Shown here: in pieces, positions 1-64,000 of the stretch | Numbering within the stretch: position 1 is the first letter of the stretch | How the letters are laid out: every line of letters starts with the position of its first letter | NCBI GenBank assembly: GCA_963741205.1 | Contig: CAVUHW010000043.1 | Coordinates: 35,500-99,499, forward strand | Origin: Nitrospirota bacterium | Lineage (GTDB): Bacteria > Nitrospirota > UBA9217 | Direction of reading: 5' to 3' | Length of the DNA stretch: 64,000 bases | Notes under the pieces: generated by a model | Told to the model about the DNA's origin: nothing | The model's input: the letters and a program-made list of their open reading frames with translations, nothing else | The model's database searches: none | Translations under genes and position numbers: made by a program

Positions 1-81
1 CCGGAGCTGCTGGCGACCGCTGACTTGACGGATGAGGACGAACGGGTGTTGGAAGAGTTGAAACGGAGTGAGCACCAATAA
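1..81 (+). CDS. trmD: C-terminal end of tRNA (guanine-N1)-methyltransferase TrmD (partial)
   Basis: Frame 1 reads PELLATADLTDEDERVLEELKRSEHQ*, like the TrmD 'RP(D/E)LL' tail; lies directly upstream of rplS as in the conserved rimM-trmD-rplS operon. Confidence 0.7.
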   Translation, partial: PELLATADLTDEDERVLEELKRSEHQ

Positions 82-174
82 CCAAGCATCAAATAACAAA
101 TAATTTCCAATAACCGAAATTCAAATTTGGCATTTGGAATATATTTGTAATTTGGATTTTGAAATTTGGAATTT
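71..174. repeat. Intergenic palindromic element of ~7-bp periodic repeats (CCAA-type left arm, TTGG-type right arm)
   Basis: accaataaccaagcatcaaataacaaa... facing ...tttggcatttggaat...tttggattttgaaatttggaattt. Confidence 0.6.
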
Positions 175-195
175 ATCAGTACCGGGAGGTTTGCA

Positions 196-591
196 ATGAA
201 TATCGTACAGTCCTTGGAAAAGGCACAATTAAAAGAAGGGATACCGAGCTTCCGCGTCGGCGACACCATCCGCGTTCATGCGAAGGTTGTGGAAGGCGAC
301 AAGGAGAGAATCCAGGTATTCGAAGGCCTCGTGATCGGCCGCCAGGGCGCCGGCGCGCGCGAAATCATCAGGGTCCGCAAGCTGTCCTACGGCGTGGGCG
401 TCGAGAGGCTCTTTCCGCTCCACTCTCCCATGATCGACAAGATCGAGCTTGCCAAGGAAGGCAAGGTCCGCAGGGCAAAGCTCTATTTCCTGAGAGAGCT
501 GCGCGGCAAGGCCGCCAGGATCAAGGAAAAAGAGCGCGTCTTTGCGGCAGTCGCCGGGGCATCGGTGCCGGATCCGACAGAACAGAAATAG
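196..591 (+). CDS. rplS: 50S ribosomal protein L19
   Basis: [51 protein letters not shown] motifs; GGAGG RBS before ATG 196. Confidence 0.98.
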
Positions 592-601
592 CCGCTGCAA
601 C

Positions 602-690
602 AAGCACGAAGCATGAACATCGAAATCCTAAACGAATTACGGTGATACATCGGGTCCGTTTAGGATTTCGTATTTTGAAATTCGGATTTA
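602..690. repeat. Intergenic inverted-repeat element
   Basis: cgaaatcctaaac ... gtttaggatttcg perfect inverted arms with periodic CGAA/TTCG units. Confidence 0.6.
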
Positions 691-702
691 TCTTCGCAAG
701 AG

Positions 703-1402
703 GTGGATATGCCTCGTGGCCGTCCCCGCCGGGAGAAACCTCATCCGGGCCGAACCGACGATCTCTTCGGCGGCGAAATCGCGTGCGACCCGCTGTTCTT
801 TGAAAGGCGCGCGAGAGAGGCAGACTTCACCTGCATCGCGGGGCTGGATGAGGCCGGCAGGGGACCGCTGGCCGGGCCGGTAGTGGCCGCAGCCGTTGTG
901 CTTCCCGAGGGGCTGCTGATCCCGGGGCTTACTGACTCCAAACAGGTGTCCGAGGCCGGAACGGGAGCGGCTCTTCGAGGTGATCCGCGAGCAAGCGGTG
1001 TGTTATGGCGTCGGCATCGCAGACGAACGGACCATCGATGAGGTGAACGTTCTTCAGGCGACCATTATCGCCATGGAGCGGGCGCTCGAACCTCTTATGC
1101 CGAGGCCCGACTACCTCCTTCTTGATGCGCTCACACTCCCGCGTGTTCCGCTCCCTCAAAAGCCGCTCATCAAAGGCGACGTCCGCAGCCACAGTATTGC
1201 GGCGGCCTCTATCCTTGCCAAAGTGACCCGCGACCGATTGATGCTCGACCTGCATGAACGGTTTCCCCAGTACAATTTTAAAGGGCATAAAGGCTATGGG
1301 ACCCGCGAGCACCTGGAACTGATACGGAGGCACGGTCCCTGCGAAGCGCACCGCAAGACGTTTCATCCCATTGCACAGATGCTTGCGGCAGAGCGGCCAT
1401 GA
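703..1402 (+). CDS. rnhB: Ribonuclease HII (frameshift near 960, probable sequencing error)
   Basis: [50 protein letters not shown] motifs over two frames. Confidence 0.95.
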
Positions 1403-1773
1403 GCCTTTTGCGGAAAATTCTCGGGCAGGAAGGCGAGGATCGCGCCGCCCGGTATCTGGAGAAGCAGGGCTACAAGGTCCTCGAGCGTAATTACCGCACC
1501 CCGAGCGGCGAGATCGACCTCATCGCCCTGCACCAGGGGACGGTGGTGTTCGTGGAGGTCAAGACGAGGACGAATGACGCCTTCGGCGCGCCGGAACTCG
1601 CGGTCACGCCGCAGAAGCAGCGCCGCATGGTCAAGGCGGCGCTGGGATACCTCAAACACAGGAAGTTTCACCAGGTCCCGTGCCGGTTTGACGTCGTGGC
1701 CATCAGCGCCGCGACAGAGAAAGAAGTGGAACTCATCCAAAACGCCTTTGAAATGGACCGGACGCGCTGGTGA
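1399..1773 (+). CDS. yraN: YraN / UPF0102 family nuclease-like protein
   Basis: LGQEGEDRAARYL, GEIDLI, VFVEVKTR, CRFDVV; typical rnhB-yraN linkage. Confidence 0.93.
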   Translation: MSLLRKILGQEGEDRAARYLEKQGYKVLERNYRTPSGEIDLIALHQGTVVFVEVKTRTNDAFGAPELAVTPQKQRRMVKAALGYLKHRKFHQVPCRFDVVAISAATEKEVELIQNAFEMDRTRW

Positions 1774-1783
1774 TGGAGTTACC

Positions 1784-2242
1784 GTGATCGATTTGCTGAA
1801 GAAGATATCCTTGTTCGAGAACCTCACGGCAATGGAGCTCGGCAAGATCCAGAAAATCGCGAGGAAGGAGAAGCACGCCAAGGACTCCGTCCTGTTCCTC
1901 GAGGGCGACCCCGGCGACCGGTGCTACATGATAACCGCCGGGGAGGTGCGCATCAGCAAATTCATCCAGAACATCGGCGAGGAGGCCCTGGCCGTGCTCA
2001 AGGCGGGAGACTACTTCGGAGAAATGGCCCTGATCGACAACTTCCCGCGTTCGGCTCACGCCATTGCCAATACGGACATCGAAGTATTCGCGATCGGCAA
2101 AACGGACCTGGACAAGATCCTTATCATGGACCGGGACCTGGGATACAAGCTGTTCTGGTCGTTCACGAGGACCCTGTCGAAACGCTTACGGGAAACGAAT
2201 GAAAAAATGGCGGGCTTTCTGGCCCTGTCCGGGGGGTTCTGA
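1784..2242 (+). CDS. Stand-alone cyclic-nucleotide-binding domain protein
   Basis: LFLEGDPGDRCYMITAGEVRI, GDYFGEMALIDNFPRSAHAIA cNMP signature; no HTH; GTG start after GGAG. Confidence 0.85.
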   Translation: MIDLLKKISLFENLTAMELGKIQKIARKEKHAKDSVLFLEGDPGDRCYMITAGEVRISKFIQNIGEEALAVLKAGDYFGEMALIDNFPRSAHAIANTDIEVFAIGKTDLDKILIMDRDLGYKLFWSFTRTLSKRLRETNEKMAGFLALSGGF

Positions 2243-2318
2243 CGTATACGCTGTTGCCAGCGTCCGCGCCAAGTGGTATAGTAACTGAGCCTCGTTCATC
2301 AGTTTCCGTTAGAATCTC

Positions 2319-3689
2319 GTGCCAAAGCAATCATACAAAATAGGAATGGTCAGCCTTGGCTGCCCCAAGAACCAGGTTGATGCCGAGCAGATGCTGGGCG
2401 TGCTCGCGGCCTCGGGCTTCGAGATCACGCCGGAGCAAAGCGAAGCCGATGTGATCATCGTGAACACCTGCGGGTTCATCGAGTCCGCCAAGGAAGAATC
2501 CATCGAGGCGGTCCTCGACGCCGCGCGAGATGAAGACAAACGGCAAGTGCGCGAAGGTCATCATCGCGGGCTGCCTTGCCCAGCGGTACCGGGAAGAGCT
2601 TTTACGGGAACTGCCCGAGGCGGACGCCGTCATCGGCACGGCCGCGATCGGCGGGATCGCCGAGATATGCCGGGATGCGTTGGCCGGTCATGAACAGATG
2701 CTCAAGGTATCGTCGCCCGCCATGGTCTACGGCCTTCCGCGCCTCTCGACGACGCCCCGCCACTACCGCTACCTCAAGATCGCGGAAGGGTGCAGCAACC
2801 GGTGTTCCTACTGCGCCATACCGATGATCCGGGGAGATTTCAAAAGCAGGCCCTCGGCGTCCATCATCGAGGAAGCTCGCCGGCTTGCCGGCGAAGGCGC
2901 CAGGGAACTGATACTTCTCGCGCAGGACTCTACCGCGTACCGTGACGGCAAGGCTGATCTCGCCACGCTGCTGAAACGCCTGACGCGGGTCCATGGCATA
3001 GAATGGGTCAGGCCTGATGTACGCTTACCCCGGACGGATCAGCGAGGAACTCATGTCCGTCATCGCCGAGGAGGAGAAGATCTGCAAGTACCTGGACATC
3101 CCGATCCAGCACTTTGACGACAAGGTGCTTTCCGCCATGAACCGGCGCGGGTCGTCCGGGGACATCCGGAAAACGATCGAGCGGCTCCGGAAGCGCGTAC
3201 CGGGCATTGCGCTCCGCACCTCTCTCATCGTCGGGATTTCCCGGAGAGACCGAGGCGGCGTTCAAGCGGCTCCTGTCCTTCGTGAAGGAAGCGGAGTTCG
3301 AGCACCTGGGCGTTTTCACCTATTCTCCCGAGGAGGGGACGGCCGCCAGCGGGTTCGAACCCCGGGTCCCGGGTGAAGTTGCGGCGGACCGGCTTCACGC
3401 GGTCATGAAGGCCCAGTCGAAGATCTCGCTTAAGAAGAATCGCACCTTGATCGGCTCGACGCGGCGGGTGCTCATTGACGGCATGGAAGACATGGCGCTT
3501 ATGGGCAGGCTGCCGACACAGGCGCCGGAAATAGACGGCATGGTGTACCTCTCCGAGACCGAGGCGGAGGCCGGAGAATTTGTCGACGTCATCATCACCG
3601 ACGCGACGGAATATGATTTGATGGGTACGGCGGAAAACAGTCAAAAGAATTTGCCACAGAGAACACAGAGATCACAGAGAAAGGGTTAA
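2319..3689 (+). CDS. rimO: Ribosomal protein S12 methylthiotransferase RimO (several indels)
   Basis: [23 protein letters not shown], radical [22 protein letters not shown] domain across four ORF pieces. Confidence 0.93.
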
Positions 3690-3778
3690 ACCAAAGACAA
3701 CCGGACGAGGATTTGTTTTTTGGCCTGACTTCTGTCACTATTTTCTTCCTCTGTGTACTCTGTGACCTCTGTGGCAAA
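3650..3778. repeat. Inverted-repeat element with 9-bp CACAGAG periodicity
   Basis: tttgccacagagaacacagagatcacagag (3650-3679) vs ctctgtgtactctgtgacctctgtggcaaa (3749-3778), 26/30 complementary. Confidence 0.8.
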
Positions 3779-3808
3779 GATTTTATACTAAATACTGGAA
3801 GGGACCTT

Positions 3809-5018
3809 ATGGATACCGACAATCAATCATCAAACACGGCGGACAGCGAAGAGAGCTTCGCTGACATGTTCGAGAAGAGCTTCAAGAAACACGGTCCGGC
3901 TCGAGCCCGGCCAGATGGTCGAGGCGCAGATCGTGAAAATCTCGGCGGAGTGGATCTTCCTGGATCTCGGCGGCAAGGGAGAGGGGTATCTCGACAAGAA
4001 GGAGATGACGGACGAGGCCGGAAAGCTCACGGTCAAGGAAGGGGACAGGGTCCGCGCCTACTTCGTGACGTCGGAAAACAATGAGATGCATTTTACGGCG
4101 AAGATTGGGACGGGGCCCGGAAAGCAAAGCCAGCTCGAAGACGCATGGCGAAACGGCATCCCCGTGGACGGCACGGTGGTGAAGGAAATGAAGGGAGGAT
4201 TCGAGATCAAGATCGCGGGCAGCGTGCGCGCCTTCTGTCCCTTTTCCCAGATGGGCCTTCGCAGGGGAGAACCGCAGGCTGAATACATAGGCCGGTCCCT
4301 GCCCTTCAAGATCATCGAATTCACAGAGGGCGGGCGCAACATCGTCGTGTCGCGGAAGCCTATCCTGGAGAAGGAGCGGCAGGACAAAGTGGCTGCGTTA
4401 AAAGAGAAGCTGACGGAAGGAATGAAGTTGAACGGCACCGTGACCTCCATTCAGAATTTCGGCGCTTTTGTGGATATCGGCGGGATCGAGGGGCTCCTGC
4501 CGGTCTCCGAGATCGCCTGGACCAGGACCGAGAAGGTGAGCGACATTCTCTCCGTGGGCCAACGCGTCGAGGTGATCGTCAAAAAGCTCGATTGGGAACA
4601 GAACCGTTTCTCCTTCAGCCTGAAGGATGCGACGCCCGATCCCTGGGAGCGTGTTGCGGATGCGTTTCAGATCGGTTCCTATCACTCGGGGACCGTCTCC
4701 CGTCTTGCGCCCTTCGGCGCCTTCGTGACGCTGAAAGAGGGAGTGGACGGACTCATCCACATCTCGAAGCTGGGGGCCGGCAAAAGGATCAACCATCCGC
4801 GCGAGGTGGTCAAGGAAGGGCAGGCCGTCGAGGTGAAGGTTGAGGCCGTGGACGCCGGACAGAGAAAGCTTTCGCTCTCGCTTGCCGAGATCAGCCGCGC
4901 GGAAGAGGAATCCGCTGCCGATCTCAAGAACTATCAGCAAACGTCCCAAGCCGCCCAGAACATGGGGACAATCGGGGAACTCCTGAAGAGCCGGACGGAG
5001 CCCAAAGAAGAAAAGTAG
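3809..5018 (+). CDS. Short ribosomal protein S1-like protein (about four S1 domains; indel near 3890)
   Basis: Repeated S1 motifs RAFCPFSQM, FGAFVDIGGIEGLLPVSEI, FGAFVTLKEGVDGLIHISKL. Confidence 0.88.
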
Positions 5019-5042
5019 GAACGGCAGTCAGTCCACACATCC

Positions 5043-5069
5043 CGCGCGCCCGGTACCTTCGGGCGCGCG
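5043..5069 (+). terminator. GC-rich hairpin after the S1 gene
   Basis: cgcgcgcccg-gtacctt-cgggcgcgcg 10-bp stem; no U-tract. Confidence 0.35.
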
Positions 5070-5155
5070 ACCGCATCATGCCCTCCATCCTGCAACAAGC
5101 ATCACATGCATAATCTCAGAATAGCATCTACTTAATTTCGAATAACAAATAGTTT

Positions 5156-5236
5156 GTCATCCCCGAATGCCTCTATCGGGGATCCATTTTGACGTTCTGA
5201 AAATGGATTCCCGCTCAGATTCGTTGCGGGAATGAC
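5156..5236. repeat. REP-like doublet (GTCAT(C/T)CCCG...CGGG(G/A)ATCC family)
   Basis: gtcatccccgaatgcctctatcggggatcc ... ggattcccgctcagattcgttgcgggaatgac; related copies at 28443 and 54343. Confidence 0.7.
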
Positions 5237-5448
5237 ATTTCAGCTTGTGCTATTATTCGAGATCTTTATTTCGGGAAAACCTTCTACCTTAGTCATCCCT
5301 CTGCTTTTCACTCGTCGGCACCTACCCGTTCGGGTAGGTCACAACGAGCTATCGATATGCTATCATGGCACCTTCAGCGAACTATCCAGGCATCCACCGT
5401 TCAAAAGAAGATCACCTCGAGTATTTACCGGATCACGACGAATAGAGC

Positions 5449-5742
5449 ATGATGGAAACGCCGAACAGACAGAAAGAGAGCGAGCGCCGACGGGCCACGA
5501 TCCTGTTTGCGGACATTTCCGGTTTCACGGCCATGTCCGAGCGGATGGACCCGGAAGAGGTGACTGCTGTCATGAATGAGTGTTTTCGCCTGATGGGGTC
5601 CATCGTCGAACGGTACGAGGGAACCATCGACAAATACATCGGGGACTGCGTCATGGCCCTCTTCGGCGTCCCCGTCGCCGTTGAAGACGCGCCTAGGAAA
5701 GCGGTGAACACGGCAATAGAGATCCGTAGAAAAGTCGTTTAA
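5449..5742 (+). pseudogene. N-terminal fragment of a class III adenylate/guanylate cyclase, truncated at the IS
   Basis: ERRRATILFADISGFTAMSE, IDKYIGDCVMALFG; stops before the second half of the catalytic domain. Confidence 0.8.
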
Positions 5743-7341
5743 GCAATAAAAAAACCTTGCTGGCCGCTCAAAGAGCGGGTATAAAAGGATTGCTGAGAAG
5801 CAAACCCAATTAACCAACAAGGTGAAAGCATGATACGACAAACCGTCTTCGGATTCAAGCTCGAAAAAACGAGCGAGGAGTTGACCGCCCATGCGGGCAT
5901 AGCCCTACTCGCGGAATACAACCGCGGCATGGGACTCCGAGAACTCGCAGATCACCATATGCCGGAACCGGGCAGCAATCGCGGCTATCAGCGCTCGGCA
6001 TTTGTAGACAGTCTGGTCCTGATGCTCCAGGCAGGAGGCCGTCGTCTAGAAGATATGCGGGAGTTACGTCAGGAAACGCCTTTGATTAGGCTGGTTGATC
6101 GGGAAAAGATTACCGACCCCGATACTATTGGGGACTGGCTGCGCCGCATGGGAGACCGAAAGAACAACCAGATAGGGTTGATTGGCCTCGAACAGATCGG
6201 GACATTGTTAATCATCGGATACTGCGACGAGACCCCCTATTGGATTACACGCTCGATATGGACGCCATGCAGGTAGAGGCGGAAAAAGCGGACGCTCGAT
6301 TTACTTACAAGGGCGACAAAGGGTATATGCCGATGCTGGGGTTTCTGTTCGAGCCTGCCATTTGCCTGCTGGATGAATTTCGGGAAGGCAAAGAACGACG
6401 AGACGACGGTTATGTGGCGTTTTACTGTTGATGCAAAAAGTGCAGTCCAAAGGCAAGCGGATAGCCCGGACGCGCGCCGACAGCGCGTCCTATCAGGCGG
6501 AGTTCATCAACGAGTTAGAAGAAGACAAGGTGCTGTGGACGATTACGGCGGATAAGGACGCGGCGGTGCAGGGGCTTATCAAAACGATGCCGGAGGAGGC
6601 ATGGAGAGAGCCGAAAAAGGGCTGTGGTTATGAGCTTGCCGAAGCCGTACACACGATGAACAAGACGAAAGCCTCATTCCGGCTGGTGATAAAGCGTGAA
6701 CTTCGGAAGCAGCAGGACCTGTTTGATGCAACCGGTGGAAAGTATCATCACTATGCCGTCGCGTCGAACTGGCCGGAGGAAGAAAAGGATGCACAGGCGG
6801 TGCTAAGCTGGCACAATCAGCGCGGGCAGGCGGAGAACTTCAATAAAGAGCTGAAATACGGTTTCGGCCAGGATCAGATGCCGTGCGGTGAAAGCTACGC
6901 CAATGCGGTGTACTTCCGCATTGGGGCGATCGCCTACAATTTTTTCCTTGGGTTCAAACGGCTTTCCTGCATTGAAACGTGGGCGCGCCATACTATGTCC
7001 ACGTTTCGTTGGAAGCTGGTTCAGATTGCCGGGCGGATTGTACATCATGCGGGACGAGTCATCCTCAAGTTGGCGGTAGGTGATGATAAATTTGGGTTGT
7101 TTCAGCGCATCAGGCAGGGCTGTTATGAGGTAAGTCTGGCGCCCTAGCGGGCTAAAGAGCCAAGGGCAAGAAATATCGCGGGATCAGTGCGCCCTCGTTG
7201 GGGAATTTGAGTGAAAAAGTCACTGCGAAGTGAATCAGGGCTGCTCTTTGAGGTTGATGTGAAGTAGAACCGGCGAGCGGATTTCAAAAAAACCGGTCGC
7301 AGAAGCCTCAAGAGGGCCTGCGCAATTTCTATCATCTAAGG
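5740..7341 (+). mobile_element. IS1380-family insertion sequence; transposase ~5830-7147 in three frames; ends approximate
   Basis: LTAHAGIALL, TLDMDA, YKGDKGYMP, RADSASY, HNQRGQAENFNKELK, ANAVYF, TFRWKLVQIAGRIVHHAGRVILKL match IS1380 DDE transposases; left inverted repeat not identified. Confidence 0.8.
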
Positions 7342-7520
7342 ATAAACGTAAAGTTCAGATCCATGATTGATATATAATTAGCTATTGAAAAAGTAATGAG
7401 CTTATACCTAATACTTATCCACTCGGAAAGACAACGCAGGCAGAATAGCAACGAAATTGGGTGAGGTAATCAAATCGATGATATTATATTATTTTATCGA
7501 ACGCGCGAGAGAACGCTTAA

Positions 7521-8057
7521 GTGCTTATTATTGCACTGATTTCCCTTCTTTGTTCTCCGATTTATGCCCAACAGGAGGTGACCGAACTCTACACAGACAC
7601 TGGTGTGCCTACGCGGGCAGGCGTCAGCGAGTCAGAAGGTTTCCACGGCACGCTCGGGGCTGACTCGTCTGTCTCGAAGAAAATTATTGGCGACGGCGGG
7701 ACAATCATTACCGTCGGCGCCATGATTTTTTGCGCTATGAGGATCTGGCATACTGGAGTCACAGGGGCGGGGGGGTCTGGCTGCTCTAGACTGATCATCA
7801 TTCGCTCTGCTTCGGCGGCGGTATCAGGACGCATCCAGGCTGGGGCTGGAGAAGATCCGCTTCTCGCCGGAATGGAAACACGCAAGAGCTCACTCGACGG
7901 CTACCTCGATGCAGTCTGCAGCACGTCCATTGTCACGACAGGCATTGGCTACTATCACGATGCTCTTAGTTCAAGTCGCGGGAACACGGCCTCGCTCAGA
8001 TTTTCGAAGAATATCATGCTGAACAGAGATGAGATAGTGTATTCCTTGATATATTGA
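7521..8057 (+). pseudogene. MipA/OmpV-like outer-membrane protein fragment (degraded or poor consensus)
   Basis: Signal peptide plus LAGMETRKSSLDG..YHDALSSSRG resembling MipA; garbled and truncated. Confidence 0.45.
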
Positions 8058-8197
8058 TCTATCATACCACCAGTATATGCATCCTATGTATATAAAATGG
8101 CCTCCACTGGAAAACGCACAATGATTCAGCGGGTGATCCGACTCGCAATGGGCGGCTCCACCCGCGTTAGCTCCCCAAGATCAGGAGGAATACGAGT

Positions 8198-8665
8198 ATG
8201 GAAAAAATTTTGTTTATTGCAATACTCGCCTCTGTGTTTCCCATGATGGTCATTGGGAGACAGCTCCTAGCCATCTCGATAATATTCGAACAAAGAAACA
8301 ACAGAGAAATAAAATCGATTGTTCTTTTTAGTACTCTCGCCAGCCTCGGAGTGATCAACCTATTTATTGCTTTTCCGAAAATAGTTCTAGGAGTTGCAGT
8401 AATTCTGATAATTATCTCAGTAATCAAATTTAACAAGAGGACAACTTGGATAAGATAAACGCTCTAGCTCTTCTTGTCTGGGCTCACGTGGCTCTTGTAT
8501 TTTGCCTTGGAATTTGTCATGCGTGAATGGTCGCATGCTGCAATGCAACAATACTGTTATTTCTCCATTCGCAATATTATTTTTAAGCAGCAATTGCTTT
8601 ATGTTTGCTTCCGTCATCTAACTGCCAGTGAAAAACAAGAGCTAACAAATCGTTCGAGCCGATAA
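8198..8665 (+). pseudogene. Indel-ridden copy of the membrane-protein cassette at 9677-10162
   Basis: Near-identical nucleotide sequence with many small deletions. Confidence 0.7.
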
Positions 8666-8687
8666 ATCGGTCAACTCATCGTTGATA
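8640..8687 (+). other. attC site (copy of 10137-10185)
   Basis: AGCTAAC-aaatc-GTTCGAGC-cgataaatcg-GTCAAC-tcatc-GTTGATA. Confidence 0.65.
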
Positions 8688-9058
8688 GCGCCATGGAAGA
8701 GAACATTACATGACATCGATCATTGCAGCCTGTCGGCTTGGCTTTATTGATGTGCAGAAGCGTTCTGCCAAAGCAGTCATCGGGGAACGAAATAGATGTG
8801 GTTTTCATTTCTGTCAACGAGAAGAGAGCATCAGCATATTCATATCAGTCCTCGCTGTATCGTTTCTGACAATGCATGATAAAACGCGAACTGCAAAAAT
8901 GAGAATTCCAACCAGCCGGTCCTCCGCATTTAATGACTTGTCTTCTTATTGGCTGTATAGGCCTTATATTTGGCGCGTTGACAAGTTTGGTTGGTAGAAA
9001 GCAATGATTTACCAAGTAACTTCCCTTCCTTTCCACGTTTTCCCTTGGATAATTCAAT

Positions 9059-9095
9059 TTGACAAAGCTTTATTTAATATTTACAATGTAAATAT
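9059..9095 (+). promoter_or_regulatory. Sigma70 promoter with overlapping palindromic operator for brnTA
   Basis: TTGACA(9059)-17 bp-TACAAT(9082); perfect IR ATATTTACA-A-TGTAAATAT 9077-9095. Confidence 0.8.
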
Positions 9096-9378
9096 GAACT
9101 TGACCTTCGATTGGGACAACGAAAAGAGCGCATCAAACCGAAAGAAGCATGGCATCTCTTTCGAGGAGGCGCAGACTGTCTTTCTTGATGAGAATGCAGT
9201 GATGATACACGATCCGGACCATTCCGCAGAAGAGGATCGCTTTATCATCTTAGGATTAAGCGTTAAGTTCAGAGCCTTGGTTGTTTGTCACTGCTATCGA
9301 AAAAGCAATGAGGTTATAAGAATCATATCCGCTCGGAAAGCAACCCGTATAGAACAGAAACGATATTGGGAAAGGTGA
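9094..9378 (+). CDS. brnT: BrnT family ribonuclease toxin
   Basis: FDWDNEKSASNRKKHGISFEEAQTVF, EEDRFIILG, IRIISARKAT. Confidence 0.92.
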   Translation: MNLTFDWDNEKSASNRKKHGISFEEAQTVFLDENAVMIHDPDHSAEEDRFIILGLSVKFRALVVCHCYRKSNEVIRIISARKATRIEQKRYWER

Positions 9379-9383
9379 TCAAA

Positions 9384-9599
9384 ATGAGAAAAGAATACGA
9401 TTTTTCAAAAGCACAAAAGAACCCTTATGCGCGCCGACTGAAGCGACAAGTTACACTCCGGATGGATGAAGGCACAATAAGCTATTTCAAAGCTCTAGCA
9501 CAAGAGATCGGTGTTCCCTATCAAACATTGATAAATCTTTACCTCCGAGATTGTGCAGCCTCGCATAAGAAACTGGCACTCCACTGGAAAACCGTATAA
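9384..9599 (+). CDS. brnA: BrnA / CopG-like antitoxin
   Basis: MRKEYDFSKAQKNPYA, VTLRMD..YFK..GVPYQTLINLYLRDC; follows brnT. Confidence 0.88.
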   Translation: MRKEYDFSKAQKNPYARRLKRQVTLRMDEGTISYFKALAQEIGVPYQTLINLYLRDCAASHKKLALHWKTV

Positions 9600-9601
9600 A
9601 G

Positions 9602-9651
9602 ATTTAACGGATCATTCGAGTCGCCAAGGGCGGCTCAATTCGTCGTTAGCT
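9602..9651 (+). other. attC site closing the brnTA cassette
   Basis: ATTTAAC-ggatc-ATTCGAGT-cgccaagggcg-GCTCAAT-tcgtc-GTTAGCT: R''/L''/L'/R' layout with 5-nt spacers. Confidence 0.75.
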
Positions 9652-9676
9652 CCCCAAGATCAGGAGGAATACGAGT

Positions 9677-10162
9677 ATGGAAAAAATTTTGTTTATTGCA
9701 ATACTCGCCTCTGTGTTTCCCATGATGGTCATTGGGAGACAGCTCCTAGCTTATCTCGATAATATTCGAACAAAGAAAACGACAAGAGAAATAAAATCGA
9801 TTGTTCTTTTTAGTACTCTCGCCAGCCTCGGAGTGATCAACCTATTTATTGCTTTTCCGAAAATAGTTCTAGGAGTTGCAGTAATTCTGATAATTATCTC
9901 AGTAATCAAATTTAACAAGAGGACAACTTGGGATAGGAAAAACGCTCTAGCCCTATTCTTGTCTGGGCTCACGTGGCTCTTGTATTTTGCCTTGGAATTT
10001 GTCATGCGTGAATGGTCGCGTGCTGCTAATGCAACAATACGTGTTGATCTTCTCTTCATTGCGCCAATATTGTTCTTTGAAGCAGCAATTGCCTTATGTT
10101 TGGCTTCCGTGGATCTAACTGCCAGTGAAAAACAAGAGCTAACAAATCGTTCGAGCCGATAA
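9677..10162 (+). CDS. Hypothetical multi-pass membrane protein (integron gene cassette)
   Basis: Hydrophobic 161 aa ORF, AGGAGG RBS, IRVDLL motif; bounded by GTTAGCTC and complementary GAGCTAAC. Confidence 0.75.
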   Translation: MEKILFIAILASVFPMMVIGRQLLAYLDNIRTKKTTREIKSIVLFSTLASLGVINLFIAFPKIVLGVAVILIIISVIKFNKRTTWDRKNALALFLSGLTWLLYFALEFVMREWSRAANATIRVDLLFIAPILFFEAAIALCLASVDLTASEKQELTNRSSR

Positions 10163-10185
10163 ATCGGCTCAACTCATCGTTGCTC
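10137..10185 (+). other. attC site
   Basis: AGCTAAC-aaatc-GTTCGAGC-cgataaatcg-GCTCAAC-tcatc-GTTGCTC; L'' has one extra base relative to L'. Confidence 0.8.
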
Positions 10186-10192
10186 CAATTCA

Positions 10193-11005
10193 ATGAACCG
10201 AATTATGCCGGGCAATAATATTATGACGCCGAAAGATATCATGCTCTCAGGAAAGCGGGTCCGTGTCTTCACCAGCGGAACGGGGCCGGGGCTCTTGCTG
10301 CTCCACTCCGCGTGGGGAGACGCAGTAATGAGCTGGGCGCCCGTGTGGAACGGTCTCAGCGAGTTCTTCACTGTTATCGCGCCTGACCTGCCCGGTTTCG
10401 GAGCATCGGAGCCGCTTGATGTACCAACGCTCGCAGCAAATGCCAGGGTCATGAAGGAACTACTCGACGCTCAGAAGATCAACGCCGCCATCGTTGCCGG
10501 CAATTCCTTCGGCGCTGCCGTAGCCATTGAGTTCGCCTCATCCTTTCCTGGACACACCCTCAGCGTCGTGCTGGTGAACGGCGGGTACCTGCCCCGGCTT
10601 CCCGGGTTCGTGAGAAAGCTGATCTCTTTGCCGATCGTGGAAAAGCGTTTCCGCGCTTTGATGCGGAACATGAGCTGGTCGGACAAGGCATTCGCGAAAG
10701 GCTTCCCGAACCCCGGCAAGCTGCCCCCGCTGTTTTTCGACCGGATACGCCTGAACGAAGGGAAACAAGCCCCGATCGTCTTCAATACGTTCATGCGACA
10801 GACACAATCGCAGGTACCGCCACCGGTCCCCGCCGCGATGATCTGGGGTACAGGAGACAGGCTCGTCACCATGAGGCAGGCGGGAATCATCCGCAAGTGG
10901 CTCGGCAAGCCGGACTTCGTACCTATTGACGGTGCGGGCCATATGCCTCAGGTGGAACGGCCCGCGGAGTTTGTGGAGGCAATGAAGAAGATAGGGCAGA
11001 TGTGA
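10193..11005 (+). CDS. Alpha/beta hydrolase fold protein
   Basis: LLLLH, VIAPDLPGFGAS, GNSFG nucleophile elbow, WGTGD, GAGHMPQVERP. Confidence 0.9.
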   Translation: MNRIMPGNNIMTPKDIMLSGKRVRVFTSGTGPGLLLLHSAWGDAVMSWAPVWNGLSEFFTVIAPDLPGFGASEPLDVPTLAANARVMKELLDAQKINAAIVAGNSFGAAVAIEFASSFPGHTLSVVLVNGGYLPRLPGFVRKLISLPIVEKRFRALMRNMSWSDKAFAKGFPNPGKLPPLFFDRIRLNEGKQAPIVFNTFMRQTQSQVPPPVPAAMIWGTGDRLVTMRQAGIIRKWLGKPDFVPIDGAGHMPQVERPAEFVEAMKKIGQM

Positions 11006-11143
11006 GGTAAACTTCCGGGGGGCAAGTTTATACTACCGGACTTTTATAGAGGTTTTACTAAAAGCTCTTTTAAACCGTCACGCTCGGTGTAGCTTTATTT
11101 ACAATCGTGTGAGACCGGTCTGAGCAGCCGCAATCAGAGATGC

Positions 11144-11180
11144 AAAAAATAACGGCGGGGTCCAAGAGGCCCCGCCGTTT
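11144..11180 (-). terminator. Rho-independent terminator of the hem operon
   Basis: aacggcgggg...ccccgccgtt stem with A6 on the plus strand (U-tract on minus), 30 nt past the hemY stop. Confidence 0.7.
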
Positions 11181-11212
11181 GCATTTCGTGCGACTCATCA
11201 ACGTGCGGTCGC

Positions 11213-12638
11213 TCAGCACTTCAGTATCTTTTCCGCCGCGATCTGCGCCTCATGGATGCAGTCGCCGATGCCGATGCCCTTGTACGAGCAGCCGATGACG
11301 TGCAGTCCCGGGTGGACCGCAAGGGTCCGGTCGAGCTGGCCGATGCGTTCCAGGTGTCCTACCGTGTATTTCGGCATGCCCTTGTACCAGCGGTAAACCT
11401 TGGAAAACTTGGCGTCGGCCTTGAGGCCGAGAATCGTGTCGAGCTCTTCCTGCACCATGTCGACCATGCCGGCATCGTCGAGGTCGTGGACCAGCTCTTC
11501 GTGATGGCCGCCGCCCACGAAGACGCGGATAAGAACATGATCGTCGGGGCCGCGGTTCGACCATTTGATGGAGCTGAAGGTCGCCGCGTTGACCCGTCTT
11601 CCCTCGACGCGGGGGACGATGAAGCCGAACCCGTTCAAGGGGACCTTGACGTCCTCTTTCCGGAAGGCGATGGAGACCGTGGCAGACGAGGACCATTCGA
11701 TCTTGTTCAACTGCTCCGCGAGCGCCGCATCGAATCCCTTGACCATCCCCGCCGCATCATACGCGGCAGACGCGATCATGACGTGGTCTGCTTCGAGGGT
11801 CTCGCCGCTTTCGAGGACAACGGCATATCCCTTGTACCTCGGTTCAATTGCCTTGACCGAGGCGCCGGTGCGGATCGATTCCCCGCCGATGTACTCGGCG
11901 CAGGCCCGGGACAGGGTCTGCATGCCGTTCTTGAAGCTCATGAAGTAGGTCATCTTCGGGGCGCCGGGCTTGGGCGGAGGGCCGGAGAGCGTCGCATGGG
12001 GCCGGTTCTTCATCGCGGAAATCATGCCCATGATCAGGCTGCCGCTCTTCCGTTCCATCTCGACGAAGCGCGGAAAGGTCGCCAGCACGCTCATGTTGTC
12101 CGGGTTCGAGGTGTGGATGCCGGCCACGAGCGGCTCCGCGATCTTTTCGAGGCATTCCCGCCCCAGTCTTCGCGTGACGAAGGAGGCGAGGCTTTCATCC
12201 TCCGGGTACCTGCGCTTCGGCATGAATACCTCCATGCCCATGCGGATTTTGCCGGGCCAGGAGATGAGGCTGGACTTGGCCATGGGCCAGAACGACGTGG
12301 GCACCATGAGCATCACGCCCTCGGGCAGGGAGTGGAGCCTGTTTTTTGAATAGATGAACGTACCCTTGAACTGGTCGTTCGAAGGCAGCATCTCCGGTTC
12401 AAGCCCCATGTGCTTCGCAAGGTTCACGCTCCAGACCTTCTCCGGGAAGAAAACTGTCCGGACCGCCCTCGACCAGGAATTGGTCGTGCTTTTCGGTCAG
12501 GATCTTGCCGCCGATTCGGTTGTTCTTTTCGAGCACGAGGAGGTCAATGGTCTTGTCGTAGGCCTTGGCCCCGGTCTTTAAGTGAACGGCGGCGGCCAGC
12601 CCGGCGATCCCTCCGCCTATGATGATGATTTTCGGCAT
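11213..12638 (-). CDS. hemY: HemY/CgoX-type (copro/proto)porphyrinogen oxidase (indel near 12440)
   Basis: IIGGGIAGLAAA, VEGGPDSFL, DESLASFVTRRLGRE, GMPKYTVGH, GIGIGDCI. Confidence 0.92.
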
Positions 12639-13114
12639 AAGTCAAATTCCTTTGGACGCAAATTTATAAAAAGATTTTTGTACGCGGAAACATCGGAAAC
12701 TGCGAAAGGAGCGGATTGCCTCTTGCCGCTGTTGAATACCCTCCGCTTCACTTCGGGTTTGGGTCCGAAATTCATAAGAAGTCCGACCTCGATCTTTGTT
12801 GCTTTGAGGTAATTTAAAAGCTGCGCTTCATGATCAATAGTGAGGGTCCTGGCAGCTTTTATTTCCAGGATGATGCAATCTTCCACAATTATATCGGCAG
12901 CATATTCTCCGATTATTTGTCATCATAAAATACGTGTATAGGGATATTCGGTTCTGGCTCGTAAGCCCATTTTTACTAATTCCATCATCAACGCAGCAAC
13001 ATAAACCTTTTCCAGAAACCCGTACCCAAGAACATTATAGACCTTATAAAAAGCCTTGATGATCTTTTCCGACAGCTCCTTATGTTTGAAATCCTCAATT
13101 TTTGGATCCATCAT
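12617..13114 (-). CDS. GxxExxY family (PD-(D/E)XK-like) protein (indel near 12930)
   Basis: VYNVLGYGFLEKVY, ILEIKA, HEAQLLNYLKATKIEVGLLMNFG. Confidence 0.9.
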
Positions 13115-13154
13115 CCGAAACTTCCGCCTTTACCGCTCTTTCCGCGTCCACAAA
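12675..13154. mobile_element. GxxExxY gene bracketed by 42-bp imperfect inverted repeats with 9-bp CGG periodicity
   Basis: 12675-12716 vs reverse complement of 13113-13154: 31/42 identical without gaps. Confidence 0.6.
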
Positions 13155-13156
13155 GG

Positions 13157-14056
13157 TTATAGGTTTTTCTTCACCACGTCCGCCAAGGCCTTGATAAACA
13201 GCGGCGAGGTGTTCAGGGATTCGGCGCGCTCGAACGCGAGCCCGAGTTTTTTCGCGTGGGCCCGGTGCACGATATCGATGTCGTAGAGCGTCTCCATGTG
13301 GTCGCAGGTGAAACCGACAGGCACCTCGAGAACGGCTTTGTATCCTTCGTGCGCGATCGCGTCGAGCACGGGCTCGACCTCCGGTCCGAGCCACGGCTCC
13401 GTGGCCCGCGCCCCTTTGCTCTGCCACGCTACGCGCCAGTTTTTGATGCCCAGCTTGTCCACGATGAGCTTCACGGTCTCTTCGACCTGGCGCTGGTACG
13501 GGTCTCCCGCGGTGATGTAGCGGACCGGGATGCTGTGGCTCGTGAAGATCACCACAACGTGCTTTTGATCCCCGGTCCAGAAACGCTTCAGGCCCTGAAA
13601 CACATGCTCCTGCCATGCATTGATGAACAGAGGATTGTCATGCCAGCTCGCGATGAACGTTTTTCCGATGTTCCCCGGCCCCAGCGGCTCGAAGGCGCTC
13701 CGGTACGCGCCGGTCGTGACCTCGGTGGCAAAAGGGGACATCGAGAGACCGATGACGCGGTCCGCGCCTTCCTTGACGGCCCGGTCAAAGGACTCCGCGA
13801 CCGAGGGTGAAGAGTACCGGAAGCCTTCGTACGCCCGGTGGCCCTTGCCGAGCTCGCGTTCAAGGGCGGCTGCCTGGGCCTTCACCAGTTCCGGGAGCGG
13901 CGACCTGCCGCCGATCAGCTTATAGCGTTCGATGACCGCGGAAACAACGGGAGGGGGGGCCGGCCGGCCCATGAAGGCGGCCATGAAGGGGCCGACCTCA
14001 TCGAGCGACCGGGGGCCGCCCAGGGCGATGAGTATGATGGCGGTGTGATTGGACAT
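13157..14056 (-). CDS. hemH: Ferrochelatase (HemH/CpfC)
   Basis: LGGPRSLDEV, RYKLIGGRSPL, FTSHSIP, GDPY, WQS, WLGP, GFTCDHMETLYDID. Confidence 0.95.
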   Translation of the reverse strand: MSNHTAIILIALGGPRSLDEVGPFMAAFMGRPAPPPVVSAVIERYKLIGGRSPLPELVKAQAAALERELGKGHRAYEGFRYSSPSVAESFDRAVKEGADRVIGLSMSPFATEVTTGAYRSAFEPLGPGNIGKTFIASWHDNPLFINAWQEHVFQGLKRFWTGDQKHVVVIFTSHSIPVRYITAGDPYQRQVEETVKLIVDKLGIKNWRVAWQSKGARATEPWLGPEVEPVLDAIAHEGYKAVLEVPVGFTCDHMETLYDIDIVHRAHAKKLGLAFERAESLNTSPLFIKALADVVKKNL

Positions 14057-14063
14057 GAGAAAA

Positions 14064-14152
14064 TCAGGGGGCAGGGTAGCAGAAGTAGCGAAGTCAGCGA
14101 AGAGTCTTGAGACTTCCTGGCTACTGACCCTTGCCGCTTGACTCTTGACCCT
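14064..14152. repeat. Intergenic 7-bp periodic inverted element between hemE and hemH
   Basis: tcagggggcagggtagcagaagtagcgaagtcag ... ctactgacccttgccgcttgactcttgaccc. Confidence 0.45.
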
Positions 14153-15184
14153 ATCTTTTACTCAGCTCATGCGTCGCGTTGATGAACTCCGCTGCGTGGT
14201 CGAGCGGCGTCTGCTGCAGGATGCCGTGGCCCAGGTTCATGATGTGGCCGTTCCTGCCCGCGGCCCTGTCGAGGATCTCCTTCGTCCTTTTCCTGATGAA
14301 CTCCTTGGAGCCGAACAGCGATACCGGGTCGAGGTTCCCCTGAACGGCCTTGTCGTGACCCGACGCGCTTCCAGGCCGCATCGAGGTCGCAGCGCCAGTC
14401 AAGGCCGATCACGTCTCCGCCCGCCTCGGAGACCATCTCCAGGAGATGGGTGGCGCCGTGGGCGAAGTGGATGAGCGGAACGGTCTTCTTGATCCCGGCG
14501 ATCACGTTCTTCTGGTGCGGCAGCACGAACTCGCGGTAGTCGCTCGGCCCCAGGGCCCCGACCCAGGAGTCGAAGACCTGGACCGCCTGCACGCCGATAT
14601 CGATCTGGGCGTTCAGGTAGTTGATGATGACGCCGGTCAGATGCTCCATGAGCTTGTGCCAGGCCTTGGGCTCCGCGAACATCATGGCCTTGGCGTGCTC
14701 GTAGTTCCGCGACCCGCCGCCCTCGATGATGTAGGAGGCGAGCGTGAACGGCGCGCCCGTGAACCCGATGAGCGGCACCTTGCCGTCAAGCTCCTTCAGC
14801 ACGATCTTGATGGCCTTCATGAGATAGTCGATCTGCGTTGCGGCGTCGATGGGCTTGAGCTTCTCCACGTCGGCCAGGGTGCGCACGGGATTATGGATCA
14901 CCGGGCCCTCGCCCTTGGCGAATTCGAGCCCGACCCCCATGGGCTCGAGCGGCAGCAGGATGTCGGCGAAGATGATGGCGGCGTCGATCTCGTAGCGCCG
15001 AACCGGCTGGATCGTCACCTCGGCGGCAAGCTCCGGCGTCTTGCACATCTCGAGGAAGCGTGTGCTTTGCCCGGATCTCGCGGTACTCGGGCAGGTATCT
15101 TCCCGCCTGCCGCATCATCCATACCGGGGTGCAGTCAACCTGCTCGCGCCTGCATGCCTTCAAAAACCTGTCTGCTCTGGACAT
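14151..15184 (-). CDS. hemE: Uroporphyrinogen decarboxylase (two indels)
   Basis: [56 protein letters not shown]. Confidence 0.96.
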
Positions 15185-15384
15185 CCGTCGTGCTCTCCCT
15201 GTCGGCGTTGGAATGAATGAATACGGTGGTGCGAAGGTTCATAATAGTATTTTGCGGTTGAAAACTCAAGAAAATTTTATTTGCAAATGCCACTCACGAA
15301 ATCACTCCTTCCGGACGAGGGAGGAAATCCCCCCCTCATCAAGGATTGCAATGCCTGGGGGATTATGGTATTTTCACACCGGAT

Positions 15385-16565
15385 ATGAAACCGTTAATAG
15401 CAGTCGTCATTCTTCTCTTGTCCCTAATCGCCTGCGCGCGGCCGCCCGCGCCGGTGACCAGGCCCGAGGATGCGCTTGCGCCCGCGCGGGTGCATGCAGC
15501 TTTGCGCGACGATCTCGAATTCCGGGATGTCGCGGCATCCGCGCGCCAAAGTCTGGAGTATTACCGGAAGCTTTCGCCGGACGCTGCGTTCCAATTCGGG
15601 CCTACCCGCTTGACCAGCCTCGACATGATCGTTACGCTCCAGGATTTTCTCCTCATCGTCGAGAATGATTCCCTGACTTCCGGGCAGAAGATCGACCGCA
15701 TCAACAAAGATTTCGTTTTCTACCAGGCCGCGGGTTCGGACGGCAGGGGTAAGGTGCTCTTCACGGGATATTATGAACCCATGCTTTCCTGCCGAAAGTC
15801 GGCAGACAGGACCCATCAATATCCGCTCTACCGTAAACCCGACGACATCATCGAGATCGACCTGACCCAGTTCGGAAACGGGTTTCCGAAGAACAAGATT
15901 TACGGAAGACTCGACGGCAAAAAGGTGGTCCCTTATTACGCGCGGGAGGAGATAGACCTGAAGAAGGTCCTTGCCGGTAAGGACCTCGAAATTCTATGGT
16001 GCAGCGATCCCATTGACATCTACGTGCTCCAGGTGCAGGGCTCGGGCAAGGTTGACCTCGGGGGCGGGAACGTCATCAGCGTTTTGTACGACGGCTCGAA
16101 CGGCAGGCCCTACAAGAGCATCGGGAAGTATCTCATCGATACGGGCGCCATCCCGAAGGAGAACATGTCCATGCAGGTTATCCGTGAGTATCTGCGCTCC
16201 CATCCGGAGAAACTCGCGGCGGTTTTAACCAGAACCAGAGCTATGTCTTTTTCCGGCTCGGCACCGGGCCGTCCATCGGGAACATCGGCGTTCCGCTCAC
16301 GCCCGGCCGGTCCATCGCCACCGACAGCAAGCTCTTCCCCAAGGGCGCGCTGGGATTGATTGTCGCACGGAAGCCGGTGATCGAGAACGGCGTCATCAAG
16401 GACTGGGCGCCCTTCACCCGGTTTGTGCTGAACCAGGACACGGGCGGCGCGATCAAGGGCGCGGGGCGGGTGGACGTGTTTTTCGGCCAGGGACCGGAGG
16501 CGGAGCTTACCGCGGGGAACCTTCAGCAGGAAGGGGAGTTGTATTTCCTGGTGAGGAAGAAGTGA
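15385..16565 (+). CDS. mltA: Membrane-bound lytic murein transglycosylase A (indel near 16230)
   Basis: Lipobox LIAC, FTGYYEP, LQVQGSG, NGRPYKSIG, QDTGGAIKGAGRVDVFFG. Confidence 0.92.
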
Positions 16566-16738
16566 AGGAAAAATAGAGACGCTTGTTTATCGGCTTAAAT
16601 CGTCCGTCATCCGCTCCTGAAAAAAGAGCCCTCCCGCCTACGTTCCCCATCGCGTGATATAATGAATATCATCGTTAACCGGCGCATGGCGCCATTTCCG
16701 CGCCGCCGACCCCCCCGGAGGAAAGCCTTTCAACGATT

Positions 16739-17460
16739 ATGTTTTTCGTGCCCAAGAGGAGGCGCGGTCCCGGAGCTGTCGGACCTCCCCCCCGAGACCT
16801 ACAGCCAATCCGAGCTCGCCGGGAGCCTTGCGGACATCAGGAAGGTCAACCGCTTCCTCGGTGACAATCATGCGACGCTCAAGTTCTTTTCGGCCCTGGT
16901 GTCGGGCATCGCGGCCGCGGACAGGCCCGTCAGGGTGCTGGACGTTGCGACCGGCTCGGCGGACATTCCCGTAGCGATCGTGAAGTGGGCGCGCAAACAC
17001 GGGATAAAAGTCGTCGTGACCGCCGTGGACCTCAACCCCATCGTTGTGCGCGAGGCCGCGGCTTTCACACGGACGTACCCGGAAATAACCGTCTCCGTGG
17101 CCGACGGCTTCTCGCTTCCCTATGAGGACGGCAGCTTTGACATCGTGTTATGCATGAAGACCCTGCACCACTTCAACGAGGAGGATACGGTCAGGCTGCT
17201 TGCGGAGCTTTACCGGGTGGCCGCCTTCGGCTATATCATCATGGACCTCAGGCGGAGCTGGGTGGCGTGGGCTGCTCATAACCGTGCTCACGAGGCTCTT
17301 CACCCGTAACAGACTTACCCGGCACGACGGCCCGATGTCGGTGCTCCGCTCGTACACGGATGCCGAATTGAGCGCCCTGGCCGACAGGGCGGGCCTCGCG
17401 GGCCACAGGGTGGCGAGGGCGCCGTTCTGGCTGATGGTACTATCCGGGAGGAAGGACTAA
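16739..17460 (+). CDS. Class I SAM methyltransferase (indels; start approximate)
   Basis: LADIRKVNRFLG, VLDVATGSADIP, FDIV...LHHF, DLRRS, HDGPMSVLRSYT. Confidence 0.8.
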
Positions 17461-17461
17461 G

Positions 17462-18685
17462 ATGAAAAAATTCGGCATGTCTGTCGCGACCAACTTCGAT
17501 GACGGGCTCCTTGACGCCATTTCGGGATATCCGGTCAGAGAGGTCTTCGGCAAGCTCCAATCCGACCGCGTGGGGGGGGGCAGGGCCTCCTTCACGCTCC
17601 CGCCGCTTTCGCGCAAACGGTTCGAGCGCCACGTCGAAAAGGCCAAATCGAAGGGCATCGGTTTCAACTACCTCCTGAACCCCGCGTGCATGGACAACCG
17701 CGAGTACACCAGGCAAGGGCAGAAGGAGCTCGAGGGTCTCCTTGAGTATATCGAGGCAGCGGGGGTGAGCGCGGTGACGATATCGCTCCCCTTCTTGCTG
17801 CCCGTGATAAAAAAACGCCATCCCCGGCTCAAGGTCAGGGTGGGCGTCTACGCAAGGGTTGACGGGATCGCCAAGGCCAGGTTCTGGGAAGACGGCGGGG
17901 CGGACTGCATTACGCTCGAGTCCTTGAGCGTCAACCGCGACTTCGGGCTGCTTGCGGCCCTCCGCACGACGCTCAAGATTGAGCTTCAGCTCATCGTCAA
18001 CGCCAACTGTCAGCTCTTCTGCCCGCTCTCGGGCCAGCACATGGTAAACCTCTCGCACGCATCTCAGAAGGGGCACCTGACAGGCGGGTTCATGATAGAC
18101 TGGTGCGTCATGAGGTGCTCGTATGACAAGCTCAAGGACCCCGCGCAGTACCTGCGCTCCGAGTTCATCAGGCCTGAGGACCTGGGCATGTACCTCGACC
18201 TGGGCTACGACTCCTTCAAGGTATTGGAACGGGGCGCTCCCACGCCGGTCCTGGCAAAAAGGGTAAAGGCCTACTCCGAAGGCCGATACGACGGGAACCT
18301 GCTTGACCTCATACAGCCGTTCGGGTACAAGGAGAAAAGCGATGCGTCCCTGTCAAAGGGCCTGTTCAACAAGTGGAGGTATATGTTCAGACCGGGTATG
18401 GTCCGGTTGCCTAAGCTCATGAAGCTCAAGAAGCTTGCCGCAAAGCGCGGGATGCTTGCGCCGCTCGAGGGCGACCCTGTGTATATCGACAACAGCCAAT
18501 TGACCGGCTTCATACCGGGCTTCAGGGACCGGGACTGCCGAAAGACCGACTGCGGCGCGTGCGGCTGGTGCGCCTCGTACGCCAGGAAGGCGGTCAAGGT
18601 CGATCCCGCGTATCGCTCGGAGCTTCTCAGGCTCTATGAGGAGGCTTTCGGCGACATGTATTCGGGCGAGCTGTGGGGGATTTAG
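17462..18685 (+). CDS. Peptidase U32 family (Fe-S) protein
   Basis: GGGR, FNYLLNPAC, VNANCQLFCP...H, FIRPEDL, FKVLER, C-terminal Cys cluster. Confidence 0.85.
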   Translation: MKKFGMSVATNFDDGLLDAISGYPVREVFGKLQSDRVGGGRASFTLPPLSRKRFERHVEKAKSKGIGFNYLLNPACMDNREYTRQGQKELEGLLEYIEAAGVSAVTISLPFLLPVIKKRHPRLKVRVGVYARVDGIAKARFWEDGGADCITLESLSVNRDFGLLAALRTTLKIELQLIVNANCQLFCPLSGQHMVNLSHASQKGHLTGGFMIDWCVMRCSYDKLKDPAQYLRSEFIRPEDLGMYLDLGYDSFKVLERGAPTPVLAKRVKAYSEGRYDGNLLDLIQPFGYKEKSDASLSKGLFNKWRYMFRPGMVRLPKLMKLKKLAAKRGMLAPLEGDPVYIDNSQLTGFIPGFRDRDCRKTDCGACGWCASYARKAVKVDPAYRSELLRLYEEAFGDMYSGELWGI

Positions 18686-18887
18686 CGGAAAATTTTCATC
18701 GCAAAGACAACCCTGCACTCGCGAAAACGTACCGCTAGGCGAAGGCGAAGTCACGAGTAAGGTTAGGATTAGCCGGTATTAATCCAGAAAACATCTGTTT
18801 CGTTTTTCTTTGTGACTTTGCGACTTCGTGCGTAGACATCTATTGCTTCCGGTTTATTCGGGTCAGGCTCATCGTGAAGGAGGGCTC

Positions 18888-21347
18888 ATGGACATCAAAG
18901 AACGAGAAGTGCCGGTTTCCGAACTTCGTCATGAAACCGATCCCGCGGTGTTCCCCTTCAGGACCACGGCGGACCTCACGCTCAAAGACGAGGTCATCGG
19001 GCAGGCGCGCGCCGTTCATGCCATCGAGTTCGGCCTCTCCATCAAGAACCACGGATACAACATCTTCGTCTCGGGCGTCCCCGGCACGGGCCGCAACTCC
19101 ATCGTGAAATCGCTGGTCAAGCGCATCTCCCAGGACCTCCCGGCGCCCGATGACTGGTGCTACATCAACAACTTCAAGGACCCCGACCGGCCGCTCTCCG
19201 TCCGCCTCCCCCAGGGCATGGGCGGCGAGTTCCGGCGCGACGTCGAAAGGTTCATCGACTTCATGCAAAATGAGATACCCAAGGTCTTCGACGCCAAGGA
19301 GTACGAGGAACAGAAGTCGCACATCGTCGGGGAGGCCGAGAAGGCGAAGGAAGTCCTTTTTGCCGAGGCCGCCAATCGCGCGCTGGAGCTCGGGTTCCAG
19401 CTCACGATCCGGCGCACCGGGATCGTCAAGGTACCGCAGTGGAAGGGCAAACCGCTCACCCCCGAAGAGCTGGAAAAGCTCACGGCCGAGCAGAAATTCG
19501 AACTCGAGGAACATGAGAAGAAAGTGGACGCCGAGATACGCGACTTCCTGTCCAAGGCGCGCCAGCTCGACAAGGAGGCCCACGAGAAGATCCATGAACT
19601 CAACCGGCGCGTGGCGCAATTTGCCATGGGACATCAGCTTGACGACCTCAGGGAGAAGTACCGCATTAATCCCCGCATTCCGGAGTTTCTGAGCAGCATG
19701 GAGGAGGACATACTCGGCAACCTGCGCGAGTTCCTGGGCCAGGCGCAGGAGACGCCGATCCCCCTGGAGGGGATGGACAGGGCGAGCTTCCTCGACCGCT
19801 ACAAGGTAAATCTCATCGTGGACAACGCCGAGACGAAGGGCGGGCCGGTGGTCGAGGAGGCGAATCCCACCTACGCCAACATCGTCGGCCGCATCGAGCG
19901 AAAGTCGCACTTCGGCGCGTCTCTACACGAATTTCACCATGGTCCGGTCGGGCTCGGTGCTTCACGCCAACGGCGGCTACCTCCTCCTGAACGCCCTCGA
20001 CGTGCTCAGAAACCCCTTCACCTGGGACGCGCTCAAGCGGATCATCAAGAAGAACGAGGTGAAGATCGAGGACGTCACGGAGCTCTACGGCTTCGGCACG
20101 GGGGGGATCAAGCCCGAACCCATCCCGGTGTCGCTCAAGATCATCATGCTCGGCAGCCCCTGGCTTTACTACCTCCTGTACTACTACGACGAGGACTTCC
20201 GCGACATCTTCAAGGTCAAGTCCGACTTCGACACCCGGACCGCGGCATCCGACGACGAGAAGATGCGCTACGCGAACTTCGTCGCGAACATGGTGAAGAA
20301 CGACGGCCTGCTCCCCTTCGACCGGAGCGCGGTGGCGGGGGTGGTGGACTACTCCGTGCGGCTCGCCGAGAAAAAGAACAAGCTCTCGCTCCGGTTCAGC
20401 GACCTGACGGACCTCGTGCGGGAGGCCTCGTACTGGGCGGCAAAGGCCGGAAGCGGCGCGGTGACGGCCGAGCACGTGGACAAGGCGCTCGACGAAAAGA
20501 TCTACCGCTCGAACCTCATCGACGAGCGGATGCAGGAGCTCTTTACCGAAGGAACGATCATGGTCGAGGTCTCGGGTTCCGTTGTCGGCGCAGGTGAACG
20601 GCCTGTCCGTGTACGACATCGGAGACTTCGCCTTCGGCAAGCCGTCGAAGATCACGAGCCGGGTCTATCTCGGCAAGGCGGGCGTCGTCGACATCGAGCG
20701 CGAGGCAAAACTTTCGGGCCGCATCTACAACAAGGGCGTGCTCATTCTCTCGGGCTATCTCGCCGGCGCTTTATGCCCAGGACAAGACGCTCTCCGTGTC
20801 CGCGACCCTCGCCTTCGAGCAGAGCTACGGCGAGGTGGAAGGCGACAGCGCCTCGGCCGCGGAGCTCATCGCGCTCCTCTCCGGCATTGCCGAGGCGCCG
20901 GTCAAACAGAACTTCGCCATCACGGGCTCGATCAACCAGAAGGGAGAGATCCAGCCCATCGGCGGCGTGAACGAGAAGATCGAGGGATTTTTCAGCGTCT
21001 GCAAGAACCGCGGCCTCACCGGCGAGCAGGGCGTGATCATCCCGCAGTTGAACGTGGCGAACCTCATGCTCAAAAAGGAAGTGGTCGAAGCGGTGAAAGA
21101 AGCTAAGTTCCGCATCTACGCGGTCAGGACCGTGAACGAGGCGCTGGAACTCCTGACGGGGCTTCCGGCGGGCGAGCGCCAGGCGGACGGGACCTGGCCC
21201 GAAGGCACGTTCAACTTCCTGGTCGACAAGCGGCTCAAGGAAATGGCGAAGAAGCTCAAGTCCGACGACAAGACCGAGGAAAAGAAGGAAAAGAAAGAGG
21301 AGAACAACGAGGCGGCGCCGAAGAAAGAGCCGACGCCGGAGTCGTAG
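18888..21347 (+). CDS. Lon-family protease (LonC/AAA_32 type; several indels)
   Basis: VIGQARA, GVPGTGR, DWCYINNF, HANGGYL, QVNGLSV, EGDSAS catalytic Ser, IGGVNEKIEG catalytic Lys. Confidence 0.92.
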
Positions 21348-21473
21348 AGCCGATGGGCGTCATGGCCCCGGCCGTCTCGAAGGCCAAAAAGATCGAGAAC
21401 GAGACCCCGAAAACCGCCGAGGGCGAAGTGGCACTGAAGAAGGCCGCATAGAGAGAACATCAGCCTGTTTGTT

Positions 21474-21519
21474 CATCCCGCAGTCATCTCTAAAGAGGTG
21501 ACTGCGGGATGTTTTTTTT
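21474..21519 (+). terminator. Rho-independent terminator
   Basis: catcccgcagtcatctc-taaa-gaggtgactgcgggatg followed by T8. Confidence 0.8.
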
Positions 21520-21622
21520 AAAGACGATATGAAGAACCAGATCCCCATGTACAGACACGAAGGCGGGTTAGGGACGCAGCCGTAGACATTGACGTTTGAT
21601 GGATATATCGTTAATATAAGCC

Positions 21623-23041
21623 ATGAAGCCTCTTTTTATAAAATACCTGTCGCAGCTTGCGTCACTTACTCCTCTACAAATCCATCTCGTCGGCGGATCG
21701 GTCCGCGACCTCCTGGCCGGCAGCAGGGACCTCAAGGACATCGACCTCCTGATGCCATCCGGCTCGGACGAGACGGCTCGCGCTTTCGCAAACTCGATCG
21801 GGGGGAGTTTCTTTTTTCTCGATGAAGAGCGAAGGATAAGCCGCGTCGTAAAGCAGGAGGGCAATGATGTCCTGCAATTTGATTTTTCGAATTTCGAGGG
21901 GCCCGACCTTCCCGCCGACCTCGGCCGGAGAGATTTTACCGTCAACGCCATGGCGCTCGATCTGCGGGAGTTCGTCGTTCGACAAGCCGTCGATGGTCTG
22001 GTTGATCCGTTCAACGGGAGGTCGGACGTCAGAAACATGCTGATCCGGGTTGTCCGACCCGAGGCACTGGACGAAGACCCGTTGCGCCTTCTGCGAGCCG
22101 TTCGCCTCGCAACGACACTCGGCTTCAAGGTAGAGGCCGCGACCTCGGATCACATACGACGAAGGGCGAAGGAGATCATCAAGCCGGCGCCCGAAAGGGT
22201 GCGGGACGAGCTCTTTCTGATTTTGTCCGAGCGAAATGCGGACGAGCATCTTTTGCTTCTGGATTCTCTCGGCCTCCTTACGCCCCTCCTGCCCGAGCTT
22301 GAGCCGCTGCGCGGGTTCACTCCCGGCATGTACCGCTCCCACGACGTCCTCACCCATGCGATCAAGACCGTGGGCTACGTGGACGGCATACTGGACGATC
22401 TCTTGTCGCTTTCCCCGGCACACGCCGCAGCGGTTGCGGACCACCTCAACGGGCAGATCGAGCACGGGATCCCCAGAAAGGCGGCGCTCCGCTTTGCCTG
22501 CCTTCTCCATGATATGGCAAAGCCGGATACCTTTACCGAAACGGACGGCCACGTCCGCTTTCACGGCCACGACAACCTGGGGGCGGACAAGGCGGTTTTT
22601 TTATGCAGGCGGCTCCGGCTTTCACGAAATACCGAGGCGCTCGTCACCAAGACCATCAAGTATCACATGAGACTCTTCAATCTGTCCGCTCCCGGCGGTC
22701 CGAGCAGGAACGCCCTGTACCGCTACTGCCGCGACCTCGGCGACGCCCTCCCCGAAAGCCTGATCATGTCGCAGGCGGACGCGCGCGCGACGTACGAGAT
22801 CATGCCGAAGGAAAAATTCACGGACACGGAAAGGCCGATGGCGCAGGTGCTCGAGTACTATTACACGAAGTTCCTGAAGGCCGAGGCCCGGCCGCTCGTA
22901 AACGGCAACGACCTTATCAGGCTCGGTCTCGCCCCGGGACCGCGGTTCCGCGAGATCCTGGAGGAGATCAAGGAACGCCAGGCGGAGGGGCTGCTCAAGG
23001 ACCGGCAGGAGGCGCTTGACTATTTGAAGACGTTCCTGTAA
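21623..23041 (+). CDS. CCA-adding / poly(A) polymerase family nucleotidyltransferase with HD domain
   Basis: LVGGSVRDLL..DIDL, DLGRRDFTVNAMA, EDPLRLLRAVR, LLHDMAKP, FHGHD. Confidence 0.92.
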   Translation: MKPLFIKYLSQLASLTPLQIHLVGGSVRDLLAGSRDLKDIDLLMPSGSDETARAFANSIGGSFFFLDEERRISRVVKQEGNDVLQFDFSNFEGPDLPADLGRRDFTVNAMALDLREFVVRQAVDGLVDPFNGRSDVRNMLIRVVRPEALDEDPLRLLRAVRLATTLGFKVEAATSDHIRRRAKEIIKPAPERVRDELFLILSERNADEHLLLLDSLGLLTPLLPELEPLRGFTPGMYRSHDVLTHAIKTVGYVDGILDDLLSLSPAHAAAVADHLNGQIEHGIPRKAALRFACLLHDMAKPDTFTETDGHVRFHGHDNLGADKAVFLCRRLRLSRNTEALVTKTIKYHMRLFNLSAPGGPSRNALYRYCRDLGDALPESLIMSQADARATYEIMPKEKFTDTERPMAQVLEYYYTKFLKAEARPLVNGNDLIRLGLAPGPRFREILEEIKERQAEGLLKDRQEALDYLKTFL

Positions 23042-23120
23042 AAGAATTCAGCCACGGGTTTGCATCCTCAATTGAAACATTCCAGGACAGGCTTATGTGC
23101 ACGGATAAAGGAAGCGGATA

Positions 23121-23345
23121 ATGGGAAAGAACATAGAAAACATGTCGATCGACGAACTCAAGGCCGAGCTCAAGCGGCTCAAGGACAACCTCTGCGACCT
23201 GGAGGACATGCACGCCTTCACCTTCGGGAAGACGTCGGTCCACATCGGCGCGGAGAAGGCCCAGAACCTGACGGCGGAATATGAAGAGGAGTGCAAACTA
23301 TTCAACGAGCAGATAGCTGCTGTCGAAAAGGCGCTTAAGGCGTGA
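23121..23345 (+). CDS. Small coiled-coil hypothetical protein
   Basis: 74 aa, good codon usage, AAGGAAG RBS. Confidence 0.7.
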   Translation: MGKNIENMSIDELKAELKRLKDNLCDLEDMHAFTFGKTSVHIGAEKAQNLTAEYEEECKLFNEQIAAVEKALKA

Positions 23346-23391
23346 GATGTGGTGTAGAGGTTTGTTGGTGAGGGTTTTCGGGAGAGAGTCT

Positions 23392-23826
23392 ATGTCGAAA
23401 AAAAAAGCGTCGTTTAAAAAAGTCCCCCCTCCGGCGGAAACAGCAATAACCCAGCGGAAGAGGGATCGGGTCGCGTCGATTCTCGCGATCGTAATCGGGC
23501 TGCTCTCGATCAGGGAAGGGGGCGCCGTCCTCCTCGGCGTGACGGTCCCCGATTTCCCGGTACTGACCTGGCTCGTCTGGTACAATGTGGCCCTGGGATT
23601 TGTTTCCGTCGCTGCCGGAATCGGCATGTGGATCAAGCGTTATTGGAGCCGCACCCTCGCTCTCAACATACTCGTCCTCCATGCCGTCGTCTTCGCCGGC
23701 CTGGTCGCCCTGTACCAATTAGGTCAGACCGTGGCCCACAGGAGCATCTTCGCGATGATGTTCAGGACCTTCACCTGGATCGTCATATATTCTTTGCTGA
23801 AGTGGAAAAGACAGGAAGAAGGGTAA
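23392..23826 (+). CDS. Four-TM membrane protein of unknown function
   Basis: Four hydrophobic segments, WLVWYNVALGF..AAGIGMW and AMMFRT motifs. Confidence 0.75.
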   Translation: MSKKKASFKKVPPPAETAITQRKRDRVASILAIVIGLLSIREGGAVLLGVTVPDFPVLTWLVWYNVALGFVSVAAGIGMWIKRYWSRTLALNILVLHAVVFAGLVALYQLGQTVAHRSIFAMMFRTFTWIVIYSLLKWKRQEEG

Positions 23827-23921
23827 GGCATCTCGGCGACCTTGACTCGGGCAGGGGGCCATACATCAGGATCCCGCAGGTTGTGGGTGCTTGAGGGTGA
23901 AAAACGTCAAGGAGACAAATC

Positions 23922-24908
23922 GTGAAGATCGACTGCTATATATCACAGGGGTGCGGTTCCGAGGAAGCGCTAAAGGAAAACATCGCCCGCGCAGTGGAAG
24001 CGGAAAAGGTTTATGCCGAAGTCGGCTTTCACCGGATTGATGACGACGAGGCAATAAAACTGAAACTCAGCGGGTCGCCGTCGGTTTTTATTGATGGAAA
24101 AGAGCTGCAGCCGCAGGGCACGGTTGGATTTTCCTGAAGAATGTTTAAGGACGAGTCAGGAAGACTCGCAAATGTTCCCTCGGTGGAAACGCTGAGGGAA
24201 GCGATCGGAGCCCGGAGTGGACATTTGAAGAATATACCGGGTGAAGAGGCAACCTTTCTGAAAAGCCTCATGGACCAAATCGGCGATACGGTAAAAGGAA
24301 GAATATCGGAAGCACAATTAAGTCCCCTGGAGGACGAAGTACGAAAATATATTTTGAGAGACTTTGCCAGGACCGGCAAGCCCCCGTCCGATAAGGCAAT
24401 TACGGAGGCAATGAGGCTGCCATCCCTCGAATCGGCCCGCCAAATCGTTCAAAAACTTCACCGAGCGGACATTCTTACCCAAGAGGGGAATGAAATCATC
24501 TCGGCATATCCCTTTTCCGCGAAAGCGACGCGCCATAAAGTTGTTTTTCGTGACGGCCATGAGGTCTATTCCCTCTGCGCTACAGATGCTTTGGGCATCC
24601 ATTTCATGCTCCATGAGAATATTACCGTCCGTTCCCGGTGTCCTGAATGCGAAGGTGAAATGAGAATCGACGTAAAGGACGGCAGGGTCGCCTCCTCTGT
24701 TCCGGAAGGCGTGGTGGAATTCGTCAGCAAGAGAGAACAATGCGGATGTACGGCGAAGACCTTTTGCCCTTTTATGAACTTCTTTTGTTCCCGTGAACAT
24801 CTGGAAAAATGGAGAGAGAAAAATCCCGCCTACGCAAAGGGAGAAATGTACTTGCTTTCCCAGGTATTGGAGCACGGGAAACATATATTCGAAGACTTTC
24901 TGAAATAG
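23922..24908 (+). CDS. Thioredoxin-like domain fused to MerB-like organomercurial lyase through in-frame UGA (putative selenocysteine 72); 328 aa
   Basis: ORFs 23922-24137 and 24141-24908 share a frame, separated only by TGA-AGA; GSPSVFIDG..FS-U-RMF; MerB motifs SAYPFS, CATDAL, SRCPEC, FCPFMNFF. Confidence 0.8.
24139..24177 (+). promoter_or_regulatory. Putative bacterial SECIS element
   Basis: Lower stem GAAUGUUU/AAAUGUUC, upper stem CGAGUC/GACUCG, apical loop AGGAA 20 nt after the UGA. Confidence 0.65.
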
Positions 24909-24994
24909 ACGGGTCGCCGAGAGGCAAGAGGGCCGGGTCTGCGGGATTTCGCTCACTCCAGGATTCAATCAATGGTTGAGGCCCTTTTAAAGCG

Positions 24995-26962
24995 CTAGGA
25001 CAGGCTTTTCACCAGCCTGTACAGCTCGGGATACTCGCTCTTTACCGCTTCTGTCTCTTCCCTGAGCAGGCGTAACGCCTCGGGGACGTGCTTAAGAAAA
25101 TACTTTTTGCCCTTCACCTTCGACAGGAACCCGTAGGCTCCCAGGGCCTGCATATGGCGCTGGAGCCGGCAGGGGATGAGGCTGTCCAGGAATTCCCGCT
25201 CTTTGAACCCTTCCTGCTTTGCGCATTTCTCCGACATAGTAACCCATCAGCCTATCGCGCAAATCGCCGGCGAGCCGGCAGTAGGGGTCCCAGAGGATGG
25301 AGGCGACATCATAAGCGGGCGGCGCCATGCGCGCGCCCTGGAAGTCGATGAGACGCGGGATGCCGCCTGCCGTTATTATGATGTTCTGGCACTGGAAGTC
25401 GCGGTGGATCACGCCCTTCGGAGAGGCATCCACCGTTTGTGCAAGACGGTGAAACTCGTCATTCAGCGCGGACCCATCGGGCAACGCCTTCTCCTTCAAC
25501 CCGACAACGAACCGTTCAAGAAAATACCCGGTCTCCCACCGCAGATATTCATAATCGAAGACCCGCGCCTTGAGGGCCGGGCATTCATCGACGTGCAGGG
25601 TGACGCGCGAGTGCAGCTTCACCAGGATATCGAGAACGCTCTGGTAGATGTCCTCGATGTGTTCGGTATCGTGCGGAAGCTTCAGGTAGGAGTAGAGGCT
25701 GGTGTCGCCCAGGTCCTCGAAGAGGGCGCAGCGGCCGAGATCGTCCGTATCGATGATGCCGGGAACGGGCACGGAGTGGGCCTCAAAAAACCGCGTATAG
25801 ACGAGATGCCGCTCGTAATCGGGGTCTTCCTGCTTGCACTCCATGAGCACCGCCGTCTTCCCTCCGTTCCGCACGCGGAAGTAGCGGCGGTCCGATCCGC
25901 CGAGGCCGATGAGGACCGCATCCGCCTGGATCTCCTCGGTCGGTCCGCTCCGGCAGCCCCGCCGTGCCGAAGAAGAACGTAAAGAGCGGGTCCGAAAGGT
26001 CGACTTTCTTCTGCTCCCGCGCGTGGAGGGACGGCTGCATCTCCGTTTCATCGAGCTCGATCACATAGTCCGGTCCGATGATGCTGTTTTCGTGCCTGCC
26101 GGAGACCGAGGCCCCCGGCATGACGATGCAGTTTCGGGGCCTCGCCTTGTCCCTGTACCTCGCTTCCTGCTTCGAGGACCACGTAGCCGTCCATGCCGAT
26201 CTTCCCGCACCTCGCGTCAGGGGACAGGTAGACGGTCTCCCCGCTCTCCCGAAGGGCATCGAGCACGCTTGCGGCATACGAGGCGGGCGTGCCGATGTCG
26301 CTCCAATAGGCGCCGGTGAAATCGAGGGCCTGCACCCGGTGTCCCGCTTTTGCCGCATCGATCCAGGCCACGGTCACGTGCGACACGCCGGTTGGCAGGA
26401 ATTGCAGAATTTCCGGCGAGTACACGGCGATGCCGGTATAAGCGACTTTGTTGGCGATCCTGCCCGGGTCAGGCCGGGAGTCGCCGGGATTTTCCACGTC
26501 GATCACCAGATCGTTTTCGTCAAGGACGACATTGGAGAGCTTCGGGTGCCGGTGGGTGGCAAGGGTGGCGATATTGCCGGATGAGAGATGGGTCTCGATC
26601 AGCCTGGTGAAATCGATGTCGAGCAGGATGTCCGCGTTATGGACGAGAAACGGGCCGCTTGAAAGAAAGGCCTCCGCGTTCTTGAGCGCGCCGCCCGTGC
26701 CGAGTATCGGGTCTTCGGGGAAGAACGTCATGCGGTCAGCGTAGGGAGACCGCCCGGCCCAGTCACGGATCATCTCAGGCTTGTAATGGAGGTTGATCCC
26801 GATCCTGCCGGAACAGACCGCGGTAATCCTTCCGAGGATGATGTCGATCAGCGGCCTGCCGAGGATCGGGAGCAGCGGCTTGGGCAGGTGGTTCGTGATC
26901 GGCCTGAGCCGCTCGCCGAGACCGGCGGCGGGGAGAAATATGGTTATCGGAAATTGAGACAT
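24995..26962 (-). CDS. MurU-like nucleotidyltransferase fused to AmgK-like phosphotransferase (indels)
   Basis: PAAGLGERLRPIT..PKPL, LGTGGAL, HNADI, then GGSDRRYFR, EDLGD, IHRDFQCQN, IDFQGAR, LQRHMQALGAYG. Confidence 0.8.
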
Positions 26963-26997
26963 AGATGTATTATACCGCGGAGGAGACCGCTAGGAAA

Positions 26998-27129
26998 TTT
27001 GGACGAAGATTTTCGCGGAGGAACGCAGATTTCAGACGAAGAAAGAAAGGAATCCGCTGCAAGAGCATCTGATGCCTCTCCTAAATTCAGGATCTTATCC
27101 GCGTTCATCTGCGTGCATCTGCGTCCAAA
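26998..27129. repeat. Inverted-repeat element with 9-bp CGC(A/G)GA periodicity
   Basis: tttggacgaagattttcgcggaggaacgcagat vs atccgcgttcatctgcgtgcatctgcgtccaaa. Confidence 0.75.
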
Positions 27130-27137
27130 AATACCGG

Positions 27138-28327
27138 CTACTCATATATCAAGAACTTCTTCCTCATTTTCTCGAACGCCTTCGCCTCTTCCTTCCACCA
27201 CGTCTCCATCTCATCGAGATCTTTCCATGCTTCGATGTCCTTTCGCAGGCGGTCGGTGCCGGCAAGAATGTCGATGGGGATTTTGACCTCCTCATACTCG
27301 TAGGGCGGCTCCTTCCATTTGAAGTCGCGCGGGATAGGTATTGTGGATCGCCTTCAGGATCGCCACGCCGGTCTTGAAGGGCTTGAACTTCTCGCGGTCG
27401 GTCACATGGATCTGGGCGCCGCCGCACAAAAGGCCGGCATGTTTTTGGAACGTGGGCTGGAATGAATGCGGCCGGAACGAGACGCCGGGCAGCCTGAATT
27501 CTCTCAGCACACTAACGACCGTCTCGGCATGGATGAACGGCGCGCCGAAGATCTCGAACGGCCTGGTCGTGCCGCGGCCTTCCGAGATGTTCGTCCCTTC
27601 GAACAGGCACATGCCGGGATAGACCAGCGCCGTGTCGAGGGTCGGCATGTTGGGCGAGGGTATGATCCAGGGAAGCTTCGTGTCGTCGAACCACATGGCG
27701 CGTTTCCATCCCTGCATGGGCATGACGCGGAAATCCAGGTCCGGATAAAAAGTTTTATGAAGATAATTCCCGATCTCGGCGATGGTCATCCCGTGGCGAA
27801 CGGGCAGGGGCTTGAGTCCGACAAAGGACGCGTAGCCCGGGTCGAGCACCGGCCCCTCGACAAGTCGTCCGCCAAGGGGATTCGGCCGGTCGAGGACGAT
27901 GACGGCCTTGCCCGCCTCTTGACAGGCCTGCATGCAGTGGTCCATGGTCCAGATGAAGGTGTAGTACCTGCTGCCCACGTCCTGCAGGTCGATGGCGAGC
28001 CACGTCGCAATGCTCCAGCATGGAATGGGTCGGTTTGCGCACCTTGCCGTAGAGGCTGTATACGGGAAGGCCGGAGGCGGGGTCGCGGAAGCCATCCCAC
28101 TCGACCATATTGTCCTGGGTCTGACCCTGGATGCCGTGCTGGGGTCCGAAAATTGCCGTCAGCCGGAATTTTTTCGACCAACGGAAAATGTTGACCGCGT
28201 GTTCGAACATGCTGTTGACCGAGGCGGGGTGGGCCACGAGCCCGACGCGGGCGCCTTTGAGGTCCCTGGGCCAGAGCTTTTCAACGAGGTCAAGACCGGT
28301 GAGGACGGCATGCTTTTTCGTCGTCAT
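27138..28327 (-). CDS. namZ: Exo-beta-N-acetylmuramidase NamZ / DUF1343 family (indels)
   Basis: FGPQHGI, VYSLYG, DLQDVGSRYYTF, LDRPNPLGG, RHGMTIAE, PSPNMP, SEGRGTTRPFE. Confidence 0.88.
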
Positions 28328-28442
28328 GCGCGGATTATAGTAAGTCCCCGGGGGAATAGCAACAGGAAATTTCTGCGCGGCGCCGGCATCAGTTATGGGG
28401 AAAGATAACGATCTTGTTGTCCGTCCCCATATTTGCCTAATG

Positions 28443-28470
28443 GTCATTCCCGAGCGTCTCTATCGGGAAT
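28443..28470. repeat. REP-like unit
   Basis: gtcattcccgagcgtctctatcgggaat, close match to 5156-5185. Confidence 0.6.
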
Positions 28471-28494
28471 ATGGGTTCTTAATTCGGAAGCAAC

Positions 28495-28779
28495 TCACCG
28501 GCCGCGCAAGTACCAATAGAGTACGGCAAGAATGACGGCAACGGCCACAGCCGCCGTGATGAACCGGGACATCCCTTTCTTTTCCTTGAAAGGGTCCAGG
28601 AGCGAGCGTTCCGCATTCTCGGGAATACGCGCTGACGAGGTGAGTTGGGCGCCGAAGGGGATGTTGATCTTTGCGCGCGCGTTGACAGCCCATCCACCGG
28701 CGTCGAGCAAAGGCCCGAGGTTCCGCTGGTGCAGCTTGAACCAGGCGATGACCATTGAAGGACAGGAAATTGCCAGCAA
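28495..28779 (-). pseudogene. C-terminal remnant of a conserved membrane protein
   Basis: SMVIAWFKLHQRNLGPLLDAGGWAVNARAKINIPFG reads as a protein C-terminus without a proper 5' part. Confidence 0.5.
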
Positions 28780-28803
28780 AATAATGCATACCTCCCGCGG
28801 ACC

Positions 28804-30012
28804 CTACTGCTTCCGGACCTCAACGCGGCCGGTCATATACGCATGAATCGAGCAGAAATAATTATAAGTTCCCGGCCGATCGAACGTGCGGCTGTACGTC
28901 TTGCCGGGAAAGAGCGTATCGGAACCTTCAGAGCCGTCTTTGAACGCGACCGCGTGCGGGCCGCCATCTTGATTGTACCACAGGACGCTGTCGCCCGGGG
29001 CGACGGTGACAACCTGCGGCAGGAAAGCGAAATTAACGATCGATACCGTCGCGCCGGCGGCCGACGTCTGCACGACGACCTTGCGCGGCTGATTGCCGAC
29101 GGCGATCGTGACGGTCTTACCGCTTGCAATGTCCACGATTGACAGGGTATTTGAGCCTTCGTTCGTTACATAGGCGGTCTTGCCGTCGCCGGACACGGCC
29201 AGCCAGTGCGGCTGATCGCCCACCTTGATGCTGCGCACCGGTTTATTGGTCTTCGGGTCGAACAGAAAAAGTTCGCCGGGTCCCTGAACGATCGCCATGC
29301 CGAACATCGTGTTGCGGGGGTGGTTAACATAGTGAGGAGAGACCCCGGTAGGGATCTCCGCCACGATCTTATCGGACGCGGGATCGAGCACCTGGACCGC
29401 ATTGGCGCCGGCCTCGGTGAAATAGACCTTGCCGTCAAAGGAGTATTCCAGATCGCGGGGCGTTTTATCGAGCGGGATCGTTCGCAGGACGGTACGCGTC
29501 GCGAGGTCGATGATTGCCACGGCGAATCGACCCGGGACCTGAGACGATACATAAGCGGCCTTGCCATCGGGGCTGACTCCTATGGTATGCGGCTTCCCGA
29601 CGCCCACGGTGGCGACGACGGCCAGTTTCGCGGTGTCAACAAAAGCGATTTTGTCTTCGCCGTTGACAGCGACCAGCAGCAGGTCCTTGCCGGGCACGAG
29701 TGCGAGGCCGTGCGGAGATTTTCCGACTTCAACTGTGCCCGTAACGCGATCAACAAGAGTGTCAATGACGCTGATTGTCGAGGATCCGTCGCTGCTCGCG
29801 AAAAGCCGGCGGCCGTCCGGAGTAATGACCATGCCATGCGGCCCTGCGGCGATCGGTATGGTTGCGACGACCGTGCTCGTGGACGTATCGATCACGCTCA
29901 CCGTATTATCCTTGAAGTTCCCCACATAGGCCTTCGGACCGGCATTGGCGAGGCCGGATACCAGGCACAACGAAAGCGCTGCAATCAAAGACCGGACGAG
30001 ATTGAACCGCAT
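28804..30012 (-). CDS. Secreted YVTN beta-propeller protein with C-terminal cupredoxin domain
   Basis: Signal peptide, repeated PH(G)..PDG..YV blades, type-1 Cu ligands GPHAV and FCSIHAYM. Confidence 0.88.
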   Translation of the reverse strand: MRFNLVRSLIAALSLCLVSGLANAGPKAYVGNFKDNTVSVIDTSTSTVVATIPIAAGPHGMVITPDGRRLFASSDGSSTISVIDTLVDRVTGTVEVGKSPHGLALVPGKDLLLVAVNGEDKIAFVDTAKLAVVATVGVGKPHTIGVSPDGKAAYVSSQVPGRFAVAIIDLATRTVLRTIPLDKTPRDLEYSFDGKVYFTEAGANAVQVLDPASDKIVAEIPTGVSPHYVNHPRNTMFGMAIVQGPGELFLFDPKTNKPVRSIKVGDQPHWLAVSGDGKTAYVTNEGSNTLSIVDIASGKTVTIAVGNQPRKVVVQTSAAGATVSIVNFAFLPQVVTVAPGDSVLWYNQDGGPHAVAFKDGSEGSDTLFPGKTYSRTFDRPGTYNYFCSIHAYMTGRVEVRKQ

Positions 30013-30271
30013 AGGGAAATACATAGAAGCCTCCTTTCCCGAGGTTGAGCGCTCAGAATGGGCTCAGATGACGGGGATTCAATTATTCACCATGCTAGTT
30101 AAAAAATATCAAAAAAATCAATGTAGTCAATAGGACCAAAGTATGTGTATGGCGTTTGATCCGACATGACGAGTAGTCAGAAACTTCTTTGGGAATGCAC
30201 CTACTAATGGAGGTCAAATCCGGTAGTGAACTGCCGCTTCCTTCGCAATGCACGTACCTGACAGTATTTTA

Positions 30272-30300
30272 TTGACTTTCATAAACAAATTTGTTACAAT
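30272..30300 (+). promoter_or_regulatory. Sigma70 promoter with palindrome in the spacer
   Basis: TTGACT-17 bp-TACAAT; AACAAATTTGTT palindrome at 30284-30295. Confidence 0.6.
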
Positions 30301-30373
30301 TATACCAGTAATAATGTTTATCGGTATTCACTGCATCGCGGGAAGGATCGTAAGGTTCAACACGGGCGGGGAA

Positions 30374-30520
30374 ATGTCAGATTTTCAACAAAACGGTGTC
30401 TTTTCGGAGTCTGCCGAAGGCAAACTCCGGATTGAGGCTAAAACGGAGAAACCTCTGGACGCTCAACCCCCCGCTGTGGTAAAATTCCCGGCTGACGGCG
30501 TCTGCGGCGTCATAACCTGA
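30374..30520 (+). CDS. 48 aa leader peptide ORF
   Basis: ATG after GGGGA; ends DGVCGVIT, 8 nt before the HEAT gene. Confidence 0.4.
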   Translation: MSDFQQNGVFSESAEGKLRIEAKTEKPLDAQPPAVVKFPADGVCGVIT

Positions 30521-30528
30521 GGAAAGAA

Positions 30529-31793
30529 ATGCGCGACACGGTAATCATAGCGATAATCATAGCGACGATCGTAACACTGTTGTTGCTGATTATTATCCTG
30601 TTTCTCGCAAGTATCATCCGCAGGGGAGTCAATGAACGGAAATATCGGGAACTCGACCGGCTGAGGGAGCATTACGGCGCTATCATTCGCGAGGCGCTCG
30701 AAGCGGGTAGACACGGCGAGAGTGGAGAACGAGTGCGCAGCCCGTCCAGCATCGAACGAATGGCAGGCCGTCGAGGACGTTCTCCTGAGGTTGATCGACA
30801 GGGACCGCTATCAGGATGTGACGAAAGAACTCTTCGCTCGCCTCGGGTATATTTCCTATTATGAAGAGCGACTGGCGAGCGGGAATGTTCATGCACGGTC
30901 GCTCAGCATCGACAAGCTGGGGAAAATGAAAAGCAGCGCGTCGGTCCCCAGACTCATCGGCCTTTTGGACGCGGAGAACCCGGAGATCGTTTCCGTCACC
31001 GTGCGGACACTGAGTAAAATAGGCGGTGCGGAGTCATTGCAGGCCATAGCCGAGCGGCTTCCCGCGCTGCTGGGCGGTTCGGTTGTCGCACGAAAGACCA
31101 TGCACACGGCCCTCCTTGCGTTCGGCGCCGACGCGGTCCCTTATCTCGTCGAGCGGAAAGAGGGAGGGAATGATCTCGCCGATGGCCTCGAGCATTCTGG
31201 AGATTCTTTCACGATTGCCTGCTGATTCACGATCCGTGGACCTGGCCGTCAAACATCTTTCGAGCGCGAATGCCGAGGTAAGGAGCAAGGCCCTCAAGGT
31301 GCTGGGACGCGCCGAGAATATTCAGGCGGCGCCCCATCTCTCGGGGTTGATCTTTCCCCTGCTTCAGGACCCGGTCTGGTTTGTCAGGCTCCAGGCAATA
31401 CGATCGGCCGGGGTGCTGCAGTGCGGGGAGGCGGCCGGCCCCATCGGAAAACTCATTTTTGACAAGAATTGGCAGGTTCGGAACGAAGCGGCCCAGGCCG
31501 TGATCAAGCTTGGGGAATGCTCGCTCGACACGATTCTTGAAGTTCTCACCGGCGCGGACGATTATGCGAAAGACAGCGTATGCGAAGAGATCGAAAAAAC
31601 GGGATTTTCGGCTCGGCTGATCGAAAACCTCACAGGAAACGACGCCGGGCTTCAAAAAAAATCACAGCAGGTGCTGGAGCTGATGTGTTCCCGCGGTTTT
31701 TCGACCACGCTTGAGGCGTATCAGGACCGGTGCGGCATCGAGAGCATGCAGCAGGTCATGGGGGGGATGATGAGTCTGGAGTCGCTCACATGA
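30529..31793 (+). CDS. Membrane-anchored HEAT-repeat protein (indels)
   Basis: N-terminal TM; repeats EVRSKALKVLG, DPVWFVRLQA, DKNWQVRNEAA. Confidence 0.85.
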
Positions 31794-33223
31794 TGAGTTT
31801 CCTCACGGCGCTTATCCTCTGGTTCAATTTTTTCGTTGTGTTCTATTTTGGCGCCGTGAATGCCGTTTACTCAGTGCTCCTGATGCTCGCCCTTTTCAAG
31901 GTTTTCGGTCATATCCGCCGCCTGAAGTATTCCGCGCGCAAGGAGTTTCACGCTTCCCCCGAAACGCCTCCCATCACGATCCTCATACCCGTGCATAATG
32001 AGGAAAAGGTCGTCCTCCGGAGCATTCGGTCCGCCCTCGCCGCCGACTACCCTTTTTTCGAAGTAATCGTCATCAATGACGGTTCAAGCGACGCCACGCT
32101 GCAGACAGTGATCAACGCTTACCGGCTGCGGAAGATCGACCGCGTCTACCGGACGTTTCTCAAGACGAAACCCCTCAAGGGGTTTTACTTCAACATGGAA
32201 ACGCCTAACCTTCTGGTCATCGACAAGGAGCGCGGCGGCAAGTCCGATGCCCTGAACTGCGGGATAAACACTTCCCGCTCGCCGTATTTCTGCTCGGTCG
32301 ATGCGGATTCGCTGCTTGAAGAAGACGCCCTTCTCAGGCTCATGACCCCCCTCTTGGAGAGCCGCATCCCCGTGATCGCCAGCGGCGGCGTGGTGCGCGT
32401 GATCAACGGCGTCCGCCTCGAGGACGAAATAACGATCCGGGAAATCGATCTCCCCAAAGAACCGCTCGTCATGTTCCAGATCGTGGAGTACATCCGGGGC
32501 TTTCTCTTTGGACGGGTGGGATGGGACACCCTGAACGCTTTGCTGATCCTCTCCGGCACCTTTTCTCTCTTTCATAAGGCCACGGTCGTGGATGCAGGCG
32601 GCTTCAAGGTCGGAAACGTATCGGAAGACATGGAAATGATCGTCCGCCTGCACCGTCATATGCGGAAACAAAATAAACCGTACCGCATCAAGTTCGTTTC
32701 CGATCCCATCTGCTGGACGGAGGCGCCGGACAGTATCACCATGCTCGGCAGGCAGCGGAGGCGGTGGCATCTGGGGCTGATCCAGAGCATCTTCGACAAC
32801 AAGGAGATGATCCTGAACCCCCGATACGGATGGATCGGCATGGCGGTTGTCCCCTACTATATCTTGTTCGAGATCCTGGGGCCGGCCGTAGAAGTCCTGG
32901 GGTACATTTTCATCGTTATTTCCTATGCGATCGGGATTTTAAGCCTGCATTTTCTCCTGCTCTTCCTAACCCTGGCGATATTTTACGGGGTGTTTCTTTC
33001 GACTGCCGGCATCTTTCTCGAAGAACTGACGTTCAGGCGGTATCCGAAGTGGGGGCACCTGTTCAAGCTTCTTCTCTATGGAGTGTACGAAAACTTCGGA
33101 TACCGACAGATCAATTCCATCTGGAGGTTCTGGGCGCTCATCCAGTTTCTTTTTGGAAAAAAGACGTGGGAACATGTTCAGTTCAAGGGTGGCAAAGGCC
33201 CGGCAAAGGAACGTGCGGTATGA
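31790..33223 (+). CDS. Processive GT2 glycosyltransferase (synthase type)
   Basis: IPVHNEE, NDGSSD, GGKSDALN, VDADS, SEDME, QRRRW; flanking TM helices. Confidence 0.93.
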   Translation: MMSFLTALILWFNFFVVFYFGAVNAVYSVLLMLALFKVFGHIRRLKYSARKEFHASPETPPITILIPVHNEEKVVLRSIRSALAADYPFFEVIVINDGSSDATLQTVINAYRLRKIDRVYRTFLKTKPLKGFYFNMETPNLLVIDKERGGKSDALNCGINTSRSPYFCSVDADSLLEEDALLRLMTPLLESRIPVIASGGVVRVINGVRLEDEITIREIDLPKEPLVMFQIVEYIRGFLFGRVGWDTLNALLILSGTFSLFHKATVVDAGGFKVGNVSEDMEMIVRLHRHMRKQNKPYRIKFVSDPICWTEAPDSITMLGRQRRRWHLGLIQSIFDNKEMILNPRYGWIGMAVVPYYILFEILGPAVEVLGYIFIVISYAIGILSLHFLLLFLTLAIFYGVFLSTAGIFLEELTFRRYPKWGHLFKLLLYGVYENFGYRQINSIWRFWALIQFLFGKKTWEHVQFKGGKGPAKERAV

Positions 33224-35622
33224 ATTATGTGGATTTGGGCCTCCTGGCAATTAAAAAGCAGGATTATCAGGAAGCAGTGAATATTTTCAAACGCGCTCTG
33301 GAAATCCGCAAAGAAACTGACGCATTCTTCGGGCTTGGACTCGCCTATTATCATCTCGGCGATCTTCCCACTGCACGGTGGGCCTTTTACCAGGCGCTGG
33401 ACATGAAGAGCGATCATGCTTCATCAAAGGAATATATAGGTCGCATCGAGCGCTCCGTTAACAAAAAGAGACCGGCGCAGAAAAGGAAATCCCGGTTTCG
33501 GGCCCTTAAGGACCATCTGGAGATCCACGACGGTTCGTGGAAGAAGTTCTTCGTCAAGGGCGTGAACATCGGTCTCGGCCTTCCGGGATATTTCCCGGGC
33601 GAGTATGCAGTAAAAAAGGGGACCTTCCTCAAATGGTTCGGCCAGATAGCAGACCTCGGCGCAAATGCAATCAGGGTTTATACCATATTCCCGCCGGATT
33701 TCTATGAGGCGCTCTACCAGTTCAACAGCGCAGGGAAGAGGCTTTATCTCTTCCAGGAGATATGGACTGAGCTCCCGGAGGGAAGCGACTTCCATGACGA
33801 CCGCTTTATGGAAGGGTTGCAGAACGAAATTAAGAACGCCGTGGACGTGATTTATGGCAACACAACTCTTCCGGAACAACCGGGGCACGCACACGGGACA
33901 TATGAATACGACGTTTCGCCCTTGCTTGCCGGATTCATCGTAGGGAGGGAGTGGGAGGCCTGTGCGGTCAAGGAATACAATGAAATGAATCGAGAAAAAT
34001 CTGGCGATTATTACGGCCAGTTTCTCCAAATCCGGAACGGCAACCCCTTCGAAGTTTGGATCGCCGAAGTATGCGATTTTCTCCAACAATACGAGGACAA
34101 GCACTATCATGTGTCGCATCCGGTCGCTGCGGTCAACTGGCCTACCCTCGATCCGCTGACACACCCGAGCGAATCCACCATTGAAGTGGAATCAAAGCTT
34201 CAGGGCGTGGCGGTCGGCAACACAGTGTGCAATAACAATGAAGACAGCGAAGTATTGGACGTGGCAAAGATTATTTCGAAGAAGGGGAACGGTTTTTTTG
34301 CCGTCTATCATGTCTATCCCTATTATCCGGATTTCATGAATAACGACTATGAGAAAGAGGACAATCCCTATCGCGCGTATCTCCAGGCCTTGAAAAACCA
34401 CCATGGCACGCAGCCAATTCTCATAGCCGAGTTCGGCGTGCCCACAAGCAGGGAGAGCGCGCACTGGCAACGGGACGGGTGGAATCACGGCGGCCATACG
34501 GAGAGGAAACAGGGGGAGATCAACGGGCTTCTCATGCAATCAATCCGCGAAGCCGGAATGTGCGGCGGGATCCTCTTCAGTTGGTGTGATGAATGGTTTA
34601 AGAAGAACTGGAATTTTCAGCGGTATGAGCTGCCCGCTGAGAGAAAACCCTTTTGGTTTAACTTTCAGGACCCGGAAGAGAATTACGGCCTCCTTGCGGC
34701 TTACCCCTCCTATCCCGGGAAAAAGGTTCGCCTTGCGGGGCACAAAGAAGACTGGCAAAATGCGCAGGTTATTTATGAGGCGCATGATGCCGCTCCCGCC
34801 TTTCTGTTCCACGATGGCGCTGACGATGCACGGGAGTTGCTTCGGCTTGCGGTCCAGCATGACGAGGGCTTTCTCTATATATTTCTCCAAACCCGGGGTA
34901 CGCTGGATTTTACCAAGGCACACTATCTAGTCGGTCTCGCTACGTGTCCGACCGACGCCGGCGAACGGCTGCTTCCCTTCGGGACGAACCTCCTGAGCCC
35001 GATCGGGCTTACGTTTGTGATTCACCTTGCAGGGAAAAACCGCAGTAGAATCCTGGTCTCCGGCTCTTATGATAAATACCTGAATGACAATCCGCGAGTG
35101 ATACGGCCGGAGTCCTCAGACCAGGGCGCCTGGGCAATGATGCAGTCACTCACGAACTTTCGGAGGATCAGCAAGGACGGTAAAAGGTTTTTCCCCTCCC
35201 ATGTGTCCACGATGAGCCGACTGAGATTCGGCAGTCTTGACACGCGCCATCCCGATTATCATTCTCTTGCGGATTTTTTTTATGTGGGCTCATCGATTGA
35301 GCTCCGTATCCCGTGGGGGCTCATGAATATTACCGACCCCAGTTCGAAGACAGTCCTTTGGAGGGACAAGGACGACAAGACGAGGACGACGAACGGAATA
35401 CGCCTCCTCGCGGTTTCCTACAGGCCGGAAGATGACGGCATTGCCGCCCGGAAGACCGGCGGGCCGTCAAATCATACATGCAGTCTTCCGACGGAGCTTA
35501 CCGCGGCGCGTATCAAGACCTATTCATGGGACGGTTGGGACACGCCGGTCTATCATACCTATCTGAAGGAGAGCTATTACAGTTACCAAAAGGTCCTTCG
35601 ATCGATTCCGGAGGACCAATGA
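33220..35622 (+). CDS. TPR plus clan GH-A-like glycoside hydrolase-fold protein
   Basis: N-terminal TPRs; VKGVNIG, GANAIRVYT, IVGREW, YHVYPYYP, IAEFGVP, DEWFKKNWN, EENYGL. Confidence 0.8.
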   Translation: MNYVDLGLLAIKKQDYQEAVNIFKRALEIRKETDAFFGLGLAYYHLGDLPTARWAFYQALDMKSDHASSKEYIGRIERSVNKKRPAQKRKSRFRALKDHLEIHDGSWKKFFVKGVNIGLGLPGYFPGEYAVKKGTFLKWFGQIADLGANAIRVYTIFPPDFYEALYQFNSAGKRLYLFQEIWTELPEGSDFHDDRFMEGLQNEIKNAVDVIYGNTTLPEQPGHAHGTYEYDVSPLLAGFIVGREWEACAVKEYNEMNREKSGDYYGQFLQIRNGNPFEVWIAEVCDFLQQYEDKHYHVSHPVAAVNWPTLDPLTHPSESTIEVESKLQGVAVGNTVCNNNEDSEVLDVAKIISKKGNGFFAVYHVYPYYPDFMNNDYEKEDNPYRAYLQALKNHHGTQPILIAEFGVPTSRESAHWQRDGWNHGGHTERKQGEINGLLMQSIREAGMCGGILFSWCDEWFKKNWNFQRYELPAERKPFWFNFQDPEENYGLLAAYPSYPGKKVRLAGHKEDWQNAQVIYEAHDAAPAFLFHDGADDARELLRLAVQHDEGFLYIFLQTRGTLDFTKAHYLVGLATCPTDAGERLLPFGTNLLSPIGLTFVIHLAGKNRSRILVSGSYDKYLNDNPRVIRPESSDQGAWAMMQSLTNFRRISKDGKRFFPSHVSTMSRLRFGSLDTRHPDYHSLADFFYVGSSIELRIPWGLMNITDPSSKTVLWRDKDDKTRTTNGIRLLAVSYRPEDDGIAARKTGGPSNHTCSLPTELTAARIKTYSWDGWDTPVYHTYLKESYYSYQKVLRSIPEDQ

Positions 35623-36401
35623 GCTTGACACGAAGAGCATTTTTGAAACTGAGCGGCGCCGCCGTGGCGTCACTTTCATTTTCCCAATATGCGACAGCGA
35701 CCGCGGCGAACATCCCGGTGTTTATGTACCACGACATCTCATATCAACAACGTGAAGAGGAAACCGTGTCGCCGTCGCTTTTCGCGGCCCAAATGGAGTG
35801 GCTCTATGGCAACGGATACCGTGCAGTCGCGTTCGAAGAGATTGACTCGCTCGACGCAGAGAGCCTGAAGCGGGCAGTGATCATAACGTTCGACGACGGA
35901 TTCGTCTCGTTTATGGACTATGCGTTCCCACTTTTTACGGAATACGGGTTTAAATCGACGATCAACGTCATCGGAAGATACATGGGGGGGTTCATAAGCG
36001 GCGATGATCCGCGCCTGAGCTGGGATGAATGCAGGTATCTCGTCAAGAGCGGTATCGTCGAAATCGGCTGCCACACTTTCAATCTACATGCCTGGTATGG
36101 AAATCTGTCCCGGGCAGATGCAATCGCGGCCGTTAATGAAAAACTGCCGGAAGATCTTGCCCGTTTTCAAGAAGTTTATACAGAGGAACTGGGACGTCCA
36201 GTGAGGATACTTGCGTGGCCTTACGGGAGGTATGACGGTGAGAGCATCGAGATAGCAAAGCGGGCCGGATTTCGCTACATACTTAGCTCGAATCACCGCT
36301 ATTTCATGACTGATGGAAGCCGCGCAGATATCCCGCGTTTCACCATTGACAACAATGCCCCCCTTCCCCTCGTCAGGAAAATCCTTGAGAGGCGACTATG
36401 A
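35619..36401 (+). CDS. Tat-exported polysaccharide deacetylase (CE4, IcaB/PgaB-like)
   Basis: TRRAFLK signal; MYHD, ITFDDG, GCHTFNLH, AWPYG, IPR motifs. Confidence 0.9.
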   Translation: MSLTRRAFLKLSGAAVASLSFSQYATATAANIPVFMYHDISYQQREEETVSPSLFAAQMEWLYGNGYRAVAFEEIDSLDAESLKRAVIITFDDGFVSFMDYAFPLFTEYGFKSTINVIGRYMGGFISGDDPRLSWDECRYLVKSGIVEIGCHTFNLHAWYGNLSRADAIAAVNEKLPEDLARFQEVYTEELGRPVRILAWPYGRYDGESIEIAKRAGFRYILSSNHRYFMTDGSRADIPRFTIDNNAPLPLVRKILERRL

Positions 36402-37954
36402 TTGTGCGTGGCCTTCTGATGATCGTACTTCTGTTTGGTGTTTGCGCTTCTCCGATCCTGGCTGAATCGACCGGGGAGGGCAGGGACGCGGAATCGGTGG
36501 AACTCTCTTCCCAGGCAACCACGTCGCCCGGAGATGCCCGATCGGAGGCGCTGGTGCGAAAGGAGCGGGGAGACCAGTATGCATCGCAGGAAAACTACAA
36601 GCAGGCTGCTGAAGAATACGTGAAGGCGCTCGAAATCGATCCCGAGGCGTTCAATGCCTCGGAACGCCTCAAGATGGCCATCGCGGTCTCGTGGGCCGAC
36701 CGCCTGGATGACGCAATCCATATCCTCCGGGCAATCCTAACAGAAGATCCCATGAACCGGGAGGCCCGCGTCCACCTGGCCAAGGTTCTGTCGTGGTCGG
36801 ACAAGCTTTCCGAGGCCGAGGCTGAGGCCGACCTGGTCCTGCGTGACCATCCGGAAGACCAGGAAGCGCTCTTGGTCAAGGCGAACGTGCTTCGGTGGCG
36901 CGGGGACGCCAGGGCATCGATCCCGGTCTACGAGAGGGCGCTTGCCCAGGGAGAGAACTTCGACGTCCGGATCGGCCTTGCCAATGCATACATATCCGTC
37001 GGAGACCGTAAGAACGCCGAGGAGAGCGCAAAGCCGCTGAAACCGCAATATCCTTACCAAGAGAAGGAATTAAAAAAACTGGATGATGCCTTTTGCAGCG
37101 TGAAGACGTTCCAACCTCTCCTCCAGTACGGTTATTATCACGACTCCGATCATAACATTGTAAATCGATACACCCTGACCCACGGCTTCCGCGCAGGAAA
37201 AAGTGAGGCGGAGATCAGCTACCGGTTGTTCGATGCGAGGGATCTGACCCGTCGCATCACTGCACAGGAGCTGCTCATCTCGGCAAACGAACGCTGGAAC
37301 ACCATCGGCGCGGGCGCGACCTTGGGCGTCAGCCGACCGGGTGAGGGGAATATTGCTGTCGGATCAGCTCGGGCCGATAAACAAGCCGCATGGGGATCGG
37401 TCGGGGTATCCCTTTCGCGGGATCTGATGACGGACACGGCTCAGATCATCGAAAATAAAATCGTGCGGACCGCCGAGGCGCTCTCACTCGTGCAGAACTT
37501 GACCCAGCGGACGTCTCTCTCCGAAAACTACAGCCATGCGTCCTACTCCGACAGTAACCACGCCGACGATATACAGGTAGGCGTCAGGCAGGCCATTATA
37601 CCCTCTCCCCGCATAGCCGCAGGTTATCGGTTTCGTTACCTGAGCTTCGAGCGTCAGAGCAATGGCGGGTATTTCGATCCCCAATACTTCACCTCACATC
37701 TGATCTTCGTTTCCCTTTCCAAGGCGGAGGGCGGATTGCACGCCAGCCTGGATCCTTACTTCGGGCTGCAGTCGTTCCATCGGAATGGCGAATATAACAG
37801 CCATGGTTTTTTTGGCGTCAATGCCGCTGCAGGCTGGACTATGAAAAAATGCACATCTTTTGAAGTAACCGGAGAAGGCGGCAATTACGCTGGCGGCACT
37901 ACTGCGGGATTTAACTATTTCCTGCTCGGATTCAATCTCAAAGTATATTTTTGA
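36398..37954 (+). CDS. TPR plus outer-membrane beta-barrel protein (PgaA/YaiO-like export)
   Basis: Signal peptide, TPRs with LSW motifs, GYFDP, terminal amphipathic strand ending in F. Confidence 0.78.
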   Translation: MIVRGLLMIVLLFGVCASPILAESTGEGRDAESVELSSQATTSPGDARSEALVRKERGDQYASQENYKQAAEEYVKALEIDPEAFNASERLKMAIAVSWADRLDDAIHILRAILTEDPMNREARVHLAKVLSWSDKLSEAEAEADLVLRDHPEDQEALLVKANVLRWRGDARASIPVYERALAQGENFDVRIGLANAYISVGDRKNAEESAKPLKPQYPYQEKELKKLDDAFCSVKTFQPLLQYGYYHDSDHNIVNRYTLTHGFRAGKSEAEISYRLFDARDLTRRITAQELLISANERWNTIGAGATLGVSRPGEGNIAVGSARADKQAAWGSVGVSLSRDLMTDTAQIIENKIVRTAEALSLVQNLTQRTSLSENYSHASYSDSNHADDIQVGVRQAIIPSPRIAAGYRFRYLSFERQSNGGYFDPQYFTSHLIFVSLSKAEGGLHASLDPYFGLQSFHRNGEYNSHGFFGVNAAAGWTMKKCTSFEVTGEGGNYAGGTTAGFNYFLLGFNLKVYF

Positions 37955-38004
37955 GTCGCGGATCAGTTGAAGAAGTCGGGAAAGTCAAAAATGTGCAACC
38001 CCGA

Positions 38005-38636
38005 CTAGAGTTCAATCTCGCGGTGTGAAGTATAGACGAAGAGCGTAAAGTCGTTCGGGATCCGGTCATGCCGGAGGGCCACGGAAGGCGAAAGGTTTTC
38101 GAGGGAAAATTTCACCATTTCCTCGGGAGAGGTGAAGTGGAGTTCGGGGTCCTTGATCGGCGTATGCGATGACAGGGCGTTCAGGGCGAGCCCCTTGTTG
38201 CAATGTTTGAAGAGCGTGACGAGGGCGTTCTTCATATCGTCCTCGACGCCCGGGACCCGCAGGTTGAAGACCCCGCAGATGAAGATATAGTCATAGAACC
38301 CCTCCAAGCTCATCGTCGTCGGCGCTCATCACCCGGAAAGAGCACTCCGGATATTTCTTCTTCGCCAGGCTGATGAAGTTCTCGTTGATGTCGACCCCGG
38401 TATATTTCACGTTGATGCCCCGCCGTTTTAAGAACCGGTAAAAATCACCGGTCCCGCAGCCGTAATCGAGGACCGTGCTGTTGTTGAGCTCCGACGGCGG
38501 ACGCGATGTCGGCGAGCATGTGATACCGTCTGAGCTGGCCCTGCGGCGTCCAGCGCAGGGCCTCGGGCCGGTCGCCGAATTTCTTCAGATGGAAATTGTA
38601 GAAGGACAGAAGCTGCTCTTTGGAATAGGGGTCCAT
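38005..38636 (-). CDS. Class I SAM methyltransferase (indels)
   Basis: ALRWTPQGQLRRY, VLDYGCGTGD, YTGVDIN, DYIFICGVFN, LRHD. Confidence 0.85.
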
Positions 38637-38853
38637 GGTTTCCTCCGTCGTCCACGCCATTGTACTTCATCGGCCGGGCGAACTCAAGCGCGTCAACTGT
38701 TTTTTTCCGGGGTTTACTCCCGCCAAAGTTATGGCTGTTATAATTTTTTTTTATTGACAAACAGATGACGGTTTATTTAATATGCACAGGTTTTCAGAAG
38801 TTTTGCTAATTTAAAATTTAATACTTATAGTCCTCACAGAGAGGGAGAAGCGT

Positions 38854-39229
38854 ATGACACCAAGTACCTATCTTCCGGAACACTTTCTGCCGGTGGTGGT
38901 TTTTCTGCTGCTCGGCGCCGTGGTCGGCGTAGGGATGCTGGTTGTCGAGCTGGATTCTCCGGCCGAGGAACCCCTATCCCGAAAAACTGATCACCTACGA
39001 GTCCGGCATCACCCCCTTCATGGACGCCCATCAGAAGTTTTCCATCCGTTATTACATCATCGCCATGCTGTTCCTCATCTTCGATATTGAAGCCGTTTTC
39101 CTCTATCCCTGGGCCGTCGCGTACAACCAGATCGGCCTCTACGGCTTTGTGGAGATGGTGATCTTCATCGCCATCCTGCTCGTGGGGTACATCTATGCAT
39201 GGAAGAAAGGGGCCCTCGAATGGGAGTAA
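38854..39229 (+). CDS. nuoA: NADH-quinone oxidoreductase subunit A (indel)
   Basis: [35 protein letters not shown]. Confidence 0.95.
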
Positions 39230-39699
39230 TCCAGAATCTGTTTGAAGAAGGGTATATCTCGACCACGCTGGACGGTTTTTTGAACTATTGCCGGTCCTGC
39301 TCCATCTGGCCGATGACGTTCGGCCTCGCCTGCTGCGCCATTGAAATGATCCAGTATTATTCCGCGCCTCAGCATGATTTCGACCGTTTCGGCACTGTGC
39401 CGCGTCCTTCGCCGCGGCAGTCCGATCTGCTGCTCGTCGCCGGTACGCTGTCGAAGAAGATGGCGCCCATCGTGCGCCGCGTGTACGATCAGATGCCCGA
39501 ACCGCGGTATGTCATCGCCATGGGCAGCTGCGCCGGCTCCGGCGGGATCTTCAATACCTACAGCGTCGTGCAGGGCGTGGATAACATCGTCCCCGTGGAC
39601 GTCTACATCCCGGGTTGCCCCCCGCGGCCCGAAGCCCTGATGAACGGCATCATGAAGCTTCAGGAAAAGATCAGAAAAGAGCATTACATCCGGAAGTAA
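39220..39699 (+). CDS. nuoB: NADH-quinone oxidoreductase subunit B
   Basis: [34 protein letters not shown]. Confidence 0.97.
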
Positions 39700-39782
39700 C
39701 AAGTCACCAACATACCGTTGCCACTTCACATGAAAACCGCGCACCACGAGCGTTCAGTCGGTGCGTCCAGGAACGAGGTTGT

Positions 39783-40255
39783 ATGGACCCCTTACAGATC
39801 GCCAAGATGATAGAAGAAAAATTTGCCGGGCCAGGTGCTCGGCACAACGGCCTATGCCGGGCAGGTCGGCGTCACGCTCAAGAAAGACCGTGATCAAAGA
39901 CATTTGTCTTTTCCTGCGTGATGAGCCCTCCCTCAAGATGGACCACCTTGCCGACCTCACTGCCGTCGATTTTTCCAAGTATCCCGGCGACACCGGGCCC
40001 CGGTTCGAAGTCGTATATAACATGATATCGACCGTTCACCATCACCGCATTCGTTTGAAGGTCAGGGTGCCGGAAGAGGACCCGAGGATAGACTCGGTCG
40101 CTTCGATCTGGCAGACGGCTAACTGGCACGAACGTGAGACCTTCGACCTCATGGGGATCAAGTTCGACGGCCATCCCGACCTCCGCAGGATCCTGCTGCC
40201 CGAGGACTGGGAAGGGCATCCGCTCAGGAAAGAATATCCGCTGAAAGGATACTGA
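39783..40255 (+). CDS. nuoC: NADH-quinone oxidoreductase subunit C (indels)
   Basis: ANWHERETFDLMGIKFDGHPDLRRILLPEDWEGHPLRKEYP. Confidence 0.95.
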
Positions 40256-40334
40256 AAAAACAAGTCAAGCCAAATCAAGACAAACAAATATTTCCTGGAC
40301 CTGAGTTGAAATTGGATTTTACTATGGTGAACAT

Positions 40335-41532
40335 ATGTCTCCTACCGATACGAAAAAAGAAATAGTCCAGAAAGAAATAACGCTCAACATGGGCCCCCAG
40401 CACCCGGCCACCCACGGCGTGCTGCGCCTGGTGGTCGACCTTCAGGGGGAGACCGTGTCGGGCTGCGACCCGCGGCCCGGCTACCTCCACCGCGGGATCG
40501 AGAAGTGGATGGAGAGCAGGACCTACCACCAGATCATCCCGATGACCGACCGGCTCGAGTACATCACCTGCATGAACAACAACCTCGGCTATGTCGTGGC
40601 GGTCGAGAAACTGGCCGGGATCACGGTGCCGGAGCGGGCGCAGTTCATCAGGACGCTCATGGCCGAGCTGACCCGCTTGTCCGGGCACCTCGTGTGGCTT
40701 GGCACCCACGCCCTCGACATCGGCGCCATGACGGTCTGCATGTACACGCTGCGCGAGCGGGAGCTTATCCTCGATCTTACGGAGATGGTCACCGGCGCGC
40801 GCCAGACCGTGAGCTATTGCCGCATCGGCGGGGTGCGGAACGACATACCCCGGGATTTCTTCGACAAATGCCGCGAGTTCACCGAGCTGTTTCCCAAGCG
40901 GCTCGAGGAGTATGATACGCTCATCCGGGAAAACCGCATCTGGCTTCAGCGCACCGTGGGCATCGGCGTGTTTTCAGCGGAGGACGCGGTCAATTACGGC
41001 CTCACGGGCGGCACCCTCCGCGGTTCGGGCGTGAACTACGACCTGCGCAAGGTCGAGCCCTATGCCGCCTATGATAAGGTCGAGTTCGACGTGCCGCTCG
41101 GAAAGAACGGGGACGTGTACGACCGGTACATCGTGCGTATCAACGAGATGCGCCAGAGCAACCGGATCATCAAACAGTGCCTCGACATGATGCAGCCCGG
41201 ACCCATCACGACCGACGACACCGCGCTATGCCATCCCCGAGAAGATGAAGGTCATGCAGAACATGTCGACGCTGGCCCATCAGTTCGTGCTCATGAGCAA
41301 GTGGGTGCCCATGCCCAAGGGCGAAGTGTACGTGGCCACCGAGGCGCCGAAGGGCGAGCTCGGCTTCTATATCGTAAGCGACGGGAGCGGCAGGCCGTAC
41401 CGCATCAAGATCCGCGCCCCTTCGTACGTGCACGTGAGCGCCCTCCCGAAAATGGTGACCGGGCATATGGTGGCGGACGTCATCGCCTGCATCGGCACGA
41501 TCGATATCGTGCTCGGCGAATGTGACCGGTAG
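40335..41532 (+). CDS. nuoD: NADH-quinone oxidoreductase subunit D (indel near 41230)
   Basis: [41 protein letters not shown]; no NiFe CxxC motifs. Confidence 0.97.
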
Positions 41533-41543
41533 GGAGCGGGACC

Positions 41544-41904
41544 ATGATGAAACTGAGAGAGATCATCAACCTTCTTCAGGCGCGAGGTCCTGGTCGGGGA
41601 CGGCCTCCTCGATGAGATCGAGGTGGACCGGTGCTTCAGCGCGGACCTCATGAGCGACGTGCTCGGCCGCACTCATGCGAACGGCATCCTGGTCACGGGG
41701 CTCACGAACCCCCAGGCGGTGCGGACGGCCGACATCGCCGATATCAAGGCGGTCTGCGTAGTGCGCGGGAAGCAGCCGGAAGCGGACACCATGGCGCTGG
41801 CAAAGCAGAAGGATATCCCCCTTTTCGTCACCAAGCTGACCATGTTCGAGGCTTGCGGCATTCTCTACATGAACGGTCTCAGAGGGGTGGCCGAGCGGCA
41901 ATAG
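41544..41904 (+). CDS. DRTGG domain protein
   Basis: ADLMSDVL, LVTGLTNPQAVRTA, VRGKQP, MFEACGILY. Confidence 0.88.
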
Positions 41905-41908
41905 ACTG

Positions 41909-42864
41909 ATGGCACAGCAGGGCAAAGAGCAGGAGACGCCGGACCGGTTGACCAAGACCCAGGAGATGGTCTATGAGCTCACCGTCGGCGAGGTCATGTC
42001 CCCCAAGATGGTCACCGTGGGGCCGGAACAGACCATGGCGGAGTTCAGGCTCATTCTGCGGGACAACCGCATCTCCGGCACGCCGGTGGTCGAGAACGGG
42101 AAGCTCGTGGGCATGGTCAGCATCGAAGACCTGATCAACGCCCTTTACGACAATGCGATCAACGCTCCCATCCGGGAGAGGATGAAGACGAAGGTCGAGT
42201 GCCTGTACGCCGACGAACTGCTGGTCCACTGCATCGCCAAGTTCTCCAAGACTGGGGTACCGGCGGTACCCGGTACTGAACCGGAAAGACGAGCTGGTCG
42301 GCATCGTCACCAAGGGAAGCATCGTCGAGGGCCTGCTCAAGAAGCTCGAGATCGAATACGAGCAGTCCGAGACGAAGGCCGACCTGAGCGCGTCAGCGGC
42401 CCACGATGAGGAAGTTCTTCGAGGACGTTACCGCCGACGAGATCAGCTTCACCTTTAAGTACAACGTCGCCGGTCAGACCCTGAAGGACGCAGGCAAGGC
42501 GGCGAGCGAACTCAAGAACGCGCTCAAGAAACTGGGCGTCTGCCCTCCGCTCCTCCGGCGGATCGGGGTAGCCACCTACGAGGCGGAGATCAACCTCGCC
42601 TCGTACACGCAGGGCGGCGAGATTCGGGCCCAGGTGGAAAAGTGGGGGATCATCGTGGAGGCGATCGACACCGGTCCCGGCATCCCCGACGTCGAGCGCG
42701 CCATGCAGCCGGGATATTCCACGGCCCCCGACTGGGTGCGGGAACTGGGGTTCGGCGCGGGCATGGGGCTGGTGAACATGAAGAAATGCGCCGATGAGAT
42801 GGACCTGAAATCGTCGGTGCCCGACGGAACGCATTTGACCATGCAGTTTTACTACACGAGTTGA
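41909..42864 (+). CDS. CBS-pair protein fused to RsbT-like anti-sigma/Ser-Thr kinase ATPase (indels)
   Basis: ISGTPVV..LVGMVS CBS motifs, then AGKAAS, YEAEIN, DTGPGIPD, GYSTA, GAGMGL. Confidence 0.85.
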
Positions 42865-42877
42865 CCGGGGGCCTACT

Positions 42878-43223
42878 ATGAAACTGAAGCGACCTTGTAA
42901 AGGAATTCGGTCTGGAAGTAAAAGCCGGGTTCCGGTCGCCTCGACAGCGAGGTGACCGGGGGATACGTAAGCGACCTCATGTCGGATGTGCTGGCCCATG
43001 CGGATGACGGGGTCCTCTGGGTCACGCTCCATATCCACCAGAACATCGTGGCGGTCGCGTCGCACAAGGGACTTGTCCGGCATCATCCTGGTCCAGGGCA
43101 GGGCAGCCGGAAAAGGACACCATTGCCAAGGCCGAGGAAGAGAACATCCCGATCATGGTGAGCGAGCTTTCGGCGTTCGAACTGGTCGGCAGACTATACA
43201 AGGCGGGGATCCGTGGCGCTTAG
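42878..43223 (+). CDS. Second DRTGG domain protein (indels)
   Basis: GGYVSDLMSDVL, WVTLHIHQNIVAVA. Confidence 0.82.
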
Positions 43224-43963
43224 GCGCATTAAGGCCGATCTGCACGTGCATACCTGTCTGTCTCCCTGCTCCGGCCTGGACATGTCGCCCCGAGAGGTCG
43301 TGAATGCGGCCCTGCAAAAGGGCATTGACCTGATCGGCAGTGTGCGACCATAATTCGGCGGAGAACGTTCTGGCCGTGAAGAAGGCGGGCAGGCGAAACG
43401 GGCTGATGGTGCTGGGCGGGATGGAAGTCGCCTCATCCGAAGAAGCGCACATCCTGGTGTTCTTTGACGATGACGACGACCTCCTGAATTTTCAGGAGTA
43501 TATTTACCGGCACCTGACGGGCAGGAACGATGAACGTTCCTTCGGCCTGCAGGTGATCGCGGATGACGAGGACGGGGTGACCGGTTTCTGCGACCGGCTC
43601 CTGATCGCGGCGACCTCGCTTCCGGCCGAAACGATCGTTGCGGCGGCCCGCGGGGCAAAAGGCGAAAGCCTCGTGATCGCCGCGCATGTGGACCGGGAGT
43701 CCTTCAGCATCATCGGACAGCTCGGGTTCATACCTCCCGGGCTTGGACCTGGATGCCGTTGAAATATCCGGCCGGATGACCGCGGCCGACGCTGGTGAGC
43801 CCGATATCCCGACTGCTGGAACTACCCGGTCATAACCGGTTCCGACGCGCACGGCCCCGAGGACATCGGCAAGCGCTTTACCTGGCTTACGGTCGAAGAC
43901 GGGACCATAGCCGAGATCAAAAAGGCCCTGGCCGGCAGGGACGGCAGGAAGGCGGAGTGCTGA
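43213..43963 (+). CDS. PHP-domain phosphoesterase (indels)
   Basis: DLHVHTCLSPC, CDHNSAEN, GME..EEAH, AAHVDR, SDAH. Confidence 0.88.
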
Positions 43964-43967
43964 GGCC

Positions 43968-44501
43968 GTGGAAGATATCTCGCTCCATATCCTCGACATC
44001 GCCGAGAATGCGGTCCGCGCCGATGCAAAGAACAATAGAGATCATCGTCATCGCGGGAGGGCGGGACCTTCTCCGCGTCGAGGTGAATGACGACGGCAGG
44101 GGAATGGACGCCGCGACGCTTGCAAGGGTCCGGGACCCGTTCTTCACCACGAAGCGAAGAAGACAGGTCTTGGGAATACCGCTCTTGTCCCAGGCAGCGG
44201 AACAGGCGGGCGGAAACGTATGCCGTGGATTCCGCTCCGGGCAGGGGCACGAGGGTGGCGGCCACCTTCCCTTGGAACCATGTGGACCGGCCGCCGGTCG
44301 GCAGCATGGCGGATACGCGTCCTGACGCTGATCGCCGGCCACCCGGACAGGGAGTATATATATGAAGAACGGGAAGGGGACCGCTCCTTCCGGTTCGACA
44401 CACGGGAGATCAAGGCCGATCTCGACGGGGTCCCGATCACCGAGCCGGCGGTGCTCGCGGCGATCAGGGGCATGCTGAAAGAAAATATCAGGATCATTTG
44501 A
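43968..44501 (+). CDS. HATPase_c domain protein (indels)
   Basis: ISLHILDIAEN, DDGRGMD, DPFFTT, HVDRPP.G. Confidence 0.85.
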
Positions 44502-44533
44502 AAGTAAAATTTCAAATCGCGAAGAGGTAGACG

Positions 44534-45060
44534 ATGAGTAACGAAGCTGCCGTACAAGAACAAGACAGACTGCAAGCGCCGACAGATGGATACGTTCATA
44601 ACGCCCGAGCATGTACCAGAAGATCGACGTGATCATCGAAAAGTACAGGGACAAGCCCGGATCGCTCATCCCGGTGCTCCAGCAGGCGCAGGACGTCTGC
44701 GGCTATCTGCCGCACGTCGTGCAGCGATATGTCGCCAGGGGGATGAAGATGTCGCCGAGCGTGGTGTTCGGCGTGGCCACCTTCTATTCATTCTTCACCC
44801 TGGTGCCGCGCGGCAAGCACGTGATCCGGGTCTGCCTCGGCACGGCCTGCTACGTGAAGCGGAGCGAGGAGATCCTCGACAAGATCAAGGCCGAGATGGA
44901 CCTCGAGGTCGGCGAGGTTACCCGGGACAAGAAGTACTCCCTCGAGGCCGTGCGGTGTCTCGGCGCCTGCGGTCTCGCGCCGGTCGTGGTCATCGGGCAG
45001 GACACCTACGGCGACGTGGCGGCGACCAAGGTGATGGATATCATTAAGAAGTACGAATAG
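44534..45060 (+). CDS. nuoE: NuoE / HydC-like [2Fe-2S] subunit
   Basis: LIPVLQ, GVATFY, VCLGTAC, RCLGACGLAP. Confidence 0.9.
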
Positions 45061-45119
45061 CATTGCGAAATTTGAAATTTGTCGAATCTACACTGATTCG
45101 GACTACCGAAGGTGGACAT

Positions 45120-45497
45120 ATGGCAAAGCTGACGATCGCTGATTTGAAAAAGATCAAGGAAGACTACCATCAGGGACTGCGCGAGGGCGGGTTCCGGGCC
45201 AAGATCACGGTGCATATGGGGACCTGCGGGATCGCAGCGGGCGCCCGGGGCATCATGAACACGATCATGGAGGAGCTGGCCAAATCCGGGCTGAAGGATG
45301 TCGCGATAACCACTTCGGGATGCGCCGGCCTTTGCAGCCAGGAGCCGATGGCCACGATCGAACTTGCCGGCGAACCCCCGGTGAAATATATCGCGCTGAC
45401 CGAGGACAAGATGCGCAAGATCTTCGCCGAACACGTGGTGGGCGGCAAGCCGGTCGCGGAGTACGCCCTGGTCGTGGGGCATGAGACGACGTACTGA
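45120..45497 (+). CDS. Thioredoxin-like [2Fe-2S] ferredoxin (HydD/HndB-like)
   Basis: VHMGTCGIAAGAR, SGCAGLCSQEP. Confidence 0.88.
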   Translation: MAKLTIADLKKIKEDYHQGLREGGFRAKITVHMGTCGIAAGARGIMNTIMEELAKSGLKDVAITTSGCAGLCSQEPMATIELAGEPPVKYIALTEDKMRKIFAEHVVGGKPVAEYALVVGHETTY

Positions 45498-45502
45498 CAA
45501 AT

Positions 45503-45600
45503 GATTGGAAATTGGAAATTGTAGATTGGAAATTAAAGATTGAAGCAAACATCGATTCTACAAATTTAAAATTTCCAATTTTCAATCTTCAATTTTCAAT
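45503..45600. repeat. Intergenic 7-bp periodic inverted element
   Basis: attggaa-attggaa-attgtag-attggaa ... ttccaat-tttcaat-cttcaat-tttcaat. Confidence 0.75.
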
Positions 45601-45621
45601 ATAGTTACGGAGTAAATAACA

Positions 45622-47418
45622 GTGGAAACGACACTATCGTTCAAACATAATGATCTGCGCAGGAACGGGCTGCGTGGCAAACGGATCGCTCAAGGTGAAG
45701 GACGCGCTCGAGACCGAGCTGATCAAGCGAAACCTCCAGAATGAGATCAAGATCGTCCTGACCGGGTGCAACGGGTTCTGCGCCAAGGGCCCGGTCATGG
45801 TGGTCTACCCCGAGGACATCTTCTACCAGCTCGTGAAGCCCGAGGACGTGCCGCACCTCGTTGAGGAACACTTCATCAAGGGCAGGCCGGTCCAGAAGTT
45901 CCTGTACACGCCGCCGACGGAAAAGAAGACGATCCCCGTGATGAACGAGATCCCGTTCTTCAAGCACCAGGTGCTCCGCGCGCTCCGGAACCGGAGCCTC
46001 ATCGACGCCGAGAAGATCGAGGAGTACATCGCCCGCGACGGGTACATGGCCGCGGCCAAGGCGCTCACGGAAATGACGCCCGAGCAGATCGTGGCCGAGG
46101 TGAAAAAATCGGGGCTGCGCGGCCGCGGGCGGCGCGGGGTTCCTGACCGGCCTCAAGTGGGAGCTCTGCGCGCGTGTTCACGGGCGATATCAAATACATC
46201 CTGTGCAACGGCGACGAGGGCGACCCGGGCGCGTTCATGGACCGGAGCGTCATGGAGGCGGACCCCCACTCGGTGCTCGAAGGCATGATCATCGCCGCCA
46301 AGGGCATCAACGCCCATTACGGTTATATCTATGTGCGGGCCGAGTATCCGCTCGCCGTGCACCGTCTCCAGCTGGCCATTGACCAGGCCAAGGAACGGGG
46401 TCTTCTGGGCAAGGACATCCTCGGCACCGGGTTCGACCTCGACATCGAGATCTACCAGGGAGCCGGCGCCTTCGTGTGCGGCGAGGAGACGGCGCTCATG
46501 GCCTCCATCGAGGGCAAGCGCGGCATGCCGAGGGCCAAGCCGCCGTTCCCCGCGGTCAAGGGTCTGTGGCAGCGGCCGTCGGTGCTGAACAACGTCGAGA
46601 CCTTCGCAAACGTTCCGCCGATCATCCTGAACGGCGCGGACTGGTTCGCGAGCCTCGGGTCCGAAAAGAGCAAGGGCACGAAGGTGTTCGCGCTGTCCGG
46701 AGCGCTGAACAACATCGGCCTCGTCGAGGTGCCCATGGGCATCCCGCTCAAGACCATCATCTTTGACATCGGCGGCGGCATCAAGGACAACCGGAAGTTC
46801 AAGGCCGTGCAGATGGGCGGTCCCTCGGGCGGCTGCATTCCCCATTCGCTCATCGACACGCCCGTGGATTTCGAGAACATCAACAAGACCGGCGCGATCA
46901 TGGGGTCCGGCGGCATGGTGGTGATGGACGAGACCACCTGCATGCCGGCCATGGCAAAGTTCTTCCTCGAGTTCACCGAGGACGAGTCATGCGGCAAGTG
47001 CGTGCCCTGCCGGATCGGGAACAAGACGCTTCTCACCATCCTGCACCCGGATCACGAACGGCGAGGGCCGCGAAGGCGACATCGAACTCCTGCTCGCCCT
47101 TTCCCAGCAGATCAAGGACACCTCGCTCTGCGGCCTGGGCCAGACCTCGCCGAACCCGGTGCTTACCACGATCAAGTATTTCCGGGACGAGTACGAGGCG
47201 CACATCAAGGACCACCGATGCCCGGCGCAGGGTCTGTACGCCCCTCGTCAAGTTCATGGTGGACGAGGAGAAATGCAAGAAGTGCGGCCAGTGCTTCAAG
47301 GACTGCCCGGTGGGCGCCATCAAGTGGGAAAAGGGCAAGGTCGCGTACATCGATCAGGAAAAGTGCACGCAAGTGCAAGACCTGCATCAAGAACTGCAGG
47401 TTCTGGTCGATCGATTAA
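45622..47418 (+). CDS. nuoF: Long NuoF / HydB-type flavoprotein (N-terminal [2Fe-2S], FMN/NADH, C-terminal 2x[4Fe-4S]; indels)
   Basis: [76 protein letters not shown]. Confidence 0.92.
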
Positions 47419-47534
47419 GATAACAGTGAATTTTGCCACGGAACGCGCGAAGCACGCGAAGAAATTAGATAAAGGCTCTATGGACTCCGTGTCTTTGTGG
47501 CAGGAAGACATGCGTTATAAGAAGGTAAATCATT

Positions 47535-49670
47535 ATGCAAAAGATGACGGTAACAGTTGACGGAAAAAAGGTCGAGGTCCCCATCGGGCTCGACCATCCT
47601 CGAGGCGGCGAACGCCGCCGGGTCGCGGGTGCCGACCCTGTGCCACGACAACAAGCTCCATCCTTTCGGCGCGTGCCGGGTCTGCCTCGTCGAGGTGGAA
47701 GGCACGCCGCGCAAGTTCACGCCGTCGTGCACGACGCCGGCCACGGACAACATGGTCGTGAGGACCACGTCGCCCGCGCTCATCGAGGCGCGGCGGATGG
47801 TGCTCGAACTCCTCCTGATCAAGCACCCCCTGGACTGCCCGGTCTGCGACAAGGCGGGCGAGTGCCAGCTCCAGGACCTGGTGCACGAGTACGGGCTCGG
47901 CAAGAGCCGGTTCGACGCGGAAAAGGGATACCTCCCGCCGGACTACGAGAGCTCCGATCGTCGAGCGCAACATCAGCCGCTGCATCCTCTGCGGCAAGTG
48001 CGTCAGGATCTGCGACGAGCAGAACGGCGTGGGCGAGTGGGCCTTCACCCGCAGGGGCACGCGGGCCCGGATCAGCACCGATTTCGACCGGCCGCTGGAC
48101 TGCGAGTTCTGCGGCGAATGCACCGAGATCTGCCCCGTGGGCGCGCTCACCACGCGCCAGTTCAAGTACAAGGCCCGGTCGTGGAACCTCGAAGGGACGA
48201 CATCGGTCTGCAATTACTGCGGCTGCGGCTGCGGCATCAGCTACGAAACGCGTGACGGCAAGATCATGCGGGTCGGGCCCTGCGCGGAACAACTACCTCT
48301 GCGCCAAGGGCCGGTTCGGCTGGGACGCCGTCCATTCCGCGCGAGCGGCTTACCACGCCGAAGATGCGCGTGGGCGGCGAACTCGTGGATTGCACCTGGG
48401 ACGAGGCGCTGTCCGTCATCGCGACCAACCTCAAGGTGATCAGGGACAAGACGCGGCGCCGGGAGCATCGGCGGGCTCGGTTCGGTCCGGACCACGAACG
48501 AGGACAGCTACGTGTTCCAGAAGTTCCTCCGCACCGTGGTCGGGACCGGCAATGTGGACATGCTGGCCAGGCTCAAGGTCCCGAAGGGGCTGAACACGGC
48601 GTTCTTTTCCGGGGAACTCGCCCGCATGACAGGAGCACGAGGTCATCCTCGTGCTCGACAAGAACGTGGGCGAGATCAATCCGCTCACCGGCATCGAGAT
48701 CGTGCGCGCCGTGAACAAAAAGGACCGGAAGGTGATCCTCGTGAACGAGGAGTTCAACAAGTTCAACAAGATCGCGACCGTGGTCATGCCGGTGGGCACG
48801 GACCAGGCGATCGAGGAGCTGCGTGGCGGCCCTCTCTTCCTCAACGGGAAGCGACGCTGCGAACAAGGCGGCCGCACTCCTGAAGAATGCCAAGAGCGTC
48901 GCGATCATCGTTCCGGCCCGGATTTCGGACAAGGAACTGGCCGGCATCAAGGAACTGGGCGGGACAGCTCAAGAACGTGACGTACTATCCTCTTGTGCGG
49001 CGGAGCAACTTCCAGGGTTCGCTTGACATGGGTATCGATTTCCGGATATCTGCCGGGCTACCGGAAGGCGGAGAAACCGGGTTTGAACGCCGTTGAGATG
49101 ATCGACGCCGTCAAGAGCGGCAAGCTTGCCGCGCTGTACATCATGGGAGACGATCCCGTGGGGAGCGATCCGGACCTCAAGCCAGTCCTCGAAAAGCTCG
49201 AATTCCTCGTGGTCCAGGACATCTTCATGACCGAGACCGCGAAGCTCGCCCAGGTGGTGCTCCCGGCCGCAAGTTCGGCGGAGAAGACCGGCACGTTCAC
49301 CAATCTGGAGCGCAGGCTCCAGCAGCTGAACAAGGCGGAGGAGCCGGTCGGCGAATCCCGGCCCGACTGGGAGATCATCCAGGACGTCGCGAAGAGGATG
49401 GGCGGGTCCATGAACTACGGCTCTCCCCGGGAAATCCTGAAGGAAATCAGGTCCGTCGGTCCCGATGTACGGCGAACTCGCTGCGGGCGCCTGCTGGGCA
49501 GCGCGAGAAGTCGCCGCTTGCCGGCACGGCCGTGGACCTTTCGCTTGCATCGGACTCGATCATGAAACAGGAAGTCATCACCGCCGAGCGGCTGCTTGTT
49601 CTCCTCGGGGACGAGCATCACGCGTTCCCATGAGATAGGGACCATCCGACATTACAAGATCGAAGTGTAG
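47535..49670 (+). CDS. nuoG: NuoG-like Fe-S subunit with degenerate molybdopterin-oxidoreductase fold (many indels)
   Basis: [75 protein letters not shown]. Confidence 0.88.
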
Positions 49671-49679
49671 GAGCAGAAC

Positions 49680-50771
49680 ATGCCTGAAATGAATCAGTTA
49701 CTCCATTATATCTTTACCGCTTGGCATACCCGTTGCGGTCCTGTCTGGTCTTCATTCTGGCCAACGCCATGTACCTTCAATTGATGGAGCGCAAGGTGCT
49801 TGCGCACATGCAGGGGCGGCTCGGACCGATGCGGACCGGCTGGCACGGGATCCTCCAGCCCATCGCCGACGCCGTCAAGTTCATGATGAAAGAGGACATC
49901 ATCCCGGCACAAGGCGGACAAGTGGGTGTTCAGCATCGCGCCCCTGATCCTGCTCGTCATGGCCTTCGGCGCCATGGTCGATGATCCCCTTCGGCCCGCC
50001 CACGAACTTTTACGGCCTCCTGTCGAACAAGGTCCCCCTCTGGGTGTCGAACCTGAACGTCGGCGTACTCTACATCCTGGCGTTTTCGAGCGTCGGCACC
50101 TACGGCGTGATCATGGCGGGCTGGGCCTCGAACAACAAATATTCCCTCATGGGCGGTTTCCGCTCCGCGGCCCAGATGATCAGCTACGAGATCCCCATGG
50201 CCTTTGCCATCCTCACCGTGGTGCTCATGGCCGGGTCGCTGAACCTGTCCGACATCGTGCAACGCCCAGACGGACCGCTGGTTCATCGTGGCGTTGCCCG
50301 TCGGGCCCGGTGGCCTTCTACCTCTATCTTATGGCGGGCATCGCCGAGACGAACCGCGTGCCCTTTGACCTTCCCGAGGCGGAGAGCGAGCTCGTGGCCG
50401 GGTACTTCACCGAGTACAGCGGCATCCGGTTCGGCATCTTCTTCATGGCCGAGTACATGAACATGATCGTCGTGTCGCTTCTGGTCGAGCATCATGTTCC
50501 TGGGCGGCTGGCTGCCGGTGCAGATCTTGCCGCACACGCTCGGCCACTCGCCCCGATCGCATTCATCAACAGGATGCTCGCGGCCATACCGCCGACGCTC
50601 TGGCTGCTGGGCAAGCTGTACTTCTTCATCTTCTTCTATATGTGGCTCAGGGCGACGCTTCCCCGGTACCGGTATGACCAGCTCATGGCGATTTCCTGGA
50701 AGGTCCTGCTGCCGCTGTCGCTCGGGACCCTGCTGGTCGCGGCGGGTATGAAGCAGATGGGATGGCTGTAA
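49680..50771 (+). CDS. nuoH: NADH-quinone oxidoreductase subunit H (indels)
   Basis: [58 protein letters not shown]. Confidence 0.95.
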
Positions 50772-50827
50772 AAAGCAGAGTGCATGAAGTCAGAAGTGAG
50801 CGAAGTTGGAGTGAGGAGTTTACGACG

Positions 50828-51309
50828 ATGAATAAAATGAAGAAACTTCTTAAAACGATCTTCCTGTACGAGATCGGCCCAGGGCATGTGGTTGACGCTC
50901 AAGACCATGCTGACCACTCAAAAAAGCAAGAAACCGAACGCCGTCACCCGGCAGTATCCCACGTTCAAGCGCAAGCCGATCCCCGGGTCGCGCGGGCTCC
51001 ATGCCATGCGGCGCGATGAGGCGGGAAATCCGGCCTGCATCGGGTGCGGCCTGTGCGAGGCGGTCTGTCCCGTCCAAGGCCATAACGGTGGTGACTTCCG
51101 AGAGGCCCGAGCACGAAAAGATCGTGAATTCCTATGAGCTCGACCTGCTCCGGTGCGTGTTCTGCGGCTTCTGCATCGATGCGTGCCCGGTGTCGGCGAT
51201 CCTGCAGACGCCCGAATTCGAGCTTGCCTGTTATTCGAGAAAGGACGCGTTCTATACCAAGGACCATCTCGTCGAGATAGGCGACAATTCATGGGCAGGA
51301 AGGCGGTAA
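50828..51309 (+). CDS. nuoI: NADH-quinone oxidoreductase subunit I (indels)
   Basis: CIGCGLCEAVCP, RCVFCGFCIDACP. Confidence 0.93.
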
Positions 51310-51318
51310 AAAAGTAAT

Positions 51319-51828
51319 ATGATGAACAAGCTTATCTTCCTCTATTTCGCCGTCGGTCATCCTGGTGTCGGCGGTCCTCACGATAACGCGCCGGAACCCC
51401 GTGCACAGCGTGATGTTCATGCTGCTCCTGTTCTTTCATATCGCGGGGCGTCTTCGTGCTGCTAAACGCGGAGTTCCTGGCCGCGGTGCAGCTCATCGTG
51501 TACGCCGGCGCCATCCTGATCCTGTACCTTTTCGTCGTGATGCTTTTGAACGTCGACCGGGAAAGTTCCGCTGCCCGCGCGAACCGGTTCTGGCCCTGGA
51601 TGGTCGCCTTCGGCGTGCTGATTGCCGGCGAGGTGATGCTCCTGATCTCGCGCGGCACGTTCCCGACGGAGGCTGAACAGCCCATGCGGCTTGCCGGCAT
51701 CGGGTGTCAAGGAACTGGGTGTAGTGCTCTATCAGAAGTATCTGGTGCCCTTCGAGGTCGCATCCCTCATTCTGCTCGTGGGGCTGGTGGGCGCGGTCAT
51801 GCTGGCGAAGAAGAACGTGAACGAATAG
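51319..51828 (+). CDS. nuoJ: NADH-quinone oxidoreductase subunit J (indels)
   Basis: [31 protein letters not shown]. Confidence 0.92.
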
Positions 51829-51833
51829 AGTAT

Positions 51834-51904
51834 ATTGCGGAATCGGATTGCGGAAGTAGAACCGCAGAGATGCTTCTCCGAATCCGAAATCCGAATCCGA
51901 AATT
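51834..51904. repeat. Intergenic periodic inverted element
   Basis: attgcggaatcggattgcggaa ... tccgaatccgaaatccgaatccgaaatt. Confidence 0.7.
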
Positions 51905-51920
51905 GAAACCGGAGGTTTCT

Positions 51921-52225
51921 ATGATTCCCCTGTCCTGGTATGTCATGCTGAGCGCGGCGCTTTTCACCATCGGCGTCGTCGGCGTGCTTTCGCGCCGCAA
52001 TATATTCATTATCCTCATGTCCATCGAGCTTATGCTGAACGCGGCGAACATCAACCTGGTGGCATTTTCGCACTACCTGCAGTCGCTCACCGGCCAGGTA
52101 TTCGCGATCTTCGTCATCACCGTCGCCGCCGCCGAGGCGGCCGTGGCGCTTGCGATCATCATCCTGATCTCGCGCGCAACCGCGGGAGCGTGTATGTGGA
52201 TGAGTTCAATATTATGAAGGGTTAG
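51921..52225 (+). CDS. nuoK: NADH-quinone oxidoreductase subunit K
   Basis: [30 protein letters not shown]. Confidence 0.94.
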
Positions 52226-52230
52226 GTTGT

Positions 52231-52356
52231 AAATTCCAAGTAGCAAGCTCCAAATTCGAATCAGTACCGATGACCAAGCATCAAGTTCAAACGTTTGGTT
52301 CATTGTGATTGGCGATTGGATATTGCTTGGAATATGGAATGTAATTATTTGGATTT
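52231..52356. repeat. Intergenic periodic inverted element (same style as 71-174)
   Basis: aaattccaagtagcaagctccaaa ... ttggaatatggaatgtaattatttggattt. Confidence 0.65.
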
Positions 52357-52372
52357 TCTCATAGAGGTGTCT

Positions 52373-54319
52373 ATGCTCAAATACGCACTCATACCGCTCT
52401 TGCCGTTCGCCGGCTTCCTGATCGCAGGACTGTTCGGCAAATATCTGAAGGAAAAAGCCGCCTACTTCCCCATCGCGGGAGTCATCGGCGCGTTCATCCT
52501 GTCCGTCAGCGCATTTTTCGACGTGCTGGGCGGCGCGAAGATCAACGAGAACCTCTATTCCTGGATATCCGATCGGGACCTTCTCGGTGAACGTCGGGTT
52601 CCAGATCGACCAGCTCACCACGGTCATGCTGCTCGTCGTGACGACCCTGAGTTCGCTCATCCATATCTACTCCGTGGGCTACATGCACGGCGACAAGGGA
52701 TATCCCCGGTTCTTTTCCTACCTGGCGCTTTTCACGTTCTTCATGCTCGTTCTGGTGATGGCCAATAACTTCCTGCTCATGTTCGTGGGATGGGAGGGCG
52801 TGGGCCTCTGCTCCTACCTTCTGATCGGCTTCTGGTACGAGAAAAAATCGGCCGCCGACGCCGGGGTCAAGGCCTTCGTCGTGAACCGCGTGGGCGACTT
52901 CGGGTTCGTGCTCGCCGTGCTGCTCATTTTTCTCACCTTCGGCACCCTTGATTTTTCCGAGGTCTTCGCCTCGGTCGGGCACGTCTCTCGCGGACAAGAC
53001 CTATCATCTCTTCGGCGGCGAGATCAGCGTCATCACGCTCATCGCGCTTCTCCTGTTCCTGGGGGCCACGGGCAAGTCGGCCCAGCTTCCGCTCTACGTC
53101 TGGCTGCCCGACGCCATGGAAGGCCCCACGCCGGTCAGCGCCCTGATCCACGCCGCGACCATGGTCACCGCCGGCGTATTCATGGTGGCGCGCTGCGCGC
53201 CGATCTTCTCGCTTTCCGAGACGGCCATGAACACCGTGGCGATCGTCGGCGGTCTGACCGCGGTCTTTGCCGCGACCATCGGCCTGGTGCAGAACGACAT
53301 CAAGCGCGTGATCGCCTATTCCACGATCAGCCAGCTCGGGTACATGTTCCTGGGCCTCGGGCGTCGGCGCATTCTCCGCGGGCATCTTCCACCTAACGAC
53401 GCACGCCTTCTTCAAGGGGCTCCTGTTCCTGGCCTCGGGCAGCGTGATCCACGCCCTCTCGGGCGAGCAGGACATGCGCAAGATGGGCGCGCTCAAGTCC
53501 AAGATCAAGATCACCCACATCGTGTTCATCATCGGTTCGCTGGCGCTCGTCGGGCATCTTCCCGTTTGCGGGTTTCTTCAGCAAGGACGAGATACTCTGG
53601 AGCGCCTATCAATGCCTCCGTCGACTCGGGCGCGGCGCTCTGGTTGCTCGGCGTGGTCGGCGCGTTCATGACGGCGTTCTACTCGTTCAGGCTGATCTAC
53701 CTGACGTTCTATGGAAAGTCACGCGCTCGACCACGAGGTCGAGCACCATGTGCACGAATCGCCGAAGGTCATGACCATCCCGCTCATGATCCTCGCCTTT
53801 TTCTCCGTCTCATCGGCTGGATCGGCATGCCGGCGTGATCGATCCGCAAGGGAATCTGTTCGGTGAATATCTGGCGCCGCTCTTCCCGCATGCGGAGCAT
53901 GCCGCGGCGCATGAGAGCCACTGCGCTCGAGCTCGGGCTGATGGTCTTCTCGGTTGCCATTGCCGTCGCCGGGATGCGGCTGGCGTATCGGCTGGTACTA
54001 GAAGAATACCGCGGTGGCCGGATCAGGGTTGCGGAAAAATTCAAAGGCGCCTACACCCTGCTCCTGAACAAGTACAAGGTTGACGAGATCTATAACGCCA
54101 TCTTCGTAAACGGGCTGGTCCACAAGGTCGCCAAAGTCCCTCTATACGATCGGGGATGTCAAGATCATCGACGGTTTTATCAACGGTCTTGCCGGCGCCA
54201 TCGGCAGCACGAGCCAGAGCGGGAAGAAGCTCCAGACCGGCTATATGCAGCAGTACGCCTTCACCATGGGCCTCGGGCTGGTGGTGCTGGTCGGGTTGTA
54301 CTATATGCTTATTAACTAA
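52373..54319 (+). CDS. nuoL: NADH-quinone oxidoreductase subunit L (many indels)
   Basis: [55 protein letters not shown]. Confidence 0.94.
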
Positions 54320-54342
54320 CGTTCATGATATCATCGCTTAGC

Positions 54343-54422
54343 GTCATTCGCGCAGTGCCGCAGAGCGGAATCCGGTATCCTGATTGAAAACCATATCCTC
54401 GATGAACATTCTGCGCATGACA
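54343..54422. repeat. Degenerate REP-like doublet
   Basis: gtcattcgcgc...gcggaatcc ... gcgcatgac. Confidence 0.45.
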
Positions 54423-54444
54423 AACAGTTAAAGGAGCTATTCTC

Positions 54445-55986
54445 ATGCTCGAATTACATCTCAATCAGCTCGATTATCCGCTGCTGAGCCTCATGATCTT
54501 CCTCCCCGTGCTCGGGGCGTTCCTGCTGCTGTTCATCCGGAACGCGGCCGCGGCGCGCTGGATCGCGCTCGGCGTTCTCGCTCGTCGAGATCGGCCTGTG
54601 CCTTCCGCTGCTCCTGAATTTCGACAGCGCCACGCCGAACATGCAGTTCGGCGAGAGCATGCCCTGGATCGCGGCCTGGAACATCAACTACAGGCTCGGC
54701 GTCGACGGGATCAGCATCCTGTTCGTGGCGCTGACCACGCTCCTCACGACGATCTCCATCATGGTCTCCTGGACGGCCATCCAGGACCGGGTCAGGGAGT
54801 TCATGATCGCGATGCTGTTCCTGGAGGCGGCGATCATCGGCGTGTTCGTGTCCCTCGACCTGTTCCTGTTCTACATCTTCTGGGAAGCCATGCTGATCCC
54901 CATGTACCTCCTGATCGGCGTCTGGGGCGGCCCGAACCGGCTGTACGCGGCGATCAAGTTCTTTCTGTACACCCTCGTCGGAAGCGTGCTCATGCTGGTC
55001 GCGATCATCGCCGTGTATTTTGCCGCAGGACATACCTTCGACGTGCTCGCGATCATGAACTATAAGTTCGACCGCACGTTCCAGATGGTCGCCTTCGCCG
55101 CGTTCTTTGCGGCGTTCGCGGTCAAGGTGCCGATGTTCCCGGTCCACACCTGGCTGCCCGACGCCCACGTGGAAGCGCCGACCGCAGGCAGCATCATCCT
55201 GGCCGGCATCCTCATCAAGATGGGGGCCTACGGGTTCCTCCGGTTCTCGCTGCCCTTCTTCCCGGACGCGGCGCATCGCCTGGACCCCGGCCATCATGGT
55301 CCTGTCCGTCATCGCCATCATCTACGGCGCCTACATGGCCTTTGCCCAGACGGACTTCAAGAAGCTGATCGCCTATTCGAGCGTGAGCCACATGGGTTTC
55401 GTCACGCTCGGCATCTTCGCGCTGAACAGCCAGGGCCTGGAGGGCGGCATTCTCCAGATGCTGAACCACGGCGTCTCGACCGGCGCGCTGTTCCTTGCCG
55501 TGGGCGTGATCTACGAGCGGACCCATACGAGGCTGATCGCCGACTACGGCGGCATTGCGGCGCGGGTGCCGGTCTATGCCGCGTTCCTCCTGATCATCAC
55601 GCTTTCGTCCATCGGCCTGCCCGGCACGAACGGTTTCATCGGCGAGTTCACGATCCTGCTCGGCGCGTTCCTGCACTAGAAGACCTATGCCGTGATCGCT
55701 TCGCTCGGGCATCATCCTGGGCGCGGGCTACATGCTCTGGCTGTACCAGCGCGTCGCCTTCGGTAAGATAACCAATCCGCACAACGAGCACCTGGCTGGA
55801 CATGAACATGCGCGAGGTCGCCGCGGCGCTGCCGCTGGTGGCGCTCGTCTTCATTATCGGCCTGTACCCGAATGCGGCCTTCGGGGTGATGCATGTATCG
55901 GTGTCGAACCTGATCCAGCACATGAACGCCAAGGTGGAGTCCGCGCCGGCCGTCGACGCAGACGCTCGGCACGATATAGGAAATAA
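54445..55986 (+). CDS. nuoM: NADH-quinone oxidoreductase subunit M (indels, one apparent TAG)
   Basis: [58 protein letters not shown]. Confidence 0.94.
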
Positions 55987-56006
55987 GGTAAGGAGAATCC
56001 GATGCC

Positions 56007-57455
56007 ATGTACCAGCAATTCCTGCAGACCATAATCCCGATGCTGCCCGAGGCCATCGTGATCGCGGTGGCGCTTTCGGTGCTCATCTTCGACTTTTTCA
56101 TCGGAAAAGGGCCACAAGTCCATCCTCGGCTGGTTCAGCCTGGGCGGCATCCTCCTCGCGGCATATGCAGTTACCAATTGATGGGCGATCAGCGGAGCCT
56201 TTTTCGGACGGCACGTTCCAGCTTGATCCCTTCTCCACGTTCTTCAAGTTCGTCTTCTACATCGCCTGCGGCCTCGGCATCCTCCTGTCCATGAACTACC
56301 TGAAGATCGAGGACATCCAACGCGGAGAATACTACGCCCTGATGCTCTTCGCCACGACCGGTATGATGCTCATGGCTTCGGCCGGCGACCTCATCACCCT
56401 GTACCTCGGCCTCGAACTCATGGCGCTTTCCATCTATATCCTCGCCGGGTTTCATGCGGCGGGACAACCGGTCGAACGAGGCGGCCATCAAGTATCTGGT
56501 CCTCGGCGCGTTCTCGTCGGGCATCATGATCTACGGCATGTCGCTCCTCTACGGGCTCTCGGGGACCACGAACCTGGCCGGGATCCTCGCGTTCCTGCGC
56601 ACGGCAGACCTCATGAACCCCGTCATCTTCCTGGCCATGATCATGCTGGTCGTGAGCTTCGGGTTCAAGGTGGCGGCCGTCCCGTTCCACATGTGGGTGC
56701 CCGATGTCTACGAAGGCGCGCCGACCTCGGTTACGGCCTTCATGTCCGCGGGGCCCAAGGTCGCCGGTTTCGCCGTTCTGCTCCGCGTGTTCCTGTACGC
56801 CTTCGGCCCGATGCACGACCATATCACGGTGGTCCTCTCCGGTCTCGCGGTCCTGACCATGGCGGTGGGCAACATCATGGCCCTGTCCCAGACCAACATC
56901 AAGCGCATGCTCGCCTATTCCTCCATCGCCCATGCGGGCTACGCCCTGGTGGGGCTCGCCGCCGGCGGCCCCGAGGGCGCGGCAAGCGTCATGCTCTATG
57001 TCTTTATCTATGCGCTCATGAACATGGGCGCCTTCGGCGTCGTGATCATGCTCAGGAAGGCGGGGGAGCGGGGCGAGGAGATCGCCGACTTTGCCGGGTT
57101 GGGCAAAACCAACAAGACCGCGGCGTTCCTCATGCTCATCTTCATGTTTTCGCTCACGGGCATTCCGCCCCTCGCCGGCTTCATGGGCAAGTTCTACATC
57201 TTCAAGTCCGCGGTCCAGGCCGGGCTTGTGTGGCTCGCCGTCGCGGGAGTATTGTTCTCGGCCATCAGCGCCTATTTCTACCTCCGCGTCATCATGGTCA
57301 TGTACATGAGCGAGCCCAAGGCAAGCTTCGAGATATCGACCTCACCGTCGCTTGCCCTTGCGCTGGCGATCTCGGTTATCGCCGTGGTCGTCATCGGCGT
57401 CTACCCCACCGACCTCCTGAATTACGCGCGCGCTTCGATCGCCGGCATCATGTAA
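56007..57455 (+). CDS. nuoN: NADH-quinone oxidoreductase subunit N (indels)
   Basis: EAAIKY, FKVAAVPFHMWVPDVYEGAP, KRMLAYSSIAHAGY, GIPPLAGFMGK. Confidence 0.95.
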
Positions 57456-57497
57456 GCCGGATCGGCGGCACTGACCCAATCAGCAGTTCTCGCGGGC

Positions 57498-58421
57498 ATG
57501 CATGTGACCATCAAGAATATAACCTGCCTGACGCTGCTCGTCGTGTGCCTCTCCTTTCCCCGGACAGGGCTCGCCGGATCTTCCGCTGACGAGGGGCGGG
57601 CCACGGAGTATCTCGACACGCAGCATCAGGCTGTCGATGAGCGGACACGGGAAACGGAAACGACCTTTCTGCCGACCGGGGACCTTTTCATTCCCCTCCT
57701 CGCCGACCCCAAAGAACCGAGATTCTACCTCAGCTACCGCATCTTCACGCTTCGCTCCAAACAGATCCACGCAGGCGTCGGCGGCTACGGGGAGATCTTC
57801 GGATTATACCGTCACCGGGACACGGCCGGCGGATACGACTGGCAGGCAAACTTCGGCGGCGGGATCCATTCCCAGTTCGATCTTCATTCCCCGTCGCTCG
57901 ACCTCATAAATACCGACTTCCTCATCGGCTTTCCTTTTTCATTCCGGAAAGGCGCCGGATCGTACCGGCTCACACTCTATCACCAAAGCTCCCACCTGGG
58001 CGATGAATTCCTGCTGCATAACAATATCGAGCGCATCGAACTTTCTTTTGAGGCGATCGATCTTCTCCGGTCGTACGAGTGGAAGACGTGGCGCGTCTAC
58101 TACGGAGGGGCTTACATGGTCCACAAGGAACCGACCAGCATGAAACCGGCGTTGCTGCACGGCGGTCTCGAATACTATGCCGCGGAGCCGCTCGTCGGCA
58201 GGGGCAGGCTGGTCGCAGGATGGGACCTGAAGTCCGACGAAGAACACGACTGGTCCCTGAACTCCTCGCTGAAGTTCGGGCTCCAGTTCGACAGCTCGGC
58301 CAATAACGGACGATACATCCGCCTCCTCGTTGAAGGATATAAAGGATTTACCCCCTATGGTCAATTTTTTTTGGACAGGACTTCCTATGCCGGTATCGGG
58401 GTATACCTGGGGTTTGAATAG
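57498..58421 (+). CDS. DUF1207 family outer-membrane protein
   Basis: Signal peptide; PLLADPKEP, DLINTDF, YHQSSHLGDEF. Confidence 0.8.
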   Translation: MHVTIKNITCLTLLVVCLSFPRTGLAGSSADEGRATEYLDTQHQAVDERTRETETTFLPTGDLFIPLLADPKEPRFYLSYRIFTLRSKQIHAGVGGYGEIFGLYRHRDTAGGYDWQANFGGGIHSQFDLHSPSLDLINTDFLIGFPFSFRKGAGSYRLTLYHQSSHLGDEFLLHNNIERIELSFEAIDLLRSYEWKTWRVYYGGAYMVHKEPTSMKPALLHGGLEYYAAEPLVGRGRLVAGWDLKSDEEHDWSLNSSLKFGLQFDSSANNGRYIRLLVEGYKGFTPYGQFFLDRTSYAGIGVYLGFE

Positions 58422-58477
58422 GGAGTCAGTTTGACAATCGAAGTCGGGACATCGGTAACTTGAGAGGAAAAAGAAAT

Positions 58478-58996
58478 ATGAGTGTCTTAATCGGGAAAGA
58501 AATCGGGAAGGCTTTAAAAAGTAAATTGATCACGATCGAACCGCTCGATAAATCGCAGATCGGCCCGGGTTCGATCGATCTTACGCTTGGCAATGATTTC
58601 CGGATTTTCATAAAACGTTCAAAGATCTATCATGTAAAAAACGATTCTCATTTTCAGGATATAACCAGGGCCGTTCATGTGAAAGACGGCGACTACGTCA
58701 CGATAAAACCCGGCGAGATGATTTTGGGGATCACGAAAGAAAAAATCACCCTTGCCGACAACATATCCGGCCGTCTTGAAGGGAGAAGCCGGTTCGCCCG
58801 TTTCGGCCTGGCCGTTCACGTGACCGCCGGTTTCATGCATCCCGGCATCTCCAACCATCAGGCCCTGGAAATAGTAAATTTAGGACATGCGCCGTTGGCC
58901 CTGTATCCCGGCACCCGGGTTTGCCAATTCATTTTTGAACGATGCGAAGGTCATGCCACATATAAAGGCAGATTTGTCAAGCAGGTTAAACCATGA
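58478..58996 (+). CDS. dcd: dCTP deaminase
   Basis: PGSIDLTLG, EGRSRFARFGLAVHVTAG, LEI.N, RVCQ. Confidence 0.9.
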   Translation: MSVLIGKEIGKALKSKLITIEPLDKSQIGPGSIDLTLGNDFRIFIKRSKIYHVKNDSHFQDITRAVHVKDGDYVTIKPGEMILGITKEKITLADNISGRLEGRSRFARFGLAVHVTAGFMHPGISNHQALEIVNLGHAPLALYPGTRVCQFIFERCEGHATYKGRFVKQVKP

Positions 58997-59079
58997 CCGG
59001 ATGGCTGTTCACTCCGGTATATTGCACCTGTGATAAGATACATTAAGGTAATAATCATTGGTTATCTGAGAAAATAAGT

Positions 59080-59697
59080 ATGTCGTCAAAAAGATATCAT
59101 ATCGTGCTCTTGATAATAGTATTGGCTTTTTGGACCTGGTCGGGAATCGAGCCGCATGATACCCGCCTTACCTGGGTCCTGGAAACCTTCCCGTTCATGA
59201 TTGCTTTGCCGATTCTGCTGCTTACCTATAAGAGATTTCCGCTGAGCAATTTAACCTATACTCTCATCGCGATCCACGCCATGATCCTGATGTTGGGTGG
59301 ACATTACTCTTACGCCAAGGTTCCGCTAGGCTTTTGGATGGAAGATTGGTTCGGCTGGACGCGTAATAATTACGATAAGATTGGGCACTTCATGCAAGGA
59401 TTTGGTCCGGCGATATATACGCGCGAAATTTTAGCGCGAACCTCGCCACTGAAGCGTGGCAAGTGGCTGGGCTTTTTATCCATCGCTGTACCTTTGGCTT
59501 TTTCAGCATTATACGAAATTTTTGAATGGATGGCTTCGCTTTCGAATCCGACTGATACCGAAGCCTTTCTGGGAACGCAGGGTTACATCTGGGACACGCA
59601 AACCGATATGTTTATGTGTCTCATCGGATCGATTGTTGCGATCGTCTTGCTTACGAAATTGCACAATCAACAGCTGCTCAAAAGCGGTGTGTACTGA
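59080..59697 (+). CDS. DUF2238 / YjdF family membrane protein
   Basis: TWVLE, GGHYSYAKVP, RNNYDKIGH, FLGTQG..WDTQTDM. Confidence 0.9.
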   Translation: MSSKRYHIVLLIIVLAFWTWSGIEPHDTRLTWVLETFPFMIALPILLLTYKRFPLSNLTYTLIAIHAMILMLGGHYSYAKVPLGFWMEDWFGWTRNNYDKIGHFMQGFGPAIYTREILARTSPLKRGKWLGFLSIAVPLAFSALYEIFEWMASLSNPTDTEAFLGTQGYIWDTQTDMFMCLIGSIVAIVLLTKLHNQQLLKSGVY

Positions 59698-59893
59698 AGA
59701 AGACGTGCAGAAGCTCTGGCGAAGCATGCTACGTGGCCTCCTTCCTGAATCCTTCACCACGGGCATGCTTGGCAAGGGTCATGATTCTACTGAAACATGT
59801 GTGGGCGGCCGCGTGTTTTGCTGCGGGGAGCTTTGAACTCGCCCTGCTTATAAAAAGAAGGCGGGACGGCAGTCCGTCTGGATTACCAGCGAG

Positions 59894-60840
59894 TTGTTCA
59901 GGTTCGTTCTTACTGGAGGCTCAAAACAGCGGCAAGACAAAACAATATATGAGTACCGGCTGATGCTTGGCACAAAGTCGGTCGATCTGGACGAGCTTAA
60001 GTTCAAAGCTCACGACGAGTACGAAATTCCGGCGGCTATCACCATTACCCGGGAGTCCGGGAAATGGTATGTCTCGTTCTCCTATGAGAAGCAAGGCGCG
60101 GTTATGAGCGAGCAGGAACTTCTCGAGCTTTACGGCGGCATGTCATCAGAGAGTCTCAATACCGTTGCCCTGGGAATGGACCGAGGGGTTGTAATCCCGC
60201 TGGCAACGAGCGACGGCTCGGTGCATGACTTCTCCGGCATACAAAAGGAGCGACTGGCAAAAAAGGATGCCCGGAAGAAGAGATATCAGAGGCAAATGGC
60301 GAGGCAGATCAAAGGATCCGGTCGCTTTAAGCAATCAGCAGCGAAATCAGCCCGGTGCCAGGCTTATGCTGCCAATGTGAGGCATGATTTCGCGCATAGG
60401 CGAGCCGCAAGCTCGTGGATTCACCCGCGGAGGTGTTCGTCTTCGAGGACCTCAAGGTCAAGAACATGACCAAAGCGCCAAAACCTAAGAAGTCAGCCGG
60501 CGGGACGTATATTCCGAACGGGTCAAAGGCCAAGGCCGGTCTCACAAGTCCATACTCGAATCAGCGTGGGGCAAGGTAAAACTCTTTACGACGTACAAAG
60601 CCTCGCGACGCAACAAGCTCGTTATCGCCATACCGCCGCACGACACCTCACAGGAGTGTTCGAAGTGTTCGCACACCACCCGGGCAATCGCCAATCACAG
60701 GCGGTGTTCGATCGCCAGAGTGTGGCTTTACGGAAAACGCCGATACCAATGCGTCTCTTGTTATCAAGAAGCGCGGCATAGAAATGCTGTATCTGGCGAA
60801 ATTGCGTAAAGCTGACAACGCGCATGGGCTAAGTTGAAAG
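59894..60840 (+). mobile_element. tnpB: Truncated and frameshifted TnpB (IS200/IS605 family)
   Basis: GKWYVSF, RuvC-I GMDRGV, RuvC-II VFEDL, TSQECSKC zinc finger, NADTNA; N-terminus absent. Confidence 0.8.
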
Positions 60841-60874
60841 CGGCATTGAGTAATAGCCGAGACAGACGACCATA

Positions 60875-61552
60875 ATGGGGATAAAAAATATAAAGGCATT
60901 GACTTTCGACGCTTACGGAACGATTTTCGATGTCTTCTCGGTGACCGCTCTGTGTGAGGAGCTGTTTCCCGGTAAGGGGAGCGCCCTGGCCCAGCTCTGG
61001 CGCGCGAAGCAACTCCAGTACACGCTGCTGCGAAGTTTGATGGGCCGCCACCGGGACTTTTGGAACCTGACCGAAGACGGCCTTCTCTATGCGTCAAAAA
61101 GCCTCAAGTTGGATATGACTGCCGCAAAGCGTACTCGCTTGATGGATGCCTGGCTGGGCCTCGCCGTATTTCCCGATGTGAAACCGGGCCTCACGGCACT
61201 CAAGAAAAAGGGGTTGCTCCTGTCCATCCTGTCCAACGGCGATCTCAAGATGCTGGAAGCGGCCGTGGACAACGGCGGAATTTCTGGTCTCTTCGACAGC
61301 ATTATCAGCGCGGGGGAAGCGGGGATCTATAAACCGAGTCCCCGGGTATATGGCCTCGGTCCCGAGCGAATGAAGGTGAGCAGCTCAGAGCTGGGGTTCG
61401 TTTCGTCGAACTCCTGGGACATAGGCGGCGCGGCATCCGCCGGACTGGCCACGTTCTGGATCCAGCGTGGCCAGGCGGAACCGTCCGAGGAACTGGGATA
61501 TGAAGCCTCTCGCACGGTGAAAAGCGTCGGTGAACTGGCTCAGATTGTTTGA
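60875..61552 (+). CDS. Haloacid dehalogenase type II
   Basis: FDAYGTIFD, WRAKQLQY, LSNG, YKPSPRVY, SSNSWD. Confidence 0.92.
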   Translation: MGIKNIKALTFDAYGTIFDVFSVTALCEELFPGKGSALAQLWRAKQLQYTLLRSLMGRHRDFWNLTEDGLLYASKSLKLDMTAAKRTRLMDAWLGLAVFPDVKPGLTALKKKGLLLSILSNGDLKMLEAAVDNGGISGLFDSIISAGEAGIYKPSPRVYGLGPERMKVSSSELGFVSSNSWDIGGAASAGLATFWIQRGQAEPSEELGYEASRTVKSVGELAQIV

Positions 61553-61745
61553 CTGTAAAAATGAAATATATTTCACGCGGAGACGCGAGGCCGCGTGGTC
61601 TAGAAACGCATTGGAGACACCGCTCTTCTCCGCGATCTTCGCCTGCGCCCGGTGTTTACGGGTGCGGCGGCGCGAGTGCAGGATGCGGGGAAAGAGAGAC
61701 AGTTGTTAAATCCGGCTTGTCCGGGTTAGGACTGGTTTATTTATT

Positions 61746-63221
61746 ATGACAAAAACAAACGGACATCAACACCGCGCTCTTTTGCAAAGGATCGCACGCC
61801 AGGCGATGGTCGAACGGGGGCTGCTGCCTGACTTCTCTCCCCAGGCACTTGCTGAACTGGACGGCATTCGCGCGTCTGCGCCGGAAAAACAAGAGGCGGC
61901 GCGCGATTTACGGCAGTTGCTCTGGTGTTCAATCGACAATGACGATTCACGCGACCTGGACCAACTGACGGTTGCGGAGAACATGCCCGACAGAAGCGTG
62001 AAAGTTCTTGTCGCCGTTGCCGATGTCGATGCCCTGGTCCATAAGGATTCGGCAATCGATGAGCATGCGCGCCAGAATACCACGTCTGTATATACTGCCG
62101 CCAGAATATTTCCCATGCTGCCCGAAAGGCTCTCGACGGACCTTACGTCTCTCAATTACGATTCGGAACGGCATGCGTTGGTCGTTGAAATGACTGTCGG
62201 GGAGGAGGGAGCACTTCTGCGATCCGATGTGTATGAGGCGCTGGTCAGAAATCGTGCAAAGCTGGCTTACAACAGCGTTGCCGCCTGGCTGGAGGGCTCC
62301 GGAGAGATTCCGCCGGAGATACGCGCGGTTCCCGGTCTGGACGAGAACATTCGGCTCCAGGACCTCGTAGCCCAGCGGCTGAAGAGACTCCGGCACGAGC
62401 ACGGTGCGCTGACCCTGGAGACCGTGGAGGCGCGGCTGGTGTTCGACGCGGATGAACTCAAGGATGTGCAGGCCGAACGAAAGAACAGGGCGAAGGATAT
62501 TATCGAGGATCTCATGATCGCGGCGAACGGCATCACAGCGCGCTTTCTTTCCAGCAAGGGGCTTCCGTCCTTCCGTCGCATTGTTCGCACCCCCAAACGG
62601 TGGGACCGGATCAGGGAACTGGCCTCGGACAGTGGCCAAGAGCTCCCCAAAGAGCCTGATGCGAGATCTCTTGAAGCGTTCCTCACACAGGCCAAAGCTG
62701 CCGACCCGATCAGGTTTCCCGACCTCTCGCTTGCGGTTATCAAGCTTCTCGGAGCGGGTGAATACGCGCTCGAAGTTCCGGGGGGCAGCTCAAGCGGCCA
62801 CTTTGGTCTTGCGGTCCAGGATTATTCCCACTCCACGGCCCCGAACCGCCGCTACCCGGACCTGATCACGCAGCGCTTGCTGAAGTCGGCGATAACGGGA
62901 CAACAGATGCCTTACGGGAACGGCGAGCTTACGGCGCTGGCAAAGCACTGCACGGAAAAAGAGGACGACGCAAAGAAAGTCGAACGGCAGGTGAGGAAAT
63001 CCGCGGCCGCAATGCTGCTGGAACACAGGATCGGGGAACAGTTCGACGCCATCGTTACCGGCGCTGCGGAAAAAGGCACCTGGGTACGTCTCCTGCATCC
63101 GCCCGTTGAAGGAAGGCTGACGAGCGGTTTTGAAGGCATTGATGTCGGCCACAGGGTCCGCGTGCAGCTTATGCGTACCGATGTGGAGCGTGGATATATA
63201 GACTTCAGAAAAGTCGGGTGA
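61746..63221 (+). CDS. RNB-domain exoribonuclease (short RNase II/R family)
   Basis: SIDNDDSRDLDQ, IEDLMIAAN, HFGL..YSHSTAPNRRYPDL. Confidence 0.92.
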   Translation: MTKTNGHQHRALLQRIARQAMVERGLLPDFSPQALAELDGIRASAPEKQEAARDLRQLLWCSIDNDDSRDLDQLTVAENMPDRSVKVLVAVADVDALVHKDSAIDEHARQNTTSVYTAARIFPMLPERLSTDLTSLNYDSERHALVVEMTVGEEGALLRSDVYEALVRNRAKLAYNSVAAWLEGSGEIPPEIRAVPGLDENIRLQDLVAQRLKRLRHEHGALTLETVEARLVFDADELKDVQAERKNRAKDIIEDLMIAANGITARFLSSKGLPSFRRIVRTPKRWDRIRELASDSGQELPKEPDARSLEAFLTQAKAADPIRFPDLSLAVIKLLGAGEYALEVPGGSSSGHFGLAVQDYSHSTAPNRRYPDLITQRLLKSAITGQQMPYGNGELTALAKHCTEKEDDAKKVERQVRKSAAAMLLEHRIGEQFDAIVTGAAEKGTWVRLLHPPVEGRLTSGFEGIDVGHRVRVQLMRTDVERGYIDFRKVG

Positions 63222-63318
63222 AAAGTGCTGTGCGTTTCTTGCTCCAAAGTTCGTCAGTCCTTCTCAGCGTATGATTCTCCTCATAACGCTCTTGCCTCAT
63301 GCATGATATAATTCCCGC

Positions 63319-64000
63319 ATGAAAACCGAGGCAAAGGGCTACTTCCTGAAAGAATACGGCTCCTGGAGCGTCCTGACAGTCGCTTATCTCGCCGGCATCG
63401 GCGTGAGCCGGACGTTCTCCTGGAAATTGGTCCCGCTCTTCCTCTCCCTCGCGCTTCTGATCAATTCGAAGCAAGCTTTCACAAAATGGAACCGGCGGAC
63501 TGACGAGAAACGATCGTTCGTCATCTTCCTCGCGCAAATCGCCGTTGCAGCAGTGATCCTTCTCGTAATTTTCGGCGGCGACATCCCTATGCTTTTGCCG
63601 CTCCTCGTCTTTCCGGCTGCCTACCTTCTTTCGAGCAAGATCAGCGGCGAGCACTTTATCCTGACCGAACTTCTCGGCTTTGCTCTCATCAGCCTGGCCG
63701 CCGTACTCGCGAAATTCCTTCTCACGGGCGGGCTGGATGTGAGGCTCTTTCTCTGTGTGGCGCTTTACTTCACTGCCGGCGTGTTCAAGGTCAAGACGCT
63801 GCTCCTCCGGAAGACGAAAGACCGGGTGCTGGGTGCTCTGTATATCATAGTGTCCGTTTACGTATACCACAGGATGCATATTCCAATCATCCTCCTTCTG
63901 CCTCTCGTGGATAATATTGTTGTTGCAGCAAGGCCGTACAAGATCAAGCTTCGTACCACAGGTTGGACTGAGGTGGTCAAGAGCATTGCGTTCCTTGGGC
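63319..64000 (+). CDS. YwiC-like membrane protein (runs off the window)
   Basis: Open frame MKTEAKGYFLKEYGSWSVL... with many TM segments and a VKT motif; absent from the ORF track because it has no stop. Confidence 0.7.
   Translation, partial: MKTEAKGYFLKEYGSWSVLTVAYLAGIGVSRTFSWKLVPLFLSLALLINSKQAFTKWNRRTDEKRSFVIFLAQIAVAAVILLVIFGGDIPMLLPLLVFPAAYLLSSKISGEHFILTELLGFALISLAAVLAKFLLTGGLDVRLFLCVALYFTAGVFKVKTLLLRKTKDRVLGALYIIVSVYVYHRMHIPIILLLPLVDNIVVAARPYKIKLRTTGWTEVVKSIAFLG

Follow-up and report, generated by a model that had tools for sequence, protein, structure and literature searches.

A conserved kinase, DRTGG and PHP gene cassette embedded in a predicted Nuo-Bfu operon of an uncultured Nitrospirota bacterium

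Results

Gene content of the operon

The window analysed here is a stretch of 64,000 nucleotides from an uncultured anaerobic Nitrospirota bacterium. Its forward strand carries a complete nuoA-N operon, from nuoA (38854) to nuoN (57455), which we assigned by Pfam searches of 122 stop-to-stop segments. Upstream of the cassette described below lie the quinone-module subunits: nuoA (38854-39229, Oxidored_q4, one frameshift), nuoB (39199-39699, Oxidored_q6), nuoC (39783-40255, Complex1_30kDa, two frameshifts) and nuoD (40335-41532, Complex1_49kDa, one frameshift). Five tightly packed genes, g1 to g5, then fill the interval from the nuoD stop (41532) to the nuoE start (44534), co-oriented with the flanking structural genes and with intergenic spacing of -11 to +33 nt. 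They encode a DRTGG protein of about 118 aa (g1, 41544-41904), a protein of about 318 aa in which a CBS pair is fused to a GHKL Ser kinase domain of the SpoIIAB/RsbW/RsbT type (g2, 41909-42864), a second DRTGG-like protein of about 116 aa (g3, 42878-43223), a PHP phosphoesterase of about 248 aa (g4, 43213-43963, overlapping the g3 stop by 11 nt) and a stand-alone GHKL ATPase domain of about 176 aa (g5, 43968-44501). Both the gene set and its tight packing had been named correctly in a preliminary description, as Pfam searches of the window and of orthologues from another Nitrospirota assembly (L001) confirm.

Downstream of the cassette, nuoE is of the HydC/BfuC type (44534-45060; Pfam 2Fe-2S_thioredx, E 1e-49; one frameshift near 44601). 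The interval between nuoE and nuoF holds an extra gene with an intact frame (45120-45497) for a small [2Fe-2S] thioredoxin-like ferredoxin, which has weak Pfam and NCBIfam 2Fe-2S ferredoxin matches. It is followed by nuoF of the HydB/BfuB type (45605-47423; five to seven frameshifts; identified by Pfam on fragments and by the orthologue in a further Nitrospirota assembly, L002), nuoG (47535 to about 49640; Pfam; ten frameshifts) and nuoH, I, J, K, L, M and N, all found by Pfam and ending at 57455. The L002 NuoG scores 441 bits against the NCBIfam NuoG model, slightly under the cut-off of 470, and the best full-length PDB match of NuoG is mycobacterial NuoG (8E9G_G, 307 bits).

As the preliminary description had stated, no hydrogenase is present: we found no catalytic subunit in the operon or among the 116 segments of at least 128 aa outside it. 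The sole NiFeSe_Hases match is a sub-threshold one on the nuoD segment (23.6 bits, cut-off 25.8), which is expected because these subunits are homologous. Pfam detected no DNA-binding, sigma-factor or response-regulator domain in the operon, and Rfam and tRNA scans of the window returned no RNA genes. Neither promoter-like sites (9 versus 6.8±2.5 in shuffles) nor terminator-like sites (22 versus 15.0±3.6) were enriched. The best promoter-like sites, at 38754-38831, lie 5' of nuoA and belong to this class that is not enriched over shuffles. There is no convincing forward-strand terminator between nuoD and nuoE, which is weak evidence either way.

Frameshifts and the integrity of the locus

None of g1 to g5 is an open frame in the window, a point absent from the preliminary description. 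Frameshift-aware alignment to orthologues calls for 1, 2, 5, 3 and 3 shifts in g1 to g5, respectively (4-5 in g3). The g1 shift lies near 41583 and the g2 shifts near 42251 and 42390; the kinase domain of g2 (42406-42864) is a single open frame. From nuoA to nuoG the total is 36 shifts, 33 of them one surplus base, and their approximate positions show no obvious pattern of homopolymer context. Amino-acid identity across the shifts is about 66-94%, with the minimum in g5 (114 of 174 aligned residues). Splits of this kind also occur in genes elsewhere in the window and in four related loci from long-read-style MAGs (L028, L029, L035 and L038).

The junctions are identical, and the genes intact, in two further Nitrospirota assemblies, a 10.7-kb scaffold (L001) and a 2.35-Mb contig (L002). 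In both, nuoABCD-g1..g5-nuoE-ferredoxin-nuoF-nuoG is collinear with the window at about 80% nucleotide identity, with gaps of 3-22 nt. Because intact genes stand in the same order there, assembly errors most likely account for the breaks in the window but not for the join. A misjoin at nuoD or nuoE, which the preliminary description had offered as a refutation, thus becomes very improbable. GC content is 0.61-0.63 across nuoD and the module, with no compositional break at either junction.

NuoE and NuoF are of the bifurcating type

The preliminary description assigned the genes after the cassette to the NADH input module of a respiratory complex I. This assignment does not hold in its canonical sense. 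NuoF matches HydB of bifurcating hydrogenases over its full length (7T2R_B, NiFe-HydB, 850 bits; 7Q4V_B, 802 bits), against 383-388 bits for E. coli NuoF and Thermus Nqo1, with the latter (2FUG_1, 388 bits) aligning over the core only. It has an N-terminal [2Fe-2S] domain, an FMN/NADH core and two C-terminal [4Fe-4S] clusters; in the 602-aa L002 NuoF, Pfam places 2Fe-2S_thioredx at 12-88 and Fer4 at 550-598, and both are also found on the window fragments. The best PDB matches of NuoE are HydC subunits of bifurcating hydrogenases (141-148 bits, versus 78 for Thermus Nqo2), and its homologues at 89-96% identity bear Nitrospirota names. We rejected a canonical complex I NADH module, in which NuoF has about 440 aa, on the length of NuoF here (about 602 aa), its extra Fe-S domains and its HydB-like bit scores.

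Schut et al. 2022 (PMC9304861) describe Nuo-Bfu as a predicted complex I of 14 subunits that includes a BfuABC module, place Planctomycetes and Nitrospirae in BfuB clade 39, and predict that Nuo-Bfu uses NADH and ferredoxin simultaneously (confurcation) with menaquinone. The extra Fe-S domains of NuoF/BfuB are missing from non-bifurcating Nqo1/NuoF. Since NuoE and NuoF are of the HydC/HydB type, we assign the operon to the Nuo-Bfu type and regard its product as a predicted Nuo-Bfu complex. As in Nuo-Bfu, nuoA-N form one cluster with HydC/HydB-type NuoE and NuoF in its middle, here and also in L001 and L002, and NuoF has the extra N- and C-terminal Fe-S domains. The operon differs in the five accessory genes and the extra ferredoxin embedded between nuoD and nuoF, whereas the paper describes 14 subunits; its text and supplement, as searched, contain no occurrence of a kinase, PHP or DRTGG gene.

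The cassette proteins

g1 matches Pfam DRTGG weakly (E 1.2e-3, 19.1 bits, cut-off 25.2), and the L001 orthologues of g1 and g3 also score below the cut-off (E about 1e-4; 1.2e-4 for g3). A sequence-only PDB search with g1 gave chance-level matches only (E > 0.06). The AlphaFold model of g1 (pLDDT 93.9) resembles the DRTGG structure 2IOJ (TM 0.78), the DRTGG domain of CBS-PPase (TM 0.72) and the HPr kinase N-domain (TM 0.61), and no STAS fold appears among the structure matches listed (ranks up to 50). Because the Pfam scores lie below the curated cut-off, the predicted DRTGG fold of g1 rests on the model. Residues D33, S36 and L39 are invariant in 64 orthologues, in a DLMSD motif (Ser36 in L001 numbering). 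For g3, the window fragments have no Pfam match; its Atlas neighbours bear DRTGG/Hpr_kinase_N, and D32 and S35 are invariant in 60 orthologues at the same motif position as in g1.

g2 has two CBS matches and a HATPase_c_2 match in the window (E 6.8e-9), and the HATPase_c_2 match of its L001 orthologue (E 2.3e-9) is above the cut-off. The kinase domain scores 46 bits against NCBIfam spIIAB (TIGR01925), under the cut-off of 135, and matches SpoIIAB in the PDB (1TIL, E 3e-5; also 1L0O and 1TH8). We regard it as a probable member of the same superfamily branch as SpoIIAB/RsbW, not an equivalog. The N-box residues E225, E227 and N229 and the lid G281-N290 are invariant in 50 orthologues. The best 120 matches of g2 are proteins of uncultured Nitrospirota, 82-100% identical, and the gene is therefore under constraint.

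g4 matches PHP_C in the window (E 5.3e-7), and its L001 orthologue matches both PHP and PHP_C. H11, H13, D45, H46, E71, H79, H158, D210, H212 and a CLSPC motif are conserved in 56 orthologues, and a PDB sequence search returned EndoQ-type and PHP amidohydrolase matches only. g5 matches HATPase_c in the window (E 4.4e-7) and more strongly in its L001 orthologue (E 5.5e-16), over residues 8-102; a unique but conserved C-terminal extension of about 70 aa follows. Its N-box and its G1 and G2 boxes are conserved in 50 orthologues. Both the PHP metal ligands of g4 and the ATP-binding boxes of g5 are kept. The g5 model (pLDDT 93.8) is closest to the MutL N-domain and Topo VI-B (TM 0.59), with the WalK CA domain at TM 0.47. 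We considered and rejected a two-component histidine kinase for g5: Pfam finds neither a DHp/HisKA domain in g5 nor a cognate Response_reg match in the operon.

A modelled complex of the g2 kinase domain with g1 scored 0.67, a measure of model confidence, against 0.00 for the best of three controls, with input alignments built in this analysis. Of 157 solved complexes, 116 attain a score of 0.67, as do 2 of 215 mismatched pairs. At least 90% of contacts are common to the runs, and the partner pLDDT is 88 or higher. In the model, g1 residues 33-37, including the invariant Ser36, contact the kinase at 224-225 (N-box) and 280-290 (ATP lid). g1 is thus predicted to bind g2 with Ser36 against the ATP lid, and the model makes the phosphorylation switch of the preliminary description plausible.

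Related loci and trees

How general is this arrangement? We mapped the loci of the best 80 of at least 596 confirmed relatives of the g2 kinase, a sample and not a census, and screened them with 13 query families. All five genes lie on one strand in 52 of the 80 loci. A Bfu-type NuoF, detected as a NuoF-type ORF, falls within the fetched stretch in 68, and a ferredoxin homologue adjoins NuoF in most. The count of 68 is a lower bound, because several of the 12 loci that lack NuoF are short contigs, and it does not in itself prove linkage. The partner enzyme varies: [NiFe] in 21 loci, [FeFe] in 10, Fdh-like only in 5, nuo in 4 and a divergent nuo in 1. These maps suggest that the cassette follows the BfuBC flavoprotein core, not the catalytic partner. 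The preliminary description had tied the gene set to [FeFe]-hydrogenase operons. That association exists, in the 10 loci with multimeric [FeFe] genes, but among these best 80 of at least 596 the nearest cassette relatives mostly adjoin [NiFe]- and Fdh-type enzymes.

Its further proposal, that the target is the HydBC/NuoEF part and not the H-cluster, agrees with the frequency of NuoF beside varying partners. In L004 and L008, however, g1-g2(-g3) stand next to a [NiFe] hydrogenase of the NAD(P) type, which includes an FAD/NAD-binding subunit, and NuoEF is absent. Three more loci (L007, L030 and L059) have a g1-g2 pair with no redox partner in the fetched stretch; a PadR-type regulator follows the pair in L007. 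The target may therefore extend beyond BfuBC.

The sensor is interchangeable. Of the 80 loci, 59 have a kinase fused to a CBS pair and 19 have a HydS-like gene adjacent to a kinase without CBS, and none has both; 7 of 19 representatives scanned are kinase-Fer4-Fe_hyd_lg_C-FeS fusions. Gene order varies as well, being g1-g2-nuoABCD-g3-g4-g5-nuoE-ferredoxin-nuoF-nuoG in L037 and L038, and g1-kinase-HydS-like-g3-PHP plus NuoE-g5-ferredoxin-NuoF-HydA in Bacillota. Our full-text literature searches found no paper on such a cassette inside a nuo operon, and the available passages of a 2018 review (PMC6288185) include none on regulators.

In the NuoF tree, the three nuo-linked rows form one group (SH-aLRT 90) nested in a starred 23-row clade, whose other, cassette-bearing rows have [NiFe] (11), Fdh-like (1) or unassigned (8) partners. 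In the kinase tree, nuo-linked kinases occupy two starred clades; their placement in a single clade is rejected by an AU test (p 0.0138). A single origin of the nuo-embedded cassettes is thus unrejected by the NuoF tree but rejected by the kinase tree and the AU test, and plain joint inheritance of NuoF and the entire cassette is an incomplete account. Apparently, this complex I acquired its part for NADH input, together with the switch, from enzymes of the hydrogenase type. The cassette is probably present because the operon shares descent with Bfu modules of hydrogenase type, and not because a hydrogenase regulator moved to an ordinary complex I.

Discussion

Bfu-type bifurcating enzymes hold a central place in anaerobic energy metabolism, yet to our knowledge no control of their activity has been described. 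Across many phyla, these enzymes have the five gene families as neighbours, under the label 'maturation and/or regulation'. We propose, at roughly even odds, that the five genes are a conserved accessory cassette of the Bfu-type module, inherited with nuoE-ferredoxin-nuoF, and that they form a phospho-relay resembling a partner switch. In this relay, the GHKL Ser kinase g2 would be gated by its own CBS pair, which a neighbouring or fused HydS-like Fe-S sensor would replace in Bacillota. g2 would bind the DRTGG protein g1 and phosphorylate the invariant Ser of its DLMSD loop, and the PHP phosphoesterase g4, encoded beside the paralogous DRTGG protein g3, would remove the phosphate. The phosphorylation status of the DRTGG proteins, possibly together with g5, would then tune the activity or assembly state of NuoE-ferredoxin-NuoF. 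We infer the phosphotransfer, the roles of g3, g4 and g5 and the relay target, and NuoEF may be the direct target. It is the presence of the CBS pair that suggests a ligand and energy-charge sensing. More generally, and with considerably less confidence, a widespread relay made of a sensor-swappable Ser kinase, two DRTGG proteins with an invariant Ser, a PHP phosphatase and a GHKL ATPase might reversibly phosphorylate a small gating protein of the bifurcating module.

If this is true, a proton-pumping complex I would be under direct post-translational adenylate or redox control in these Nitrospirota and in some Thermodesulfobacteriota. The relay would also be the first regulator known for either Bfu-type enzymes or the input module of a bacterial complex I, with DRTGG in the role held by STAS elsewhere. 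A cassette that follows the core, a swappable sensor and a predicted docking site for a Ser together replace a vague annotation with a concrete hypothesis open to bench tests. Models of Nuo-Bfu should include the cassette and the small ferredoxin of anaerobic Nitrospirota.

Could the cassette instead serve maturation or assembly? g5, the PHP protein and the DRTGG proteins would then aid FMN or Fe-S loading or ferredoxin docking, and the 'kinase' would be an ATP-dependent chaperone or checkpoint. g5 often sits between nuoE and the ferredoxin gene, amid structural genes; its top structural matches are non-kinase folds and it has no DHp domain; and the whole cassette is co-oriented and tightly packed among structural genes. 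However, a SpoIIAB-type kinase with an exchangeable sensor, CBS or HydS-like but never both, is a hallmark of signal input and not of a maturase, and the invariant Ser is modelled at the ATP lid. Moreover, T. maritima HydABC produced in E. coli without the cassette genes was reportedly active. We consider this explanation unlikely.

Somewhat less likely still is transcriptional control through an unlinked partner, in which g2 would be an anti-sigma-like kinase with the DRTGG proteins as antagonists, as in SpoIIAB/SpoIIAA, and the output would be expression of the operon. The nearest named families of the g2 domain are indeed anti-sigma F factors, JGI names the protein 'anti-sigma regulatory factor (Ser/Thr protein kinase)', and L007 has its PadR-type regulator. 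But the operon in the window lacks a sigma-factor or DNA-binding gene, the locus maps (as screened with the 13 query families only) show no such conserved neighbour, and regulator genes in mid-operon, among structural genes, are unusual for a transcriptional switch. An artefact or relic, meaning either that an assembly rich in errors was misjoined at nuoD/nuoE or that the cluster consists of decaying pseudogenes, is very improbable and largely refuted: 14 frameshifts lie within 3 kb and affect all five genes and most neighbours, but the junctions recur with intact genes in L001 and L002, the surplus bases also hit essential nuo genes, identity persists across the shifts, other long-read-style MAG loci are broken alike and GC is continuous.

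The proposed relay resembles the SpoIIAB-SpoIIAA-SpoIIE and RsbW/RsbT-RsbV/RsbS-RsbU/RsbX systems. A small HATPase_c_2 GHKL Ser kinase directly follows a small single-domain partner, whose conserved Ser is predicted to face the kinase ATP site, and a dedicated phosphatase gene lies nearby. Unlike in those systems, the g1 partner has a predicted DRTGG fold and not STAS; the phosphatase is PHP and not PP2C, with no PP2C domain detected by Pfam in the operon; and the kinase bears a CBS pair, with redox-enzyme neighbours and no sigma factor in the operon.

The accessory genes of bifurcating hydrogenases are from the same families and stand beside NuoE/ferredoxin/NuoF-type genes, as in the hyd operon of Thermoanaerobacter tengcongensis with its DRTGG/PHP/HATPase genes. 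Here, in contrast, the partner is complex I, a CBS pair replaces the HydS-like sensor and the five genes are contiguous. Group C1 sensory [FeFe] hydrogenases are kinase-linked. PMC11406978 notes only a HATPase_c domain on them. The Acetomicrobium mobile NiFe-HydABCSL operon has accessory genes 'HisK', 'HydD' and 'HydP', and the purified enzyme consists of five subunits only, without 'HisK' (PMC8880783); on that account g5-type proteins are not stable subunits.

A CBS pair and a DRTGG domain also come together in the CBS-DRTGG-CBS insert of family II pyrophosphatase (3L2B, 3L31), to which the g1 model is similar, as noted above, and which the g2 CBS region matches weakly by sequence. That insert, which binds adenine nucleotides, belongs to one allosterically regulated chain, whereas here the domains are on separate proteins encoded with a kinase and a phosphatase.

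The operon and its cassette

The most economical account of our results is that complex I of these anaerobic Nitrospirota takes in electrons through a Bfu-type module, i.e. an electron-bifurcating flavoprotein module of the HydB/HydC type, and that the five genes between nuoD and nuoE (g1-g5) are the usual accessory cassette of that module. Pfam searches of all 122 + strand stop-to-stop segments of at least 40 aa place a single nuo operon on the + strand of the window, at 38.85-57.46 kb. Its order is nuoA, B, C, D, the cassette, nuoE, a small 2Fe-2S ferredoxin gene, nuoF, nuoG and nuoH-N; a DUF1207 gene comes next. Bounded by the nuoD stop (41532) and the nuoE start (44534), the cassette comprises g1 (41544-41904, +; a weak DRTGG match), g2 (41909-42864, +; a CBS pair and HATPase_c_2), g3 (42878-43223, +), g4 (43213-43963, +; PHP_C) and g5 (43968-44501, +; HATPase_c). 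Gene spacing ranges from an 11-nt overlap to 33 nt, and GC content stays at 0.61-0.63 across nuoD and the cassette without a break. The Pfam matches and gap measurements agree with the preliminary description, which had located these five genes at 41544-44501. Its statement that no hydrogenase is present also holds, as none occurs among the genes of the remaining window.

Elsewhere, the window has housekeeping genes for L19, RNase HII, S1, ferrochelatase, UroD, MltA, CCA/polyA polymerase, dCTP deaminase and RNase II/R. Further genes encode a fragment of a DDE transposase (6377-7144, +; DDE_Tnp_1_4, covering just profile positions 210-414), a protein with a MerB-like alkylmercury lyase domain (24138-24905, +) and a beta-propeller protein ending in a cupredoxin domain (28807-30063, -).

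All five cassette genes are interrupted in the window, like most of the nuo genes. We counted shifts by frameshift-tolerant dynamic programming of intact orthologous proteins against the window DNA and found 1 in g1, 2 in g2, 5 in g3, 3 each in g4 and g5, 1 each in nuoA, nuoD and nuoE, 2 in nuoC, 7 in nuoF (two of them, at the extreme N-terminus, doubtful) and 10 in nuoG. A single surplus base explains 33 of the 36 shifts over nuoA-nuoG (38854-49640). Across the shifts, nuoF (564/601) and g2 (283/318) retain the most identity to their orthologues and g5 (114/174) the least. Similar fragmentation is seen in other long-read-style MAG loci (L028, L029, L035 and L038). We therefore read the frameshifts as assembly indel error rather than gene decay, and the window-wide pattern looks like a systematic insertion error of the assembly; the homopolymer context at the shift sites showed no clear pattern. 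Outside the operon, a radical-SAM/TRAM gene (2464-3686), a Lon-like protease gene (18816-21344) and NamZ (27295-28459) are split over frames.

Two Nitrospirota loci, L001 (Nitrospirae GWC2_56_14) and L002 (a 2.35-Mb contig), follow the window's gene order from nuoA on, with every gene intact and the packing equally tight. Nucleotide identity to the window lies mostly at 79-81%, with 88% reached in nuoF. Since the cassette junctions recur with intact genes in both, a misjoin of the assembly can be dismissed, and the cassette is still linked to nuo in relatives. The preliminary description's own test for refutation is thereby answered. The 120 NuoE matches listed are 89-96% identical, and the few with organism names come from Nitrospirota/Nitrospirae MAGs. 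The 120 best g2 homologues are all 82-100% identical and from uncultured sources; those with named sources are almost all Nitrospirota MAGs, with one labelled Betaproteobacteria. We found no cultured carrier of a nuo-embedded cassette among these 120.

Type of the NADH module

By sequence, the NADH module of this operon is of the hydrogenase (Bfu) type. NuoF (602 aa) carries a 2Fe-2S domain at its N-terminus and a 2x[4Fe-4S] domain at its C-terminus. Its PDB matches extend over the whole protein for the B subunits of bifurcating hydrogenases (7T2R_B, 850 bits; 7Q4V_B, 802 bits), but only over the core for Thermus Nqo1 or E. coli NuoF (383-388 bits). NuoE likewise scores 141-148 bits against HydC versus 67-78 bits. 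NuoG resembles a respiratory or Fdh-type G subunit. The Geobacter-type operon for Nuo-Bfu, a predicted complex I with a Bfu-type input part, is not known to carry the cassette. The Nuo-Bfu complex itself was already predicted, and BfuB clade 39 was assigned to Planctomycetes and Nitrospirae (Schut et al. 2022, PMC9304861); the text passages and one supplement file of that work that we consulted make no mention of the kinase, PHP or DRTGG genes. The small thioredoxin-like [2Fe-2S] ferredoxin gene (45120-45497) between nuoE and nuoF has a homologue beside the Bfu-type NuoF in most of the 80 loci surveyed below, and the ferredoxin is not among the 14 Nuo-Bfu subunits counted in the consulted passages of PMC9304861.

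Related loci

The one intact piece of the window kinase (152 aa) served as query for its kinase domain in a whole-library search, which returned 1340 proteins of three length classes at E <= 1e-3. Pfam on 19 of these identified 10 CBS-kinase fusions, 2 stand-alone kinases and 7 kinase-Fer4-Fe_hyd_lg_C-FeS fusions. Alignment A1 (41 representatives plus the window piece) was used to scan genome contigs, giving at least 600 pattern matches, of which 596 were confirmed. The best 80 of these were taken with up to 10 kb of flank; they are the confirmed matches most similar to the window kinase and not a census. All ORFs of at least 50 aa were searched with profiles from L001/L002 proteins, and partner proteins were assigned by Pfam on 35 representatives, from which the remaining ones were classified.

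Of the 80 loci, 68 contain a NuoF-type ORF and 52 have all five cassette genes on one strand. The partners are diverse: nuoABCD on the same strand in 4 loci (L001, L002, L037 and L038) and divergent in 1 (L011), a [NiFe] large subunit in 21, [FeFe] HydA in 10, only formate-dehydrogenase-like genes in 5 and only a 1080-aa NuoG-like/Pyr_redox_2 protein in 4. No partner was identified in the fetched stretch of 35 loci, many of them short contigs. There are exceptions to the pairing with NuoEF. In L004 and L008, which lack NuoEF, g1-g2(-g3) adjoin a [NiFe] hydrogenase that includes an FAD/NAD-binding subunit; in L007, L030 and L059, only g1-g2 occur, next to unrelated genes.

The cassette can also be split. 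In a Thermodesulfobacteriota MAG (L037, 2254-13567) and a second MAG labelled Actinomycetes (L038, 9090-20411), the order is g1-g2-nuoABCD-g3-g4-g5-nuoE-Fd-nuoF-nuoG, Fd being the small ferredoxin. This arrangement around the quinone-module genes suggests that g1-g2 and g3-g4-g5 are separable units.

The kinase is fused to CBS domains in 59 of the 80 loci. In 19, almost all labelled Bacillota, a CBS-less kinase is followed by a HydS-like protein, an Fe-S sensor-type protein with Fe_hyd_lg_C and a PF04060 FeS domain (L052, L056-L060, L063, L064, L066, L068, L070, L071, L073, L074 and L076-L080). The two inputs never coincide in a locus, and 2 loci lack both. In P0144, P0146, P0148, P0164, P0170, P0208 and P0227, the kinase is fused to the HydS-like part (Fer4, partial Fe_hyd_lg_C and PF04060).

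The ~1080-aa protein (L005, 10024-13269; L009, 12022-15273; about 12 more loci) joins a NuoG-like N-terminus to Pyr_redox_2 and Fer4 and is an unusual BfuA-like subunit; in Planctomycetota, Cloacimonadota, Acidobacteriota and other groups, its gene stands between the cassette and the genes for the [NiFe] small and large subunits. Two clusters of [NiFe]-Bfu type encode, immediately adjacent to NuoE, a 400-aa protein with Fer4 and Nitrate_red_gam (membrane haem-b type) domains (L019, 12085-13287; L024, 4815-6029), which hints at a membrane anchor. The formate-dehydrogenase-like genes of L003 (3270-5726) and L032 (15615-18341) are two adjacent ORFs split within the molybdopterin domain, a pattern that an in-frame TGA (selenocysteine) would give. 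Two successive NuoE-NuoF pairs lie between the cassette and a NuoG-like gene in 12 Chloroflexota loci (L021, L034, L035, L039, L040, L048, L050, L053, L054, L065, L067 and L075), with NiFe small and large subunit genes next in several.

Cassette proteins and their possible function

The intact orthologues clarify the protein families. Those of g1 and g3 match DRTGG at E ~1e-4, under the Pfam cut-off; that of g2 has two CBS domains and HATPase_c_2, its closest NCBIfam model being anti-sigma F factor at a score far under the cut-off; that of g4 has PHP and PHP_C; and that of g5 has HATPase_c only. The AlphaFold model of g1 (pLDDT 93.9) resembles the DRTGG protein AF1212 (2IOJ, TM 0.78), the DRTGG domain of CBS-pyrophosphatase (0.72) and the HPr kinase N-domain (0.61). 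The g5 model (pLDDT 93.8) has a GHKL fold, closest over its whole length to the MutL N-domain and Topo VI-B (TM 0.59), and over its first 100 residues matches histidine-kinase CA domains (TM 0.47).

All five proteins have conserved positions. D33, S36 and L39 in the DLMSD loop are invariant in 64 g1 orthologues, as are D32 and S35 at the equivalent place in 60 of g3. The g2 N-box (E225, E227 and N229) and ATP-lid glycines are invariant in 50 orthologues, and the N, G1 and G2 boxes are retained in 50 of g5. Both g2 CBS domains keep a G-h-h-S/T-x-x-D stretch, which we take to be the ribose-binding motif. The complete His/Asp/Glu set expected of PHP metal sites is conserved in 56 g4 orthologues, together with CLSPC. 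This Cys-x-Ser-Pro-Cys (g4 of L001, gene at 4698-5444; alignment A6) comes right after the HxH metal motif; S17 and C19 are invariant, P18 nearly so, and Cys predominates at the first position. The motif may serve as an additional metal site or be sensitive to redox state.

A complex model of the g2 kinase domain (residues 160-318, alignment A4) and g1 (alignment A2) had a median score of 0.67, versus 0.00 for the best of 3 controls. Among solved complexes, 116 of 157 attain this mark, against 2 of 215 mismatched pairs; this calibration holds only roughly with our own alignments. Runs shared at least 90% of contacts, with partner pLDDT of at least 88. In the model, g1 residues 33-37 pack against kinase residues 224-225 and 280-290, so the invariant Ser loop is predicted to face the ATP site, as expected of a substrate. 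We know of no solved kinase-DRTGG complex, and it therefore seems unlikely that the score reflects a memorised structure.

We propose that the five proteins would form a relay similar to partner-switching systems but with unusual components, a DRTGG protein taking the place of STAS and a PHP enzyme that of PP2C. Its sensor would be exchangeable, either a HydS-like protein or a CBS pair, whose ligand in g2 may be an adenylate. The relay would act post-translationally on NuoE-Fd-NuoF. We favour such an effect because the cassette has no DNA-binding part, lies among structural genes and tracks the flavoprotein core whatever the partner. The main rival is that the cassette is a maturation system. 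The NiFe-HydABCSL purified by Feng et al. (PMC8880783) was without the HisK-type protein of its operon, and in the portions consulted they simply assumed a role in 'maturation and/or regulation'.

Evolution

As a rule, the cassette clearly moves together with the Bfu core. A quick ML tree of NuoF (56 rows: the ORFs of at least 560 aa nearest the kinase, without L038 and other fragmented or short rows) groups L001, L002 and L037 (SH-aLRT 90) inside a starred 23-row clade, whose other rows are 11 [NiFe]-linked, 1 Fdh-like and 8 without an identified partner. The 50-row tree of the kinase separates the Nitrospirota pair from the L037/L038 pair, placing them in different starred clades, and the AU test rejects grouping the four nuo-linked kinases together (p 0.0138). 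The nuo-embedded cassettes may have more than one origin, or may have undergone repeated reshuffling, in keeping with the differences in their gene order.
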